A stretch of DNA of 64,000 nucleotides, taken from Thermoplasmata archaeon (GTDB taxonomy: Archaea; Thermoplasmatota; Thermoplasmata; Lutacidiplasmatales; UBA184). A program made the translations under genes and the position numbers. The notes beneath the pieces are model-generated. The model was not told where the DNA came from. It searched no databases and saw only the letters and a program-made list of their open reading frames with translations. The stretch is from NCBI GenBank assembly GCA_049584655.1, contig JBAUYF010000038.1, positions 5,524 through 69,523 of the forward strand. Reading direction: 5' to 3'. Within the stretch, counting starts at the first letter, position 1. Every line of letters begins with the position of its first letter. This document shows, one piece after another, positions 1 through 64,000 of the stretch.

Positions 1-812
1 GCAGAATAGCCTACGAAATTCAACGCACGCCGGCCTTGCTACGACACGTAGGAGTGAACTCCCCGCCCTCCGGTCCTAGGGGAATCAGATCGACTCATGT
101 CGATACGCTCAAACAGAATCTGGCGTGGAGCCCGGCCACATTCGCAATTTATTTCAACGCATTACGGCGATTTCTGCGTTGGGCGCGGAATCCCCTCGCA
201 TCAGATCGCGGAGTTTGGGCGGTACCAGCCGAGACGACGGGTCGAAGGAGATGGCTCACGCCCGAGCAACTGGCCCGCCTGTATCGAGCCGCACGGGGTC
301 GCGAACGAATTCTTGTCGCGTTGGAAGGTTTCAACGGATTACGTCGCGTGGAAGTGTTACGATTGCGAGCCAGGGACATCGACTTCGAGCGGCAACGTTT
401 GCACGTCCTAGGGAAGGGCAAGAACGGAGGCAAGTGGCGGACCCTTCCAATGTTCTCCGAAACCTCGAGAGTGCTACAGACGGTCTCGGCGAGTGGGGGC
501 CAGAACGCAATGGTAGTCCCGCTATCGCAATCCGGTGCGGACCTCGTCCTTCATCGCGTGGCCACTCGGGCGGGATTCCCAGGTCTCGGTCTGCGAGTTT
601 CGCATCACGATCTTCGGCGGACGTTCGGGCGCCTCGCGCACAAAGCCGGCATGGACCTCGTCCAACTGAAGAATCTCTATGGCCACACGTCGCTGGATCA
701 AACCGTGCATTACATCGGCCTGGACGAAGACGAGATGCGAGCTGGCCTCGATCGGCTTGCAACGCTGATAGGCCCATTACTTGGACCAGGGGAGTCAACC
801 AACGTTCCATAG
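1..812 (+). CDS. Tyrosine recombinase / phage-type integrase, catalytic domain (5'-partial, runs off window start)
   Basis: The frame is open from the window edge. The C-terminal region carries the RHRY catalytic signature (HHDLRRTFG and LYGHTSLDQTVHY), typical of XerC/XerD/phage integrases. Confidence 0.75.
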   Translation, partial: RIAYEIQRTPALLRHVGVNSPPSGPRGIRSTHVDTLKQNLAWSPATFAIYFNALRRFLRWARNPLASDRGVWAVPAETTGRRRWLTPEQLARLYRAARGRERILVALEGFNGLRRVEVLRLRARDIDFERQRLHVLGKGKNGGKWRTLPMFSETSRVLQTVSASGGQNAMVVPLSQSGADLVLHRVATRAGFPGLGLRVSHHDLRRTFGRLAHKAGMDLVQLKNLYGHTSLDQTVHYIGLDEDEMRAGLDRLATLIGPLLGPGESTNVP

Positions 813-942
813 GGGCGAAGGCGCGAGCCCTGAGCGGCCCGGCAGTTCGGGAAGTTTCGCCGAGCGGGGGGTGGGCGATGGGTTGAGCTCCCGGCGGTCC
901 TCTGGGGTACACTTTGAGTATCGGCCGCCATTGGCCCGCGTC

Positions 943-1824
943 ATGAGGGTCATCCTTGACCATACAGCTCGCAAGGGTGCGATCCGGGGCGACCGAGCCT
1001 GGGCTTTCTTCTGCGGTACCAAACTATCCCCTGAGGGCGACGAAGGATTCTGGGGATTCGCTAACTGGCTCTGGAACGCGCTGGCCAAGAAGACCGGTAA
1101 TCTCAATCGGGACTCGAGAGGACCCGTGATCGTATCGATCCCTGAGCTCGAGCCCGCCGCGATGGACTTTGTCGCCCGACTGGTCTCTTTCTGGTCCACG
1201 GATGTACGGGAACGGAGAGGCCGCACCCTTTCCGGGAATCGCTGGCGCGCGCCGGTAGTGAACGTCCTCAACGACCAGGCGAGGGAGGGAGCGGAGAAGA
1301 CGCTCGTCCGGGAGACCGATGCGGATGGGTCGACCGAATTGAACTTGATGCCCTTGCTTGGTCCCGGGCGGGCATTCTTCAGCGTCCAGGTCATCGAGAA
1401 GGGTGGCGTGACGGCGCGCATGCACAGCCACTCGGCCGTGGACGAGTACTACCTGATTCTCGAAGGAAAGGGCACCCTCCGATACAACGGACGAGCCGTC
1501 CCGGTCAAGAGAGGCGACATCATCGGGAAACCCACCGGCCCGGACGCTGCCACGCACCTCCTCGCCAATCGGGGCGAGCGGTTGCGCATTCTAGATATGG
1601 AGATCTGGCACGAGCGCTTCACTGGAACCCCGACCACGGCGAAGGACATCATCTACTGGCCCGACACCGCGGAGGTCTACATGCGAGGGCCCGGTTGGGG
1701 AGCGCTCATCCCGCGAGATGCGATGGTGTCGACCACTGACTTGGAGACCCACTGGAGCGAAGCGTATCGCCGTACCAAGGACGGGAAGCGGAGAATCACC
1801 AAGTCCCGGGCCTGGACCAAGTAG
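943..1824 (+). CDS. Cupin domain protein (RmlC-like cupin fold, C-terminal)
   Basis: ATG at 943 (MRVILDH...). The C-terminal half has the cupin motif HSHSAVDEYYLILEGKG...VKRGDIIG. The tracked ORF start at 781 overlaps the integrase end and is probably a spurious extension. Confidence 0.6.
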   Translation: MRVILDHTARKGAIRGDRAWAFFCGTKLSPEGDEGFWGFANWLWNALAKKTGNLNRDSRGPVIVSIPELEPAAMDFVARLVSFWSTDVRERRGRTLSGNRWRAPVVNVLNDQAREGAEKTLVRETDADGSTELNLMPLLGPGRAFFSVQVIEKGGVTARMHSHSAVDEYYLILEGKGTLRYNGRAVPVKRGDIIGKPTGPDAATHLLANRGERLRILDMEIWHERFTGTPTTAKDIIYWPDTAEVYMRGPGWGALIPRDAMVSTTDLETHWSEAYRRTKDGKRRITKSRAWTK

Positions 1825-1889
1825 GGGCGGTGCGATGCCGGGGGTGAGCACAAGGGGTGCTTGCCAATAGCCGAGGCGGGGAGTCCCCC

Positions 1890-2306
1890 CTAGCGCTTGC
1901 TTGAGCTGGAGATGTCCCGCGAGATGCGCCACGTACCGTCGGGTTTGCGCACGTAGACTATCAGGAACTTGCCTTCGTCGTTTATTCGAGCGGATTCCGC
2001 CGCCTCGAGGACCATCCGATAAGTGCCGACTTCGATCGCGACGTCGTCGAGGATTCGAAGGTCCTCCGTTTCCACCGCGAACTCCCGGATCCGCGAGGAG
2101 GTCAGCCAGCTCGCGAAGAGCTTCTCAATGGCGCCAATCCCTCGGCAGAGGTCGGAGGTCTGGGGGACTACGATCGCCTCCTCATCGTAGTGGGCGACCA
2201 GCCCCGCCACATCGCTTCGGCGCATGGCGGCGATGAAACCGTTATGAGCCGCCTCGATGGCCCGTCGCGCTCTCTCGACTGACTCTCCCGTCGGCGCCTG
2301 ACTCAA
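1890..2306 (-). CDS. SnoaL-like / NTF2-like domain protein (DUF4440 / ketosteroid isomerase-like)
   Basis: 138 aa. Its residue pattern (EAAHNGFIAAMRRSD...AHYDEEAIVV...GKFLIVYVRKPDGTWRI) matches NTF2-like fold proteins. Confidence 0.55.
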   Translation of the reverse strand: MSQAPTGESVERARRAIEAAHNGFIAAMRRSDVAGLVAHYDEEAIVVPQTSDLCRGIGAIEKLFASWLTSSRIREFAVETEDLRILDDVAIEVGTYRMVLEAAESARINDEGKFLIVYVRKPDGTWRISRDISSSSKR

Positions 2307-2470
2307 CGGTCCACCATCCTTGGAGGGGCTTCGACCGCAAGATGGGTGCGCCGTAGATTAGCTTCTGGTTCCCCATTTTGCCGAGGCGTGACCTGAACGA
2401 TGGAAACCAAATCGGCAATTGCGCCGCCCCCCCATTCTGTCGCAACTCGACCCGATCTCGAGATCGAGAA

Positions 2471-2872
2471 CTACTTCGCGGAGAGATAGGCACGGAGCGG
2501 GTCCCAATAGGACTTCTTCCAGCCCGATGATAGATGCCCCACGTGTTCGGTGGGAACGCGGGAATGCGTGAACGTCACTCGAGTACCCCGAGGCGTCGCA
2601 GCGAGCGAGTAGCGAACTCTCGATTCATGGCCCTCCGGCCACTTCGGGTCGCTCGGGACCCAGGTCTGGTAGATGGTCTTGCCCGGCACGAGCTTGAGAT
2701 TCTTGCCGTGAATGTACCCGCCCCACGCCATGAACGTGCCCCCGACCTTCGGGCTGATACGCGCCTTGGTTTTGGTGAATGCCACGTGCCGCTTCGTCGT
2801 CATCAACGCGTCGTACACCTGACGGGGGGTTCCGGGAAGGTTGACGGTTTGTCGAATCGATGCGACTTTCAT
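2471..2872 (-). CDS. SRPBCC family protein (Activator of Hsp90 ATPase homolog / polyketide cyclase-like)
   Basis: 133 aa. The AHSA1-type pattern begins MKVASIRQTVNLPGTPRQVYDALMT... Confidence 0.6.
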   Translation of the reverse strand: MKVASIRQTVNLPGTPRQVYDALMTTKRHVAFTKTKARISPKVGGTFMAWGGYIHGKNLKLVPGKTIYQTWVPSDPKWPEGHESRVRYSLAATPRGTRVTFTHSRVPTEHVGHLSSGWKKSYWDPLRAYLSAK

Positions 2873-3029
2873 GGATTGCCCTCGAACGACCCAACAATTC
2901 TCGCGTCATAAGTGGGAGGACGGCGCGCCCACGTAATGACGGCGGGCCCTCAACGCCTGTGCTCGCGGGAACGCACCTCCGCCACAATGGCGGGGGCCTC
3001 CGTTCAAGATCACACCCGACGAGATCGCG

Positions 3030-3998
3030 TTACATCGTAATGACAATCTTGCCGCGCGCGTGCCCTTCGATCAGGTATCGGAGAGCTTCCGGGACTTGCC
3101 CGAACGAGAAGCGCTTGTCGATCCGGGGGGTAAGTTTCCCCGCGTCGATGAACTCCTTAAGGGCAACCAACTCGGGCTTCCGGACCGACGCAATGAAGAA
3201 AGCCGCGCGAGGGCCGAACAGACGGGTGCCCAGCATGCCTTTGAAAATCAGTTTGGGAAGAAGTTTCCCCACCGAGCCGGGCCCGGCGCCGACGACCACG
3301 AGGAGTCCGCCGGGGTTGAGCGCGCGACGGTATGCTGCGAGAGAATGGTTGAGTTGCGTGTCGAAGATGACGTCAAATCGTTCCCCGCTTTTTGTAAAGT
3401 CCTCGCACGTGTAGTCGAAGGCTCGCTCGACCCCGAGGAACTTGTTCCAATCGACCATGGCAGTGCTGCAGACGCAGCTCACCTGGGCGCCGAGGGCCAG
3501 TGCGATTTGCACGGCGAAGGTCCCGACTCCCCCCGACGCACCGTTGATCAAGACTCGCTGACCTGGTCTGACTTTGGCCTTGTCGCGGAGACCTTGTAGC
3601 GCCGTGACGGCCGCAATGGGAACTGCGGCGGCCTCCTCGAACGTCAATCGCGTTGGCTTCGGTCCGACCTCAACCTGGTCGGAAACTGCATACTCGGCGT
3701 ACGCGCCACGACCAACACCGAAGACCTCGTCACCCACATGCAAGTCCTTCACGCCAGTCCCAACGGCTTCAACTCGACCGGCGAGGTCGATCCCAGCCCG
3801 CCCTTCCTTTGGTTTGAAGAATCCGCGCCCCTTCCTTAGGAGGAACGGCATTTTCAAATTGTGTCGGTCTGCGGCATTCACCGAAGAAGCGCGAACCCGT
3901 ACCAGGACCTCCTGGTCGTCCCGGAACGCAGGAAGGGGAACTTCACGAAGCTCCAGAACTTCGGGCCCGCCGTATCGTTCAAAGGCCCACGCCTTCAT
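3030..3998 (-). CDS. NADPH:quinone oxidoreductase / zinc-type alcohol dehydrogenase superfamily (MDR)
   Basis: MKAWAFERYGGPEVLELREV...VLVRVRASSVNAADRH..., with the Rossmann motif INGASGGVGTFAVQIA. The start was moved to the ATG at 3998 (MKAWAF). Confidence 0.8.
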   Translation of the reverse strand: MKAWAFERYGGPEVLELREVPLPAFRDDQEVLVRVRASSVNAADRHNLKMPFLLRKGRGFFKPKEGRAGIDLAGRVEAVGTGVKDLHVGDEVFGVGRGAYAEYAVSDQVEVGPKPTRLTFEEAAAVPIAAVTALQGLRDKAKVRPGQRVLINGASGGVGTFAVQIALALGAQVSCVCSTAMVDWNKFLGVERAFDYTCEDFTKSGERFDVIFDTQLNHSLAAYRRALNPGGLLVVVGAGPGSVGKLLPKLIFKGMLGTRLFGPRAAFFIASVRKPELVALKEFIDAGKLTPRIDKRFSFGQVPEALRYLIEGHARGKIVITM

Positions 3999-4166
3999 CG
4001 TGCCCGGCAAACTGGCCGTGGATGTTGACGCGTCGGGCACAGCTGCGGGATGTAGCGGGGGTATTCTAGTCCTTGGGTACGTATCACTGAGGGAACAAAC
4101 TGGCCACGCGGTGGCAAGGGCGAGAGATTACCTAGGACCGCGGGTCTCGCGGGTGCGGAGTAAGAC

Positions 4167-5966
4167 ATGGATGCCCAATCTTCGCCGATCAATCGGCTCC
4201 GGGCGTGGCTCGAATATCCCATGTCGAGCGGACCCGCAGTTTCCGCGGATGCAAAATGGTTGTATTTCATTTCGAATCGGGGCGGCATCCCACAAGCGTG
4301 GGGAGCGCCAATGGCAGGCGGCGATGCCGTCTGCCTCCACCCGGCTCGCGAGAACGTCGACCGGATCATTGCTTCTCCCGAGGGACCCACTCTGATCCTC
4401 TCCATCGATCGGGGCGGTAACGAACATTGGCAATTGTTTGTCCGTGACGGCGCCGGGAACGACTCGACTCCGCCCCTTCGGGATCTGACGAAGGACGCCG
4501 CCCGGATCCACGAGCCCGGCGCGTGGCGGGATGGGAGTCGATTCGTGTACTCTTCGAATCGCCGGGACGAGCGATTTTTCGACGTGTACGAGCTCGACGC
4601 GATTCGAGGAGGGGAACCGCGCCTTCTGCGGCAGCAGGACGCCTGGACCTCCGTTTTGGCCGCTCAGAAGGTTCGGGTGCTTCTGAGTAGAGCGAACACG
4701 AACCTCGACCATGACCTGATCCTGCTCGCCGGGGAACGCGAAGTACATTTGACGCCCCACTTGGGCGAACTCACAGTCTGGTCTGCGGACTTGGCGGGGG
4801 AAGACGTGCTGGCGGGTGCAAACCCTGATCGAGAGCTCGCCTCGCTGGTGCGCTATCGGCCAGGGAGTGGTCCCGAGGTAATTGGTGAGTTCGAAGCGGA
4901 TGTCGAATTGGTCAAAGGAGAGCCGGGTGGGACTCGCGTCGCTTTCGCGGTGAATCGGAAAGGCTCGAGCGAGCTTCGCGTCTTAGACCTCCGATCGAAC
5001 GAGCAGCACGTTCTGGATATGCCGGGACTCGGCGTCGTCACCTCCATCGCGTGGATTCCGGGCGGCGATGGCTTCGTATTCGCGTTCGACTCCTCCGTGA
5101 CCGGGGCGGAGATTTGGCGTTCCCATCTGTCGTCTGGCGAGTTCCAGCCTCTGACGAAGAGCCCGACCCCCATGCCGGGAACTCCGGTCGAACCATCGCT
5201 TCACACTTTTCATACCGAGGATGGGCTCGACGTTCCATACTGGGATTACACTCCCACTAGGGGGACCATCCGCGGGACGATCGTTAGCGTGCATGGGGGT
5301 CCAGAATCCCAGGCGCGGCCCCGGTTCGAAGGCGGCCTCTATGCCTTTCTCGTCGGGGAAGGGTGGAAAGTCGTCGAGCCGAACGTTCGCGGAAGCACCG
5401 GGTACGGTCGAACGTACGTCCACATGGACGATGTCCGCAAGCGGATGGATTCGGTGCGCGACTTGCGTGACCTGGTTCGAGCTCTCTCGTCGGAGGAAAA
5501 GACCCAGCCCGGCCGGATCGGGATCTTCGGCGGAAGTTATGGAGGATTCATGGTCCTTTCCGCGATCACCACCTACCCGGAGTTGTGGGGCGCCGCGGTT
5601 GAGTTCTTTGGAATATCGAATTTCGTGACCTTCTTAGAGCATACTGGAGCGTGGCGGCGAAAAATACGCGAAGACGAGTACGGCAGTCTCGAACGCGACC
5701 GGGAGTTCCTCGAGGCGATCTCGCCTATTCATCGTGTGGACCGAATTGTCACTCCTCTGCTCGTCGCGCATGGGGAAAATGACCCACGCGTGCCGATCGT
5801 GGAGGCGGAGCAAATCGTCGAGGCGCTCCGCCGGCGCCGGGTTCCCGTCGAATACCTCCGCTACTCAAACGAGGGACACGGGTTCACGAGACTCGAGAAC
5901 CAAATCGATAGTATCGGCCGGACCTCGGAGTTCTTCGCACGATATCTCGGCCCGTCCGCGCCCTAG
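4167..5966 (+). CDS. S9 family serine peptidase (prolyl oligopeptidase / acylaminoacyl-peptidase-like)
   Basis: 599 aa. The N-terminal half is a beta-propeller and the C-terminal half is an alpha/beta hydrolase. It has a GGSYGGF nucleophile elbow and a HGENDPRVP motif. Confidence 0.85.
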   Translation: MDAQSSPINRLRAWLEYPMSSGPAVSADAKWLYFISNRGGIPQAWGAPMAGGDAVCLHPARENVDRIIASPEGPTLILSIDRGGNEHWQLFVRDGAGNDSTPPLRDLTKDAARIHEPGAWRDGSRFVYSSNRRDERFFDVYELDAIRGGEPRLLRQQDAWTSVLAAQKVRVLLSRANTNLDHDLILLAGEREVHLTPHLGELTVWSADLAGEDVLAGANPDRELASLVRYRPGSGPEVIGEFEADVELVKGEPGGTRVAFAVNRKGSSELRVLDLRSNEQHVLDMPGLGVVTSIAWIPGGDGFVFAFDSSVTGAEIWRSHLSSGEFQPLTKSPTPMPGTPVEPSLHTFHTEDGLDVPYWDYTPTRGTIRGTIVSVHGGPESQARPRFEGGLYAFLVGEGWKVVEPNVRGSTGYGRTYVHMDDVRKRMDSVRDLRDLVRALSSEEKTQPGRIGIFGGSYGGFMVLSAITTYPELWGAAVEFFGISNFVTFLEHTGAWRRKIREDEYGSLERDREFLEAISPIHRVDRIVTPLLVAHGENDPRVPIVEAEQIVEALRRRRVPVEYLRYSNEGHGFTRLENQIDSIGRTSEFFARYLGPSAP

Positions 5967-6071
5967 TCGCAAGTCGCTCGCGTGCGCACTGGGCACTACG
6001 GGGTCCAGGCCTTTAGTGCAATTCCAAATCGCCCGCGAGGGAAAAACCCAATCGTCGTGTTGGGTTGCGTC

Positions 6072-6554
6072 TCACCGCAACTCTCGCCAGCCCGCCGAGA
6101 GAACGACGATTCCTACCGCCCACAAGATGAGGGCGACCGCGCCGAGATAATTCAAATGGACCGTAAAGAGCACCAACGTCGGTTCCAACAGGAGGAGGAT
6201 GAGACTCGAGGCAAAGAATCCGTCCGCGCGCGTCTGATAGGCTGTGGCGCGAGACGGGGTCGTCCGCAGCGCTTCCATGACAAACCAATAATTGAGCGAG
6301 GAGAGCGAGATCAGGGTTAGGCTGACGATGATAACCAGTACAGTCCCCTGAAAGAGGAGATTGTTGATGGTCCCGGCGACATCGCGATCGTACAAGAAGA
6401 TCAAAACGAACGTCAAGATGGCAATGCAGGTGCCGCCAAGACCGGCGGTAAGCGACCGGTTCTCATTGGCGTCGTTGTACATGGCCAAGTGCGTCGGATG
6501 GACGCGTCCCTCGGGGTTCGTATCGGGGGCGATCGGCGACGCGTTGGGGTCCAC
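6072..6554 (-). CDS. Hypothetical membrane protein (about 4 TM helices)
   Basis: 160 aa with several long hydrophobic stretches. No recognisable family. Confidence 0.4.
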   Translation of the reverse strand: MDPNASPIAPDTNPEGRVHPTHLAMYNDANENRSLTAGLGGTCIAILTFVLIFLYDRDVAGTINNLLFQGTVLVIIVSLTLISLSSLNYWFVMEALRTTPSRATAYQTRADGFFASSLILLLLEPTLVLFTVHLNYLGAVALILWAVGIVVLSAGWRELR

Positions 6555-6685
6555 GACCTCCCCAGAGGTGCCGGCCTAATCAAGGTCGTGACGGGCGGCC
6601 GACCTGCGGGAGACGTGCGCGTTGAATGGATGGGCGATGCCGCGCTGTGAACTAATGAGCGAGCCGGCTCTCGCGTCCACCTTGC

Positions 6686-7642
6686 ATGGCCCTGCTGCTG
6701 ACGGACCGAGACCTACCACAATGCCTCTCGATGGCGGAAGCAATCGCCGCTATCGAGACGGCATTGAGTGAACGGCGGGATCGAACGGCCGTTTCCCACC
6801 CGCGAACCCACTGGCCGGTGGGAAGCACCGGCTTCACGATCACCCCCGGAGGATTCGAGACCACGGGCGTTCTCGGAATGCGCGTCTACCTCCGAGGAGG
6901 CGGCGCGAACGACCAATTGACCGCTGTTTGGGACTCTTCGAGCCATCGTCTCGAGGGCATCATTGTCGGTTCGGACCTGGGGGCAATCCGAACGGGGGCG
7001 ATCGGTGGCGTGGCGTTCCAGCGACTGGCCCCGGCGGCTGTCACCTCCGCCGCGGTGATCGGAGGGGGTCTTCAAACTCAGACCCAGCTGAGGGCACTCC
7101 TCACTGTACGGCCTACCGTCCGGTCGGTCGCGCTGTACCGGCGGGACCCCGACCGTCGCCGAGTCGCGGCCGAGAGTCTGACGCACGAGTTGGGGATTAA
7201 CGTCTCCCCAGCTCCAAGCGCTGAAGCCGCGGTAGCGGAAGCCGAGGTGGTTGTCCTCGCGACCGATTCGTCAACCCCCGTGGTACAAGCGGACTGGCTG
7301 CGCAGCGGGGCGCACGTAAACTCGCTGGGTCCCAAGTACGTGGCGAATAGCGAGATTGGTCTCGACGTGCTCAACTGGGCGGACCTGCTCGTCTGCGACT
7401 TCCCCGAGGAGTACCGAAGGGAGGAAGACTTCCTTCTCCACGGATCACCGCAGGAGGGTAACATCCTCGACCTCGCCGATCTAGCAGGAGAGCCGATCAG
7501 CCGGCCGCCCGAGAAGAAGACCCTCTTTCTCTCCCATGGACTCGCAGGAACCGAGGTAATGGTCGCTCACCGTGCGATCAAGAATGCGGAACGGCTCGGA
7601 CTCGGAACTCGTATCGCGATTCCGGAGCGTGTTGACACTTGA
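6686..7642 (+). CDS. Ornithine cyclodeaminase / mu-crystallin family protein (also the archaeal alanine dehydrogenase family)
   Basis: 318 aa. The N-terminus (LLLTDRDLPQCLSMAEAIAAIETAL) and a Rossmann-like region fit the OCD/mu-crystallin family. Confidence 0.8.
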   Translation: MALLLTDRDLPQCLSMAEAIAAIETALSERRDRTAVSHPRTHWPVGSTGFTITPGGFETTGVLGMRVYLRGGGANDQLTAVWDSSSHRLEGIIVGSDLGAIRTGAIGGVAFQRLAPAAVTSAAVIGGGLQTQTQLRALLTVRPTVRSVALYRRDPDRRRVAAESLTHELGINVSPAPSAEAAVAEAEVVVLATDSSTPVVQADWLRSGAHVNSLGPKYVANSEIGLDVLNWADLLVCDFPEEYRREEDFLLHGSPQEGNILDLADLAGEPISRPPEKKTLFLSHGLAGTEVMVAHRAIKNAERLGLGTRIAIPERVDT

Positions 7643-7812
7643 TCAGCCGCGACTTTGCCCGCGGGTGCCGATTCCCGAGGGAATGGTCCCCAGCGGATTC
7701 GATTACTGGTTGCTCCGTGATGTCCGAGGGCGGGCGCGACCCTCCGGTGACCGGGTTCGATGATTATCGAGCATAGTCGGCACCCAACGAACGCTAAGGG
7801 AGTGAGATTTCG

Positions 7813-9063
7813 ATGACTCGGACGCCCCTGCGCGCTTCCCTTGAATCCGCTCGGCGCCTCTCGGTGACCAAGCAGCGTCTCGCGGGCCCGCTGCCCGCGC
7901 GAATCACGCCCAGTAGGATACTTTCGGTCGTGCGCGACCTGGCCTACGTTCAGTGGGATCCCATTAGCGTCGTAGCACCCTCCCACATCCTGTCCTTCTG
8001 GGCTCGGCTCGGCGATTTCCGACTCGCTGACCTCGAACGGCTGTTGTGGGAAGATAAGAAGCTCTTCGAACATTGGACGCCGATCGCGTCGATCGTCCTC
8101 TCCGAAGATTATCCTCTCTATCATTCGCTCATGAGTCGATACCCTGACTCGCTCTCTGCTTCTTGGGGAAACCATCGTACACGAACCCAGAAGTTCCTCG
8201 TCGATCGGGCGGGGCTTCGGAAGAAGATGCTCTCGGAGCTTCGGAAGGGACCTCTTCAGATCGGCCAGTTCGCCGATCACCAACGAGGGCGGCGGAGTGA
8301 GGGCGATTGGAGCTCGGGCAGCGATGTCCAGGAGATGCTCTTCCACCTCCTCATGCGGGGGGAGGTGATGGTCGTCGGCCACAGTGGCAACCAGAATATC
8401 TGGGGGCTCTCGGAAGATTTCCTGCCAAGCTGGGTGGATCGAAGGCAGCTCCCCGAAGTTGACGTCGACCGCCAGGCCGCGGAGCGAGCCCTCCGGGCAT
8501 TAGGAACGGCGACCCCGAGCGAGATCCGCTTCTACTACGTGCGGGGTCGCTATCAGCACCTCGATCGGACTTTGGCCCGCCTCGAGGAAGATTCTGTGAT
8601 CCATCCGGTGATCGTGGACGGCGTTCGCGACCGGGAGGTGCGATATGTCCATAACCGGGACCTATCGATGTTGGAATCGATTGGTACGGACGGGTGGGAG
8701 CCCCGACTGTCCTTGATTCCCCCGTTCGACAACATGGTCTACAACCAAGCGCGGGGGAATCGGCTCTTTGGTTTCGACTACATCCGGGAGCAGTTCCTGC
8801 CGAAGGAGAAGCGAAAGTTCGGGACGTACGTTCTTCCCATCGTCTGGGGGGAGAGATTCATTGGCCGGATTGACGCGCGTTTGGACAAACAGAAGGGAGA
8901 ACTCGTGATCAATGCCGTTCACGCAGAGCGGGATGCGCCTGCGGACCGGGAGGTCGGAGTCCGGATCGAGGAGACGATCGATCGCTTAGCGGCATTTGTG
9001 GGAGCAAAACGGGTGACCTATACTTCCCGGGTCCCCACCCCCTGGAGGAGTGCCCTCCGTTGA
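7813..9063 (+). CDS. Winged-helix DNA glycosylase-like protein of the AlkZ/YcaQ family (DUF1006)
   Basis: 416 aa. The N-terminal pattern (LSVTKQRLAG...RDLAYVQWDPISVV...HILSFWARLGDF) resembles the YcaQ/AlkZ interstrand-crosslink glycosylase family. I made this call from memory of the family signature. Confidence 0.5.
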   Translation: MTRTPLRASLESARRLSVTKQRLAGPLPARITPSRILSVVRDLAYVQWDPISVVAPSHILSFWARLGDFRLADLERLLWEDKKLFEHWTPIASIVLSEDYPLYHSLMSRYPDSLSASWGNHRTRTQKFLVDRAGLRKKMLSELRKGPLQIGQFADHQRGRRSEGDWSSGSDVQEMLFHLLMRGEVMVVGHSGNQNIWGLSEDFLPSWVDRRQLPEVDVDRQAAERALRALGTATPSEIRFYYVRGRYQHLDRTLARLEEDSVIHPVIVDGVRDREVRYVHNRDLSMLESIGTDGWEPRLSLIPPFDNMVYNQARGNRLFGFDYIREQFLPKEKRKFGTYVLPIVWGERFIGRIDARLDKQKGELVINAVHAERDAPADREVGVRIEETIDRLAAFVGAKRVTYTSRVPTPWRSALR

Positions 9064-9078
9064 TTGGGGGCGGCTCTC

Positions 9079-9390
9079 TGAGCCAGTGATTCGGCAGGAA
9101 TCACTCCCTTCCGTTACATCGTGCGAGACCCCGCCGATCGCGGACTCCGGCATCGTATTTGCTTGTTCTATGCGAACCGACGCACCGAGGACGCTCCTTT
9201 CATCGCGGAACTTCGGGCCCTCGAACGTGTCAACCCGAAGTATTCGTTCATTCCAAGTTTGACTCAGCCGTCGACTTCGACGAAGGGCTGGTCTGGCGAG
9301 ACGGGCCGACTTGACATGACGATGCGCAACCGCCATGCCGACGATGGCCGGCCTCCCGTCTACTACATCGCGGGGCCCCTACGATTGTGA
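9079..9390 (+). pseudogene. Remnant of an FNR-like oxidoreductase NAD(P)-binding domain (both termini missing)
   Basis: The frame opens directly after a TGA at 9079-9081 with a GITPF-type motif, then LFYANRRTEDAPFIAEL...GETGRL...YYIAGP. Only the NAD-binding half of a ferredoxin-NAD(P) reductase-type protein is present. The FAD-binding and 2Fe-2S parts are absent. It ends prematurely after YYIAGP. Confidence 0.45.
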
Positions 9391-9460
9391 GGGGACTCCA
9401 ACCGATGCTCTCCGACGGTGGAATTGACTCAGCCAGCGTAACTGAACGTCAGTAACCGAC

Positions 9461-10150
9461 TTGGTACCAGCGGCTTTCGACCGCGCGCTGCTCGGCCGCC
9501 AACCTCAATTGAATCAAGCCTATTGTTGGGACCGAACGTCGGGGCGAACGATGGGGAAGCGAGTTGAGCCAGAACCGATGAGTCACCCAGGCACCTCCAT
9601 TCGACGCGTAAATTGGTCGAAGGAGCTAGGCGTAGTTCGTCAGTTCTTCCAGGATTACCGTCAATGGGTTGCCGACCACGAGGAAGTTACCGGACTTCTC
9701 GAATCCGGTACGTCGGCGGGCCTCAAGATGATCGACGAGCAGATCACGGATCTTCCGGGAGCCTACGGTCCTCCGCACGGCGAAGTCCTTTTCGGTGTCG
9801 AAAAGGAAACCATCGTGGCGTGTGGCGCTCTGCGGGAATTCCGACCGAAGGTCGCCGAAATCAAGCGACTCTTTGTGCGAGAGGACCACCGCGGCCCCGG
9901 CTTTGGCAAGCGACTGACGAGCGCACTTCTCGACCGCGCCGGCGAACTGAGGTACGAGAGTGTCCGAGTCGACACGCTCGCGACGATGGCGGCGGCGATT
10001 GAGTTCTATCAAGACCTGGGTTTCCGGCCCATTTCCTCGTATTGGCCTCACCCGGCCCCTGGCGCCCTATTCTTTGAATATCGAGTTATGAACGTGTCAA
10101 AGCCAACACGTCGATCCAGAACTACGAAAAAGAAACGGCCCGCCAAGTAG
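9461..10150 (+). CDS. GNAT family N-acetyltransferase
   Basis: Acetyl-CoA binding motif RGPGFGKRLTSALLDRA and ...AIEFYQDLGF. The true start may be the internal ATG near 9551. Confidence 0.75.
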   Translation: MVPAAFDRALLGRQPQLNQAYCWDRTSGRTMGKRVEPEPMSHPGTSIRRVNWSKELGVVRQFFQDYRQWVADHEEVTGLLESGTSAGLKMIDEQITDLPGAYGPPHGEVLFGVEKETIVACGALREFRPKVAEIKRLFVREDHRGPGFGKRLTSALLDRAGELRYESVRVDTLATMAAAIEFYQDLGFRPISSYWPHPAPGALFFEYRVMNVSKPTRRSRTTKKKRPAK

Positions 10151-10289
10151 GCACGGCCTGTTGGGGACTCGGGAAATTCGACGTGAGACGAGGCGACTTG
10201 GTACCGGCTTGGAAACCGCCGACGGTACCGGCCGGTCAATGATTCTCCACCCCTCTCCGGCCCCGATCAGGCGGGATGGCCCTGGGTCC

Positions 10290-10326
10290 AATGATTATAT
10301 ATTCCTTAAATACTTTAAATAGGAAT
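10290..10326 (+). promoter_or_regulatory. AT-rich archaeal promoter with TATA-like boxes upstream of tbp
   Basis: ATTATATATT at 10294-10303 and TTTAAATAGG at 10315-10324 sit immediately upstream of the ATG at 10327. The spacing fits a leaderless or short-leader archaeal transcript. Confidence 0.5.
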
Positions 10327-10950
10327 ATGAAACAAATCGAAATCCAGAACGTGGTCGCATCGACCGCTCTGAGCACGCAGCTTGATCTCCGAGTGATCGC
10401 GGATCAACTTGACGGGGCGGAATACGCCCCGGACGAGTTTCCCGGGTTGATTTATCGACTCAAGAAACCCAAGACGGCAATCCTGTTGTTTCATTCCGGT
10501 AAGGTCGTCTGCACAGGCGGAAAGAGTCAGAAGGACGTGGAGGAGTCCATCCGAACGATATCGCGCATGGTCCGGAAGACGGGCCAAAAGGTCACCTCTC
10601 GCCCCGTGATCGAGATCCAAAACATCGTCTCGACCGCGGACCTGGAAAGCGACCTCGACCTCAATGCGATCGCCGTCACCCTCGGCCTCGACCGGGTGGA
10701 GTATGAGCCCGAGCAGTTCCCGGGACTTGTCTATCGGCTCGAGAAGCCGAGGGTCGTGATCCTGCTCTTTGGGAGCGGCAAACTCGTCCTTACGGGAGCT
10801 CGAAAGCCGTCGGACGCCCAGGAAGCGGCCGAGCTCGTGAAGAGTGACCTGGAGAGAGCTGGTCTCCTCGTCGGGCGACGCGCCTCGAACCAGGCGCCCG
10901 TAGGTCAACCCGCTCGACCCGCACGATCGGCGCCCCAGATCTCCGCCTAG
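10327..10950 (+). CDS. tbp: TATA-box binding protein (TBP)
   Basis: Two direct TBP repeats (MKQIEIQNVVASTALSTQLDLRVIA...FPGLIYRL and IEIQNIVSTADLESDLDLNAIA...FPGLVYRL). The ATG at 10327 was chosen over the upstream tracked start. Confidence 0.9.
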   Translation: MKQIEIQNVVASTALSTQLDLRVIADQLDGAEYAPDEFPGLIYRLKKPKTAILLFHSGKVVCTGGKSQKDVEESIRTISRMVRKTGQKVTSRPVIEIQNIVSTADLESDLDLNAIAVTLGLDRVEYEPEQFPGLVYRLEKPRVVILLFGSGKLVLTGARKPSDAQEAAELVKSDLERAGLLVGRRASNQAPVGQPARPARSAPQISA

Positions 10951-11092
10951 AGCCTCTGCGCCCCGGGCATCGGTCCCGCCTAGCACCGCGGCGTACCGTC
11001 AGCGACCGCCTTAGATCCGGGGGGTCGCGTAAGAGATATCCGACTTTTCGGCTACCCAATTCTCCCATTCCTATCCGACGTCAGGCGATCTC

Positions 11093-11602
11093 ATGGTACG
11101 AAACCAAGGTCGAGTCACTCGTTTCGTCGTGATGGCCGTGCTCCAAGCGGCCCGCGCGCAGTCGCTGGGATTGCCGCACGGCTCCGCACTCTCCTGGGGG
11201 TTGAATCGCGCCATCTTCTACGCGGCGGCGAAGCAAGGGTTCCGCCAGCCACCCTCAAAGTCGGGTGGAGAGCCGAGTAAGTCCGTCGCGGCGCCTCCTC
11301 CCGAGTTGTATCGTCTGGGCCAAGACGAGGCATACCGCGACCCAAACGCTCGCGAACTCACCTTCGCGATCGGTGGCGAAGCCCAAACTGTCGAGCGATT
11401 CGAAAAGCAGGTGGCCTCCCGCTTCGGCACGAAGGAGAATTTTCGAGCGGCGTGGGACGAAGCGATGCACATAGTCGGAGAGTTCGACCGGGCCGCGTTG
11501 GAATCGCCTCCGCGCTTTTACGAAGAAGTGTACAAGCCACGACGAGACGAACTCTCCGACTCGTGGACCCAGCGGTATTCTCCGCCCCCCAAGAAGAAGT
11601 AG
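11093..11602 (+). CDS. Hypothetical protein
   Basis: 169-aa ORF with a hydrophobic N-terminus. No recognisable domain. It is overlapped only by weaker antisense ORFs. Confidence 0.3.
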   Translation: MVRNQGRVTRFVVMAVLQAARAQSLGLPHGSALSWGLNRAIFYAAAKQGFRQPPSKSGGEPSKSVAAPPPELYRLGQDEAYRDPNARELTFAIGGEAQTVERFEKQVASRFGTKENFRAAWDEAMHIVGEFDRAALESPPRFYEEVYKPRRDELSDSWTQRYSPPPKKK

Positions 11603-11630
11603 TCGCCGTTGCGCGAAATGCACCTCCTGA

Positions 11631-12203
11631 GTGCATCGTTCTATCGGCCGACTGGAGCCACGTGTTGGCAAGTTTCGATCGTGTACACAGTTAGCCGTGA
11701 ATATTCTGGCGCAGCCTGGCGAGCGAGCCGGTCCACTCTCGCCTCTCGAACTTTATCAGGACCCGGGATTTGTGCCTCGTATGACCGCGACGGAGGAGAG
11801 GCCCATTTGGGTCGGTTCCATTGTCGTCGATTGTACCAACCTGGAGCAAATGATCCGGTTCTGGAGCGAGGCGCTTCACTATGTCCCGAGGGGTCCCGTT
11901 CGACCCGATGGCGTCATACTCCAGGACCCGAAAGGTATCGGACCGAATCTAAACCTGAGTTTGTCGAATGAGGGCCCGCTCGCAGAATATCGACTCCATT
12001 TGGACCTCTATGTCAAGGATCCCCTCGCCGAGCAGGAACGGCTCCTGCAACTCGGCGCCACGATCAATTTCCCGGCTCAGAAGGGGAAAGATTTCATCAC
12101 CTTAGCTGACCCGGACGGGAATCTGTTCTGTCTAATCGATATTGATTGGCCGAAGGATCGGAACTACTGGGGGGACGAGTGGGAGTTTGGGCGACGGGAT
12201 TGA
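11631..12203 (+). CDS. VOC family protein (glyoxalase / bleomycin resistance / dioxygenase fold)
   Basis: IVVDCTNLEQMIRFWSEAL...HLDLYV...FITLADPDGNLFCLID. The true start may be the internal ATG near 11781 (MTATEERPIW). Confidence 0.65.
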   Translation: MHRSIGRLEPRVGKFRSCTQLAVNILAQPGERAGPLSPLELYQDPGFVPRMTATEERPIWVGSIVVDCTNLEQMIRFWSEALHYVPRGPVRPDGVILQDPKGIGPNLNLSLSNEGPLAEYRLHLDLYVKDPLAEQERLLQLGATINFPAQKGKDFITLADPDGNLFCLIDIDWPKDRNYWGDEWEFGRRD

Positions 12204-12753
12204 GTCCTCCCGGCCCGCCGATCGTCGAAGGAGTACGCCCACCAGGCTCGGTCGAAGCGGAGTCGCTCGGCGTTTGGGATTTTGTTTTCCGAGAGGCCGT
12301 GAAGGTAATCTTCGCCTCCGCCATTCTGAAGTACCGTGAGCGAGAACGGCCCCCGCGAAGGTACCCGCGACCTGCCGCGCCGAAGCCCCGATGCCGGTCA
12401 CCGCAGTGTCGATGACGACAGCGTCGCCGGCACGGCCTACGGAATACTCTCCCGGTCACTCCGAAGAAGGAGGGCGGAGTTAGTCGCGTTGATGGAGGCG
12501 GGAGGGGCCGTTGAAACGGTGGCTAGCGCCTACCAAGCCCAACACCCACTCGAACCGGCGGTGAGCCGGGAAGAGATCGAGGCGGCCGTCAACGAAGCGA
12601 AGTCGGGGACTGCACGGACAGACGCGAGAGTCGCACAACCCCGGCACCGGCCCTTGGGACCGCGGGACCATTCGCGATAGAACGCGACGGCAATCGTCTC
12701 GTGGATCCAATCCGCTCCCGCGCGGAGGCCGATGAAGGCAGTCCAGCTTGAGA

Positions 12754-13416
12754 TCAGCTTTCCGAAGTGGCGTCCTTGGGAGCCAGACCCTTCCCATCAG
12801 GAGACGCGGGTGGCCCTCGTCGACGCACCTCACGGAACCTCGAGATGATCGTCAGGTTTCGTCCCACGAGGATACCTGCCACGAAGGAGAAGAGGGCGTC
12901 TGCGGTACGGAGGGACCACTCCTCGAGGGGCGACAGTGGATGTGGGATCTGCCCGATGTAAGTGCCCCCGACCAGGATCAGTTCCAGGCCGAGCTCGCCC
13001 AAAAATAGGATCGCGAAAACGATGGGGAGCCAAATGCCGCGCGTCCGGACGTACCATCCGTCGTCGGGGCGCCACTCGAACTCGACATCGCGTTTCGTTT
13101 CACGCCGGGCAAACAGAGCACCGAGGAGGACGAGTCCCACGTAGAGCGTTCCTAGTCCCGCTAGTAGGAGAGTTTCTCCGGAGGGGACCGAAAGGAGCGC
13201 GCCGACGACGAACGCCGACAGGATCGCGATATAGATGATAGCGTAAGCAACCAGGCCCCCGACGCTCGCGCGGACGCCCTTGACCATGTGGTAAGCGCGC
13301 ACCAGGATCAAGGCACCCAGGAGCGCCCCGAACGCAATGTTACCAAAAATGTCGAGGTCGAAGAGTATCGTAACCTGCGGCACTGGGAACTCAGCGTGGA
13401 CCAGCGGTCGGGCCAC
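12754..13416 (-). CDS. Hypothetical polytopic membrane protein
   Basis: 220 aa with about 6 hydrophobic helices and a charged C-terminal tail. Confidence 0.5.
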   Translation of the reverse strand: MARPLVHAEFPVPQVTILFDLDIFGNIAFGALLGALILVRAYHMVKGVRASVGGLVAYAIIYIAILSAFVVGALLSVPSGETLLLAGLGTLYVGLVLLGALFARRETKRDVEFEWRPDDGWYVRTRGIWLPIVFAILFLGELGLELILVGGTYIGQIPHPLSPLEEWSLRTADALFSFVAGILVGRNLTIISRFREVRRRGPPASPDGKGLAPKDATSES

Positions 13417-13442
13417 TTAACTCCGCGCGCGTAGAATCTCGC

Positions 13443-13742
13443 TTAACGGCGGCGCGTCCTCGGTGTCCAGCCATGGAGGTCCATTCGCACCCTTCGGCCC
13501 CGGAACGTGACGCCCTCGATCTCGAGGCGTAAGCGCTGCTCTCGACCCTCTTCGCCGGGGAGAGCAATCCGGCCGCCCGCGGCCACTACCCGATGCCACG
13601 GCAACCCCGTGGTCTGCAGCGCCCGTACGGTGAGTCGAGCGGCCCGGGGGAATCCCGCTGCCGCCGCCACCTGGCCATACGTGATCACTTTCCCCCGCGG
13701 CACGCGGGCGATCACTGCCCTAAACGCGGCCAGCGATCGCAT
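13443..13742 (-). CDS. Alkyltransferase-like (ATL) protein: MGMT DNA-binding domain with Trp replacing the active-site Cys
   Basis: 99 aa. GQVAAAAGFPRAARLTVRALQTTGLPWHRVV has PWHRV where O6-alkylguanine transferases have PCHRV. Cys-to-Trp is the hallmark of ATL proteins (E. coli YbaZ, S. pombe Atl1). Confidence 0.7.
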   Translation of the reverse strand: MRSLAAFRAVIARVPRGKVITYGQVAAAAGFPRAARLTVRALQTTGLPWHRVVAAGGRIALPGEEGREQRLRLEIEGVTFRGRRVRMDLHGWTPRTRRR

Positions 13743-14062
13743 TCAAATTCCTGGGGTTTCGGAACACCAGAGGCATCGGGTTACTCCTCCTTTCTGGACC
13801 ATTGGAGCGTGAAAGAGGATAACGAACATTACCGGCCCTAGAAGCAGGCGGCCCGAGGGGAAAACCCGGCTCCCGCTCTGTCTACCTTAAGATTCGGATG
13901 TTGCGAGATCGTCGGACTCATACCATGGCCCTTACCGTTCGGACCCCCGCAGGAACTTCTTCCCTGCGGGAGGGTTTCACATTTAACACCTTAACTGCGC
14001 TTGAGCCGCCCCTTAACCGTCAACGGACAATCGTAGGCTTGCGAAATCAAGGAGTGGTTCGA

Positions 14063-14302
14063 ATGAAATGTGAACACTGCGGAACCGAGTTCAACGGCGA
14101 AGGAATGACGTGCCCCGGATGCGGCCAGATCAGCAACGTGGGGCATACCACCGTGGGCGCGCCCGGTACGGTCGGGCCTGCGAGGGCCAACGGGTCGCAT
14201 GAGGTGCGCAACTCGAGTACCCCGCAATCCGAGCGTACCGCGCCAGTACTCACAAATCCGGGCCGGCCTCGCGGGGAAGTCATCGAGGGCGCCGGGGGTT
14301 AG
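14063..14302 (+). CDS. Small zinc-ribbon protein
   Basis: MKCEHCGTEFNGEGMTCPGCGQ gives two CxxC pairs. An AGGAG-like purine tract lies 6-14 nt upstream (14049-14057). The start was moved to the ATG at 14063. Confidence 0.5.
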   Translation: MKCEHCGTEFNGEGMTCPGCGQISNVGHTTVGAPGTVGPARANGSHEVRNSSTPQSERTAPVLTNPGRPRGEVIEGAGG

Positions 14303-14304
14303 AC

Positions 14305-14325
14305 GGCGGACTTTTTTTTTCCGCC
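14305..14325 (+). terminator. Hairpin with oligo-T loop or tail immediately after the zinc-ribbon gene stop
   Basis: GGCGGA-CTTTTTTTTT-TCCGCC. A T-run is the canonical archaeal termination signal. Confidence 0.45.
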
Positions 14326-14547
14326 AAATTATTCGTCCGTTCGTCCTGCGTCCCGCGACCTTACTAAGACGCCTCGCCGCTGCGAGTCCTGCCTTGTTTA
14401 GAAAGCCGATAAGCACCCGAAGGACAGTCCAACCGAAGGCTTCCCAATTCGTTATTCGACCGTCCACATGGGGATCGACTCCCTCAAGAGTGCCTTGGTA
14501 GGTTCGCTACTTTCCGCCGTCTTCGTTCGATAGGCCTCGGGCCGAAC

Positions 14548-15219
14548 TCAGGGCGGGCTAGCGAGATGTGCCCAGACGATGTTGATGCCATACAACACCG
14601 CGGCGACGCCGGCCAAGATGACCGCCGCCATGAAAAGACCGAGGAGGACTCTCCACAGCCAGGGGTAGTTCGGGATGGGTGGCGAGGGCAGTGGGTCGGC
14701 TCCGGGAACCTGGGGGCCGACGACGAACCAATCAATGAACAGCGTCGCGGGGTAAACCATGATCGCGACCCCGCCGAATGCGAGGTACATCAGCAAGGTC
14801 TCATACGCGTCCTGGGTGAGATTGAGTTGGTAGGCGCGGAATCCGTAGAAGAGCACCCCCAATCCGATGATAACTGAAAACATCCCGACAAAGTGGGTCG
14901 GGAGGCGCATCCAGATCGTGACCGCGAACGCGACCGTTAGAAGCGCCAACAGGACGAGCACGTCGAAAAAGAATAGATCGTATGACGTAGCCCCCGGAAA
15001 GCCGTTGATGGGCCAAGTGAACTCCCCCCAAATGGCGAAGAGTCCGATGATCAGCCCCAGCATTCCGATCAGGAGGGCTCCCGCCCGGAGATGGCTGTAC
15101 GCCCGGACCGGATCTTTCCGGTGGAACTCGAACCAAACGAGGGCCCCCGTGTAGAAGACCGTCGCGCAAAGCAGGATCAGCAGGTCGATTACGAGGCTCA
15201 GATCGTCGATGAAACTCAT
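14548..15219 (-). CDS. Hypothetical polytopic membrane protein
   Basis: 223 aa with about 6-7 TM helices. No recognisable family. Confidence 0.5.
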   Translation of the reverse strand: MSFIDDLSLVIDLLILLCATVFYTGALVWFEFHRKDPVRAYSHLRAGALLIGMLGLIIGLFAIWGEFTWPINGFPGATSYDLFFFDVLVLLALLTVAFAVTIWMRLPTHFVGMFSVIIGLGVLFYGFRAYQLNLTQDAYETLLMYLAFGGVAIMVYPATLFIDWFVVGPQVPGADPLPSPPIPNYPWLWRVLLGLFMAAVILAGVAAVLYGINIVWAHLASPP

Positions 15220-15526
15220 TTCAGCACTTTCAACCCTTAACCGGGGAGCCCCGATAAAGCCCCGGGTACGATTTTGTGCCCCGGGCCCCGAACTTCAGAA
15301 CCTGCATCGCCATTTACCGACAGGATGCCCTCAGGCTCGCTAGGAAGATCGCGTCGTCTCTGCAAGCGCCCGCAAGGCAACTAGGGATGGACGCGAAGGA
15401 GCCGATTGTCCGGCGTTTCGTCAAGCCACACCGAAAGTTGTACCGCGCCTTAGTGCGGGTATGGCGACGTCGGGACGGCGTCGTTCCATTCGCGGCCCTC
15501 TGTCGTCAACAATCAGGTGACCACCG

Positions 15527-16078
15527 GTGGAGGAGTTTAATGACTCCGATCACGTTTCCGTCGCAGCCGTCATGAAGCGCAACCAGCCGCCCCGAATCTA
15601 TCGCATCCTGCTCCAAGCGCGAAATTTGACCCGATCTCGACGTTTCTACGAGTCGCTCCTTTCCATTCGAGGTCGACTCGTAGGGGGTGGCCGGATCTAC
15701 TTCGATTGCGGTCCCATTCTCCTGGGGATCTTGGACTACTCCTCCGTTCCACGCACCAAGGTCACGACCCCCACGGAGGCACTGTACTTTGCCACGAGCG
15801 ACCTCGAGAGCGTACATCGACGGGCGCGCCGATTGCGCTGCCTCACCTCGGGACTTCTGCACGACGACCCTTCCAGTCCGCTCGGCGAGATCGTCGTGCG
15901 ACCGTGGGGGGAGCGGTCGTTCTATGCGGAGGATCCCTCCGGCAACCCGCTCTGCTTTGTGGACGAACGCACCCTATTCACCGGAACTCCGCAACAGGTT
16001 GCCGCTCTCCGTCGAGCGCACCGCGCGCCGGTCAGATCACGGAGCGCGGGGCGAAGCAAGCAGCCCAAATCTCGATAA
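15527..16078 (+). CDS. VOC family protein (glyoxalase-like)
   Basis: RIYRILLQARNLTRSRRFYESLL...EIVVRPWGERSFYAEDPSGNPLCFVDE. The start is probably the internal ATG near 15572. Confidence 0.6.
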   Translation: MEEFNDSDHVSVAAVMKRNQPPRIYRILLQARNLTRSRRFYESLLSIRGRLVGGGRIYFDCGPILLGILDYSSVPRTKVTTPTEALYFATSDLESVHRRARRLRCLTSGLLHDDPSSPLGEIVVRPWGERSFYAEDPSGNPLCFVDERTLFTGTPQQVAALRRAHRAPVRSRSAGRSKQPKSR

Positions 16079-16196
16079 TTCGTATCGGCGGCCCGTGTTC
16101 GGAACGGCGACGCATTCGAAATGGACGGATGTGCTCGGCTGATTCCCCGCGACCGGCGTGCAAGGCTTGTCCTCCGGGCTATAGCTCCCGCACGTT

Positions 16197-17798
16197 TCAA
16201 ACACTGCGTTGGCTCGTGATATCTTCCCCGGGCGCCGTGAGCTCCCCGCCGACATGCTCCTTGTCTTCCGAGGGGCCTTGTGGGACCCGGCCCACGAAAA
16301 ACAGGGAGAACACGAAGGCGAGAGCGATGCAGACCGCTAGGATGAGGAAGAGCTCGTTGTAGGTGGTCACGAGTGCGTTTTGCATATCGACGGGCGTAGG
16401 GGTTCCCCCGGATAGGCTTCGGTACCGCCACGTTTCATAGACCGTCAAGAGCGAGATGCCTAACGCGCCGCCGAGACTCTGCAGAAATCGGGTGATCCCG
16501 ATAGCCGCGCCGACCTCGGCGCCGGGAGCCTCATTTTGGACGGCGATCGTCGTCCCCGCTAAGGAGAGCCCTAGACCGAAACCGAGCGGAATCAACGGGA
16601 GCGCGATTCCGCCGATCGGGAGGAACCCTCCAGCCAGTACCCAGAGGGGAGTGGACGAGGTCAGATCAGTGAGGAAGAAGGCCGACACGCTCGAGAGCGC
16701 GAGGCCCGTAGCCAGGAGGTTCCGATACGAAATTCGGGTGAGTATCTGCCCCGAAAGGGCTGCGCCCAAGATCAATGGAACCGCCAGGAAGTAAATGATG
16801 TCGCGCACGTCGCTCGTGGCGTTCGGACCGTCTTGCAACAAAACGATGCCGACAAAGACCGAGAGGAATGTGATGAGCGAACTGAAGACAACGCCCGTAA
16901 ACAGCATCGTCCCGCTACTCGCAGCGATCACCCGCCGTCCTAGCAGACGAAGCGGTACGAGCGGTTCCGTCGTTCGGAACTCCCACCAGAGAAACGCGGC
17001 CAAAAGCACAATCGCCGATGCCAAGAGGCTGATGACGCGTGGATCCGACCACGTCCATCCGGCATCGGCCACTTGCACCAAGGCGAACATCAAGGAGCCC
17101 ACCCAGCCAGTGAGCAGCGCCGCCCCCACAGTATCGAACCGGCCTGAGATCGCCGGCCGCAGCGGGCCCACCGCGACCAACAGTACCACCATCGCCAGGA
17201 TCCCGAAGGGCAAATTGATGTAGAACACCCATCGCCAGGTTGTGACCGACACAATGTAGCTCCCCACGAGCGGCCCTAGCACGATCGCGAGCCCCGACGC
17301 TCCCGCGAGCATGCCGGTGACCCGAGCGCGGGTCTTCGGAGGGAACATGACGGCCACCATCGCGATGGCGACGGGGAACACGCCCCCCCCGCCGAACCCT
17401 TGGATGCCCCGGAACACGATCAGCTCCGCGAGATTCTGGCTCAGTCCCGCGAGGGCGGAACCCGCGATGAACACCGCGAGGCCCGCGACAAAGACGTTTC
17501 GTCGGCTCGTGATGTCCGATAGACGAGAGAAGATAGGGATCGAAATCGTGGACGAGATGAGATACGCGCTGACGACAAAAGTCACTCCATTGACCTGGTG
17601 AAGGTCGACGGCGATTTTCGGAAGGACGGTGGCCACGACGAGCGAGTCCATGGCCCCCATCAGGATCGCCAGGAATACGGCGACGAGCACCAGGATCGCC
17701 CCGATCTCCGAGAGATTTCCGAAGGGGGTCGTGTCTTCGGACTTCGCGGATTTCGTGCTCAGCGGGCCGGAGTCGGGCATGGTCGGCGGGTCGACCAT
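16197..17798 (-). CDS. MFS transporter, DHA2 (EmrB/QacA) drug:H+ antiporter family, 14 TMS
   Basis: 533 aa with the motif LAGLSQNLAELIVFRGIQGFGGGG and 14 hydrophobic segments. Confidence 0.85.
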   Translation of the reverse strand: MVDPPTMPDSGPLSTKSAKSEDTTPFGNLSEIGAILVLVAVFLAILMGAMDSLVVATVLPKIAVDLHQVNGVTFVVSAYLISSTISIPIFSRLSDITSRRNVFVAGLAVFIAGSALAGLSQNLAELIVFRGIQGFGGGGVFPVAIAMVAVMFPPKTRARVTGMLAGASGLAIVLGPLVGSYIVSVTTWRWVFYINLPFGILAMVVLLVAVGPLRPAISGRFDTVGAALLTGWVGSLMFALVQVADAGWTWSDPRVISLLASAIVLLAAFLWWEFRTTEPLVPLRLLGRRVIAASSGTMLFTGVVFSSLITFLSVFVGIVLLQDGPNATSDVRDIIYFLAVPLILGAALSGQILTRISYRNLLATGLALSSVSAFFLTDLTSSTPLWVLAGGFLPIGGIALPLIPLGFGLGLSLAGTTIAVQNEAPGAEVGAAIGITRFLQSLGGALGISLLTVYETWRYRSLSGGTPTPVDMQNALVTTYNELFLILAVCIALAFVFSLFFVGRVPQGPSEDKEHVGGELTAPGEDITSQRSV

Positions 17799-17867
17799 GA
17801 CTGCTGGTCACTATAAAGTCTTACGGTCATTTATTTGGACGCAAGAAGGTAGAAATACCATCCAGCC

Positions 17868-18485
17868 GTGCCCAATGGCAAGAGCCCTGAGGAAACTGAC
17901 GCCGGAATGCCGAAGGTCGTTGCGGAATACAAGGCGCAGGCGCGAGATCGGATCGTGGCCGCGGCCCGTGTGGTGTTCCGTCGCGAAGGATTCTGGAGCG
18001 CGACGATGGACGACATTGCCCGTGAGATCGGTGTCAGCAAGGGAGCCCTTTACCTCTATTTTCGAACCAAGAACGATCTGTTGGAGGAAATTCAGAATCG
18101 TTTCCGCAGCGAGGTACTTCAGGGGTGGGAGGGACTACTCGAGAAGGGGGACGTGGCGGAGGGGATCGCGAACTCCTTAGACGCGGTCTTCTCACGGGAA
18201 GTGGACCCGGGGGTTTGGCACGAGCTAGGAGCGGCGTCGGCGGCGGACCCGGCGCTTCGACGCGTCCTGGAAAAGGACGCACGCGAGGATCAGAGGCTCA
18301 TGAGACGGTTCCTGCTCCGACTCCAGCAACGCGGACGGATCCCCACATCGAAGGACCCCAGTGCGCTCGCGGACGTCGTCATATCCCTGCTGCGCGGAAC
18401 CGTTGCCGAACTCATGATTCAAGGTCAGGCCACGATCTCTCGGAAGCGACTGGTGCGTTCACTACGTCTGGTCCTCGGTATGTAA
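17868..18485 (+). CDS. TetR/AcrR family transcriptional regulator
   Basis: N-terminal HTH FRREGFWSATMDDIAREIGVSKGALYLYFRTKNDLL. It is divergent from the MFS pump, the classic repressor-pump pair. Confidence 0.85.
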   Translation: MPNGKSPEETDAGMPKVVAEYKAQARDRIVAAARVVFRREGFWSATMDDIAREIGVSKGALYLYFRTKNDLLEEIQNRFRSEVLQGWEGLLEKGDVAEGIANSLDAVFSREVDPGVWHELGAASAADPALRRVLEKDAREDQRLMRRFLLRLQQRGRIPTSKDPSALADVVISLLRGTVAELMIQGQATISRKRLVRSLRLVLGM

Positions 18486-18672
18486 CCTGACGATTCTCCG
18501 CGCGCAAGCTCGGAAGTCCCCCTTCCATGTCCCCCGTCCAACCCCCTGGATTCCTGGTCGGTCTCTCGGGAGTCGTCGGATCTTTCCCTGCCCGGGTACG
18601 GCCTCTGCACGATCGCCCCCTCCAAACATACATACGAGTCAAACGACCTAGAATCTTCGGAGACTCGCGCGA

Positions 18673-20112
18673 ATGCCACGGAATCCTCGTTTTCCTCTCC
18701 CGCAACCGCTGTTCGATGAACCAGTGTTCAGCCAAGGAGCACCGACTCCTGACCCGACTCGGTTCAAAGTGCCGCATCCTTCCGACGCCCTCCTGTACGC
18801 GAAGATCCAAGCTCTACTCTACGAAGATGCGGTAGGATTCCCCCTCTCACGAGCCGCTCCCGGGGATCTGTATGAACTGGCGACCGCGCTCGGCCCGCAC
18901 GGACCCGAGATGGTGCAATCGATTCAGTCGGTCGGCGAGATTGCGTTCCACATGGTCGGAGACATCGGGGCGTCCACGGCAGGGAAGTACCCGGATGAGA
19001 TCCTGGTGTCGGACCGAATCACGGAGGACTGCCAGACTGCGGCGAGCGCGGATCGCCCCGCGTTCCTCTACCTCCTGGGGGATTTGATCTACGACTTCGG
19101 CGAATCGCAATATTACTACGATCAATTCTACGAGCCGTATCGGAACTATCCGGCACCGATCTTCGCCATCCCGGGGAACCACGACTCATTCATCATTCCG
19201 GGAACTTCGGCCACCGAGACCCCGCTCGATACTTTCCAGCGAAACTTCTGCGCTACGGAACCGGTCGTTACACCCGAGGCGGGGTCCCTACATCGAACGG
19301 CCATGACCCAGCCCGGCGTCTACTTCACGCTCGACGCGCCGTTCGTGCGTATCATCGGGCTGTTTAGCAATGCGCTCGAAGACCCAGGGGTCATTTCCAG
19401 CCAAGGGGGAACTTGGAAGTCGGTGCCGGATTACCAGCTCGACTTCCTGGCGGCCCAACTCAACCGGATCAAAAGCGACGCTTTCACCGGGGCGGTGGTT
19501 CTTGCCGTTCACCACCCACCCTTCTCCTATGCGCCTTCGGCGGCGGGTTCCGGGACGGGCGGCACACATGGCGGAAATCCGGTGATGCTGGCCCAGATCG
19601 ACGCCATCTGCAGCGCGGCGGGCGTGTACCCTCACGCGTTCATTTCCGGACATTCGCACAACTACCAGCGATTTACCCGATCCCTCCAATTTGCGGGAGG
19701 ATCGTATGAGATTCCGTTCATCGTGTGCGGGGACGGAGGCCACGGCCTCGCTTCGCTCGTCCAGGCGCGACTGGGATCGCCGGCTCAGGAGCCGAGCGAT
19801 GGACTCGATGTATCGTACTTGGATTCGAGCACCACCGTCGATACGACCGGTCTCACTCTCGATCGGCATGACGATCAGACATACGGGTATCTCCGATTCC
19901 AAATAGACGCTCAGCAATTGAGCGTCGGCTTCTACCCGGTTGACGCGGGAATTCCCGCGGATACGCGGTCGGACACAGTCACCGTCGAAATTCCCTCCCA
20001 TTCGCTGGTCCAGCAAACATCGACCTCGGTTCGTTCGGCCCGTTCCCGAAAGCAATCGGTTCGCAAGGCATCCAGTCGAGTCGTTCGTGCTCCCAAGCCT
20101 CGACGCAGATAG
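18673..20112 (+). CDS. Calcineurin-like metallophosphoesterase (purple acid phosphatase-like)
   Basis: Metal-binding motifs GDIGAS, GDLIYD, GNHD, HHPP and GHSH. Basic C-terminal tail. Confidence 0.75.
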   Translation: MPRNPRFPLPQPLFDEPVFSQGAPTPDPTRFKVPHPSDALLYAKIQALLYEDAVGFPLSRAAPGDLYELATALGPHGPEMVQSIQSVGEIAFHMVGDIGASTAGKYPDEILVSDRITEDCQTAASADRPAFLYLLGDLIYDFGESQYYYDQFYEPYRNYPAPIFAIPGNHDSFIIPGTSATETPLDTFQRNFCATEPVVTPEAGSLHRTAMTQPGVYFTLDAPFVRIIGLFSNALEDPGVISSQGGTWKSVPDYQLDFLAAQLNRIKSDAFTGAVVLAVHHPPFSYAPSAAGSGTGGTHGGNPVMLAQIDAICSAAGVYPHAFISGHSHNYQRFTRSLQFAGGSYEIPFIVCGDGGHGLASLVQARLGSPAQEPSDGLDVSYLDSSTTVDTTGLTLDRHDDQTYGYLRFQIDAQQLSVGFYPVDAGIPADTRSDTVTVEIPSHSLVQQTSTSVRSARSRKQSVRKASSRVVRAPKPRRR

Positions 20113-20175
20113 AGCCGTTTGCACATGCGACCCGCATCGGTGCCCCGGACGAGCATCGGCCGACCCGATGGTGTG

Positions 20176-20538
20176 CTAGTCGTCAACATTTTCGACGTGA
20201 TTCTGAGGAAACCAGCCCAGCTGCGATTGCGAATCCCGGCACCAGAGCCACCCCCCTTCTCGGTCCTCCGAGATCACCTGCAGCTCCTCTCCGAGGAGGG
20301 GGTCCAGTGACGTCGTGTCGTAGTCCGCCATCACGTCACCGGTCTTCCCCTCGATCCGCAGGATACGAGATGGGATCCAACCCACGGCCCCGTCTTTCAT
20401 GGTGACTAGCACGAAGGCGGGCCACTCATCGGATTGCTCACCCACCTCGACCACTTCACCCGGCCGAACTTGGAGCGGTGGGTAGACGATCTTCTTGGAG
20501 GGAGGCAAGCGTTTCGTGACTCGAACAAGGGAAGGCAT
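20176..20538 (-). CDS. SH3-like domain protein
   Basis: ADYDTTSLDPLLGEELQVISEDREGGWLWCRDSQSQLGWFPQNHVE resembles an SH3 ALYDY...WW...G.FP.NYV pattern. Confidence 0.45.
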   Translation of the reverse strand: MPSLVRVTKRLPPSKKIVYPPLQVRPGEVVEVGEQSDEWPAFVLVTMKDGAVGWIPSRILRIEGKTGDVMADYDTTSLDPLLGEELQVISEDREGGWLWCRDSQSQLGWFPQNHVENVDD

Positions 20539-20732
20539 TCAGGCAAGGACAGTAGGGGACCCATAAGGCACAATCCGTCCATCCCGAGCGCCGCTCAGAA
20601 CCGCTTGTAAATCTCACTTCTTGGACCTCGCTTACAAGATTCTCGGCGCCCTAACCCACTGCACCTCGACAACTGAGCCGGGGGTAGCTCAAGGGTCAGT
20701 CTTCACGTAGCCCGACGGTATCGGTCGGGGGT

Positions 20733-21611
20733 ATGCGGCACGCGATTCTAGGAGCCGGCGGCGTGGGAGGTCTGCTCGGGGCGTGTCTCGCGCACACCGG
20801 CGACCGCGTTACACTTGTCGTGCGGCCCGAGATGGTCACGGAGACGCCTCGCAGTTTACGATTAGAGAGTCCGTTTGGCAATTTTCAAGCCGATGTCACG
20901 ATCGCCGCAGAAGTTCCTCCAGTAGACGTGCTCTGGATTACCGTCAAAGCTCCACAATTGGAGGCCGCGCTCAATGCGCTTCGAAGTCCGCAGAATGCGC
21001 CCTCGATTGTTCCGCTTTTGAACGGCATCGATCACGTGGCGATGCTCCGGGCCCGGTATACCTCCGACCAGGTGATCGCAGGGACGATCGCGGTCGAAAC
21101 CGAGCGGGTCGCCCCGGGCCAAGTCGTGCATCGCTCGCCGTTCGCCCGCCTGAGCATCTCCTCCGTCGGTCGCCCCGCTTTGGCCGGCACCCTGGACCAT
21201 CTGCAACGACTCGGCTTCACGTGCCAATTTGTCGACGACGAACCGACCCTATTGTGGAGCAAGCTGGTTTTTCTCGCTCCCGTGGCGCTGACCACGACCG
21301 CGGCGGACCGACCGATCGGCGGGATCGTTTCCGACCCGGTTTGGAAGATACAGTTGGAATCGAGCGTACGGGAAGCATGTGCGGTAGCCCTCGCGGAAGG
21401 AGCGAAGGTCGACGCCGCAAATGTCCTGGCGATGACCCTCGGTATGCCCCCCGGTTTGCGGAGCTCCATGCAGAAGGATGTAGAGCAGCACCGGACTCCG
21501 GAACTGGATGCCATCGCGGGACCGATCCTCCGCGGGGCACGGCATCACAACATTCCCGCTCCGGCCACCCAGCAACTAGTAGAAGCGGTAGCCAAGCGAG
21601 CCCAAGGCTGA
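20733..21611 (+). CDS. panE: 2-dehydropantoate 2-reductase (ketopantoate reductase)
   Basis: MRHAILGAGGVGGLLGACLA... is the Rossmann N-terminus of the ApbA/PanE family. The C-terminal ApbA domain is present. Confidence 0.8.
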   Translation: MRHAILGAGGVGGLLGACLAHTGDRVTLVVRPEMVTETPRSLRLESPFGNFQADVTIAAEVPPVDVLWITVKAPQLEAALNALRSPQNAPSIVPLLNGIDHVAMLRARYTSDQVIAGTIAVETERVAPGQVVHRSPFARLSISSVGRPALAGTLDHLQRLGFTCQFVDDEPTLLWSKLVFLAPVALTTTAADRPIGGIVSDPVWKIQLESSVREACAVALAEGAKVDAANVLAMTLGMPPGLRSSMQKDVEQHRTPELDAIAGPILRGARHHNIPAPATQQLVEAVAKRAQG

Positions 21612-21616
21612 GCCGG

Positions 21617-22936
21617 TTAGTTGGCGCTACGCTTGGCACGACCGGGCTTACATTCCCAGGGTAATACGACGCAGTACACCTCGACGGGAACCTTCACATG
21701 CTTCAGGCGCTTCTTCCCGACACTTTTCATCGGTAGTTCGAACTTGTTACGGACTTGATCGTACACTTGCCGACTGATCGAGATTCCCCCTTCCGGTGCC
21801 AAGGGCTCAATTCGGGAGGCCACATTGACGGCGTCCCCGAGAATGTCCGCTCCCGATTCGATCACATCGCCCAAGTGGATGCCGACGCGCAGCCGGATCC
21901 GATCCTTCACCGCCCGCGTCCGGTTGTGCTCGTGGATCCGCTCTTGAATTTCGAAGGCACACTTCGTCGCGTCCAACGCACTCGAAAACTCCACGAGGAC
22001 TCCGTCGCCGAGGGTTTTGACCTCCCGTCCTTTGTGTTTTGAAAACGCCGTACGCAACGTACGGCGATGAGCTTCGAGCACTCGGAGAGACTCCGCGTCA
22101 TCTTTCTGCGCGAGGGCGGTATACCCCGCTAGATCGGTATACATGATGGCCGCCAATCGACCCGGTCCGTGAGGCGGGGCTCCACGCTCGAGCACCACTT
22201 CCCCGTTGTCGAGGAGCTGCATCCGATGCCAGCGCGTGTCGCAGACCTTACCTCGAATCATCCGAATCCGGATGTAATGGGCGATCTGACCGCCTTCCGA
22301 CTCGGACTTTACGTCAATGATGCCGTCACAGAGCGCCTCGAATTTTGTGTAGAACGTGTCGCTCGCGATCCCCTTGACGAAACCTAGAAAATGGGGGGTT
22401 TCGCGGGCTCGGATGCCGTACGGTAGAGCCCCGATCCGCCACGAGTCGATGAATTCCTTCTCCCCGTTGTACTGGAGAAAGATAGCAGCGTTATCATCCA
22501 AGTGGAGCCAACGTTTGTCCTCAGCGCTGTAGCCCGCTTTAGCGGCCTTCTTCCAGCGCACGGCGCTTTGGGCCACGTCCCAGGGATTGCTAGAGGTCGA
22601 AGTCCAGCGGTTCGACTTCCCGCGCGCCGCTTTCCGGACCTTCTCCGCGTACTCGACCGTCGGCGTAAAGCTGTCCCAGATGTTGAGGAGCCCTACTTTT
22701 TCCATTTTCTTGGCATCGATTCCCAAGCGTCCGAGCGCCTCTCGCGCTTCGTCCGGGAAGTGCTGGAAGACGTGATACTACGTTTTCATACCTTTTTTCA
22801 GCGCCAAGGCGGCGATCATCAGGGAAGTCTCATACCAGAGCGAGTCAGCGCCGAACTCGACGATGTAGTGACCTCCGTAGAAGAAGCCGTTCGGGGCGAG
22901 CTCGTTCAGAATGGGCACCTTGAGAGTTTCGCGCAT
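21617..22936 (-). pseudogene. Class III adenylate/guanylate cyclase fused to a degenerate (P-loop-less) KaiC/RecA-like domain, interrupted by an in-frame TAG at 22778-22780
   Basis: The C-terminus has cyclase motifs (AAIMYTDLAGYT, VKTLGDGVLVEF, GIHLGDV...GDAVNVASRIE). The upstream KaiC-like region is MRETLKVPILNELAPNGFFYGGHYIVEFGADSLWYETSL...GMKT-TAG-YHVFQHFPDEAREALGRLGIDAKKMEK..., with GGHYIVEF in place of a Walker A motif. The same frame is open from 22993 to 21617 except for a single amber codon. TAG is a common stop in this window. Confidence 0.55.
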
Positions 22937-23082
22937 ACGCGGCGACCACCGCACATCGAGGTTCTCGGAATGAACATTGCGTAGAACGCCGGATCAGGGC
23001 GTCCGCCCCGGGGTCATCGTTCAGGCGCCGTCACGTTCCCACTCGGTTACCCGACGAGCCCTTCGGGAGCCTCGACCCCAGC

Positions 23083-23658
23083 TCAACGAGTGAGCCGGCT
23101 GGCAGGTTGGCGGGGTTTCTTCGGATTGACGGAGCTGCCGGGCAGCATCAATTGCATCAATTCCACATCGAGCAGCCGACCGAACTTGAGTCCGACCTCG
23201 CGCATGACGCCCACGGTCGTGAATCCCGCTGACACGTGAAGCTGCCGGCTTGCAGGATTGCCTTCGGCGATGCGCGCCAGGATGGTATGAATCCCGAGGG
23301 CGACGGCCCGTGCCCGAATTTCCGTCACGAGCTGGCGGCCAATGCCACGACCTCTCCACGGGCTGGCCACGTACACCGATATTTCGGATGTAGCCGCATA
23401 CGCTCGACGTTCCGACCACGGGCTCAAGCCAGCCCAACCGATGACTTCTCCGTCGACCTCGGCGACCAGCACCGGATGCTGCGAGTCGTGATGCGCGAGC
23501 CACGCCCTCTGACCCTCGATGGAGCGCGGCTCGGTATCGAACGTCGCCGTGGTGGTTCGAACCGCCTCGTTGTAAATGGTCGCAATGGCTCCGGCATCCA
23601 TCGTCAGCGCCGCACGGATTCTCGGCTGGTCACGCATTCGACGATCCTTCACTGACAT
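23083..23658 (-). CDS. GNAT family N-acetyltransferase (phosphinothricin/L-amino-acid N-acyltransferase-like)
   Basis: IRAALTMDAGAIATIYNEAV...VYVASPWRGRGIGRQLV... Confidence 0.8.
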   Translation of the reverse strand: MSVKDRRMRDQPRIRAALTMDAGAIATIYNEAVRTTTATFDTEPRSIEGQRAWLAHHDSQHPVLVAEVDGEVIGWAGLSPWSERRAYAATSEISVYVASPWRGRGIGRQLVTEIRARAVALGIHTILARIAEGNPASRQLHVSAGFTTVGVMREVGLKFGRLLDVELMQLMLPGSSVNPKKPRQPASRLTR

Positions 23659-23703
23659 CGATCCCGAGAGAGTCGTTGCACAAGTCGCACGGGATCGTCC
23701 GAT

Positions 23704-25149
23704 CTAGGAACGTAGACGCGTACGATCTGCGATTCGGAGGATGGCGGCCAACGAGCGATCGACGTCGTCTTGGGTAGTGGCCCAAGAGCTCACACTGATC
23801 CGCATCGCCGATCGGCCATGCCAGCGCGTACCTCCGCACCAGCATGTGCCGTCCTCTTGCACACCCGCGATCACTCGCGCGGTGGCGTCGTCGTCCCCGA
23901 ATGCTACGAGAACTTGGTTCAACTCCACCTCGTTCAGAATCTCATACCCGGCGGCGTGGAGTCCCTCGGCGAATCGAGTCGCAAAAGCACACGTCCGCTC
24001 GACGAGCTCCGCGAGACCTCGGCGCCCCAGGGATTGGATCGCCGCCCACGTGTCCACGCCCCGAGCGCGACGCGAGAGTTCGGGGGTAAAGTGGGAAGGT
24101 TCTCTTCGATCACTCTTCACCAAATAGGCGGCCGGACCAATAGACATCGACGCAAGGAGGTCGGGTGGGTTTCGTACGAAAACGAGTCCGCTATCGTAGG
24201 GAACGTTCAACCATTTGTGACCATCCGTCGCCCACGAATCGGCGAGTTCCACTCCCGCAGTCAAGTATCGGCGTTTAGGCGCCACGGAGGCCCGGAGTCC
24301 GAATGCCCCATCCACGTGCACCCATGCCCCGGCGCTCTTCACGCGTGTGGAAATTTCCCCAATAGGATCGAACGCGCCGCTGTTCACGTTCCCGGCCTGG
24401 ACGCAGACAATCGCTGGAGTCGTCAAGGGGGGTATGGCATCAGCTCTCATGCGCCCTTGAGAATCCACGGACACGCGCAGGACGCGGCCGCGCCCGAGCC
24501 CTAGCATCGAGACCGCCTTGAGGAGAGAAGCATGTGCCTCTTCGCCGACGACCACGGTGATCGGCGGTGACCCGGCCAATCCGAGCTCCTCGACGTCCCA
24601 GCCAACGTTAGCCAGAACAGTGTGACGCGCGGCCGCAAGCCCGGTAAAGTTGGCCATCGTGGCCCCGGTGACGAAGGCACCCTCACTCCCTGCGGGCAGC
24701 TGGAGGAGGTCCCGCGACCAGCGAAGCGCGATCTCTTCGAGTCGCGCCGCGACCGGGGAGGCTCCGAAAAATGCCGTATTCTGGTTCCACGCCCCCGCTA
24801 ACCAATTCGCCGCGAGGGCCGCGGGAAGGGCACTTCCGATTACAAACCCAAAATAGCGCCCCCCCGCGCAACCAACGGCGGCCGGGGAACCCCGATCGTC
24901 GAGGATCTCGATCACGCGGCGCGGGTCTTGACCCGCTTCAGGAAGAGCGCCATCGAGCGCATCGAGTCCCTGAATATCGTTCAATGTCGGCGAGACCCGT
25001 CGTTCGTCGAGGCTTCGCAGGAATCGGAGGCTCCGTTCCGTGGCCTCCCGGAGCGGCGCCTCGGCAGGAAGTGCGGGCGCCTCCAACGTGCTCGGGACGC
25101 TGGGCCCCAGTCTCCTATCGGAATTGGTCATTTTTCTCGACTCGGTCAC
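23704..25149 (-). CDS. Group II pyridoxal-phosphate-dependent amino acid decarboxylase
   Basis: 481 aa. The PLP-lysine context is SWATDGHKWLNVPYDSGLVFV. The fold fits glutamate/tyrosine/diaminobutyrate decarboxylases. Confidence 0.8.
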   Translation of the reverse strand: MTESRKMTNSDRRLGPSVPSTLEAPALPAEAPLREATERSLRFLRSLDERRVSPTLNDIQGLDALDGALPEAGQDPRRVIEILDDRGSPAAVGCAGGRYFGFVIGSALPAALAANWLAGAWNQNTAFFGASPVAARLEEIALRWSRDLLQLPAGSEGAFVTGATMANFTGLAAARHTVLANVGWDVEELGLAGSPPITVVVGEEAHASLLKAVSMLGLGRGRVLRVSVDSQGRMRADAIPPLTTPAIVCVQAGNVNSGAFDPIGEISTRVKSAGAWVHVDGAFGLRASVAPKRRYLTAGVELADSWATDGHKWLNVPYDSGLVFVRNPPDLLASMSIGPAAYLVKSDRREPSHFTPELSRRARGVDTWAAIQSLGRRGLAELVERTCAFATRFAEGLHAAGYEILNEVELNQVLVAFGDDDATARVIAGVQEDGTCWCGGTRWHGRSAMRISVSSWATTQDDVDRSLAAILRIADRTRLRS

Positions 25150-25320
25150 TTGGGAAAGCGACGGCAGCCATCAAGGTGGCGCTAGGGTCGACTTCCGCGC
25201 GGTCAATGGAGCAGTACCCGCGTCGATCGCTGGGCGCGAACTCGACTGTCTGACCGCCTTAGCGAGGGGCGCGGAGGAACCCCCGGAGCCGTGTCCGCCC
25301 GCCCCTTCGGGGCGGTTGAT

Positions 25321-25422
25321 CTACGCTTGTTGTATCAGTTCCTGGGTGTGCCCCTCGTGGTTCTGGACTTCTTCGGCGTCGGTCGAGGAAAATTCCGTTC
25401 CGCAGTCAGTGCACCGGATCAT
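25321..25422 (-). CDS. 33-aa C2H2-type zinc-finger micro-protein
   Basis: MIRCTDCGTEFSSTDAEEVQNHEGHTQELIQQA is an exact C-x2-C-x12-H-x4-H pattern. A TATA-like GTATATAC lies about 30 nt upstream (25447-25462 on the plus strand). Below the ORF-track cutoff. Confidence 0.4.
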   Translation of the reverse strand: MIRCTDCGTEFSSTDAEEVQNHEGHTQELIQQA

Positions 25423-25579
25423 AGTGGGCGTCGGGGCCGACATAATTGGGCAAAGGTGGGTTGGTATATACAGTCAGTCGAACGCCCTCCAGCAAATCCG
25501 AGGTCGTCGCACGGGAGCGTGCGGCCTCTTCGCCATCCACGCGTGACTTCCGCTTCGAACGTAGACAGTCTGAATGGCA

Positions 25580-26182
25580 TTACGCTCCCGTCCCCGAGGA
25601 CGGGGTCACGGCAGGCGGAGCGGAGGATTTCCGGGCCACGACCGTTTCAAATCGCCACCGGCGCCGCACGTACACGAAAGTGTAGCCGTGATCCGTGAGC
25701 CATTGCCGGATCAGTTCCAGGTGGAGGAAGTCTTCGTAGAGCAGGAGCCCTCCGGGGCGGAGCACGCGATCGATCTCGGCGAGCGCCTGCGGGACGCGAC
25801 TAAAATCGTGATGAGAGGGGCTGGCGTGGTGAATCGTAACGAAAGCGAGAACGACGTCATACGTCGCCTCGGCAAAGGGGAGGTGCAATACATCCGCCTC
25901 ACGGAAGACGACGGCGGAGGGCCGGTTCGACGGGAAATGACGGTGAAGTGTTCGCTGTGCCGCCTCGAGCTGTCGAGGGTCCAAGTCCGTCGTGACGTAT
26001 TGCGCTGGCTGAAAACCTTCTACGAATCGAGCTGCGAGCTCTCCGCTGCCACAACCAATTTCGAGGCAGACGGCGGCGGGCGGAATCGGCGCGCTCGATC
26101 GTATTCGAGCGAACGATCGAGCGGCGCGGCGCCGTGCTGAAAGGTTGACAAAAAATCGAGAGAACGCGTTCATTTCGGGCAT
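25580..26182 (-). CDS. Class I SAM-dependent methyltransferase
   Basis: Motif I (CLEIGCGSGELAARFV), with an acidic post-I motif and a motif II region. Confidence 0.75.
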   Translation of the reverse strand: MPEMNAFSRFFVNLSARRRAARSFARIRSSAPIPPAAVCLEIGCGSGELAARFVEGFQPAQYVTTDLDPRQLEAAQRTLHRHFPSNRPSAVVFREADVLHLPFAEATYDVVLAFVTIHHASPSHHDFSRVPQALAEIDRVLRPGGLLLYEDFLHLELIRQWLTDHGYTFVYVRRRWRFETVVARKSSAPPAVTPSSGTGA

Positions 26183-26337
26183 GGGTCAGTGGCGGGAGAA
26201 CCTGCCCTTCTTTTACTCGTCGGTCGGGGCTGGTTGGGGCTCTGGGCAACCCAACGGGGTCAAACATTAGACCCGGTAGTGATTCGCCCCCATTCACATC
26301 GACAACTCCTTTACCTTGAATCACCAGTCGTGCCCTG

Positions 26338-27093
26338 ATGGCTGGCCAGTTTTGCATGCAATGCGGAAAGCCACTTACCCCGGGGACCCAGTTCTGCATG
26401 AGTTGCGGTGCCCCAATCCGTGGTGCTGCGCCCTCCGAAGCGCCCGGCGCGATTCCCCCGCTTCCCCCTCCTCCGCCCCCGCCTCCCGGCCCGTCCCTTG
26501 GCTCCGTGCTGGGAGTCGAGGGTGGTCGGAACTTCCTACTCCAACACCAGCTGATGAGCAACGGGCGCAACTACCGCGTGCTAAATTCGGAAAAGCGTCA
26601 CCTCTTCACGGTACGCGAAAGTTTCGGTCAGGAGGTACGGGCGAACTTCCTCGGAGGATCGGGTATGTCCCGCCCCGCCTTCGGACTCGGTGCGCTCGCC
26701 ATGGGCACCCGCAGCTTCATTTGGGAAGTGTTGGACGCGGCCGGGACCCCGCGCGGTCGAATCTCGATCCAGGTCTCTCGTGGCAACGCGGTATCCACCC
26801 TCGCGGACTTGGCCGGGACCCCGCTCCTGGCGATCAATGTCGACAAGGGGTTAGTGGGGGGACTGGCCGCCACGGCGGCCACGGTTGACGGGCGACCGAT
26901 GTTTCAAGCTCACGGGAATTTGATACACCACAATTTTTCGATTCAAGACCCCGCCGGACAGGAGGTGGCCAAGGTCCACGAGGCGTGGGCCTCGGTCCGC
27001 GACACCTACAACGTCGACCTCACAGGGAATGTGGACCCTCTGGGCCCGTTGATCTTCGCCATCCTGATCGACCGCGAAAAAGAGACCAACTAG
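26338..27093 (+). CDS. Zinc-ribbon + polyproline linker + LURP-one-related (DUF567, Tubby-like/scramblase fold) domain protein
   Basis: N-terminal FCMQCGKPL...FCMSCGAPI double CxxC. A PPLPPPPPPPPGP linker follows. The C-terminal domain (...WASVRDTYNVDLTGNVDPLGPLIFAILID) matches the LOR family. Confidence 0.55.
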   Translation: MAGQFCMQCGKPLTPGTQFCMSCGAPIRGAAPSEAPGAIPPLPPPPPPPPGPSLGSVLGVEGGRNFLLQHQLMSNGRNYRVLNSEKRHLFTVRESFGQEVRANFLGGSGMSRPAFGLGALAMGTRSFIWEVLDAAGTPRGRISIQVSRGNAVSTLADLAGTPLLAINVDKGLVGGLAATAATVDGRPMFQAHGNLIHHNFSIQDPAGQEVAKVHEAWASVRDTYNVDLTGNVDPLGPLIFAILIDREKETN

Positions 27094-27525
27094 GCCGGGG
27101 CGTTCGGTTCCGTACCAATCGTACGGGGTTCTAGCCGGCCGAAATCCTGAGAAGACTAGATTCAGCGGGTTCGATGGGCGGAGGCTCCCCCCCAGGGTCC
27201 TTTCAAAGAACTCGGTCAAGGTTCGTATGGAGCGAACCTTCTGCTCCATGTCGGCCGAGCCGTGCCCCGCCAGACGTCCGCGCGCCGCCCGGGCGCGGCG
27301 AGGCGATCGGCGGGCAATCTTGGAGGACGAACGCGGAGTCATGGTTTCCTGGGACGGGTGTTGCGATGCGTCCCCTAGACGAGTGCCTTACAACAGCCAT
27401 GGAACCGAAATCGCGGTCCACTTGGATTTCCGCCGACTCCGTCGGTCCGGTTATTGACCACGACCGATGCCAGATCCTTTCCGGCGACGACCTGACGCGG
27501 GCAGCGTCCATTGAACTTCTATCGA

Positions 27526-27897
27526 TTAGTCGAAGTGATTGGAGACCGCAACGAGGTAGACGAGTAGAATGATCACGATCACAAGCCCGAGCCAGGATTG
27601 GGATACGAATTCCACTGCGCCGTAGAGGAGGAGCACAATAATCGCGAGGACCAGCGCCCAGAGCTCCTGATTCCAAAGTCCATAGGCGACGGCGAGGATG
27701 ACGAGGCCAATGATGAGGATAATCAGGCCGCCGATGATCCCTCCCAGTCCGAACACAGTCGTGCCCCCTCCGAGCCCGAGGCCGACGCCGAGCAGCGCGA
27801 CGAGAAGTCCCAGGAGGAAGACAAAGAATCCAAAGATCCCGATCAGAACGGCGATGATCGCGACCCCGAGCGGAAGTCGACCTACGGCGGTGGACAT
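27526..27897 (-). CDS. Small glycine-rich hydrophobic membrane protein
   Basis: 123 aa, almost entirely G/L/I/V with 3-4 TM helices. Confidence 0.4.
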   Translation of the reverse strand: MSTAVGRLPLGVAIIAVLIGIFGFFVFLLGLLVALLGVGLGLGGGTTVFGLGGIIGGLIILIIGLVILAVAYGLWNQELWALVLAIIVLLLYGAVEFVSQSWLGLVIVIILLVYLVAVSNHFD

Positions 27898-27997
27898 AGC
27901 AGCCGTATTTCCCGAGGCTCTAAAATGCTTGCCAAGGTCGAACGACGTCGCGGACGCGACTGCTTTTCTTTCTTCCGGAGAAATCGATTACCGGAAT

Positions 27998-29038
27998 TTA
28001 CGAGGGATTTCCCTCTCCTAGACGCGTCCAGGTGGCTACGAGTACGCGAACTGCTCGGCGCAGATCCGGCAGTTCCGCGCGCTCCTGATCCGTATGATCG
28101 AGATGTGAATCGCCTGGTCCGTAGACGGCGGCGGGGCATTGCCACGCGGGGAGGACGGTGTTGAGGTCGGAAGTCCCCGCCTTCCGATAGAGAGTCGGCG
28201 TTCCGCCTTCGCTTCGGATCGCAGCCGAAAGCAGCTGCACCACGCGATTTCGGCGTTCCACTTCGACCGGGTCTACCTGAACGACCGCGCGCAACGCAAT
28301 GGTGGGCGGGGAAGCGACCGAAATCTCATGGTAGATCGAGATCGCTCGGATCGATAGCGGGAGGCGCAGGTCGAGATCGACGTCCACACTCTCCCGGCCT
28401 CCGCGCAAATGCGTGCCGATCTGGACGACCTTCATGGTCACGGACTGGAACGGAGTTGGCCCACGGTGGCCCTCGCAGATCGCGCGGACTTGACTCGCCC
28501 ACGCCAAGGCTTGGTCGACCGTGCTCGGCGCTGGAGAGGAGAGGTGGGATCGGGTTCCTTCGAACGTCGCTTGAAGCCGTAGCTCTCCTTTGTAGGCGAT
28601 CGTGATTCCGTCCCACCCCGTCGGCTCCCCCACGATCAAATAGTTCGGCCGATACCGACCCACGAGATACTGCGCGCCCCGCGAATCCCGTTCCTCCCCG
28701 ACGGCGGCTACGATTTGGATCCCGGCCGTCAGATCTGGCGCGGCTCCTGAGTAGAGTGCGGCGATCAGCGACGCCTTCGCGTCGCAGGCGCCGCGCCCGG
28801 CGATTGCCCGTCGATTCGAGCGTATCGGAATAACGCCTTCGACGGTGTCGATGTGGCCGAGGAACATGAGCCGATGCGGTTTCTTCCCTCGCGACGCGAT
28901 CCCATTCCCAATCGGATCGATGCAGAACTCGTAACCCAGGTGACGGGCGATCTCCCCGAAAACGTGCACCCCGGGCGATTCTTGGCCCGTTGGGCTGTAG
29001 GCGCGAACCAGCCGAAGCAACGCCGCGCGTTCATCCAC
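27998..29038 (-). CDS. lysK: [LysW]-lysine/ornithine hydrolase (M20 peptidase, ArgE/LysK)
   Basis: M20 family motifs (HIDTV, GACDAKAS, EEDSRGA). It terminates the LysW cluster. Confidence 0.8.
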   Translation of the reverse strand: MDERAALLRLVRAYSPTGQESPGVHVFGEIARHLGYEFCIDPIGNGIASRGKKPHRLMFLGHIDTVEGVIPIRSNRRAIAGRGACDAKASLIAALYSGAAPDLTAGIQIVAAVGEERDSRGAQYLVGRYRPNYLIVGEPTGWDGITIAYKGELRLQATFEGTRSHLSSPAPSTVDQALAWASQVRAICEGHRGPTPFQSVTMKVVQIGTHLRGGRESVDVDLDLRLPLSIRAISIYHEISVASPPTIALRAVVQVDPVEVERRNRVVQLLSAAIRSEGGTPTLYRKAGTSDLNTVLPAWQCPAAVYGPGDSHLDHTDQERAELPDLRRAVRVLVATWTRLGEGNPS

Positions 29039-30188
29039 GGCTGAACACCGTCTCGAGAGCGTCGAGCGCGCGATTCCAGTCGCTCTCGTTAATGACCAAC
29101 GGGGGAAGGAGTCGGACGATATTGGATCCGCCTCCGATCGCTAGCACCCCCTGCTGGGCAAGGGCATCGAGATACGGGCTGGCCCGCTCTTTGAGCTCGA
29201 TCCCGATCATCAATCCCAGCCCCCGCACTTCCCGTACAAGGGGCGAGCGGGACTCGACGAGCCGCTGCATCCCGTGGCTTCCCAGACGATCGGCGCGTTC
29301 CCAGAGCCGTTCCTTGAGCAGGTAGTCGATGGCCGCTGACCCGGCGGCGCAGGCAAGGGCATTCCCCCCGAAGGTTGAATTGTGACTTCCTGCGAATCGC
29401 GCTTCGACCTCAGCCGAGCAGAGCGTGGCGCCGATGGGTACACCCCCGGCGAGGGACTTCGCGAGTGTCATGATATCCGGACGCACGTTCCAGCGCTCGC
29501 TCGCAAAGATACGGCCAGTCCGACCCATACCGGTCTGAACCTCGTCCAGGATCAGCAAAGCGCCGGCACGGTCACAAATTTCTCGGGCGGCGGGGAGATA
29601 TTCGGGAGCAGCCACGTGCACTCCGCCCTCCCCCTGGACGGCTTCCAAGATCACGGCCGCGGTACCCTCGTCGACGGCCGATCGGAGCGCCTCGATGTCA
29701 TTGTAGGGTACATGCGAGAATCCTGGAACGAGAGGCTCGAACGGTTCGCGAAAGTCGCGTCGCCACGTGGCGCTCAAGGCGCCCATCGTTCTCCCGTGGA
29801 AACCGCGCATGGCCGCCACGAACTTGGTCCTTCGAGTTGCAGATCGCGCAAATTTCAGGGCCGCTTCCACCGCTTCGGTGCCCGAGTTGGACAGAAAAAC
29901 ACGCGTTAGGTTGGAGGGCGCGATCGACAAAAGGCGGGTTACGAAAGCTCGACGCGCCGGAGTCGGGAAGGCGGGGCCAATGTGGATGAGTTGTCGGGCC
30001 TGGGATTCAATCGCCGCGGCAATCGTAGGATTTGCATATCCTAAGTTGGCAACGCCAAAGGAAGCGCCGCAATCGATGTAGGACCGTCCCTCCGAATCCC
30101 AGAGAGTAGCCCCTTCGCCGCGTACTATCTCCAACGGTCGTTGCGGAAAACAGGCAAATTCGCCCCCGGCCGACTGCGTCGCGGTCAT
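29031..30188 (-). CDS. lysJ: [LysW]-aminoadipate/glutamate semialdehyde aminotransferase (class III aminotransferase, ArgD/LysJ)
   Basis: Class III fold with the PLP lysine in TLAKSLAGGVPIGA. It overlaps lysK by 8 nt. Confidence 0.85.
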   Translation of the reverse strand: MTATQSAGGEFACFPQRPLEIVRGEGATLWDSEGRSYIDCGASFGVANLGYANPTIAAAIESQARQLIHIGPAFPTPARRAFVTRLLSIAPSNLTRVFLSNSGTEAVEAALKFARSATRRTKFVAAMRGFHGRTMGALSATWRRDFREPFEPLVPGFSHVPYNDIEALRSAVDEGTAAVILEAVQGEGGVHVAAPEYLPAAREICDRAGALLILDEVQTGMGRTGRIFASERWNVRPDIMTLAKSLAGGVPIGATLCSAEVEARFAGSHNSTFGGNALACAAGSAAIDYLLKERLWERADRLGSHGMQRLVESRSPLVREVRGLGLMIGIELKERASPYLDALAQQGVLAIGGGSNIVRLLPPLVINESDWNRALDALETVFSRG

Positions 30189-30976
30189 GCGACCACCGTT
30201 CCTTGTCCGGCGATTGCCTGAGCAATCGGTTGCGCAACGTGAGAGGATCCAATGACGACTCGGTCCACGCCGTGGCGGGCAGCCTCCTCGGCGGCGAGGA
30301 GCTTCTTCTTCATCCTTCCGTGCGCGACTTCCAGAAACGACGCGAAGCGCGCTTCGGTGACCAGGGGGACGACCGTCTCGAAATTTTCCGGATCCTCGAG
30401 GAGCCCTGGAACGTTCGTCAGCAGGACGAGAGCCTGCGCGTGGACGGCGATCGCGAGCCGTGCCGCGAGACGGTCGGCGTCCACGTTCACGACTTCCCCG
30501 GTCGCAGTAATCGCGGGAGGAGATACGACCGGAACATAGCCCGCACGGACCAGCAGTTGGAGCAACTCAGCATTGACCGTCTCGATGGTGCCCCCGTGGT
30601 CGTCCTTCACGTGGATGATTCGGCCTTGCTCGACGGATCGCGTTCCTTCTTTCCGCTGAGCTACAACCAGCGCCCCGTCGACCCCGCTCAAACCGAGGGC
30701 CCGAATCCCCAGGCCTTGCAGGTGCGCTACGATCTGCGTATTCACTTTTCCGGCGAGCGCCATAGTCAAGAGCTCGAGACCCGGCATGTCGGTGTGTCGA
30801 GACACCACTCCGCTCGGAGAGGTCAAGTAACGGGCCGGTCGACCGAGTGCGACCCCCAATCGGTCCACCTCCGCGGAGCCTCCGTGCACCAGGATACATT
30901 CGGGCTGGGAGGCGACCTCGGCTAACGCAGGGGCAAGGTCATTCCCTTCGGCTCCCCCTAACTTGACTACGATCAT
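30185..30976 (-). CDS. lysZ: [LysW]-aminoadipate/glutamate kinase (amino acid kinase family, ArgB/LysZ)
   Basis: MIVVKLGGAEGNDL... belongs to the acetylglutamate-kinase fold. The start was moved to the ATG at 30976. It overlaps the lysJ start by 4 nt. Confidence 0.8.
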   Translation of the reverse strand: MIVVKLGGAEGNDLAPALAEVASQPECILVHGGSAEVDRLGVALGRPARYLTSPSGVVSRHTDMPGLELLTMALAGKVNTQIVAHLQGLGIRALGLSGVDGALVVAQRKEGTRSVEQGRIIHVKDDHGGTIETVNAELLQLLVRAGYVPVVSPPAITATGEVVNVDADRLAARLAIAVHAQALVLLTNVPGLLEDPENFETVVPLVTEARFASFLEVAHGRMKKKLLAAEEAARHGVDRVVIGSSHVAQPIAQAIAGQGTVVA

Positions 30977-30989
30977 CGCTGGCCCCTCT

Positions 30990-32015
30990 CTAGATGGGAT
31001 GTAACCCGAGAAATTCGAGCCCGGTCGTTTCCGGGAAGCCGGCTCGGATATTCCAGCACTGAACCGCGTTTCCCGCGGCTCCCTTCCCGAGATTATCGAG
31101 CGCTGCGGTCGCAATGATGCGCTCTCCATGGGGGTCAACGACAAATCCGACATCACAGAAGTTGGTTCCCGCCAAGATCTTAGGTTCGGGATGACGATAG
31201 AGACCGTCCACGTCGTGGACGATGCGCACGAAGGGTTCGTTCTGATACGACTCCCGGTACGTCCGCCACAGCTCCTTCTCCGTCGGCGCGGTCCGATAGA
31301 ATGCGTGACACGTCGCGAGGACTCCGCGGACGGCCTCTACGCCGTGGCAGGAGAGGGCCACTCGCACCCCGGATTCCTGTTCGATCTCGGCGGTGTGACG
31401 ATGGAGCGCGGGGGAGTACAATCGCATTACGCCCGATCGCTCGGCATGCCCCGAGGCCGGTCCTCCCTCCGCACCACTCGCCGAGGAGCCGCTCTTGGCG
31501 TCGATTACGATGGGTGTGTCGCGGAGAAATCCCGCCCGGACCAAGGGGCGAAGGGCGAGGATCGATGCCGTCGCGATGCATCCCGGAACGGAGATGAGCG
31601 GGGCGTTGCGAAGGGTCGATCGATGTAGCTCGGGGAGTCCGAAGATCGATCGTGGGAGAATCTCGGGATGAGGATGCGTGACTCCGTAGTAGGTAGGGTA
31701 CAGGGTTGGATCGTGCAACCGAAAATCAGCGCTCAGATCAATGTAGAGACCACCGGTTGCCAGCCACTCGGCCATCTTTCCCATCGAACGGCCGTGCGGG
31801 GTTGCGATGAACGTGACGTCGGTGGCTCGTAACTGCTCGTGTAGCGTGAAGACGAGGTCGGTGGCCTTGCGGAGGTTCGGATGGGCCCGTGAGACAGGTT
31901 TCCCGGCCAGCGCGTCGGAGGTCACCTGGACGACTTCCGCTTGGGGGTGGCGTAAGAGAAGCCGAAGCAACTCTCCGCCGACATAGCCTGAGCCGCCCAC
32001 GACTGCGACCTTCAT
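30990..32015 (-). CDS. lysY: [LysW]-aminoadipyl/glutamyl-phosphate reductase (ArgC/LysY)
   Basis: MKVAVVGGSGYVGGELLRLLLRHP... with a catalytic Cys region (VPGCIATAS). The start was moved to the ATG at 32015. The tracked 424-aa ORF includes a spurious 83-aa extension. Confidence 0.85.
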   Translation of the reverse strand: MKVAVVGGSGYVGGELLRLLLRHPQAEVVQVTSDALAGKPVSRAHPNLRKATDLVFTLHEQLRATDVTFIATPHGRSMGKMAEWLATGGLYIDLSADFRLHDPTLYPTYYGVTHPHPEILPRSIFGLPELHRSTLRNAPLISVPGCIATASILALRPLVRAGFLRDTPIVIDAKSGSSASGAEGGPASGHAERSGVMRLYSPALHRHTAEIEQESGVRVALSCHGVEAVRGVLATCHAFYRTAPTEKELWRTYRESYQNEPFVRIVHDVDGLYRHPEPKILAGTNFCDVGFVVDPHGERIIATAALDNLGKGAAGNAVQCWNIRAGFPETTGLEFLGLHPI

Positions 32016-32863
32016 CGGTGGCCCTGGTCTACGGCGAAAGAGACGATCCGGTCGGCGATGTCGATCTGGGTCGCCGCCGCGAGCGCCTTGAACTCGGGGG
32101 TAGGGTTGACCTCGTGGACGACCAAGCCTCGAGGGGATTCCATGAGGTCCACGGCCAGAACGCCACCCCCTACTGCTTGCGCCGCCTTCAGAGACAATTC
32201 GCGGAGCTCGGGAGTCGGAATGAGCGCCTCGGTCGACCCTCCTCGAGCCGCGTTGGTGCGCCAATCCTCGGAGTAGCGATACATCGCCGCCACGACCTCA
32301 TCGCCAACGACGAGAACCCGAAGGTCGCGACCCGGCTTCGGGACGTACTCTTGCACGTAGAACACCGAGTGCTGCGGCGATGCGAGCGCAATCTTGTGCT
32401 CAAGAATCTGTTCGGCCTCGCGCCGACTCTCCACCTTCGCCATGAGGCGGCCCCACGAACCAATCGGCGGCTTGAGAACGGCAGGGTAACCTATCTCGTC
32501 CAGGGCGCGCAGCGCCGCGTCGGGTGTGAGGGCGACTATCGTTCGGGGCGTGGGAATGCCGGCGGCGTGAAAGCGAATCGATGCGAGCGCCTTGTCCCCG
32601 CTCAATTCGAGGACGGCCGATGGATTGACGGTCGGGATACCGTAATGCTCGAAGAAACGAGAAGCATACACCGCGCGTGAGTGACTTACCGACCGATTCA
32701 GCACCACGTTCGCCGGATCCTCCGGTGCCTCGAGACCGAACGTCTGCGCCTCGTCGTGGAGGCGCTCGACGCGGAGACCGCGTCGCTCCGCCGCCTCGAG
32801 GATGCCCCGCTCCTCGGGGCGCACGATCGTATAGAACAAGGCGAGGCGGAACCCGTTACTCAC
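32012..32863 (-). CDS. lysX: Lysine biosynthesis enzyme LysX / ArgX (RimK-type ATP-grasp ligase that attaches substrate to LysW)
   Basis: 283 aa ATP-grasp. GTG start at 32863. ATGA overlap with the lysY start. Confidence 0.85.
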   Translation of the reverse strand: MSNGFRLALFYTIVRPEERGILEAAERRGLRVERLHDEAQTFGLEAPEDPANVVLNRSVSHSRAVYASRFFEHYGIPTVNPSAVLELSGDKALASIRFHAAGIPTPRTIVALTPDAALRALDEIGYPAVLKPPIGSWGRLMAKVESRREAEQILEHKIALASPQHSVFYVQEYVPKPGRDLRVLVVGDEVVAAMYRYSEDWRTNAARGGSTEALIPTPELRELSLKAAQAVGGGVLAVDLMESPRGLVVHEVNPTPEFKALAAATQIDIADRIVSFAVDQGHR

Positions 32864-33017
32864 CCCAGTCCTCAGCGACCTTCGGGGCCGGCACCACCGA
32901 GAACGGTTGGCACGCCGTCACTTCGAGCTCGCTTCCGCAATCGGGGCAGGAGAAAATCTCTCCTTCGATCATATCCTTCGGCACTACAGGGGCCTCACAT
33001 TCCGGGCAGTTCGTCAT
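32856..33017 (-). CDS. lysW: Amino-group carrier protein LysW/ArgW (53 aa, zinc ribbon with acidic C-terminal EDWGE tail)
   Basis: MTNCPECEAPVVPKDMIEGEIFSCPDCGSELEVTACQPFSVVPAPKVAEDWGE. Two CxxC pairs plus the C-terminal ...DWGE typical of LysW. Its stop overlaps the lysX GTG start. Not in the ORF track (<60 aa). Confidence 0.8.
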   Translation of the reverse strand: MTNCPECEAPVVPKDMIEGEIFSCPDCGSELEVTACQPFSVVPAPKVAEDWGE

Positions 33018-33018
33018 T

Positions 33019-34407
33019 CTACTTCTCTCTCAGGATCTCTTCGACCCGTTCGTCCTTCGCATGGAGCTCGGACAGTGATTGGAGCGCGTGGTCCAAACTC
33101 TCGCGCGCCCGTTCGAGTTGGGTCTGAACGGATCGCGGACTTGGACCCCCAGGTGAGCTCCGAGTCTTGAGAGCCTCCGATGGGTCGGTGATCTCGGGAC
33201 CGAGGAGCAGCGCGCCGGGGGATCCTCCCTCGTGGGCGTACCGCTTCGCGACCTCCTCGTGAGCTTGGCGAAACGGAACCCCTTCACGAGTCCGCTGCTC
33301 AACGAAATCCGTTGCGTAGAGTCGCGGGTCCCGAGCGGCTTGATCGATCCGGGGCAGGTTGAATTGGAGGGCAGGTACGAGCTGGGAGAACGCTTCGAGC
33401 GTCTCGCGGACTTGAACGGTGGCGTCGAAGACCGGCGCCTTGTCTTCCTGTAGGTCTCGATTGTATGCCATCGGCAGACCCTTGAGGACGGCGAGCAAGC
33501 CCACGAGATCCCCGAGGACTCGCGCGGACTTCGCCCGTCCGAGTTCTGCCACGTCCGGGTTCCGCTTCTGAGGCATCAGGCTGCTGCCGGAACCGAGTTC
33601 CGGAGTGGGCAACAGGAATCCGAACTCTTGACTGGCCCAGAGTGTGATCTCCTCTCCGAGTGAACTCAGATGAATGGCAAGCAGACTGAGGGTGAAAAGA
33701 TACTCCGCAAAGTAATCTCGATCACTGACCGCGTCCAGGGAATTTTGGAACACTTGCGAAAACCCGAGTCGATGGGCGACCCACGTCGGGTCGATCGGTA
33801 ACGACGTGCCCGCGAGCGCCCCGGCCCCGAGTGGGGAGACGTCCGCTCGCCGGGCACAGTCGATCAGTCGTTCGAAATCGCGCGCGAGCCGCCACTGATG
33901 GGCGAGCAGCTGGTGGGCGATCGAGACGAGCTGGGCGCGTTGCAAATGTGTGTACCCCGGTAGCGGATTCTCGAAGGTCTGGCTGGCGCGCTCGAGGAGC
34001 GCCGCGCGCAGGTCGGCGACCGCGACCCCGACCGTCCGAACCGCGCGCCGCAGCCAGAGCCGCTCGTCCAGCGCGATCTGGTCGTTCCGGCTCCGGGCAG
34101 AATGGAGCTTCCCTCCAATCGCTCCGACGCGCTCGGTAAGGGCGACCTCAACGTTGGTATGCACATCTTCGAGCTCTTCGCGCCAAGTGAATCGACCGCT
34201 CTCCATATCGGAGTGAATTCCTCGGAGACCGGAGACGAGACGTTCGGCTTCCGGCATCGGGATGATTCCCGTCCGCCCGAGCATCTCCGCGTGCACGATG
34301 CTTCCCGCCACGTCAAAGCGGGCCAGGGCCCGGTCTACCACGAGCGAGGCCAAGTACGGGGCCGCCGCGGTCCGAACGAAGGCGGGAGAACTAGGAACGT
34401 CATTCAT
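33019..34407 (-). CDS. argH: Argininosuccinate lyase
   Basis: 462 aa fumarase/lyase fold with the signature GSSLMPQKRNPD. Confidence 0.9.
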   Translation of the reverse strand: MNDVPSSPAFVRTAAAPYLASLVVDRALARFDVAGSIVHAEMLGRTGIIPMPEAERLVSGLRGIHSDMESGRFTWREELEDVHTNVEVALTERVGAIGGKLHSARSRNDQIALDERLWLRRAVRTVGVAVADLRAALLERASQTFENPLPGYTHLQRAQLVSIAHQLLAHQWRLARDFERLIDCARRADVSPLGAGALAGTSLPIDPTWVAHRLGFSQVFQNSLDAVSDRDYFAEYLFTLSLLAIHLSSLGEEITLWASQEFGFLLPTPELGSGSSLMPQKRNPDVAELGRAKSARVLGDLVGLLAVLKGLPMAYNRDLQEDKAPVFDATVQVRETLEAFSQLVPALQFNLPRIDQAARDPRLYATDFVEQRTREGVPFRQAHEEVAKRYAHEGGSPGALLLGPEITDPSEALKTRSSPGGPSPRSVQTQLERARESLDHALQSLSELHAKDERVEEILREK

Positions 34408-34426
34408 AGTGCCGTCGCCGCGGCGG

Positions 34427-35659
34427 TCAGCTCGGGATCTTGGCGGGTGCGGCTAATTTGGGCTTCGCGTTTTGCCCCACGGCCGCCCAGGTTCGCGCGG
34501 GCAATCCCCAGACGTAGATGAACCCCTCCGCCATTTCCTGCCGGAACTGGTCCCCGGAGGAATAGGTGGCCAAGGCGTGCTGATAGAGAGAATACGGGGA
34601 GATTCGGCCCGTCACATGGCAGGAGCCTTTGAACAGCTTGAGGGTCACTTGCCCCGTGACCCGTTCTTGAGTCGCCGCGAAGAACGCGTCGAGGGCTTCT
34701 CGCAACGGAGTGAACCAAAGCCCATCGTAGATCAATTGCGCATATCGCCCTTCGAGGGTTCGTTTGACTTCGAGTAGATCCCGCGGCAGGACCATGCCTT
34801 CCAGCGCCTGGTGGCCCCCGATCAGGACGAGCGCGGCCGGGCATTCGTAGACCTCGCGCGATTTGATGCCTACCACCCGGGACTCTACATGGTCGATCCG
34901 ACCGACGCCGTGCGCGCCGGCGATCTGATTTAGCGACGTGATGAGCGTGACGAGATCCATCGGGCGGCCGTTCAAGCCCGTGGGGCGGCCGGCGAGGAAA
35001 TCGAGCGTCACATACTCGGGCGAATCGGGTGCGGCCGTCGGGCTCGTCGTCCAACCGTACGCTTCCTCGGGAGGCTCGAGGGCCGGATTTTCTAAGACGC
35101 CGCACTCGACGGATCGTCCCCAAAGATTCTCATCCGTGCTGTAGGGAGAGCCGCTCTTCGCGGGCACTGGGATTCCGCGCTCCGCCGCATAGACGATCTC
35201 TTCTTCCCGGGACATCCCCCACTCCCGTGCGGGGGCGATGACTCGAAGTTCAGGAGCCAGTGCCGTGGTGGAGAGATCGAATCGGACCTGGTCGTTCCCC
35301 TTGCCGGTGCACCCATGCGCCACATTCGTGGCGCCTTCTTCCCGCGCGATCGCGACGACGTGCTGTCCGATCAGGGGCCGGGCGAGGGACGTGCTAAGAG
35401 GGTATTGCCCTTCGTAGAGCGCATTGGCCCGAATCGCGCGGACCAGATACTGTTCCGCGAACTCTTCCCGCGCATCGATCACGTACGCCCGGGTGGCCCC
35501 GGCACGTTCCGCTTTGCGCCGCGTGGCTTCGAGATCGACCGGCTGGCCCACGTCGACGGTCACGGCAATGACCTCGTGGCCCAGGTCTTTGAGCCAGGGA
35601 ATCGCGACCGAGGTATCGAGCCCTCCCGAATAGGCGAGGACAACTTTCGAGTGGCCCAT
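34427..35659 (-). CDS. argG: Argininosuccinate synthase
   Basis: Begins MGHSKVVLAYSGGLDTSV... (PP-loop AYSGGLDTS). 410 aa. Confidence 0.9.
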   Translation of the reverse strand: MGHSKVVLAYSGGLDTSVAIPWLKDLGHEVIAVTVDVGQPVDLEATRRKAERAGATRAYVIDAREEFAEQYLVRAIRANALYEGQYPLSTSLARPLIGQHVVAIAREEGATNVAHGCTGKGNDQVRFDLSTTALAPELRVIAPAREWGMSREEEIVYAAERGIPVPAKSGSPYSTDENLWGRSVECGVLENPALEPPEEAYGWTTSPTAAPDSPEYVTLDFLAGRPTGLNGRPMDLVTLITSLNQIAGAHGVGRIDHVESRVVGIKSREVYECPAALVLIGGHQALEGMVLPRDLLEVKRTLEGRYAQLIYDGLWFTPLREALDAFFAATQERVTGQVTLKLFKGSCHVTGRISPYSLYQHALATYSSGDQFRQEMAEGFIYVWGLPARTWAAVGQNAKPKLAAPAKIPS

Positions 35660-35772
35660 TTCAGAAGGTCCTAGATTAAGAGAAAGAATCGAAGCGCAGT
35701 ATATTTAGGATTTGACCAAAGTTGGGCATTTTCGGGCGAAAGTGTCTAATTTAGGACAGTCAATCGAGCACC
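35660..35772. promoter_or_regulatory. AT-rich divergent promoter region between argG and the ACT-domain regulator gene
   Basis: Contains TATATTTAGG at about 35710 and TAATTTAGG at about 35748. GC content is markedly lower than the flanks. Confidence 0.4.
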
Positions 35773-36411
35773 ATGAGTGAGATCACCGAGGGAGTGCGCC
35801 ATTACATCGAATCCCACCCCGCCGTCTCTGACGCGATGCGTCTGGGCATCGCAAACTATTCGGCTGTTGCTCGGCGTATCGCCAAGGAACAGCACTACCC
35901 TCAACTCCAAGCTGTTCTCGCCGCGGTTCGGCGGTACCCCATCACGGCTTCCCAATCGTACCGAGACGAGGTCATCCGTCGTGTCCTTCGGCAGAGCCGC
36001 ATCGAGACGCGAACCAAGATTGCTACGGTAACCGTGACCCAGGGGATCGACGTCTTGCAGCGGCTGGGGGATGTCGTCGAGGAGCTGCTCGACGAGAACA
36101 GCATCTGTCGTCTCATCCAGGTGTCGCGCGGTAGCGTGATCATCATCGAGGAGGACTCGATTAGTCGCGTTACCAAGCGTCTCCGCGAATCCCAGGTGAT
36201 CAGCATCCGGAAAGGGTTGGTCGAACTGGCCGTCACGAGCCCCGAGAATATCGAGCAGACCCCAGGGCTGCTCGCGCTGCTCGCGAGCATGTTGTCCGCT
36301 CGGGGGATTAACATCGTGCAAGGCATGTCCTGCTATACCGACACGATCTTCATTTTGGGCCGCGCCGACATGTCCGCCGCGGTCGAAGCCCTCACCCTCG
36401 CCCTCGAATGA
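35773..36411 (+). CDS. Predicted regulator of amino-acid metabolism with a C-terminal ACT domain (COG2150-like)
   Basis: 212 aa. N-terminal helix-turn-helix-like region. The C-terminal PGLLALLASMLSARGINIVQG...IFILG is an ACT-type ligand-binding fold. It sits divergent from the arg cluster. Confidence 0.55.
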   Translation: MSEITEGVRHYIESHPAVSDAMRLGIANYSAVARRIAKEQHYPQLQAVLAAVRRYPITASQSYRDEVIRRVLRQSRIETRTKIATVTVTQGIDVLQRLGDVVEELLDENSICRLIQVSRGSVIIIEEDSISRVTKRLRESQVISIRKGLVELAVTSPENIEQTPGLLALLASMLSARGINIVQGMSCYTDTIFILGRADMSAAVEALTLALE

Positions 36412-36506
36412 GCCGCCCCCCCGGACGGGTCGACCGACGGAAAGCGACAGTTACTAACTCGATATCGAATGAATAACGGTATAATCTCGTTGGAGCTCCG
36501 GGGGGC

Positions 36507-37079
36507 GTGCGATCCCCCCGTTCTTCCCCTGCGCCTGGTTGGCGACACGGCTTCCTCGGGGTATACGCCCTGAGCGCCGTCGAGGAGTCGCCCCTCTACG
36601 CGCATCAGCTCTCGACCCGGATCGCCGAGCGGACCCAGGGAGCTTGGCGGCCCAGCCCGGGAGCGATCTATCCGGCCTTTCGTTCGTTGGTCGCGCGGGG
36701 CCTCGTCGAAACCCACACGGTGGCAGGTCGTCGCCAATACTACATCACCGCGGCGGGTCGTCGCGAGGTTGCGATCCTCCGCTCCCGTCGGCGCCAGTGG
36801 ATCGATCGTCTGGGCGGGTCGTGGCGTCTTATGCTCGACCTGGTCGATCCCGCCGAGCGCGTGGAGGCTACCCTGACCCGCTTACGCGCCACGCTCCATA
36901 CGATCGAGATCCTGACCGGCGAAGATCGGGAACTCCTCAGCGCTTGGGACCGCTCGTACGTGAGCCGGCAGGCCATCGGCGAGCTGCGTCGCACGATCGA
37001 GCGCCTCGAGCATTCGAGCAAGGGACCCGTGTCTTCGCCGGCGTCGCGCCGAACCCGCCCGTCTCGCACGGAGGCCTAG
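36507..37079 (+). CDS. PadR family transcriptional regulator
   Basis: LSTRIAERTQGAWRPSPGAIYPAFRSLVARGLVE...GRRQYYITAAGRRE is the PadR winged helix. TAG stop at 37077. Confidence 0.75.
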   Translation: MRSPRSSPAPGWRHGFLGVYALSAVEESPLYAHQLSTRIAERTQGAWRPSPGAIYPAFRSLVARGLVETHTVAGRRQYYITAAGRREVAILRSRRRQWIDRLGGSWRLMLDLVDPAERVEATLTRLRATLHTIEILTGEDRELLSAWDRSYVSRQAIGELRRTIERLEHSSKGPVSSPASRRTRPSRTEA

Positions 37080-37081
37080 CG

Positions 37082-38056
37082 ATGGATGCGATCGTGACCG
37101 ATAATCTGACGATGAAGTACGGCTCGCTGGTCGCGCTCGACCACGTCTCGATCAAGATCCCCAATCGCTCGATCTTCGGGCTCCTCGGGCCGAACGGCGC
37201 GGGTAAAACCACGATGATCAAGCTGCTCACGGGGCTCGTTCGGCCCACCGAGGGGGATGCCATAGTGGCCGGCTTCAGCGTTCGGAAGAACCCGTACAAG
37301 GTCAAGGAACGGATCGGCTGGGTCGCCGCCGAGGTCATCCTGGACGACGACCTCACCGCGTGGGAGAATCTCTGGCTCCAAGCGAAGCTCCAGAATCAGA
37401 AGGATTGGCAGGGCCGAGCGCGCGATTTGCTGGCGTACTTCAGCCTCACCGACCGGATGAAAGACCGCGTGGGTCGATTTTCCACGGGAATGCGAAAGAA
37501 GCTCGAGATAGCGCTCGCGCTGCTCCACCAACCGTCCGTGATCTTCATGGACGAACCGACGATCGGACTGGATCCGGCGACTCGGGGCATGCTGTGGGAC
37601 CTGACGCGGGGCATTAACCGCGAGTTTGGCGTCACGATCCTTCTGACCACTCACTACATCGAGGAGGCGGATGCCCTCTGCGAAACGTTGGGTATCTTGG
37701 AGCGGGGCAAGATCGTTGCGCTCGGGTCGCCCTCCGAGTTGAAAAGTCGGGTCGGAGGCGACCTCATTGAGCTCGAAACGACGTCTCCCCCCGACGCTAG
37801 CATTCTCCGCGGCCTCCCTGGGGTGCAGGACGTCCGCGACCACGGCAAATCGGTGATCCTCAAGGTGGGATCCGCCGAAGAGACGTTACCAGCGCTGCTC
37901 CGAGTACTTCCCGCGGACGGGGTCAAACGGATTAACGTTGAAAAGCCGAACCTCGAGACCGTCTACCTCGACCTCACGGGCCGACGCCTGACGGAGGAAG
38001 ACACGCACGTCGACGTTCGGAAGTTCTACACGGCGATTCGGAGGGCGCGCCAGTGA
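37082..38056 (+). CDS. ABC transporter ATP-binding protein (ABC-2 / drug-exporter type)
   Basis: Walker A GPNGAGKTT, signature LSGGMRKKLEIA (FSTGMRKKL) and Walker B IFMDEPT. The ATG at 37082 was chosen over the tracked 36539 start, which overlaps padR. Confidence 0.85.
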   Translation: MDAIVTDNLTMKYGSLVALDHVSIKIPNRSIFGLLGPNGAGKTTMIKLLTGLVRPTEGDAIVAGFSVRKNPYKVKERIGWVAAEVILDDDLTAWENLWLQAKLQNQKDWQGRARDLLAYFSLTDRMKDRVGRFSTGMRKKLEIALALLHQPSVIFMDEPTIGLDPATRGMLWDLTRGINREFGVTILLTTHYIEEADALCETLGILERGKIVALGSPSELKSRVGGDLIELETTSPPDASILRGLPGVQDVRDHGKSVILKVGSAEETLPALLRVLPADGVKRINVEKPNLETVYLDLTGRRLTEEDTHVDVRKFYTAIRRARQ

Positions 38057-38829
38057 CGGCGAGTCAGATCCAGGGTCTGTACATCCGAGAGCTGACCCGG
38101 CTGTATCGCAACCCCGCAGTGCTGATCATGACGTTCGTGCAGCCATTCATGTGGCTGGCGTTCTTTGGGAGCAGTTTTTCGGGTTTGTCCACGGAGGAGT
38201 TGGACCAGTTTTTTCACACCAACGCGACGAACTACATTCAATTCCTGTTGCCTGGCGTACTCGCGACCTCTCAATTAACGATTGGAATGTTCGCGTCAAT
38301 GAGCACGATTCAAGACAAGCGATTTGGCTACATGAAGCGCATTTTGCTTACCCCCACGGCGAAGGGGACGGTCTTCTTCTCGAAGGTTTTGGGAGCGACC
38401 ACTCGGGGTCTGATCCAGATCCCGATCATGGTCGGAGCTGCGCTAGCGTTCGGGGTTCGGTTCCCAACGGATCCGGTCCTGTGGCTGGGGTGGATCGCCA
38501 CGCTGTTCTTGTTGGGGCTCGGGTTCACCTCGCTTTTCATGGCCGTCACGGCCTCGAGTACCGACTGGCAGACCCCGGGCGTCGTCTCGAACTTCATCAC
38601 CATGCCACTCATGTTCTCGAGCGCGGCTCTCTTCCCACAAGCGAACTTTCCGCAGTGGATGCTCTTGATCTCCCACGTGAACCCGATCACCTACGCGGCG
38701 CTGTTCGGCCGCGCGTTCGTGCTGGGCAATCCGGTCAACTGGACGTACCTAGGCTATGTCGGGATATTCGCGGTAACGATGCTGGCTATCGGCACGCTCG
38801 TATCGGAGCGGTGGCTCAAGGTCGAGTAG
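38053..38829 (+). CDS. ABC-2 family transporter permease
   Basis: 258 aa with 6 TM helices. GTGA start/stop overlap with the ATPase. Confidence 0.75.
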   Translation: MTASQIQGLYIRELTRLYRNPAVLIMTFVQPFMWLAFFGSSFSGLSTEELDQFFHTNATNYIQFLLPGVLATSQLTIGMFASMSTIQDKRFGYMKRILLTPTAKGTVFFSKVLGATTRGLIQIPIMVGAALAFGVRFPTDPVLWLGWIATLFLLGLGFTSLFMAVTASSTDWQTPGVVSNFITMPLMFSSAALFPQANFPQWMLLISHVNPITYAALFGRAFVLGNPVNWTYLGYVGIFAVTMLAIGTLVSERWLKVE

Positions 38830-38835
38830 AGGAGA

Positions 38836-39419
38836 GTGATCCGAGTGGCGCGTTCCGACCTTGGGGCGAGCAAGACCGTCAATGAACGCCTCCACCGAGA
38901 ACAGATACCCGGCCTTGCTCCGCAGTTCGCCAAGCTCTATCACCGAAGCTTCGAGTCGGCGACCCATCCACCCTCGGCGCAAGACGAAGCCGCATTCATC
39001 CCGACGTTAGACCTGCATGCGAAACGCGAGGGTTTCGACCTTGTCGGTGGGCGTGAAGGGGACTCGGGTGACCTCATCGGTTTCGTCTACGGCTATCGCA
39101 GTGCCCCGGGTCAGTACTGGAATGAGAAGGTTACCGCGCCGCTCCCACCGAAGTTGCGGAAGCGGTGGTTCTCCCACGCTTTCACATCCCCGTCCTGGCG
39201 GTAATGCCCGAATATCAACGGCGCGGGATTGGGAGCGCACTCCTCGAACACTTGTTGACGGCTCGAACCGAATCGACGGCGGTATTGACGACGCTCCAGG
39301 ACGATCGGCGCGCGGTGGAATTCTATCGCCGGCAAGGGTGGTCGGTGCTGCTCTCCGACTTTCAGTTCGGAGCACAGACCCCGCGGTACTTGCTTTTGGG
39401 ACGTCCGCTACGAAGCTGA
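38836..39419 (+). pseudogene. GNAT N-acetyltransferase split by a frameshift (or an assembly indel)
   Basis: Frame 1 (38836-39204) encodes the N-terminal half (...GDLIGFVYGYRSAPGQYWNEKV). Frame 3 (open from 39116, tracked ORF start 39165, ends 39419) carries the acetyl-CoA motif VVLPRFHIPVLAVMPEYQRRGIGSALLEHLL...AVEFYRRQGW. The switch lies in about 39115-39165. Confidence 0.45.
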
Positions 39420-39456
39420 ACCCCCCGCGGTCGACTAGGCCAAATAATCGACCGAC

Positions 39457-39948
39457 GTGCGCCGACTGTTGACGCCCCGACCATCCACGCGCCGCTCATC
39501 CGAACGACGGCCCACCGAAGCGCTTCCACCGGAACCTACGGCTCCGTCCGCGGGCTATCGGTCCGTTTCGGAACGGACCGAAGAGCTGGGCGAGGCTCTT
39601 GAAGAAGCGTGCCAGCATGTCGCGCAAATGCCAGAGTTTCGGGGAGTTTCGTTGGGGATCCTCGAGCCCATTTCGATGCGTGAACTTGCCCCGGGGGCGC
39701 TGGGTTGGCACTGCGAAATCCGACTCTCCGCGACGGGCACCAATTCGACGTTGTATCTTGTTTTGAGCCCCCGTGGAACGAAGGCCGAGAGTTCACTGAC
39801 CGGAGTTCATCCGAAAGAGATTGCGTATCGGCATGCCCTGGATGGCGAAGTCGGCGTCGAATTGCTGGTTCGATCGAGCGCGGCGCGCGATCTCCCACGA
39901 CTGCGAAGCGTGGCGGATGCGATCCGCGTCGAGCTGGAAGCCGAGTAA
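39457..39948 (+). CDS. Hypothetical protein
   Basis: 163-aa ORF with a basic, Pro-rich N-terminus. No recognisable domain. Confidence 0.3.
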   Translation: MRRLLTPRPSTRRSSERRPTEALPPEPTAPSAGYRSVSERTEELGEALEEACQHVAQMPEFRGVSLGILEPISMRELAPGALGWHCEIRLSATGTNSTLYLVLSPRGTKAESSLTGVHPKEIAYRHALDGEVGVELLVRSSAARDLPRLRSVADAIRVELEAE

Positions 39949-40031
39949 CCACCTCAATTGCATACGGTATTCAGATACACCGGCCGAGGCGTTGAAGTAG
40001 CGGCGGGATCCCACTAGCCCGAGGATCGCCG

Positions 40032-41000
40032 ATGACGGAGCTTTTCGAATTCGCGTTGATCGCCGTTGCGTTCGGTTTCGCCTTCAGCATCGGCGCCCAC
40101 TACACCGGTGCGTGCATGGGTATGCCGTACGCGGCCCGCGCGATCCGGCTCGTCCCTGCGCTCCTCGTGATGGCCCCTCTCGCCCTCGCCGGCGCGGTCC
40201 TCGCGAGCGAGCGTGTCGAAACCACCGTGGGGCACGGCATCCTCGGCGGAGGGACGATTCTTATCCCCATGGCCCTCGCAATCGTGGGTTCCGCGTTCGC
40301 GCTGACCCTCGTCTACAACTTCGTCCGACTCCCGACCTCCACGATCCAGATCTTCGTATTCTCGGTCATCGGCGCCGGCGTCGCGCTGGGCTTTCCGGTC
40401 CTCTGGGGAACGATCGGCGTCCTGCTTCTCCTCTGGGCGACGGCCCCGTTCGCTGCGTTCGCGCTCGGCTACGTCACATTGCGGATCTGGGACTCTCGAC
40501 GCGCATCGGGAAGCGCCCCGGCTTCCCTCGGACGATGGGCGGGGTTCGGGCTTGTGACGGTCGGGGCGGTCGCCTCCTTTGCGATGGGCGCGAACGACGT
40601 CTCGAACGCCTCCGGATCTCTCGTGATGACGGGACTGTTCTCTCTCCTGGTGGCGGGTGCGATCGGAGGCCTAGGACTGGCCCTCGGCGTTCTCACGTGG
40701 GGGCGGCCGCTCCTCGATCGTGTCGCTTTCGATATCGTGAAACTGGACACTCGGATGGCCACCGCCGCGCAGTTTGCCCAGGCCGCCGTCATCCTCGCCT
40801 CGGTCGGCTTCGGCTACTTCACCTCTATGAATCAGGCGCTCGTCGGCGCCCTCATCGGAGTTGGCGTGGCCCGCCGCCAAGGGAAGACTCAATGGAAGAC
40901 GATCCGGGAGATAATGGTGGGATGGGCATTGGGTCCGGTGTCCGGGTTCACGCTGGCTTTCGTGGTCGCGTGGGGATTCCGAACGGTCGGGTGGATCTAG
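40032..41000 (+). CDS. Inorganic phosphate (or sulfate) permease, PiT/PHO4 family
   Basis: FAMGANDVSNASGSLV is the PiT GANDVxNA signature. The first repeat is degenerate (FSIGAHYTGACMG). About 10 TM helices. Confidence 0.7.
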   Translation: MTELFEFALIAVAFGFAFSIGAHYTGACMGMPYAARAIRLVPALLVMAPLALAGAVLASERVETTVGHGILGGGTILIPMALAIVGSAFALTLVYNFVRLPTSTIQIFVFSVIGAGVALGFPVLWGTIGVLLLLWATAPFAAFALGYVTLRIWDSRRASGSAPASLGRWAGFGLVTVGAVASFAMGANDVSNASGSLVMTGLFSLLVAGAIGGLGLALGVLTWGRPLLDRVAFDIVKLDTRMATAAQFAQAAVILASVGFGYFTSMNQALVGALIGVGVARRQGKTQWKTIREIMVGWALGPVSGFTLAFVVAWGFRTVGWI

Positions 41001-42190
41001 GACGGTATCCGCGCTGGATTGGATTCGTGCGGTCGCAGCTCGGCGGCCTCCGGAGCAGGGAACGGCACCCCGATGAGGCCCAGCGATACCGAATCGGACG
41101 CGATCGCGCGGTCCAGACCGACCTCGGCGATATCGGTCGTATACGCGGCGGTCCGTTCGAGCGATTGCAGGAGGAGTCCGAGGGAACTGATGGATCGAGG
41201 CGATAGCTGGGAGGAAGCGCTGCGTGCGAGGAACCGCTCGGTGAGAGTCGAATGCGTGGATCGCAACGCTTCGCCGGTATCGATGACCTCGTTGGCGCGG
41301 GCGGCGCTCGGATGTTCCGTGACCTCAAATGCCGCGACCAGGCTGTCGAGCACCTGGCCGTGGTAAGCACTCAGGGCTCGGAGCATGGCATTGGGGATCT
41401 CCTCCTGGCGTAGCGCCTGGCCCCATAGCGCGATCGTGACCGCATGGTCGGCGATCCGCTCGAGGGAGCGAGCCAGTAGCAGTGAATCCACCGTCTCTTC
41501 GGACGGTCGGTCCGGAGCTTCTGCCGCCGGACCTTCGAGGAGTCGCAAGGCGAGCACGCGCTCGATCGTCCACGCGTGACGGTCCACTTCATCGTCTCGC
41601 AGCTCGAACGGTTCGGCGGTGATGGATGCGCCCGGCTCCCAAGCCGCTCCGGCGTCGCGCTGCATGCGGACGACCAACTGGAACATTCGGTGCAAGAGCT
41701 GGGGGATCGAAATCTGTGCGCCCCGAGATACGTCGCGCAGCACCAGCTCTTCGCCTTCGTCCGAAACGACTTCGGGTTGGGCCGTGCGTCGCGCGAACGT
41801 CCGTGCCACCTGGCGGGTTTCTGCCGAGATCCCTCCGGGTTCTCGGAGAACGAACTCGTTGGCACCCCGTACATAGGCGCCGATGAGGCGGCGGAATAGG
41901 TGTTCGGAGGAAGTTCGGGGTTCGACGGGCAGAATGACTCGTAGGCTCGACGCGTCGCTACGGCCGTCGCGGACGAGGATTGATCCGTCTCCGAGGCGCC
42001 GCAGCCGGACGGCACTTCCGGGCGCAAGCCCGCGGTCTCCCATCCACGCGCGTGGCAACGAGACGCCCACGGTGACCGCCCCCATCCGTTGGAGGAAACG
42101 GGTCGTCTCTTGGGTCGGCTCGGGCGGCGTTCGGCTTCGACGTCGGGGTGGGTTGATCGTTACCAGAGGCTCGTGGGTCGGGGTCGTCAT
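40997..42190 (-). CDS. PhoU-domain phosphate uptake regulator with an N-terminal AbrB/SpoVT-like domain
   Basis: Two PhoU repeats (LERIADHAVTIA; ERTAAYTTDIAE). The N-terminal VGVSLPRAWMGDRGLAPGSAVRL is a swapped-hairpin-like segment. Confidence 0.7.
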   Translation of the reverse strand: MTTPTHEPLVTINPPRRRSRTPPEPTQETTRFLQRMGAVTVGVSLPRAWMGDRGLAPGSAVRLRRLGDGSILVRDGRSDASSLRVILPVEPRTSSEHLFRRLIGAYVRGANEFVLREPGGISAETRQVARTFARRTAQPEVVSDEGEELVLRDVSRGAQISIPQLLHRMFQLVVRMQRDAGAAWEPGASITAEPFELRDDEVDRHAWTIERVLALRLLEGPAAEAPDRPSEETVDSLLLARSLERIADHAVTIALWGQALRQEEIPNAMLRALSAYHGQVLDSLVAAFEVTEHPSAARANEVIDTGEALRSTHSTLTERFLARSASSQLSPRSISSLGLLLQSLERTAAYTTDIAEVGLDRAIASDSVSLGLIGVPFPAPEAAELRPHESNPARIPS

Positions 42191-42301
42191 CGGAATGGGA
42201 ATGGGTCCATCAGAATATATAGAATTCTTAATGAGAATATATTTTGATACATAGGAATAGATAGTGACCGCCGCGTCAGGGGAGCGGTCCCATCGGGCGA
42301 C
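42191..42301. promoter_or_regulatory. AT-rich promoter region of the phoU-like gene with duplicated GAATATAT elements
   Basis: CAGAATATATAGAATTCTTAATGAGAATATATTTTGA has two GAATATAT copies 24 nt apart. On the minus strand these read as TATA-like boxes. Confidence 0.4.
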
Positions 42302-43222
42302 CTAGGTTGTGGCGGGCAGTTCGCGGGCAAAGGCGCTCAGCATCGCCGCTGCATTCGGGAGATTTCGTTGCGAGAGCTGCTCGACGTTGACGCCGAGGGG
42401 AATCGTGATTTCTTGGGAGCGTACTCCCTCGCAAAGCTTAGACCAGATGCCGAGGGCATGCTTGATCGACCTCGCCCCCGCTTCGGACTCTTCCCCCTCA
42501 AGGATCGACCGTTCGGCTTCCTCGGGAAAGTCCCCGCCGAGCCACCGGATGAACTCGGCATCTGTCTCATCTCCGATGGGCGCGAGGCTCAGGAGCACGG
42601 TCGCGGGTTTGAGGCCGGATTGTCGGCAGAGGAGGTCGTAGTCGTGCAGCATCTTGAGGACGCTCTCCGAGTCGAACACGATCTGCGTGGTGAAGTAGGT
42701 GGCTCCCGCGCGGACCTTGGCGAGCATTCGGTGGGCCTCCCCCGCGCGTTGCGGGATCGCAATATTGCCGAGCGAACCCCCCGCACCCTGCAGGACCGAT
42801 CGACATCGGGCATCGGCCTCGATAACGGAGGGGCCCGGATACGGAATGTATCGGCTGCTGCCGCCTACGAGGATGGCGTGCTTCAGGCCGCGCCGTACCG
42901 TCTCCTCGGCCCAGGCCCCGACGCTGTCTAGGTCAGGCAAGTGCGCGACGACCTTGTTGACAATCGCTTCGCGTCCCGTTCGCTCCTGGATCTTCTGACC
43001 GAACGCGCGAATGTCGCCGGAGCGATAGTAGGGCTGTCCATCGTGGTTCTCGTCGACGAGCTCGGGAATAATCACCGCATCCACGCGGGGGACGTTCTGG
43101 ATCAGTTGGACGAGCGACTCGAAGTGGTGTTCGGCGCGGGCTGGGTTCACCCGAGATCCTTGGGGAACGGGCTCGAAGAGGAGCGGCGTGGCGCGGACCG
43201 CTTCCAACCAGGACCTTCCCAT
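42302..43222 (-). CDS. metF: 5,10-methylenetetrahydrofolate reductase family protein
   Basis: MTHFR TIM-barrel pattern with ...AGATYFTTQIVFDSE... The start was moved to the ATG at 43222 (MGRSWLEAV). Confidence 0.65.
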   Translation of the reverse strand: MGRSWLEAVRATPLLFEPVPQGSRVNPARAEHHFESLVQLIQNVPRVDAVIIPELVDENHDGQPYYRSGDIRAFGQKIQERTGREAIVNKVVAHLPDLDSVGAWAEETVRRGLKHAILVGGSSRYIPYPGPSVIEADARCRSVLQGAGGSLGNIAIPQRAGEAHRMLAKVRAGATYFTTQIVFDSESVLKMLHDYDLLCRQSGLKPATVLLSLAPIGDETDAEFIRWLGGDFPEEAERSILEGEESEAGARSIKHALGIWSKLCEGVRSQEITIPLGVNVEQLSQRNLPNAAAMLSAFARELPATT

Positions 43223-43351
43223 CGCTGCGCGCTCCCTCTCGGACTGAACGTTGGCCCGAGTCCTCCTGCGATATGAGGTTTGACCGAACTTCGTCCTTGC
43301 AAGCAGCGCAATACGCTGACTCGAGAGGAAAACCTTCCCGGGCACCGCGAG

Positions 43352-44233
43352 TCAAAGATCGACGGGTTTCGATTCCGAAGCCGGAAGCCGGAATAATTCC
43401 CGGGCGTTCCCACCGAGGATTCGCTCCTTCTCGTCCTCGGCGACCGGTAACCCCGTAACAAGTCGAACCGAAAGCTCGAGCGACACGAGCGGCCAGTCCG
43501 ACCCGAAGAGGACTCGGCGGCTGTCGCCGACCGTCAAGAGCAGTCGCTCGAGTTCCCGCTGGGTCTGCTCGAACATTGCGCCGAAATAGCGAAGGCTCGG
43601 ATGTCCGAGAAGTCCCGACGTATCGGTGTAGACGTTAGGGTTCTTGTAGACGATCTCGGCCGTCTCCGAGATCCAAGGATTTCCGAGGTGGCAGAGGACG
43701 AATCGGACGTCGCGGTAACGCACCGCGACTTCGTCCACTTCGATCGGACGTGCGTACTTGACGAGCCCGTCGGGAGCGAGGGTGTCGCCTTGATGGAGGA
43801 GCACGGGTAGATTTCGTCGATGGGCGAACTCATAGAACGGGTCGAGCCGCCGGTCGTACGGATAGAACGGAAAGTAGCCGGGAAACAGCTTGAGCGCCGC
43901 GAGTTCGGGAGCCTTTTCCCAGAGCCCGATCGCATGCGCGATCGACTCTTCTCCTAGCGTCGGGGAGGTACTCGCGACCGGCCGGAGACGACCGTGGCTG
44001 TGCGTGAGTTGTTCCTGACCCTCCTTGAGTGCCGCCTCTTGGCTCGGAACGAACGCATACGGGATCGAAAGGGCGTAGCCAATGCCGTGGTCGTCCATTT
44101 CCTGGAGGAGGCTCCCGACCGAGTTAACGAGATCCGTACGGTAGAGGGCGTTCGGTTGCTTCGGCCAGTAGTCGGTGCGGTGGACGTGCGCGTCGACTCG
44201 CGGCCCGAAAGCTGGCGTCGTAGCCGACAGCAC
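43352..44233 (-). CDS. Amidohydrolase-2 family metal-dependent hydrolase (TIM barrel)
   Basis: VDAHVHRTDYWP...VLLHQGD...VLCHLGNPW...LFGSDWPL are the metal-ligand motifs of PF04909. Confidence 0.7.
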   Translation of the reverse strand: MLSATTPAFGPRVDAHVHRTDYWPKQPNALYRTDLVNSVGSLLQEMDDHGIGYALSIPYAFVPSQEAALKEGQEQLTHSHGRLRPVASTSPTLGEESIAHAIGLWEKAPELAALKLFPGYFPFYPYDRRLDPFYEFAHRRNLPVLLHQGDTLAPDGLVKYARPIEVDEVAVRYRDVRFVLCHLGNPWISETAEIVYKNPNVYTDTSGLLGHPSLRYFGAMFEQTQRELERLLLTVGDSRRVLFGSDWPLVSLELSVRLVTGLPVAEDEKERILGGNARELFRLPASESKPVDL

Positions 44234-44295
44234 GGACTACGCACGGATAATCCATCGCGTGGGGCCGGCGGGATAGTTGATATGTTCCGTTCGCC

Positions 44296-45816
44296 GTGGA
44301 GCGGGCGCTGGTGGTGGTAGACGTGACCGACCCCGCCCGATGGTTGAGCTACCCGGATGCTCCACGCATTGTACACCCACCCCCCGGCCCGCGATCGAAA
44401 GCGCTGCTCGCCCGCCAATCCGAATGGGAGACCGAGGCCGTCACCTATCCGCGGAATTTTCCGATCGCGATTCAAGCGGCTCAAGGGGCCACGGTCGAGG
44501 ATGCGGACGGCAACCGCTTCATCGATTGGATGAGCGGTATCTCGGTCCTCAACCTGGGGCACCGCCACCCGCGATTGACCAAGGCGCTCGAGACCCAGGC
44601 GGCTCGGGTCTGGCACGCCCTCGAGCTGCCGACCGAGGCCCGTGTGGCCTTCCTCGAGGAGCTCCGAGGCGCGTTGCCCGGACGTTTGCGCAACCACGCG
44701 CGCGTCTTGTTCACAGTCACGGGCGGCGACGCCATTGAGACCGCGGTCAATCTGGCAGATTACGTGCAGCATCGGACCGGGACCGTCGCCTTCTCGGGGG
44801 CGTATCACGGCGTCCACGGGGGCGCTGCGAATCTCACCAGTGGGAAACGGTTCCATCAGACGACCTCGTTCCACGGAGGGTCCATTGTCCGGGTACCGTA
44901 CCCCGACCCGTATCGACCGCTCCTGGATTCGGACGACACGACCGCGGGAACCCTACGGTACTTGGAACACCTCATCTCGGACCCGTACTCCGGCGTCGAC
45001 AGCATCTCTTCGGTGTTGGTCGAGCCGATTCTCGGTGAGGGAGGCTACGTGATCCCGCCGCCTGATTTCCTCCCGGCCTTGCGTGAGTTTTGCGACCGCC
45101 ACAACCTGCTCCTGATCTTCGACGAGGTGCAAACCGGCCTGGGCCGGACGGGGAAGATGTGGGCGGCCGAGCATTCCGGCGTGACGCCCGACATCCTGTG
45201 CGTGGCGAAGTCGATCGGCGGTGGGCTTCCCCTCTCCCTCGTCGCGTATCGAGACGACCTTCCCGTCCAACTACCGGTCGGCTTTCACTTGGGAACTTTC
45301 CGCGCCAATCCCCTCGCCCTCGCCGTGGGGACCGAGGTACTGCGGACCCTGCGCGAGGAGGATTGGATCCCCCGGGTCGCCCGACGGGGCGCCCAATTGC
45401 TGGACCAATTCCGAGAGATCCAACGGCGACATCCTACCATCGGGGACGTGCGCGGACAGGGGTTCATGATCGGTCTCGAATTCGTCCACGACCATCGGAA
45501 GCGCCTGCCGTGGGGGGATCGCGCGAAGGCGATGCGGCACGAACTGTTCGTGCGGGGCGTCCTGATGCATACGTGCGGCCCGTTCGATCAGACGCTTCGG
45601 TTCATGGCGCCCCTCGTCATCGAAGATGAGTTGCTCGAGCGAGGTCTCGCAGCGTTCGAAGAATCGGTGGCTTCGCTGGATGGAGTTCCCTCGGTCGGCG
45701 CCCGGCATCGCCCGTCCCCCGCGACGATTCCGGGACCGGAACCTTACACCTCCCGGCTGCCGGCCCCTGTTCACCCGATCCCGGCGCCCATTCCGCCGGG
45801 CCGGACGCTACCGTAG
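44296..45816 (+). CDS. Class III aminotransferase (4-aminobutyrate / omega-amino acid aminotransferase-like)
   Basis: PLP lysine in ILCVAKSIGGGLPLS, DEVQTGLGRTG and GGYVIPPPDFL. Pro-rich C-terminal tail. Confidence 0.85.
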   Translation: MERALVVVDVTDPARWLSYPDAPRIVHPPPGPRSKALLARQSEWETEAVTYPRNFPIAIQAAQGATVEDADGNRFIDWMSGISVLNLGHRHPRLTKALETQAARVWHALELPTEARVAFLEELRGALPGRLRNHARVLFTVTGGDAIETAVNLADYVQHRTGTVAFSGAYHGVHGGAANLTSGKRFHQTTSFHGGSIVRVPYPDPYRPLLDSDDTTAGTLRYLEHLISDPYSGVDSISSVLVEPILGEGGYVIPPPDFLPALREFCDRHNLLLIFDEVQTGLGRTGKMWAAEHSGVTPDILCVAKSIGGGLPLSLVAYRDDLPVQLPVGFHLGTFRANPLALAVGTEVLRTLREEDWIPRVARRGAQLLDQFREIQRRHPTIGDVRGQGFMIGLEFVHDHRKRLPWGDRAKAMRHELFVRGVLMHTCGPFDQTLRFMAPLVIEDELLERGLAAFEESVASLDGVPSVGARHRPSPATIPGPEPYTSRLPAPVHPIPAPIPPGRTLP

Positions 45817-45839
45817 GTGGGACTTGTGTTCCGACCGCA

Positions 45840-47324
45840 TTAGGGTGCGTAGTTGACCGTGATCAACTTGACCTCGGTCATCTCTTCCATCGCATAGCGA
45901 ACGCCCTCGCGTCCGAGCCCGCTTTCCTTGATCCCCCCGAAGGGGAGAGCATCCCAGCGAAGGTTCGTGGGATCGTTCAAATGAACGGAACCCGCTCGGA
46001 TGCGTTTGGCGAGGCCGAAGGCGCGCTTCAAGTCGTTCGTGTAGACGGTCGCTTGGAGCCCGTACGGAGTTCCATTGGCGATCCGGATCGCCTCATCGTC
46101 GTCCCGGAACCGTAGAATCGGAGCGATCGGGCCGAACGGCTCCTCGCGGGCAACCTTCGCTTCGGGCGGAACTCGATCGATCACGGTGGGTGCGAAGAAG
46201 TTTCCCTCCCCAGGCTCACCGAGCCGCTCCCCGCCGGCAAGGATCGAGGCGTTGCGGTCGCGGGCATCCTGAACGAAACCATCGAGACGGTCGAGAGCGG
46301 CTTCGTCGATCAACGGACCGACCTGGGTGCTCTCTTCGAGCGCGGGGCCCACTTTGAGTCGGCGTACACCTTCGACCAACGCACGAGTGAACGGCTCCGC
46401 GATTCCATCTGCGACCAGCAACCGCTTGGACGCAGTGCAAACCTGACCTGAATATCCGAATACGCCACGGATGGCGGCCGGAACCACGGTCGCGAGGGGG
46501 GCGTCCTCGAGAATCAGAAAAGGGTCCATCCCCCCCATTTCGAGAATGGTTCGCTTCGCGTGGCGGCCGGCTTTCTCGGCGATCCCCTTTCCGACCTCGG
46601 TGGAACCGGTGAATGTCACGAGTCGGGTCTTCGGGTGCTCGACGAGGGCATCGCCAACCGAGCGCCCCGGCCCGATGACGACGTTGAGGACGCCCGCAGG
46701 AATGCCGGCGGCCTCCGCATGGTGCGCCAGCCGCAGGGCGGTGAAAGGTGCGGCGCTGGTGGGTTTGATGACCACCGGATTTCCCGCGGCGAGCGCGGGC
46801 GCCACCTTGTGAGTCAGCAGATTCAGCGGGAAGTTGAACGGACTGATCGCGACCACGACTCCGATCGGGTCCCGAGTGGTAAACAGAAAGCGCCGCTCGT
46901 TGCCGACGGGGTAAGGATACGCGTCCGCCGGGAAACTCTCCCCGGTCAAGTGTCGGATCTCCTCGGCGGCGAGCCGGAACACGCCAACGGCGCGCTCCAC
47001 CTCGGTCCGACTCTCGACGATCGGTTTGCCGACTTCGGAGGCGATCAGACGCGCCATGACCTCGGAGTCGGCAGCTAGTCGACCCGCGATTGCTTGCAAG
47101 AGCCGGGCTCGCTCATGCCCGCTGGTCGACCCCCAGCGATCTTCGACGCCGGCGGCCGCGTCGACCGCCGCTGCCGCGTCCGACGCATCGGCCAGCGCGA
47201 CCTCCCCGAGGATCTTCCCAGTCGACGGGTTCCGCAGCGGCTGATAGAGTCCCGTAGAGGGAGGCCGCCAGCTTCCCCCGATAAACAGGGAAGCCCGGCC
47301 ATCGGCCGGAATTCCTTCGAGCAT
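45840..47324 (-). CDS. NAD(P)+-dependent aldehyde dehydrogenase
   Basis: 494 aa. Catalytic Cys in GQVCTA and the ELGG motif. Confidence 0.9.
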   Translation of the reverse strand: MLEGIPADGRASLFIGGSWRPPSTGLYQPLRNPSTGKILGEVALADASDAAAAVDAAAGVEDRWGSTSGHERARLLQAIAGRLAADSEVMARLIASEVGKPIVESRTEVERAVGVFRLAAEEIRHLTGESFPADAYPYPVGNERRFLFTTRDPIGVVVAISPFNFPLNLLTHKVAPALAAGNPVVIKPTSAAPFTALRLAHHAEAAGIPAGVLNVVIGPGRSVGDALVEHPKTRLVTFTGSTEVGKGIAEKAGRHAKRTILEMGGMDPFLILEDAPLATVVPAAIRGVFGYSGQVCTASKRLLVADGIAEPFTRALVEGVRRLKVGPALEESTQVGPLIDEAALDRLDGFVQDARDRNASILAGGERLGEPGEGNFFAPTVIDRVPPEAKVAREEPFGPIAPILRFRDDDEAIRIANGTPYGLQATVYTNDLKRAFGLAKRIRAGSVHLNDPTNLRWDALPFGGIKESGLGREGVRYAMEEMTEVKLITVNYAP

Positions 47325-47339
47325 CGGCGTTGCGCCCCT

Positions 47340-48833
47340 CTACGATGGGTCGCCGTAGACCGTGTAGTGCCAACCTTTGCGGGCGAGCCCCGTTAGATCG
47401 ACGTAGATGTTCTTGACGACGGTGTAGTCCAATAGCGAATCGGTACCGAGGTCTTTGCCGAATCCGGATTGCTTGAATCCCCCGTGCGGCGTCTCGGAGC
47501 CGATCGGCAGGTGGTCGTTGATCCACACGTCACCGAAGCGCAGCGTATTGGCCGCTTTGAGGGCAGTCTGAACGTCCTTGGTCCAGACGCTCCCCGCCAG
47601 TCCATACTCCACCCCGTTCGCGATCTCCATCGCTTCATCGAACTTTTCGAACTCGATCACGTCGAGGACCGGCCCGAAGATCTCCTTCTGAGCGATCGCC
47701 ATATCCGGCGCCACCTCGTCGAAGACGGTCGGGGCGACGAAGGCCCCCTGCTTGCGCTTGGGTCCTCCGTCCGTTCCTCCCGTTTTGAGCTTCGCTCCCT
47801 CGCGTTTACCCGTGGTCACGAAGTCGAGCACTTTCTTCTGGTGGGTCTTGTGCACGAGCGGCCCGAGGTCGGTCTTACGGCTCATCGGATCTCCGATCCG
47901 GATCGTTTGAACGCGCTCCACCAAGTGCTTGACGAACTTGTCCCGGATCGAACGGTGCAGGATCAGTCGGGTGGCCGCCGTGCAATCCTGGCCCCCGTTC
48001 ACGTAACCTCCCACGATAGCCCCCTCGACTGCGGCGGCCAAGTCGGCCTCCGGAAAGACGACAAAGGGAGCCTTGCCGCCGAGCTCCAACTGAACGCGCT
48101 TTACGGTCTGGCTCGCGGCCTCCATGATCTTCTTGCCCGTCGCCGTGTCACCAGTCAACGACACCATGTCGACCTTGGGCGAGCGTGTGATCTCATCGCC
48201 AACTTCGCCGCCGGGTCCGGTCACGATGTTGAGGGCGCCGGGGGGTAGGCCCGCGTCGAGGAATGCCTTGCCCAGCTCGAGGGTCGAAAGCGGGGTCCAA
48301 CTCGCGGGCTTGAGCACGACGGTGTTGCCCGTCACAAGAGCGGGGCCCACCTTCCAGACGGCCATCATGAAGGGATAGTTCCAGGGCGTGATCGATCCCA
48401 CGACCCCGACCGGCTCTCGACGAAAGATCGTGGTGCCATCGCCGAGATATTCCGCGGGACTCTTCGCGTCCATCGTTCGGCCGGCCCCGGCGTAGAAAAT
48501 CAGATTGTCGATGGAACCGGGCAGGTCCACGTCCGCGGCTTGCTTGATCGTCTTGCCCTGATTCCGACTCTCGAGTTCCGCAATCGCAGCGAGGCGCTCT
48601 TGCAGCAATTGTGCGGTCTTGAGATAGACATCGCCGCGCGCCTTGGGCGTCATGCGCGGCCACGGACCGCGGTCGAACGCTTCGCGCGCCGCGTCGATCG
48701 CATTGCGGGCGTCCTCGCGATCGCCCAGAGGCACGGTCCCGATCTTACCGCCGTCGAACGGGCTGATCACGGACGAGGTCGCTTCGGAATTTGCCTCCAC
48801 CCATTCGCCTCGGATCAGCATCCGTGCCGCCAT
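47340..48833 (-). CDS. NAD(P)+-dependent aldehyde dehydrogenase (second, tandem)
   Basis: ELGGKAP and the CTAATR region. The start was moved to the ATG at 48833 (MAARMLIRGEW). The tracked ORF adds a 130-aa low-complexity extension that I reject. Confidence 0.85.
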   Translation of the reverse strand: MAARMLIRGEWVEANSEATSSVISPFDGGKIGTVPLGDREDARNAIDAAREAFDRGPWPRMTPKARGDVYLKTAQLLQERLAAIAELESRNQGKTIKQAADVDLPGSIDNLIFYAGAGRTMDAKSPAEYLGDGTTIFRREPVGVVGSITPWNYPFMMAVWKVGPALVTGNTVVLKPASWTPLSTLELGKAFLDAGLPPGALNIVTGPGGEVGDEITRSPKVDMVSLTGDTATGKKIMEAASQTVKRVQLELGGKAPFVVFPEADLAAAVEGAIVGGYVNGGQDCTAATRLILHRSIRDKFVKHLVERVQTIRIGDPMSRKTDLGPLVHKTHQKKVLDFVTTGKREGAKLKTGGTDGGPKRKQGAFVAPTVFDEVAPDMAIAQKEIFGPVLDVIEFEKFDEAMEIANGVEYGLAGSVWTKDVQTALKAANTLRFGDVWINDHLPIGSETPHGGFKQSGFGKDLGTDSLLDYTVVKNIYVDLTGLARKGWHYTVYGDPS

Positions 48834-48936
48834 GTTCGCACCCGGGTGAGCCGAGCCCGGGTGAGGTAAATATGTTGGCGATAGCCGACCGTCGGCCAAT
48901 GTGTCGTTGCCAACCGCGAGCCGGAGCGAGTGCGAC

Positions 48937-50109
48937 CTAAGCAACCGCGGCGGAGGTGCTTCCCTCGGCCGGAATCGGAGCCTTTTCGGGCTCGGGACCT
49001 TGCGCGAAGAGGGTCTCGGGCGCGATATCCGCGACTTCTTCTGCGCGGTGGCACGCAACGAGCGTAGAGGGATCGCCTGGACGAGGGCGGAGGAGGGGCT
49101 CCTCTGTCTTGCATCGGTCGATCGCGAACGGGCATCGAGCCGTGAATCGACATCCCGGGGGAGGGCGAACCAGCGTGGGAATCTCTCCGGTGATCCGGTA
49201 GCGGGCGTGACGACGGCGCACATCAGCGACCGGAAGGGCGGCGAGGAGCGCCTTGGTGTAGGGATGGGTGGGATGTTCGAGCAGCTGGTGGACCGGTCCG
49301 ACCTCGACGATCTTTCCTAGATACATCACCGCGACCCGATCGGCCACATAGCGCACGGCGGCGACGTTGTGGGTAATCAGTAGGTAGGCGAACCCGAACT
49401 CGCGCTGTAAGGTTACGAGGCGATTGAGGATCTGCGCTTGGACGGCGACATCCAGGGCGCTCGTCGGCTCGTCCAACACGATGAGCTTAGGTCGAACGGA
49501 GAGGGCGCGGGCCAGCGAAAGGCGTTGGCGACCGCCGCCCGAAAACTCGTGCGGGTACTGATCGAGGCAGTCCGGGGGTAGTCCGACCGTGGGCAAGACC
49601 TCCGATACGCGCGCACGGAGCTGACGCCGGGATAGGCGAGACCTCTTCGGCGGGCGTTCCGCCTTATGCCCGGACGAGCCCAACCGCTGTTTCATGCGCG
49701 CGGTCCAAGAGGGACGCGCCAGCTGCTCCTGCGCCCGGATCGGTTCGCTCACGATCTGCCAAACCTTGAGCCGTGGGTCGAGGGAGCCGACCGGATCCTG
49801 GAAAACGATCTGGACATTTCGTCGCCACTCGCGCAGCTTCCGACCGGAGAGCTCGCTCACGTCCCGCCCATCAAACAGAATCTCGCCGTCCGTGAGGTCG
49901 TGAAGTCGCGCGATCAGCCAGCCGAGGGTGGTTTTGCCCGAGCCGCTCTCCCCGATCAGTCCCACTGTCTCGCCGGCCTCGACCGTCAAAGAAACGTCAT
50001 CCAGTGCATGGATGGCCAGCGACTCCCGCCCCATGGCCGCATCAATAACCGATCGGGAGAGGGGAAAGTGCTTCACCGCATGTTTGACCTCGACCAGCGG
50101 TGGGCTCAT
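48937..50109 (-). CDS. Peptide/nickel-type ABC transporter ATP-binding protein (OppF/DppF-like)
   Basis: Walker A GESGSGKTT, signature FSGGGRQRL (LSGGQ) and Walker B LIVLDEPTSALD. It has the C-terminal oligopeptide-transporter domain. ATGA overlap with the upstream ATPase gene. Confidence 0.85.
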   Translation of the reverse strand: MSPPLVEVKHAVKHFPLSRSVIDAAMGRESLAIHALDDVSLTVEAGETVGLIGESGSGKTTLGWLIARLHDLTDGEILFDGRDVSELSGRKLREWRRNVQIVFQDPVGSLDPRLKVWQIVSEPIRAQEQLARPSWTARMKQRLGSSGHKAERPPKRSRLSRRQLRARVSEVLPTVGLPPDCLDQYPHEFSGGGRQRLSLARALSVRPKLIVLDEPTSALDVAVQAQILNRLVTLQREFGFAYLLITHNVAAVRYVADRVAVMYLGKIVEVGPVHQLLEHPTHPYTKALLAALPVADVRRRHARYRITGEIPTLVRPPPGCRFTARCPFAIDRCKTEEPLLRPRPGDPSTLVACHRAEEVADIAPETLFAQGPEPEKAPIPAEGSTSAAVA

Positions 50110-51320
50110 AGCTCCGGGACCCCCTCCGCAAAGTAGCACGCCGAGGCGTGCGTGCTGCCCGCCGGACGCCGGCGAAGGGGCTCCATCGGCGGACCTGGAT
50201 CCACCTTACACTTTTCCCGAGCCAGGACGCACCGAGGGGCGAAGTTGCACCCCGTCGGAAGTCGCGAGAGATTCGGAACCGTTCCCGCAAGGGAAGGGAG
50301 CGGGCCGTCTGACTTGTACCGGTTCGGGACCGACCGGAGTAGCGCCTTCGTGTAGGGGTGACCCGGGCTCTCGAACACCTCCGCGACAGGGCCGAATTCG
50401 ACGAGATGGCCGGCGTACATGACGCCGACATCGTCCGCGATCTCGGCGATCACGCCCAAGTCGTGGCTAATGAAGAGGATCGAAGTGTGGACCTCGTCGA
50501 TCAGTTCTTTCATCAACGTGAGCACTTGCGCCTGGATGGTCACGTCCAGCGCGCTGGTTGGCTCGTCGGCGACGAGGAGCTCGGGTTTTTCGGAAAGGGC
50601 CATCGCAATCATGATGCGCTGTCGCATCCCGCCCGACAGCTCGTGCGGATACAGCCGAAGGATCGTCTCGGGGTCGTTGATCCGGACCAACCGAAGATAT
50701 TCGAGCACTTCCTCCTTGATGCTCTCGGGCGGATCGGGGATCGTACGTCGTTTGGCGCCCTCGCTCGTGGCCGCTGCCGGTAGGAACGGATGGGCGAGGA
50801 TCTCCCCGGTAGGTGGGAGTTGCCTTCGCGAGTAATCGAATGCCTTGAGCTCAGGCCCGAGGTCAGGCATATTGCCGGCTTCCCGTCGGCGCCGGACTCG
50901 GACCGCCTCGGCCACTTGGTCGAGGATGCGGTAGGCCGGATTCAGCGAGTTCGTGGGCTCCTGGAAGATCATCCCGATTCCGGTACCCCGGACGTAGGGC
51001 ACCTTCCATTTGGGGATCGACAACAGGTCGACACCGCGAAACTCGATCTTGCCCGACAAGGTCTTCGCGGGCGGTTCGGGCAATAGACGCGGGATGGAGT
51101 GGCCGAGCGTGCTCTTTCCGCATCCGGTTTCCCCGACGATCCCAACCACTCGGCCGGGCGGGACTTCGAAGGAAACGTTGTCGAGCGCGCGAAACGTACC
51201 GGAACCGACCGTATACTGAACCGAGAGGCCCTCGACGCGCAGCGCCAGCTCGCTCCCGGGCCGGTCCGAAAGGAAGGAGGCCTGGGGAAGATCCGGCGCG
51301 GAAGCCGCCGGTGATTGCAC
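50106..51320 (-). CDS. Peptide/nickel-type ABC transporter ATP-binding protein (OppD/DppD-like)
   Basis: Walker A GETGCGKST, signature LSGGMRQRI and Walker B LLVADEPTSALD. Confidence 0.85.
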   Translation of the reverse strand: MQSPAASAPDLPQASFLSDRPGSELALRVEGLSVQYTVGSGTFRALDNVSFEVPPGRVVGIVGETGCGKSTLGHSIPRLLPEPPAKTLSGKIEFRGVDLLSIPKWKVPYVRGTGIGMIFQEPTNSLNPAYRILDQVAEAVRVRRRREAGNMPDLGPELKAFDYSRRQLPPTGEILAHPFLPAAATSEGAKRRTIPDPPESIKEEVLEYLRLVRINDPETILRLYPHELSGGMRQRIMIAMALSEKPELLVADEPTSALDVTIQAQVLTLMKELIDEVHTSILFISHDLGVIAEIADDVGVMYAGHLVEFGPVAEVFESPGHPYTKALLRSVPNRYKSDGPLPSLAGTVPNLSRLPTGCNFAPRCVLAREKCKVDPGPPMEPLRRRPAGSTHASACYFAEGVPEL

Positions 51321-51400
51321 GCCGCATTGAACGGTCCGCCCTACTAATAAGTGCCGAAATCGAGCATGGAGGCCCCCCGAGGCTCAGGAGCCCCGGAGCG

Positions 51401-53146
51401 TCAGGGAAGGTAGTCGCGGGGGAGGGTGCGAAGCTCAGTGAACACTTCGTGGAGGATGCCGATGAACTGCTCGACGTCCTTCTCCGTATGCGCGGTCGAG
51501 AACGTGATCCGCTCGTAGTTATCGGGATGGATGTACACCCCTCGATCGAGCAAGAGCTGGTGATTGCGCAGGAACAGATTCCAGTCGATTTGCAGCGATT
51601 CGCGGTAGTTGGAGATCTTTTTCCGACGCGTGAAGAAGAACTGGAGCATGCCGTTCACGGACTGGACCAGCACCGAGATTTTCGCATCCCGACCGGCGGA
51701 CTCGATCCCCCTCTCCATCTGTGTGGTCAATCGCCCGAACCGCTCGTAGAGCTCGTCTCCTCCACGCGCGAGGATCTTGAGATTCGCGAGGGCCACCGCC
51801 AGCGAGAGATTGTTCGCGAAGTAGGTGCCTCCGAAGGAGATACGGCCTGGAGAGATCGAGTCCATGTACTCGGCTTTACCGGAAACCGCAGAGATCGTGA
51901 CGCCCCCTCCCAAGGCTTTGGCCCAGCACGACAGGTCCGGTTGGACCTTGTAGAGCTGCTGTGCCCCTCCGGGAGCTACGCGGAATCCGGTGAACACTTC
52001 ATCGAAGATCAGCAAGAGTTCGTTCTCGTGCGCGATCTCTCGAAGTCGTTTCAAGTAATCCGGCGCGGGCGCAATGACGCCGGCGTTGGCCATGATCGGC
52101 TCCAGGATGACAGCGGCCAGCCGGTCCCGGTACCGTTTGACCATACGCTCGAACGCTGGGATCGAATTGTACGGAGCGACCATGACGTAGTCCGTCACCC
52201 CGGGGGGAATCCCCGCCGAGTTCGGAAGCGGACGCGGATACTCGTCCAGCCCGGCCACGATCGGCGGCGCCTCCGCGCTAATCAGGGCATAGTCGTGTTG
52301 TCCGTGGTAGTGACCTTCGAACTTGAGAATCGCATCTTTCCCAGTGACGGCCCGCGAGATGCGGATCGCATTCATCGTCGCGTCCGAGCCGTTCGAGCAG
52401 AAGGCGACCCGCTCCGAGTTGGGAACCAGCTTGTGGAACATCTTCGCGACTTCGATCTCGAGTTCGGTCGGCGCCGCAAAATGGAGTCCGAGCTCCGCGG
52501 CATGCTCGACCGCCTTGACCATCTCGGGGTGGGCATGCCCGTTGATAAGGCAGCCGTAAGCGAGATTGAAATCGAGGTACTCGTTGTCGTCGACATCCCA
52601 GATTCGAGCGCCCTTACCCCGCGCGATGAACGGGGGAACTGGGTCGTAGGAAGCCACTCGAATGAGCGAGCTCGAGGAGTTCGGAATGTACTTCTTGCCT
52701 TCCTCGAAGAGCTTCGCACTCTTCTTGAGTTTCGGTACCAGCCGTGCGATCGGGATGGGAAGCGGGATCACCTCCTCTTCGGCCGATTCCTTGGCTTCCT
52801 TCGCCTCTTTTGACTCCTTGGCTTCCTTGGAATCACGCGCCTCCTTAGCCTCCTTAGCCTCCTTGGCCTCGGTAGCGTCCTTCGATTCCTTGGAATCCCG
52901 TGGCTCCTTCTCTTTCTCCTTCTCTCTCTCTTTCTCTTTCTCTGACTCGCGCTTGTCGCGTTCCTCTGACGCGGGCGAGCGCGTGGTCGGGACGATCGCT
53001 ACCGAGGAGCTATCGGTTTTCTTGACCGCGCTGCCCTCGGCACTCAAACGGTCGGGGAAGGGAGAATCCGGGTAGGTTGAGGTCGGAGGTACCTCCAAAC
53101 CGAGCCTCGTCGGCCGATCCGGAGGGGCGGCGTCTCTCTCCGCCAT
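51401..53146 (-). CDS. Class III aminotransferase of the glutamate-1-semialdehyde aminomutase (HemL)-like subfamily with an approximately 120-aa K/E-rich N-terminal extension
   Basis: The core (...KLFEEGKKYIPNSSSSLIRVASYDPVPPFIARGKGARIWDVDDNEYLDF...GHYHGQ...PLP-Lys) matches GSA-AM-like transaminases. There is no ATG between the repeat region and the conserved core. The extension is in frame and free of stops. Confidence 0.7.
   Translation of the reverse strand: MAERDAAPPDRPTRLGLEVPPTSTYPDSPFPDRLSAEGSAVKKTDSSSVAIVPTTRSPASEERDKRESEKEKEREKEKEKEPRDSKESKDATEAKEAKEAKEARDSKEAKESKEAKEAKESAEEEVIPLPIPIARLVPKLKKSAKLFEEGKKYIPNSSSSLIRVASYDPVPPFIARGKGARIWDVDDNEYLDFNLAYGCLINGHAHPEMVKAVEHAAELGLHFAAPTELEIEVAKMFHKLVPNSERVAFCSNGSDATMNAIRISRAVTGKDAILKFEGHYHGQHDYALISAEAPPIVAGLDEYPRPLPNSAGIPPGVTDYVMVAPYNSIPAFERMVKRYRDRLAAVILEPIMANAGVIAPAPDYLKRLREIAHENELLLIFDEVFTGFRVAPGGAQQLYKVQPDLSCWAKALGGGVTISAVSGKAEYMDSISPGRISFGGTYFANNLSLAVALANLKILARGGDELYERFGRLTTQMERGIESAGRDAKISVLVQSVNGMLQFFFTRRKKISNYRESLQIDWNLFLRNHQLLLDRGVYIHPDNYERITFSTAHTEKDVEQFIGILHEVFTELRTLPRDYLP
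52795..52970 (-). repeat. Tandem low-complexity repeat (CTCCTT/AGCCTCCTT units on the plus strand), encoding KEKEREKEKEKE...EAKEAKEAKEARDSKEAKESKEAKEAKE
   Basis: Short purine-rich units are visibly repeated on the coding strand. Both strands stay open across the repeat. Confidence 0.6.
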
Positions 53147-53429
53147 AAAAACATAATCCTAAGTGGTTCGGGCAGCCGGAACGGCCTATATATATTTGGC
53201 GTGAGGGGAGAATGCGATTTTGTTCTCATATATAGTACACCAACGCGCAATCATTCGTAAGTAAATCGCGATATTTTCAGCATTATTGCCTACTAAAGCA
53301 CTAAAATATACCCAAAAGAACCCAAAACTGGCTGTCTACCTGACGGCTCTGCGCCGACTTCGCAGCGGAAGGTGACGCAACCGACGGCTCCCGCGGGGGG
53401 AGTCTGCGAGGTCGTCCCATAGGAGCTTC
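53147..53429. promoter_or_regulatory. AT-rich island (about 280 bp) inside an otherwise GC-rich operon, with multiple TATA-like boxes
   Basis: CCTATATATATTTGG (53185-53199), CTCATATATAGTAC (53227-53240), GCGATATTTT and GCGATTTTGT motifs, and CTAAAATATACCC. No ORF. Lies between the cupin gene and the hemL-like gene. Confidence 0.5.
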
Positions 53430-53762
53430 TTAGTCGCTAACTTGCTCCGCGGGCGCGAAGAAGACCAGGAGACGAAGTTCCTCCTCGATGGAGTGAAAAT
53501 GGTGCTCCCGGTGAGCTGGGACGTATAGGACCGAACCCATCGTCACAGCGCTATCCTCCGCGCCACATCGGAACCGGCCGCGGCCGGCGAGGACGTAATA
53601 GACCTCGTCCTCCGCGTGCGGGGATTGGGAGTCCGTCACCCCCGCGGGAAGTCGATAGACTCCCGCGCTCAACGTAGGAACCCGCAAGAATTCGAAGTAC
53701 CGATCCCGTTTTTGGTGCTGCGCATCGAACAGCTGGTGCAAGTCCCACCGCTCTGCCGTCAT
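53430..53762 (-). CDS. Cupin domain protein (111 aa)
   Basis: ...PHAEDEVYYVLAGRGRFRCGAED...GSVLYVPAHREHHFHS is a cupin two-motif signature. The ATG at 53762 was chosen. The tracked ORF extends into the amine oxidase gene. Confidence 0.6.
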   Translation of the reverse strand: MTAERWDLHQLFDAQHQKRDRYFEFLRVPTLSAGVYRLPAGVTDSQSPHAEDEVYYVLAGRGRFRCGAEDSAVTMGSVLYVPAHREHHFHSIEEELRLLVFFAPAEQVSD

Positions 53763-53818
53763 GGGGCGCCGATGCACCGTAGGGGGATGACTCCTTGGCC
53801 CGTCGCTTTCCCTTCGAA

Positions 53819-55177
53819 TTATTGGGCCGAGGAGGATTTGTTCGGGAAAGCCCGCAAAGCCTCCTCGGCAGCTCGATATCCAGTCTCGATCGCCCCATGC
53901 ACGGTGCTGGCTGCTCCGCTGGAATGCGTGGCTTCTCCGGCAAAGAAAACACGGCCGTCTTCGGGCACGGATAGATCTCGTCGGTCCTGGAGTCCCACCC
54001 CCGGGGGAAGATACGAGTAAGCCCCCACGGCAAATGGGTCGAAGGGCCACCGGTGGACGGCCGTCCCGAGGGCGGGACCCACGCGGCTCCCCGCGGGAAG
54101 GATCGACTCCAATTCCGCAATCGTCGCTTCCAATAGAGGGCTGTCTTCCCACGAGGCCCTGCGACGCGCCTCCCGGCCCACGGTGAAGGCCGTGTAGACC
54201 TCTTGGGCCTCGCCGAGCCCGACGCGGGGGCGCAGGAACGAGGAAGCGCCGTCCCCCCAGATCATCGAGAAGTCGCCCCATCGGTCCCGAAGCGGGTGGT
54301 CAGCAGTCCAGAAATGGACCGCGATAGCGTCGCCCATCGCGATCCGGTCGATCGCGCGCCGCTTCACCTCAGAGAGCGGCGGATCAAACGCGATCATTCC
54401 CGCTCGTAAGACTCCCAACGGCACAGTCACGATCACCGCGGTCGCGCCCAACTCGAAGGACTGCCCATCGGTCGGTCGCTCCCACCGTACGCGGATCGTC
54501 GGCTCCCGAAAATCGATGCGCCGCACGACCGCCCCGGTCTGGATCCATGGGCGAAGCGAATCGGCACGTCGGCGCATCAACTCGGAGTACCCTTCGCGCA
54601 ACTGGAAGTTCGTAAAGCCAAACTTCTCCGAGGCCGCGCGCTCCTCTTCAAGGGGTCCTCGCACTCCGATAGCGTCCGCATCCGCGGCGTACACATGGGC
54701 GAACATCAGGTCGACCAAAGATCGCGCGGCCACTCCCGTGCGGGCCTCAGTGAGCCAACTGGCCAGCGGCAGATCGGTCCCTGCGTACGCGTCCAGTCGG
54801 CGAGGAATGAGGATGCCACCCTCGAGGGTTGCCCGCGTGCCGAACACTGGATGGAAGGGGAACGCCATCCACGGCATTCGGGCAACCCTCCGACCGACGG
54901 CAAACCGGCCTTTCTGCATCAAGGGCAGCGGGCGCACCGAGAGGCCCGTCTCCTGAATCCAGGCGTGGGTCGCCACAGATCGGCCGTGCACCATCTGGGC
55001 TCCCAATTCGAGCGGGCACGACGGGCCACGGGAGTAATCCGTGAAGGCGCGCCCGCCGATCCGGTCGCGACCTTCGAGCACGCGAATACTCCGGCCCGCA
55101 CGCAACAGCCGCTCGGCGGCGGCAATCCCCGCGGCGCCGGCCCCGACGACGATCACGTCGTAGCGAAGTCGGTTCAT
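53819..55177 (-). CDS. Flavin-containing amine oxidase (polyamine/putrescine/monoamine oxidase family)
   Basis: N-terminal dinucleotide fold YDVIVVGAGAAGIAAAERLLRAGRSIRVLEGRDRIGGRA. 452 aa. ATGA overlap with the upstream permease gene. Confidence 0.85.
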   Translation of the reverse strand: MNRLRYDVIVVGAGAAGIAAAERLLRAGRSIRVLEGRDRIGGRAFTDYSRGPSCPLELGAQMVHGRSVATHAWIQETGLSVRPLPLMQKGRFAVGRRVARMPWMAFPFHPVFGTRATLEGGILIPRRLDAYAGTDLPLASWLTEARTGVAARSLVDLMFAHVYAADADAIGVRGPLEEERAASEKFGFTNFQLREGYSELMRRRADSLRPWIQTGAVVRRIDFREPTIRVRWERPTDGQSFELGATAVIVTVPLGVLRAGMIAFDPPLSEVKRRAIDRIAMGDAIAVHFWTADHPLRDRWGDFSMIWGDGASSFLRPRVGLGEAQEVYTAFTVGREARRRASWEDSPLLEATIAELESILPAGSRVGPALGTAVHRWPFDPFAVGAYSYLPPGVGLQDRRDLSVPEDGRVFFAGEATHSSGAASTVHGAIETGYRAAEEALRAFPNKSSSAQ

Positions 55178-56340
55178 TCCGGCGCAACATTTGGGATTGG
55201 CGTCGCAGGGGCTTCTTCCGGCAGCCGAGTATCAGTATCTGCGGCTGACAAAGCCCGTCGCGTCCGCGGGTCGAGCACGTCCCGCAACCCGTCGCCGAGG
55301 AGGCTGAAGGCGAGCACGCTGATGAAAATCGCGAGCCCGGGAGCCGCGATCGTCCAGGGGTACGTCAGGAGAAAACCGGCCGTCTGGTAGTACTGTACCA
55401 TCGACCCCCACTCGGGAACGGACGAGTTCGGGCCCACGCCGACGAACGAGATTGTCGAGAACGTGACGAGGACCGAGCCGATATCCAGGGTAAAGTACAC
55501 GACGATCGGCTCGACGATATTTCGGAGCACGTGCCGGGTCAGGATCCGCGTGTCACTGACGCCGGCGGCACGCGCCGCGACCACGTAGGGTTGGTACTTG
55601 ATCGCCAGGACCTCCCCGCGGACGAGCCGAACGTAGTACGGCCACCACGTCAGGAGGAGCGAAAGATAGCCGGCGCCTAGGCCCCGCCCGAAGATCGCTG
55701 CCAGCGCCAGCGCCAGTACGAGGCTCGGGAACGCGAGAAACACATCCGTAACGCGCAAGATGGTCGCGGAAAGGATGCGGCGCCAAGGGCCGGGTGAATC
55801 CCAGTATCCCGAGACCAAGCCTAATCCGCCACCGATCAACAGCGAGATTCCCGTAATCGAGATCCCGATCCCGAGGTCGAGCGGGGCCGCGTAGAGCGTC
55901 CGCGAGAAGATGTCGCGCCCGAGATTATCAGTCCCGAACCAGTGCTGCCAGGAGGGCGGCTGCGGGGCGGTCGTGGGGCTGATCTGGTTCGGCCCGTAGG
56001 GCAGGACCGAATACGACATCCGGAAGAGCTGCGGGAAGGCGACGGTATGACCGAAAAGGTGGAAGAGGACGATTGGTTGGGCAAAGAACCCCGTAAACGT
56101 CGGGACGACCCAGATGATGAATGCGCCGCCGGTGATGAGGACGACGAGAATGAACCCGACGAGCGACAGCACGTTGGCCCGGAGCACTTGGATGAGGCGG
56201 ACGACGCCTCGATACGCGCGATAGGACGTCGATCGGCGGGACCAACGCCGGGTAGGTGGAACTGGAGACGATTCCGCCGGCACCGGACTCGCAGCCTCAG
56301 ATTCCGAAATGGTGGGCGTGGGCGCGGAGTCGTCGCTCAT
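55174..56340 (-). CDS. Peptide/nickel-type ABC transporter permease (OppC/DppC-like)
   Basis: 388 aa with 6 TM helices and a BPD-transporter EAA-like loop. It directly follows the oppB-like gene with no gap. Confidence 0.85.
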   Translation of the reverse strand: MSDDSAPTPTISESEAASPVPAESSPVPPTRRWSRRSTSYRAYRGVVRLIQVLRANVLSLVGFILVVLITGGAFIIWVVPTFTGFFAQPIVLFHLFGHTVAFPQLFRMSYSVLPYGPNQISPTTAPQPPSWQHWFGTDNLGRDIFSRTLYAAPLDLGIGISITGISLLIGGGLGLVSGYWDSPGPWRRILSATILRVTDVFLAFPSLVLALALAAIFGRGLGAGYLSLLLTWWPYYVRLVRGEVLAIKYQPYVVAARAAGVSDTRILTRHVLRNIVEPIVVYFTLDIGSVLVTFSTISFVGVGPNSSVPEWGSMVQYYQTAGFLLTYPWTIAAPGLAIFISVLAFSLLGDGLRDVLDPRTRRALSAADTDTRLPEEAPATPIPNVAPE

Positions 56341-57363
56341 CTAGCGCCAATCCACCCGGGGATCGATGATCCCGTAGAGTATGTCGGCGATCAGATTCGC
56401 GACGACGACCGAAATGGAAAATACGATGACCACGCCAATGGTGCCGGCGAAATTGTAGTTGATGATCGCGTTGTAGGCATATTGACCGATCCCCGGCCAC
56501 GAGAAGATCTCCTCGACGACCACGGTCCCTGATAGCAGTCCGCTCGCGGTGAAACCGAGCACGGTTGTCGTGGTGATCAGCGAGTTTCGGAGGGCGTGTT
56601 TGAACAGCACGACCTCCTGCGAGAGGCCTTTCATCTTCGCGCTCTTCACGTACTCGAGCGGGAGGACCTCGAGCATCGAGGCGCGCGTCATGCGCGTGAT
56701 GATTCCGAGGTTCAGGAAGGCCAAGGCCGTCGCGGGGAGGATCAGATGTGTGATCGCATCCAAGGTGTACGGCAGGTTTCCCGCAAGGAGCGCGTCGAGG
56801 ACCGACATATGGGTCGGTTGAGGGAACGGAGGCGGATTGGTGGTGAAATCGCCGCTCGTCGGCAGCCCTAAAAACGGACCCACGGCGATCGCGAGTACGA
56901 TCGCCGCCAAATAGGTGGGCGCGGCCCAACCACTGAGGTAGAAGATGCGCACGAGGTGGTCGGGCCAGCGCCCCGCATAGTGCGCGGCCACCACCCCGAG
57001 TGTGATACCGAAAACGATCATCAGGAACAATGAAGCGAGAACGAGCTCGACCGTTTCGGGAAGCGCCTGAGCGATCGCGGGGAGGACGGGCCCCGTCCCG
57101 TTCGGGTCGACCCCCCAGTTTCCGCCGACGAGCTGAACGAGATACTTGTAAAACTGGACGTCGATCGGTTGATTCAAGCCGAAATAATTTCGACACGCGG
57201 CGAGCGCGTCGGGTTTCGCCCGTGGGATCCAGCGAGTGCAGGGGTCCGAAACTCCGATGTGGATGAAGATGAACGTGATCAGAATGGCCCCGATCACGAC
57301 GGGAATGAGCTCCGCGAACCGGATCGCGATAAAGACGGCCAGGTCGCGGAGGCTCCGTCCCAT
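56341..57363 (-). CDS. Peptide/nickel-type ABC transporter permease (OppB/DppB-like)
   Basis: 340 aa. Begins MGRSLRDLAVFIAIRFAELIPVVIGAILITFIFIH..., the typical OppB N-terminus. Confidence 0.85.
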   Translation of the reverse strand: MGRSLRDLAVFIAIRFAELIPVVIGAILITFIFIHIGVSDPCTRWIPRAKPDALAACRNYFGLNQPIDVQFYKYLVQLVGGNWGVDPNGTGPVLPAIAQALPETVELVLASLFLMIVFGITLGVVAAHYAGRWPDHLVRIFYLSGWAAPTYLAAIVLAIAVGPFLGLPTSGDFTTNPPPFPQPTHMSVLDALLAGNLPYTLDAITHLILPATALAFLNLGIITRMTRASMLEVLPLEYVKSAKMKGLSQEVVLFKHALRNSLITTTTVLGFTASGLLSGTVVVEEIFSWPGIGQYAYNAIINYNFAGTIGVVIVFSISVVVANLIADILYGIIDPRVDWR

Positions 57364-57500
57364 GAGGACCTACTCGACCTCCGAAGGAGGGGGGTCGGGG
57401 TTGGAGGACCCTACGGACCAACGCACGAGGCCCTCGCACCGCCGCCGTGGTAATAAATGCCGCGGCGAGGTACGCTTTCGACAGCCAATCGACTAACGCA

Positions 57501-57956
57501 TCATGGCGCCGGCGGGGGAGGTGGTGGCGGCTCCGACAGATGTTTCGTGAGCGAACTCGCGAACGCTTCCGCATCGCCCTGTACCCGACGCTTGAGGTAG
57601 CCGTCGATCACGACACGCAGGGGGCCGGCGCCCATCATGTCCAGCTTTAGTGTGAGGGCGGTCGTCTCGGTACTTTGGGGCACTAAATCGATCTGTCCCT
57701 CGATGGTCGCATCCGCCCCTCGCGCCGCGAACCGAACCCGACTCTCCGTAGCTTCGAGTAGTTCCCCTTGAAATTCGGTCCGACGGGTGAGCGGCCCAAG
57801 CCTGATCTCGACGAGCCAGGTGGCTGTGGTCGCGGTCTTCGGTACGACCCCTACGACCTGCGGAATGTTCGAGGCCAGGAACCTGGGATCCTTCAGTAGA
57901 TCCACGATCCGGCTCGGCGCCGCCGGCAGGGTGAACGTGATTGTGGAGGTGGGCAT
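57501..57956 (-). CDS. SRPBCC family protein (CoxG / polyketide-cyclase-like ligand-binding fold)
   Basis: 151 aa with a CoxG-like pattern. Poly-Pro C-terminal tail. Confidence 0.55.
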   Translation of the reverse strand: MPTSTITFTLPAAPSRIVDLLKDPRFLASNIPQVVGVVPKTATTATWLVEIRLGPLTRRTEFQGELLEATESRVRFAARGADATIEGQIDLVPQSTETTALTLKLDMMGAGPLRVVIDGYLKRRVQGDAEAFASSLTKHLSEPPPPPPPAP

Positions 57957-57971
57957 CCGATTGGTTCCTCG

Positions 57972-59534
57972 CTAGTTAGGGAGCGTTCGCGAAGGTCCGC
58001 GCCGGTCTTCCAAGATCACGTGAGCGGCGTTGTGACCCGGGGCGCCGATCACTCCTCCTCCGGGATGTGTAGCCGAACCGCACATGTAGAGACCAGGGAC
58101 TGGTGTTCGATAATTGGCCCAACCCGGAATAGGGCGCATGGAAAAGATCTGGTCGGGCGTAATGTCACCCTGATCGATGTTTCCGCCGGGCATGCCAAGA
58201 ATCCGCTCGATATCCGACGGCGTGACGACCTGCCAATGGCGGACGAGGGCTCGGATCCCGGGCGCATACCCTTCGAGAGTCGCAAGCACCGTCTCGGCCA
58301 CGGACTCGCGGGCATCGTCCCAGGTAAGCCCCGCCAACTGCGTTGGAGCAAATTGGACGAAGCAGGTCATCGTGTGCTTGCCGGGTGGGGCGGTGCCCGG
58401 GTCAGCCAGGCTCTGGAAGTACAGGTCGATGTACGGGGCGCGCGAGAAACGACCGTACTTCGCGTCGTCGTACGCGCGCTCGATGTATTCCATTGAGGGA
58501 GCGATATCGATCGCGCCCATCAGATACCCCGAGTTAGGAGCCGCCTCGAATCGAGGTAGCTTATCGAGCGCCGCATTGAACTTGAGACACGCCCCGCGCG
58601 CTTTCACGCGTCGGACTCGAGCCTCCAGGGTTTTATCGAGCGTATCCGGCGGGAGAAGTTTGAGCAGGGTCGTTTGAGTGTCCACGGAGGACACGACGAG
58701 ATCGGCCCGATGTACCGCGCCCTGCTCCGTCTCGACTCCGGTGGCTCGGCCGTTCGCGAGCAGTATTCGGCGCACGGCGGCGCCAGTCACGATCTCCGCC
58801 CCATGCTGTTGCGCCGAAGTGGCGATCGCCTGGGTGATGGCACCCATCCCGCCCGTCATTTGCCCCCAAACGCGTCGGTGACCTTCGATCGTGCCGATAT
58901 TGTGATGGCCGAGGATGTAGGCCGTTCCTGGCGTATACGGTCCGGCAAAAGTTCCGATAACGGCGGACGAGGAGAGAGCGCCCTTGAGTTCCGGAGACTC
59001 GAACCAGTCATCCAGGAAATCCCGCGCGCTTTTCAGGAAAAGATCCCGCAACATCGGTTCGGCTTCCCCGGGTGGGAGTGTTTGGAAGAAATCGGCGATC
59101 GGCATGGGCGGCGCCATCATGGCCGGTTCGATCACATCGAGAACGTGATCCCAGTACTCGACGTACTTGGGATAGACGCGGGCGTCCTTTTCCGAGAATT
59201 TCGCGATCTCCTTCTGCTCCTTCTCGTCATCGATCCAAAAGGCAAGGTACCGGCCGTCGGGCTGCGGGGCAAATCCCTGGGGATCGGACAGAATCGGTTG
59301 ATATCCATACCGCGTGAGCGCGAGATCCTGAATGATCTGAGGTCGGAGTAACCCACTGGCATACGCGAACGTGTTGATCCGGTATCCGGGCCACGGTTCT
59401 TCTGTGACGCACGCCCCTCCCACGATATCCCGGCGCTCGAGCACGAGCACGTGGAGTCCGGCTTTGGCTAGGTAGGCCGCGTTGATCAAACCGTTATGGC
59501 CGGCTCCGATCACGATGGCGTCGTAGTCGGCCAT
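57972..59534 (-). CDS. FAD/NAD(P)-dependent oxidoreductase of the phytoene-desaturase-related (CrtI-like, COG1233) family
   Basis: MADYDAIVIGAGHNGLINAAYLAKAGLHVLVLERRDIVGGACVTEE. 520 aa. Confidence 0.8.
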   Translation of the reverse strand: MADYDAIVIGAGHNGLINAAYLAKAGLHVLVLERRDIVGGACVTEEPWPGYRINTFAYASGLLRPQIIQDLALTRYGYQPILSDPQGFAPQPDGRYLAFWIDDEKEQKEIAKFSEKDARVYPKYVEYWDHVLDVIEPAMMAPPMPIADFFQTLPPGEAEPMLRDLFLKSARDFLDDWFESPELKGALSSSAVIGTFAGPYTPGTAYILGHHNIGTIEGHRRVWGQMTGGMGAITQAIATSAQQHGAEIVTGAAVRRILLANGRATGVETEQGAVHRADLVVSSVDTQTTLLKLLPPDTLDKTLEARVRRVKARGACLKFNAALDKLPRFEAAPNSGYLMGAIDIAPSMEYIERAYDDAKYGRFSRAPYIDLYFQSLADPGTAPPGKHTMTCFVQFAPTQLAGLTWDDARESVAETVLATLEGYAPGIRALVRHWQVVTPSDIERILGMPGGNIDQGDITPDQIFSMRPIPGWANYRTPVPGLYMCGSATHPGGGVIGAPGHNAAHVILEDRRGPSRTLPN

Positions 59535-59686
59535 TCAGGTCGGGGAGACGAGGCCGGTAATAAAGGCGAGAGGTGTGACGGATCTCCGATACGCGCGAGT
59601 GATTTCAATGGGATGTCGCGGCTAGCGACCCGAACCGTTATCCCCGTCCTCCGGTTCCTAAAAATTGTCGCATCCGCGAGGGGTCC

Positions 59687-60856
59687 GTGGCGAAGAGTTC
59701 AGTCGGCTCCGGCGCCCAGAGTTTGCTACGTGCTGGCTCGCCCGAGTTCCACGCAGTAGATCGCCCCCTCGAACGCGCCTCGACCCTCCCCGGTCGGATG
59801 TTCAGCGATCCCGAGGTCTACGCCGCGGAAGTCGAGCGCTTATTCCGTCACGTCTGGCAGTGCGTGGGTCGCGCGGACGAAATTCAACGGCCCGGTGACT
59901 TCCGGACCTACGAGATCGCAGGTTCAGGCGTCATTGTCCTTCGCAATGCCGACGGGGACTTGAAAGCCTACCACAACGTCTGTCGCCATCGGGGAACTTG
60001 TCTCGTGGAGGAGCCGGCCGGGTCCGGACTGAAACGGATCTTGTGTCCCTATCATGCCTGGACCTACGACCTCAACGGCCGACTGCTCGGCGCTCCGCAT
60101 ATGTCGGAAGTGGAGGAGTTCGACCGTCGCGACTACGGGCTCATCCCGGTTTCACTCGACATCTGGCGAGGATTCCTGTTCTTGAACCTGAGCCCGAATC
60201 CAGAACCGCTCAAGCGGAGCTTGGGGGACCTCCCGCAACGGGCCCAGCCGTATCCACTCGAACGGCTCCGCCTCGCCCATCGGGTGACCTATGACGTCCA
60301 TGCCAACTGGAAGCTCATCGTCCAGAACGCCAACGAGTGCTATCATTGCCCCGGCGTGCATCCCCAATTGGTCTGCCTGACACCCTATCGCTCGGGCGAA
60401 GAGGACCTCCGCCAGGGTCCTATCTTCGGAGGCTGGATGGACTTCGTGAAGGGAGTGACCAGCCTCACCGCGAACGGACGGACAACGCGAGCCACGTTCT
60501 CGAATCTCTCCGCCGAGGATCTGGCGCGTGTGTACTACTACGTGCTATGGCCCGCGAATTTCCTCAGCTTCCTCCCGGATTACGTCACCCTCGATTGGTT
60601 CATTCCCAAGGGCCCCGAGCTCACGCAGTTAGTGTTCGACCTCTATGTCGACCGCGACGAATCGGACCCCGCCAACGATGCGATGGCGTTCTGGGATACG
60701 ACGAACCGCCAGGATTGGCATATTTGCGAACTCGCGCACCGAGGATCGAAGACGCTCGGCTACACGCAGGGCCGGTACAGCGGCGAGGAAGAAGTCGTTC
60801 ACCTGGTCGATCGATACTATTTGCGCCGGATGGGGCTGCTGAAACGAGGCCGCTGA
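59687..60856 (+). CDS. Rieske [2Fe-2S] non-heme iron oxygenase, alpha-subunit type (GbcA/Stc2/CntA-like)
   Basis: Rieske CRHRG...CPYHAW and mononuclear Fe site NANECYHCPGVHP. GTG start. Confidence 0.85.
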   Translation: MAKSSVGSGAQSLLRAGSPEFHAVDRPLERASTLPGRMFSDPEVYAAEVERLFRHVWQCVGRADEIQRPGDFRTYEIAGSGVIVLRNADGDLKAYHNVCRHRGTCLVEEPAGSGLKRILCPYHAWTYDLNGRLLGAPHMSEVEEFDRRDYGLIPVSLDIWRGFLFLNLSPNPEPLKRSLGDLPQRAQPYPLERLRLAHRVTYDVHANWKLIVQNANECYHCPGVHPQLVCLTPYRSGEEDLRQGPIFGGWMDFVKGVTSLTANGRTTRATFSNLSAEDLARVYYYVLWPANFLSFLPDYVTLDWFIPKGPELTQLVFDLYVDRDESDPANDAMAFWDTTNRQDWHICELAHRGSKTLGYTQGRYSGEEEVVHLVDRYYLRRMGLLKRGR

Positions 60857-60888
60857 AACCGCGGTCTCGCGTACATGGAACCTGCCCC

Positions 60889-62055
60889 CTACTTGCGGGC
60901 CTTGAGCTGCTCGTCCACGAACATGTCAAAGTCGCACACGAGCGTCTCCTGCTCGCTGTAGCGGCCGCCGTGCCAGACGCGGGAACGTGTCCCTTGCTGG
61001 CCGAGCTCGCAGACGCGCCAGTCCTGGCGGTTGATCTCGTCCCAAAGTCCGGCGGCGTCGTTCGGGTCGAATCCGGGACTTTCGACCGCTTCTCGCGTGA
61101 AGTAGAACTCGTTCTCCACGCGTGAATGGGAGGGGGACTGGGGAAGGATCCGGTGGATCATCACGTAGTCTGGCTGGATGCTGAAGAACGTGTTGGGGAA
61201 GAGCGTGTAGTAGTAGACCCGCTTCTTGTCCTCGGCCGTCATACCCGGGATGAGGGGACGGGTCGTGTAGCCGGACCGCGTCATGGACTGGTAGTCCTTC
61301 GCGAACGTCATGAATCCGCCCGAAAAGCTTCCCATTCGGCCGGCTTCGTGGAAGAAGGCGTCGTTATCCCCGGTCATGTAAGGGGTCAAACGATTGAGCT
61401 CCGGGTGGATTGGCGCGCAATGGTAGCATTCTGAGAAATTCTCGACCAGTAGCTTCCAGTTCGCCTCGATCTCGTAGGCGTGTCGGGCTCCGAGCTTCAG
61501 GTCGGCGATCGGGAACCGTTGGAATCGGTCAAAAAATCGGCCCAGTTGGTCCCGCAAGGTCGGGCCGGTTGATTCGAGGTTGGCGAAGAGAAACCCTCCC
61601 CACCGGTCGATCCGAACCGAGTACAAGCCGAAATCCTTCCGGTCGAACCCCACGAGCTCTCGGGTATGGGTGGCGGCCGTCAGCTTCCCATCGAGCGAGT
61701 AGGTCCATGCGTGATAGGGACAGACGATCGATTTCGCGACGGTCCCCTCGGGTTCGGATAGCAAGCGCGTGCCGCGGTGCCGACAGACGTTGTAGAAGCC
61801 GTGAACCTCCCCGGCTCGGTCCCGGATAAACAGGACGTTCTCGGGACCTAGTTGGCGTGTAAAGAAATCGCCCGGGTTCGGGATCTGATCTTCTCGGCCC
61901 ATCAAAAGCCAGCTGGGATAGAAGAAACGATCCAGTTCGGCCTGAAAGATCGCAGGATCCCAGTAGTTGCGACCGTCCGGCGTATGTTGACTCAGGTGGG
62001 CCGTGGGCTCGCTATGCTCCACGTCCGAAATTGCGGATTTTACCTGAGAACTCAT
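60889..62055 (-). CDS. Rieske [2Fe-2S] non-heme iron oxygenase, paralog of 59687-60856
   Basis: CRHRGTRLL...CPYHAWTY and NFSECYHCAPIHPEL. Clear paralogy with its convergent neighbour. Confidence 0.85.
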   Translation of the reverse strand: MSSQVKSAISDVEHSEPTAHLSQHTPDGRNYWDPAIFQAELDRFFYPSWLLMGREDQIPNPGDFFTRQLGPENVLFIRDRAGEVHGFYNVCRHRGTRLLSEPEGTVAKSIVCPYHAWTYSLDGKLTAATHTRELVGFDRKDFGLYSVRIDRWGGFLFANLESTGPTLRDQLGRFFDRFQRFPIADLKLGARHAYEIEANWKLLVENFSECYHCAPIHPELNRLTPYMTGDNDAFFHEAGRMGSFSGGFMTFAKDYQSMTRSGYTTRPLIPGMTAEDKKRVYYYTLFPNTFFSIQPDYVMIHRILPQSPSHSRVENEFYFTREAVESPGFDPNDAAGLWDEINRQDWRVCELGQQGTRSRVWHGGRYSEQETLVCDFDMFVDEQLKARK

Positions 62056-62227
62056 CGATCATTCTGGGACCTCCCCCGGGATAAAACCTTGCCGTTTTCC
62101 TCGGTACTTGTCCCAAGAATCCGGATCGGAAGTTATAGAGCGATCGCTGAAAGAACCGCCCCCTTTCCGTCACCCCGGAGAGCCGGAATCGTACGGATTA
62201 GTGTCGGCATGCCAGAGTATATCAGGG

Positions 62228-64000
62228 TTGGAGCTTTCCAGAATTTCGGTTCCCGGGGTCGCTTTGAATCCGAAGTGGGTGCGCGTCATCGCCATCGTGG
62301 TCGTCATTGGATTGGTCCTGGCGGGGATTGGAATCTACTATAGCGTCACCCACGCGAACACCGGATGTGGATTGCAGTCCTCGAATCCGCTCATCATCGA
62401 CCAAGCGGAGGAGACGGATTCGGCCGACCCGCAGGTGGCCTCCTCGACCCCCGACTGGGGGCTCGTCCAACAGATCTACCAGACCCTCATCATGTACAAT
62501 CAGTCCAGTTTGACCCAATTCACCCCCGTCCTCGCCCAGAACTGGACTGCGTCGGGTTCGAGTCAGCCGGACCCCCAATCGGTTGCTGCGTACAATTGGA
62601 ACTTCACCCTCCGCCCGGGCGTCCACTTCTCGAACGGGGACCCATTCAATGCCTACGTGATGTGGTATAGTCTGTACCGTCTGATCGCGCTCCAAGGCAT
62701 CGACCAGTACTTGCTCGCCCAGAACTTCTGGTTCCCCTTCACGAACTACTACGCCGATTGGAACTCGTCGGCCGCGAATCTCACGAACTGGCTCAATACG
62801 TGGAACTTCGACAATCCCACCTCAAGCGAGATCGCCATCATGGAGGAGGGAAATCAGTCCTTCCAAGTGCTCGGCCCGTACGAGATCGAGTTCAATCTAG
62901 GGTACGGCTACAACGGGCTCATTCCCTACGCGTACTTCTTAGCCGAAATGTCCACCCCCGGCGCGGCTGCCGTCGACCCGACGTTTATCCAAGCCAACGG
63001 CGGGATCCAGCCCGGGAACCCGAGTACGCCGCTTGCCACGACCGCGGTGGGTACCGGTCCCTACCTCATGACCGCCTACAGTTCGACGGCGGGCTACACG
63101 CTCAAGCCCGATCCGAACTATTGGGCAAAGGGTATTGCGGCCAACGAGACGTGGAATAACAACTTGCAACCCGCGAAGGTCTCCGTCCAGGTGAATTTCC
63201 AGGAGAGTCAGGAAATCACGATCAACGATCTGAAGACCAAAGCGGTCGCCGCCGCCTCATTCGCGTATTTCGGCCCCTCGGCGATCAATCAGGTGAAGGG
63301 AATCTCCTGTATCACCGTCCAAGAACTCAATATTGTCTTCAGCGGGGCGGGAGGCTCTTGGTGGGTCTTCATGGACCAGCAGCAATACCCGTTCAACAAC
63401 CTGAGCGTGCGGGCGGCCATCGTCCATGCCATTAACTATTCACAGGTCGCCACCCAGGCGTTCGGCGGCTATTCCTCGGAATGGGTCGGGCCCGTGGCCC
63501 CGGGTCACCCCTACTACAATCCGGCGAACCTGACCCCGTACCAATACAACCTGGCGTTAGCGAAGCAAGAGATCGCGGACTCCCCGTGCGCGGCCAATGC
63601 CTGCGCCGGCATGACGTTCAATTACGAGTATCTGACCAGCGGTTCCAACGATTGGGAAGACGCCGCGCTCATTATACAAACCGACCTGGCCCAGATCGGG
63701 ATCACGATCAACCCCGTAGGGGTCGACCTCCCGACGTTCTACGCGCTCCAAGTCGTCAACAACGGCGTTTGTACTTCGGACACAAGCCAAGACGGGGGAC
63801 CGTTCTACATTGGGCAGGATTTCTATTCCTCGGACTACATCTCCCCGGACGATTGGACGCAGAACGACTTTGCCAGCACGGGAAGCGCGAACATCTGCCA
63901 ATCGGAGTTCAACACAAATGCTACCCACGACGGCCCATTGAACGTGAGCCTGGACAACCTGGTGTACAATGCGGCGGGCGATACCAATGCGACCAACCTG
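62228..64000 (+). CDS. ABC transporter substrate-binding protein, family 5 (OppA/DppA/NikA-like), membrane-anchored, 3'-partial
   Basis: The frame is open from 62048 to the window end. The N-terminal anchor KWVRVIAIVVVIGLVLAGIGIYY is followed by a family-5 SBP-like sequence with many N-x-S/T sequons. The start is uncertain (TTG 62228 or GTG 62279). Not in the ORF track because there is no stop in the window. Confidence 0.7.
   Translation, partial: MELSRISVPGVALNPKWVRVIAIVVVIGLVLAGIGIYYSVTHANTGCGLQSSNPLIIDQAEETDSADPQVASSTPDWGLVQQIYQTLIMYNQSSLTQFTPVLAQNWTASGSSQPDPQSVAAYNWNFTLRPGVHFSNGDPFNAYVMWYSLYRLIALQGIDQYLLAQNFWFPFTNYYADWNSSAANLTNWLNTWNFDNPTSSEIAIMEEGNQSFQVLGPYEIEFNLGYGYNGLIPYAYFLAEMSTPGAAAVDPTFIQANGGIQPGNPSTPLATTAVGTGPYLMTAYSSTAGYTLKPDPNYWAKGIAANETWNNNLQPAKVSVQVNFQESQEITINDLKTKAVAAASFAYFGPSAINQVKGISCITVQELNIVFSGAGGSWWVFMDQQQYPFNNLSVRAAIVHAINYSQVATQAFGGYSSEWVGPVAPGHPYYNPANLTPYQYNLALAKQEIADSPCAANACAGMTFNYEYLTSGSNDWEDAALIIQTDLAQIGITINPVGVDLPTFYALQVVNNGVCTSDTSQDGGPFYIGQDFYSSDYISPDDWTQNDFASTGSANICQSEFNTNATHDGPLNVSLDNLVYNAAGDTNATNL

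Follow-up and report, generated by a model that had tools for sequence, protein, structure and literature searches.

Gene content of the locus

The window, that is, the whole 64-kb stretch of Thermoplasmata DNA analysed here, carries two converging genes for Rieske oxygenases, RO-A and RO-B, at positions 59687-62055. The pair, the island of transport and enzyme genes around it and the intervening regions are arranged as follows:

42302..44233, minus strand: genes for an Amidohydro_2 protein and for a protein of 306 aa that resembles MTHFR weakly, below the threshold; outer island edge
44296..45816, plus strand: class-III aminotransferase, diaminobutyrate/GABA-transaminase-like
45840..48833, minus strand: two aldehyde dehydrogenase genes
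48937..51320, minus strand: two Opp/Dpp-type ABC ATPase genes (ABC_tran and oligo_HPY)
51401..53146, minus strand: class-III aminotransferase, extended by 140 aa at the N-terminus
53430..53777, minus strand: small cupin protein
53819..55177, minus strand: flavin amine oxidase of 452 aa, polyamine-oxidase/LSD-like (Amino_oxidase, 193 bits)
55174..57363, minus strand: two ABC permease genes (BPD_transp_1)
57501..57956, minus strand: small SRPBCC protein (Polyketide_cyc2/CoxG-like)
57972..59534, minus strand: CrtO/CrtI-like FAD oxidoreductase of 520 aa, pointing away from RO-A (328 bits against the CrtO model, whose cutoff is 1000)
59535..59686: intergenic region from which the 520-aa flavoprotein gene and RO-A diverge
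59687..60856, plus strand: RO-A, Rieske/mononuclear-iron monooxygenase alpha subunit (predicted), 389 aa, GTG start (ORF and Pfam)
60857..60888: spacer of 32 bp between the converging stop codons of RO-A and RO-B
60889..62055, minus strand: RO-B, paralogous Rieske monooxygenase alpha subunit (predicted), 388 aa, ATG start
62056..62227: intergenic region from which RO-B and the binding-protein gene diverge
62228..64000, plus strand: family-5 solute-binding protein (SBP_bac_5, PF00496), 636-648 aa, ending ~170 bp beyond the window

Both oxygenase genes are intact. A preliminary description of this DNA had reported a convergent paralogous pair next to a family-5 binding protein. The open reading frames agree with it exactly, and the PF00496 gene starting at 62228 is the neighbour in question. 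RO-A and RO-B are 43% identical over 356 aa (E = 9e-107) and are thus paralogues. Both proteins match the Pfam families PF00355 (Rieske, E 1e-17 to 1e-20) and PF00848 (Ring_hydroxyl_A, E 1e-37 to 1e-51) far above the cutoffs. All seven ligands were located in each of them, so that the Rieske centre and the 2-His-1-Asp site are complete: C99/H101/C120/H123 and N214-A-N-E217-C218-Y-H220-C221-x3-H225-P with D343 in RO-A, and C91/H93/C112/H115 and N206-F-S-E209-C210-Y-H212-C213-x3-H217-P with D345 in RO-B. By these domains and ligands, both are alpha subunits of Rieske non-heme iron oxygenases. The Rieske motifs recur in 240/240 homologues (120 per paralogue) and the motif of the Asp ligand, NxQD[WF], in 226 of the 240. 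An A/T-rich TAAAAATT box lies ~20-27 nt upstream of the GTG start of RO-A and could possibly be an archaeal TATA box that gives rise to a leaderless transcript. Rfam and tRNA scans of the window returned no match.

The island comprises, in total, three FAD amine-oxidase/CrtO-like proteins, two carboxy(nor)spermidine-dehydrogenase-like proteins and three to four class-III aminotransferases, together with the SBP_bac_5/Opp-type importer and the two aldehyde dehydrogenases. The binding protein shows weak NikA/HbpA-type matches. The nearest solved relatives of the 452-aa amine oxidase are LSD2/LSD1, followed by bacterial amine oxidases and polyamine oxidases. The window's own island includes neither GcvT nor MttB. 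Its other enzymes would suit ordinary primary or secondary polyamines no less than a quaternary compound.

RO-A and RO-B are predicted group V monooxygenases

Judged by sequence, motifs and predicted fold, RO-A and RO-B are members of group V, the alpha-only Rieske monooxygenases with which bacteria remove methyl or alkyl groups from betaine-like compounds, and not classical ring-hydroxylating dioxygenases. Their closest solved relatives in sequence are CntA (E 1e-44 to 1e-46), Stc2 and 3n0q, with CntA the sole one aligning along both domains. A Foldseek search employing the AF2 model of RO-B (pLDDT 89.4) returned Stc2, 3n0q and CntA as its first 18 matches, at TM values of 0.71-0.82. A mark of group V is a bridging glutamate that connects the Rieske centre with the iron in the adjacent subunit (E205 in CntA; PMC7948474). 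This residue is present as E217 in RO-A and E209 in RO-B, within an N-x-x-E-C-Y-H motif. Some group V members further carry a Cys-x-x-Cys pair beside the mononuclear iron (PMC10952381), which is found as C218/C221 in RO-A and C210/C213 in RO-B. No beta-subunit gene (PF00866 or HcaF-like) was detected in the window or the related loci, and with a predicted fold nearest to CntA/Stc2 both proteins appear to be alpha-only.

Comparison with the characterised enzymes indicates distant kinship. The group Va proteins CntA (Acinetobacter baumannii) and YeaW (E. coli) have the 2-His-1-Asp site, the bridging Glu and the two cysteines of Cys-x-x-Cys in common with our pair, as well as the predicted alpha-only fold, but their identity to it is about 25-31% and their gene context is different. 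Identity to the group Vb enzymes Stc2 and GbcA/BmoA amounts to 27-31%, and Stc2 is among the top structural matches of the predicted RO-B model (TM about 0.8). The classical alpha3beta3 enzymes HcaE, NDO and BphA have the Rieske domain and the general catalytic fold in common with RO-A and RO-B, but use a bridging Asp in place of Glu and possess the beta subunit that our pair lacks; HcaE is 22-27% identical.

The preliminary description had placed the pair in the GbcA/Stc2/CntA class. As a class assignment this is borne out by sequence, fold, bridging Glu and Cys pair; orthology, however, does not follow. With sequence identity of at most 34%, neither protein is an orthologue of any characterised member. 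GbcA is the top-ranked NCBIfam model for RO-A and RO-B alike, but the scores of 198 and 218 bits compare with an equivalog cutoff of 670 bits (NF058607), and the match is limited to about residues 30-230, the N-terminal half. As controls, E. coli YeaW scored 154 bits and a Cereibacter GbcA-like protein 485 bits. The two proteins are an uncharacterised branch, or subfamily, of group V. In a neighbour-joining tree with four references (E. coli YeaW, HcaE, a Priestia homologue and the Cereibacter GbcA-like protein), both archaeal clades were firm (50/50 and 43/50 bootstraps). They were joined to each other in only 2/50 bootstraps and hence are not sisters. The references were placed outside the remaining sequences in no more than 3/50 bootstraps, and we therefore make no claim of a monophyletic new subfamily. 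Neither protein clusters with the classical dioxygenases.

The residue at CntA position 203 differs between the paralogues

Group Va enzymes (CntA, choline monooxygenase, OxyBAC) carry an aromatic Tyr/Phe at CntA position 203, where Tyr203 of CntA makes a cation-pi contact, and group Vb enzymes (GbcA, BmoA, Stc2) carry Asn (PMC7948474). We mapped the CntA pocket residues via HMMER alignments, which are reliable at position 203 and the Asp-ligand helix only; the comparison was confined to these because the loops align differently for RO-A and RO-B. RO-B has Phe207 at the Tyr203 position, in line with group Va, CntA/YeaW included, and Phe/Tyr is conserved in 120/120 RO-B homologues and also in the bacterial subfamily. 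In contrast, RO-A has Ala215, within the motif N-A-N-E-C-Y-H-C, and Ala recurs in 119/120 RO-A homologues. The Asn of group Vb is thus replaced by Phe in RO-B and Ala in RO-A, whereas the Cereibacter GbcA-like reference retains it. In the pocket comparison that the preliminary description had called for, the remaining CntA pocket residues that map onto RO-A and RO-B are not conserved.

The pair and its neighbours are conserved among Thermoplasmata

Enzymes of this class had been described in advance as rare in archaea. Within this lineage the statement fails, as the homologues with ≥54% identity form at least 120 separate clusters (90% identity) for either paralogue. Named sources among the matches listed are all Thermoplasmata or Methanobacteriota. 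RO-A and RO-B are adjacent in 7 of 14 Thermoplasmata species-level loci (four convergent, two tandem, one divergent), and the convergent arrangement is repeated in two more MAGs. Wherever the two genes adjoin each other, they are embedded in the amine-catabolic island. Each gene also occurs alone: RO-B in four Thermoplasmata loci with full flanks (L009, L016, L022 and L023) and an RO-A-type gene in L096 and L097.

The related genomes were covered in stretches of about 20 kb. Here, the steadiest neighbour is a CrtO-like flavoprotein: 9/10 archaeal and 22/57 bacterial loci encode one at a distance of up to 5 kb from the oxygenase. An RO-A-type gene immediately follows a gene for a non-pyrrolysine MttB in two further Thermoplasmata genomes, one of which adds a second MttB, Pterin_bind and MTHFR. 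Furthermore, an MttB gene is found near the oxygenase in three Chloroflexia loci, with the order MttB-GcvT-oxygenase established at one of them (L040), and the median distance from GcvT to the oxygenase is 90 bp (22 loci). Every known substrate of non-pyrrolysine MttB proteins is a quaternary amine (PMC12155760). The presence of MttB, GcvT and MTHFR beside relatives therefore ties the family to quaternary-amine demethylation, and the N-demethylation chemistry of Stc2 and GbcA/BmoA fits these neighbours. The preliminary description had proposed that the pair acts on an imported amine; the synteny conserved in other Thermoplasmata and these neighbours of the relatives lend support to it. De novo clustering of neighbours yielded no additional conserved partner.

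No FNR-type reductase is linked to the oxygenases

Neither a protein with FAD_binding_6, NAD_binding_1 and Fer2 domains nor a Pyr_redox_2 ferredoxin reductase was found by Pfam gene calls and scans across the whole window, and an Fe-S motif scan of all its ORFs of at least 40 aa detected the two Rieske motifs only. This agrees with the initial reading that the window holds no reductase, as does the single FNR-like piece noted there, which is the following:

9100 (or 9121)..9390, plus strand: orphan NAD_binding_1 fragment of 89-96 aa, the C-terminal part of an FNR-type domain

This fragment lies 50 kb from the pair, represents a partial domain and is not usable as a reductase. A search for its relatives in 5.8 billion proteins returned only itself.

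CntAB, GbcAB and YeaWX each pair an oxygenase with an adjacent FNR-type reductase, and such a gene is present at our control loci: in E. coli yeaX comes straight after yeaW, and the Cereibacter GbcA-like gene adjoins a GbcB-type gene. RO-A and RO-B, by contrast, have no adjacent CntB/YeaX- or GbcB-type gene. The gap is not special to this window. In 0/84 related loci (14 archaeal and 70 bacterial) does the oxygenase have a gene of the YeaX/GbcB type within 10 kb, and neither the window nor the surroundings of about 90 related loci hold a gene for an FNR-type reductase or a ferredoxin. We therefore regard the missing reductase as a family trait. Nor does the earlier premise that the class needs such a reductase hold: plant choline monooxygenase takes its electrons directly from reduced ferredoxin (PMC6157903), so an FNR-type partner is not obligatory. 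This plant enzyme, a group Va member with the conserved aromatic and no dedicated reductase (PMC6157903, PMC7948474), is a possible parallel to our pair.

Several candidate donors near relatives were considered and set aside as not conserved: a Rieske-ferredoxin-like ORF (three Chloroflexota loci only), an HcaD-like ORF (one locus), a thioredoxin-reductase-like gene with a 4Fe-4S ORF 7 kb off (one locus) and CoxS/CoxM-like genes near two relatives, which are part of molybdenum hydroxylase clusters. The CrtO-like flavoprotein shows in Pfam only an N-terminal FAD-type dinucleotide fold, and none is encoded within 5 kb in 35/57 bacterial loci; as a reductase we keep it solely as a low-probability idea.

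Proposed function and alternative readings

On balance, we consider it likely that RO-A and RO-B are two functional group V monooxygenases of an uncharacterised subfamily, set within a conserved Thermoplasmata island for amine import and breakdown. The MttB, GcvT and MTHFR neighbours of relatives and the cation-pi residue of RO-B suggest, indirectly, that they oxidise a quaternary ammonium substrate. In such a mechanism, single electrons would enter the Rieske [2Fe-2S] centre of each enzyme, and the bridging Glu (E217 in RO-A, E209 in RO-B) would relay them across the subunit interface to the 2-His-1-Asp iron. There, O2 would be activated, and hydroxylation would take place at a C-H beside a nitrogen that is positively charged and most likely quaternary. 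Collapse of the carbinolamine would then release formaldehyde (N-demethylation) or an aldehyde and a smaller amine (C-N cleavage). Flavin amine oxidases are incapable of this step where the nitrogen has no lone pair. The degradation would then be completed by the neighbouring flavoproteins and aldehyde dehydrogenases, together with the class-III aminotransferases and the carboxyspermidine-dehydrogenase-like enzymes. RO-A and RO-B would presumably take different groups or successive steps, and the donor would be unlinked, most simply a housekeeping ferredoxin. A comparable pair are NdmA and NdmB, paralogous Rieske N-demethylases that are encoded together and attack different N-methyl groups of one substrate. 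Unlike our pair, near which no reductase gene was found, the Ndm enzymes share a dedicated reductase, NdmD.

Somewhat unlikely, in our view, is that the substrates are non-quaternary polyamines or secondary and tertiary amines derived from amino acids, with the pair serving as an O2-dependent alternative to flavin oxidases that hydroxylates the carbon by a protonated nitrogen. The island enzymes do resemble polyamine oxidases/LSD, carboxy(nor)spermidine dehydrogenases, diaminobutyrate/GABA transaminases and aldehyde dehydrogenases, an arginase-family gene is found in one relative's island, and RO-A lacks the cation-pi residue. However, characterised CntA took quaternary ammonium compounds only (PMC7948474), the flavin oxidases at hand could handle secondary and tertiary amines, and the genes that recur beside relatives (MttB, GcvT, MTHFR) speak for chemistry on N-methyl groups and quaternary nitrogens.

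We give little credence to a version in which RO-A, through its Ala, represents a third pocket class of group V that would act on another nitrogen state than RO-B, while the pair would do without an NAD(P)H reductase. Its electrons would come either from an archaeal ferredoxin or from the CrtO-like flavoproteins, which on oxidising the following intermediate would return electrons to the Rieske centres, in a self-feeding oxidative dealkylation cascade for a polyamine-like quaternary compound.

Choline degradation to glycine is improbable. Here, RO-B would convert choline to betaine aldehyde, an aldehyde dehydrogenase would yield glycine betaine, RO-A would form dimethylglycine and flavoproteins would remove the remaining methyls. 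Homologues go by the name "glycine betaine catabolism A" in JGI pipelines; GbcA is the best-ranking NCBIfam model; RO-B and choline monooxygenase have in common the Va aromatic, which RO-A lacks (PMC7948474); and two aldehyde dehydrogenases and several flavoproteins are at hand in the island. Yet both proteins match the GbcA model over its N-terminal half only and well short of its cutoff, RO-A has Ala where GbcA and Stc2 have Asn, and the importer is of the Opp/Dpp and not of a betaine/choline type. Moreover, this route leaves no role for the carboxyspermidine-dehydrogenase-like proteins or the three to four class-III aminotransferases.

It is highly improbable that RO-A and RO-B form one mixed hetero-oligomer and owe their adjacency to an obligate complex, as has reportedly been proposed for the caffeine demethylases NdmA/NdmB. 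Adjacency is retained across three gene orientations, and alpha3 enzymes pass electrons between subunits (PMC7948474), but the solitary RO-B and RO-A-type genes and the separate placement of the two clades in the tree argue against it. Finally, it is barely conceivable that the two proteins serve a classical aromatic ring-hydroxylating dioxygenase as its alpha subunits, with the genes for its beta subunit, ferredoxin and reductase lying elsewhere: the NCBI name "aromatic ring-hydroxylating dioxygenase subunit alpha" and the Ring_hydroxyl_A matches would suggest it, but the known enzymes align with the N-terminal Rieske half only, at weaker E-values and with fold ranks below Stc2/CntA, the bridging residue is a Glu within E-C-Y-H-C, a beta-subunit gene is absent from the window and the related loci, and the context holds no aromatic-pathway genes.

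Returning to the group V assignment, such enzymes decide what becomes of betaines, carnitine and choline in bacteria and plants. To our knowledge, they have been characterised in these organisms only, and our literature search found no report of group V enzymes in archaea and nothing relevant on a Rieske enzyme in polyamine catabolism. CMO proteins were stated in 2018 to be absent from archaea (PMC6157903), and the soil-bacterial and cyanobacterial relatives of our pair (40-47% identity) may overlap the "bacterial CMO-like" set. Widespread soil Thermoplasmata would thus carry two deeply diverged group V members as a conserved pair in an amine island, within an archaeal and bacterial subfamily that does without the dedicated linked reductase that the textbook members need. 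The oxygenases, the binding protein and the CrtO-like flavoproteins are targets in the search for a new route of quaternary-amine or polyamine degradation in soil, and the pair is a case on which one could test how archaeal Rieske enzymes without a reductase obtain their electrons. The single-residue Va/Vb rule was built on a handful of characterised enzymes, and RO-A, which is in neither state, offers a third natural state against which it could be tested.

Two intact, convergent oxygenase genes

Three adjacent genes of the window are central here:

57972-59534, minus strand: CrtO-like flavoprotein, a 520-aa FAD oxidoreductase
59687-60856, plus strand: RO-A, Rieske/mononuclear-iron oxygenase, 389 aa
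60889-62055, minus strand: RO-B, its paralogue, 388 aa

RO-A and RO-B, as delimited in the ORF list, converge with their stop codons 32 bp apart and share 43% identity over 356 residues (E = 9e-107). Both contain the Pfam domains Rieske and Ring_hydroxyl_A far over cutoff, and the metal-site residues are complete in RO-A (C99/H101/C120/H123, E217, H220, H225, D343) as well as in RO-B (C91/H93/C112/H115, E209, H212, H217, D345). Among their homologues, the Rieske motif is kept in 240/240 and the NxQD[WF] Asp motif in at least 226/240. The GC content is even across the window (0.58-0.66), and the oxygenase region is not an outlier. Judging from the sequence, RO-A and RO-B are real, intact genes, and the convergent paralogous pair of the preliminary description is borne out by reading frames, domains and ligands alike.

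RO-A and RO-B are group V enzymes distant from all known members

The closest solved structures by sequence are carnitine monooxygenase CntA, stachydrine demethylase Stc2 and the Stc2 homologue 3n0q. The CntA match (E 1e-44 to 1e-46) spans both domains, whereas biphenyl, naphthalene and phenylpropionate dioxygenases align to the N-terminal half only and with weaker scores. For an AlphaFold2 model of RO-B (pLDDT 89.4, pTM 0.87), the 18 best structural matches (TM 0.71-0.82) are all Stc2, 3n0q or CntA, and every alpha3beta3 enzyme ranks lower. The iron motif of both proteins, N-x-x-E-C-Y-H-C-x3-H-P, includes the bridging glutamate, shown in CntA to pass electrons from subunit to subunit (PMC7948474), and a Cys-x-x-Cys pair reported as peculiar to group V (PMC10952381), the alpha-only quaternary-ammonium Rieske monooxygenases. 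A beta-subunit gene was found neither in the 64-kb window nor at any related locus. Because of the CntA/Stc2 kinship, the group V motif, the intact ligands and the absence of a beta-subunit gene, neither kinship with classical dioxygenases nor loss of the Rieske/iron ligands applies, and the GbcA/Stc2/CntA class named at the outset is right.

Within this class both proteins stand apart. On the curated GbcA model they reach 198 (RO-A) and 218 bits (RO-B) against a cutoff of 670, with the match confined to the N-terminal half; E. coli YeaW scores 154 bits and a Cereibacter GbcA-like protein, whose gene adjoins a GbcB-like one, 485 bits. Identity is 30-34% to YeaW, the Cereibacter reference and a Priestia homologue, compared with 22-27% to the classical dioxygenase HcaE. 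Outside archaea, the nearest relatives (40-47% identity) come from soil Chloroflexota, Gemmatimonadota, Acidobacteriota and Eremiobacterota as well as from some cyanobacteria, and all are uncharacterised. By these comparisons, RO-A and RO-B are orthologues of no known enzyme, and no characterised group V member has comparable gene partners.

In a bootstrapped neighbour-joining tree, which does not place them relative to the characterised references, RO-A (50/50) and RO-B (43/50) form exclusively Thermoplasmata clades. These appear as sisters in only 2/50 bootstraps, so the pair did not arise by recent duplication.

The pair is conserved in Thermoplasmata

RO-A and RO-B are neighbours in 7/14 Thermoplasmata loci, four of which have them convergent, two in tandem and one divergent, and the exact order flavoprotein, RO-A, RO-B, binding protein was found again in two further MAGs. 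That adjacency survives rearrangement argues for a shared function. The two do not form an obligate complex, since either gene occurs alone: RO-B lacks RO-A in four loci with full flanks, and an RO-A-type gene lacks RO-B in two. For each paralogue, homologues sharing at least 54% identity fall into no fewer than 120 distinct 90%-identity clusters. The class is therefore common within this Thermoplasmata lineage, for which the earlier label "rare in archaea" does not hold.

The binding pocket and the likely substrate

Position 203 of CntA divides group V into Va (Tyr/Phe) and Vb (Asn) (PMC7948474). In Va (CntA, choline monooxygenase, OxyBAC) this residue makes a cation-pi contact to the ammonium group; Vb includes GbcA, BmoA and Stc2 (PMC7948474). 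RO-B has Phe207 at this position, with Phe/Tyr in 120/120 homologues and also in the bacterial subfamily. RO-A has Ala215, and Ala-Asn is found in 119/120 homologues, which is a third state beside Va and Vb. The remaining mappable CntA pocket residues are not conserved, making carnitine an unlikely substrate. The interest that remains is that two deeply diverged group V enzymes are conserved as a pair in archaea, and that the pocket of one of them, RO-A, is in a new state.

The amine substrate suggested in the preliminary description finds its strongest support, albeit indirect, in MttB, GcvT and MTHFR genes, which neighbour the oxygenases of relatives and not those of the window's island, the amine import/breakdown cluster around the pair. 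All known substrates of non-pyrrolysine MttB proteins are quaternary amines (PMC12155760). Two RO-A-type genes of other Thermoplasmata directly follow a non-pyrrolysine MttB gene within an Opp-type transporter cluster, and one of these loci adds a second MttB, a pterin-binding methyltransferase and MTHFR. An MttB gene also lies close to the oxygenase in three Chloroflexia loci; in L040 (7036-11233) non-pyrrolysine MttB, GcvT and the Rieske oxygenase follow one another, adjoining Pot-like ABC permeases. GcvT lies at a median distance of 90 bp from the oxygenase (22 loci). In acidobacterial loci, the oxygenase and GcvT stand in one row between a permease gene and two flavoprotein genes, which has the look of a full, as yet uncharacterised unit for N-demethylation. 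In the window's island, a weak, sub-threshold MTHFR-like protein is the sole gene of this set.

L040 thus places an oxygen-dependent demethylase beside a corrinoid-type one, and MttB is also present in L065 and L030. The acidobacterial arrangement (L087, 9026-16196; also L067, L072, L074 and L093) is compact, with an amino-acid permease, a group V oxygenase, GcvT and two CrtO-like flavoproteins.

The missing reductase is a family-wide feature

FNR-type, glutathione-reductase-type and ferredoxin genes are absent from the 64-kb window, and an Fe-S motif scan of every window ORF of at least 40 aa revealed the two Rieske centres and nothing else. Neither E. coli YeaX nor the Cereibacter GbcB-like protein, used as queries, had a match within 10 kb of the oxygenase at 14 archaeal and 70 bacterial loci; in both control loci, E. 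coli yeaWX and Cereibacter, such a gene lies directly downstream of the oxygenase. The absence of a reductase at the pair thus stands, but not as something special to the window, given these 84 related loci, and should be read as a feature of the whole family.

An unlinked ferredoxin would be the simplest electron donor, since plant choline monooxygenase is powered directly by ferredoxin (PMC6157903). The CrtO-like flavoprotein is the most regular partner of the oxygenase (9/10 archaeal and 22/57 bacterial loci); a role as reductase is speculative because Pfam shows an N-terminal FAD-type dinucleotide fold only. Rieske-ferredoxin-like, HcaD-like, thioredoxin-reductase-like and CoxS-like neighbours are sporadic, none of them being conserved, and were dismissed as donors. 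The NAD_binding_1 fragment at 9100-9390, an orphan stump of 89-96 aa immediately following an AlkZ-like gene, was rejected as a reductase. It is a gene call in two assemblies, but a search of 5.8 billion proteins returned only itself.

Another reductase-less arrangement occurs on a Priestia megaterium plasmid (L014, NZ_CP071467.1, 2278-10694), where a 35%-identical homologue accompanies a BCCT transporter, solA and an 800-aa FAD oxidoreductase; a GbcB-type gene is lacking, and at a distance of 2.6 kb there is a thioredoxin-reductase-like FAD oxidoreductase.

The surrounding island

According to Pfam-annotated gene calls and our own scans, the island extends from ~42.3 kb to past the window end and contains:

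Opp/Dpp-type ABC importer (SBP_bac_5, two permeases, two ATPases)
two CrtO-like 520-aa flavoproteins, one past the window end
polyamine-oxidase/LSD-like amine oxidase
two carboxy(nor)spermidine-dehydrogenase-like proteins
three to four class-III aminotransferases
two aldehyde dehydrogenases
cupin, SRPBCC protein and amidohydrolase

The flavoprotein gene and RO-A are divergently transcribed, as are the binding-protein gene and RO-B. The class-III aminotransferase at 51401-53146, a member of this catabolic island, exceeds the glutamate-1-semialdehyde aminomutase subfamily cutoff (409 vs 398 bits) and has an extra N-terminal ~140 aa. A small CoxG/SRPBCC protein (57501-57956) comes after the 520-aa flavoprotein, as in the Thermoplasmata islands L002, L015, L018 and L098; a similar gene lies near the RO-A-type locus L097 (positions 1-61).

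Elsewhere, the window starts with a phage-integrase-family gene (36-812), with cupin, DUF4440 and AHSA1 genes nearby. A LysW/LysX-type carrier-protein amino-acid biosynthesis cluster (27998-35659) encodes a LysW zinc ribbon, LysX ATP-grasp, semialdehyde dehydrogenase, amino-acid kinase, aminotransferase and M20 peptidase; the genes before it code for argininosuccinate lyase and argininosuccinate synthase.
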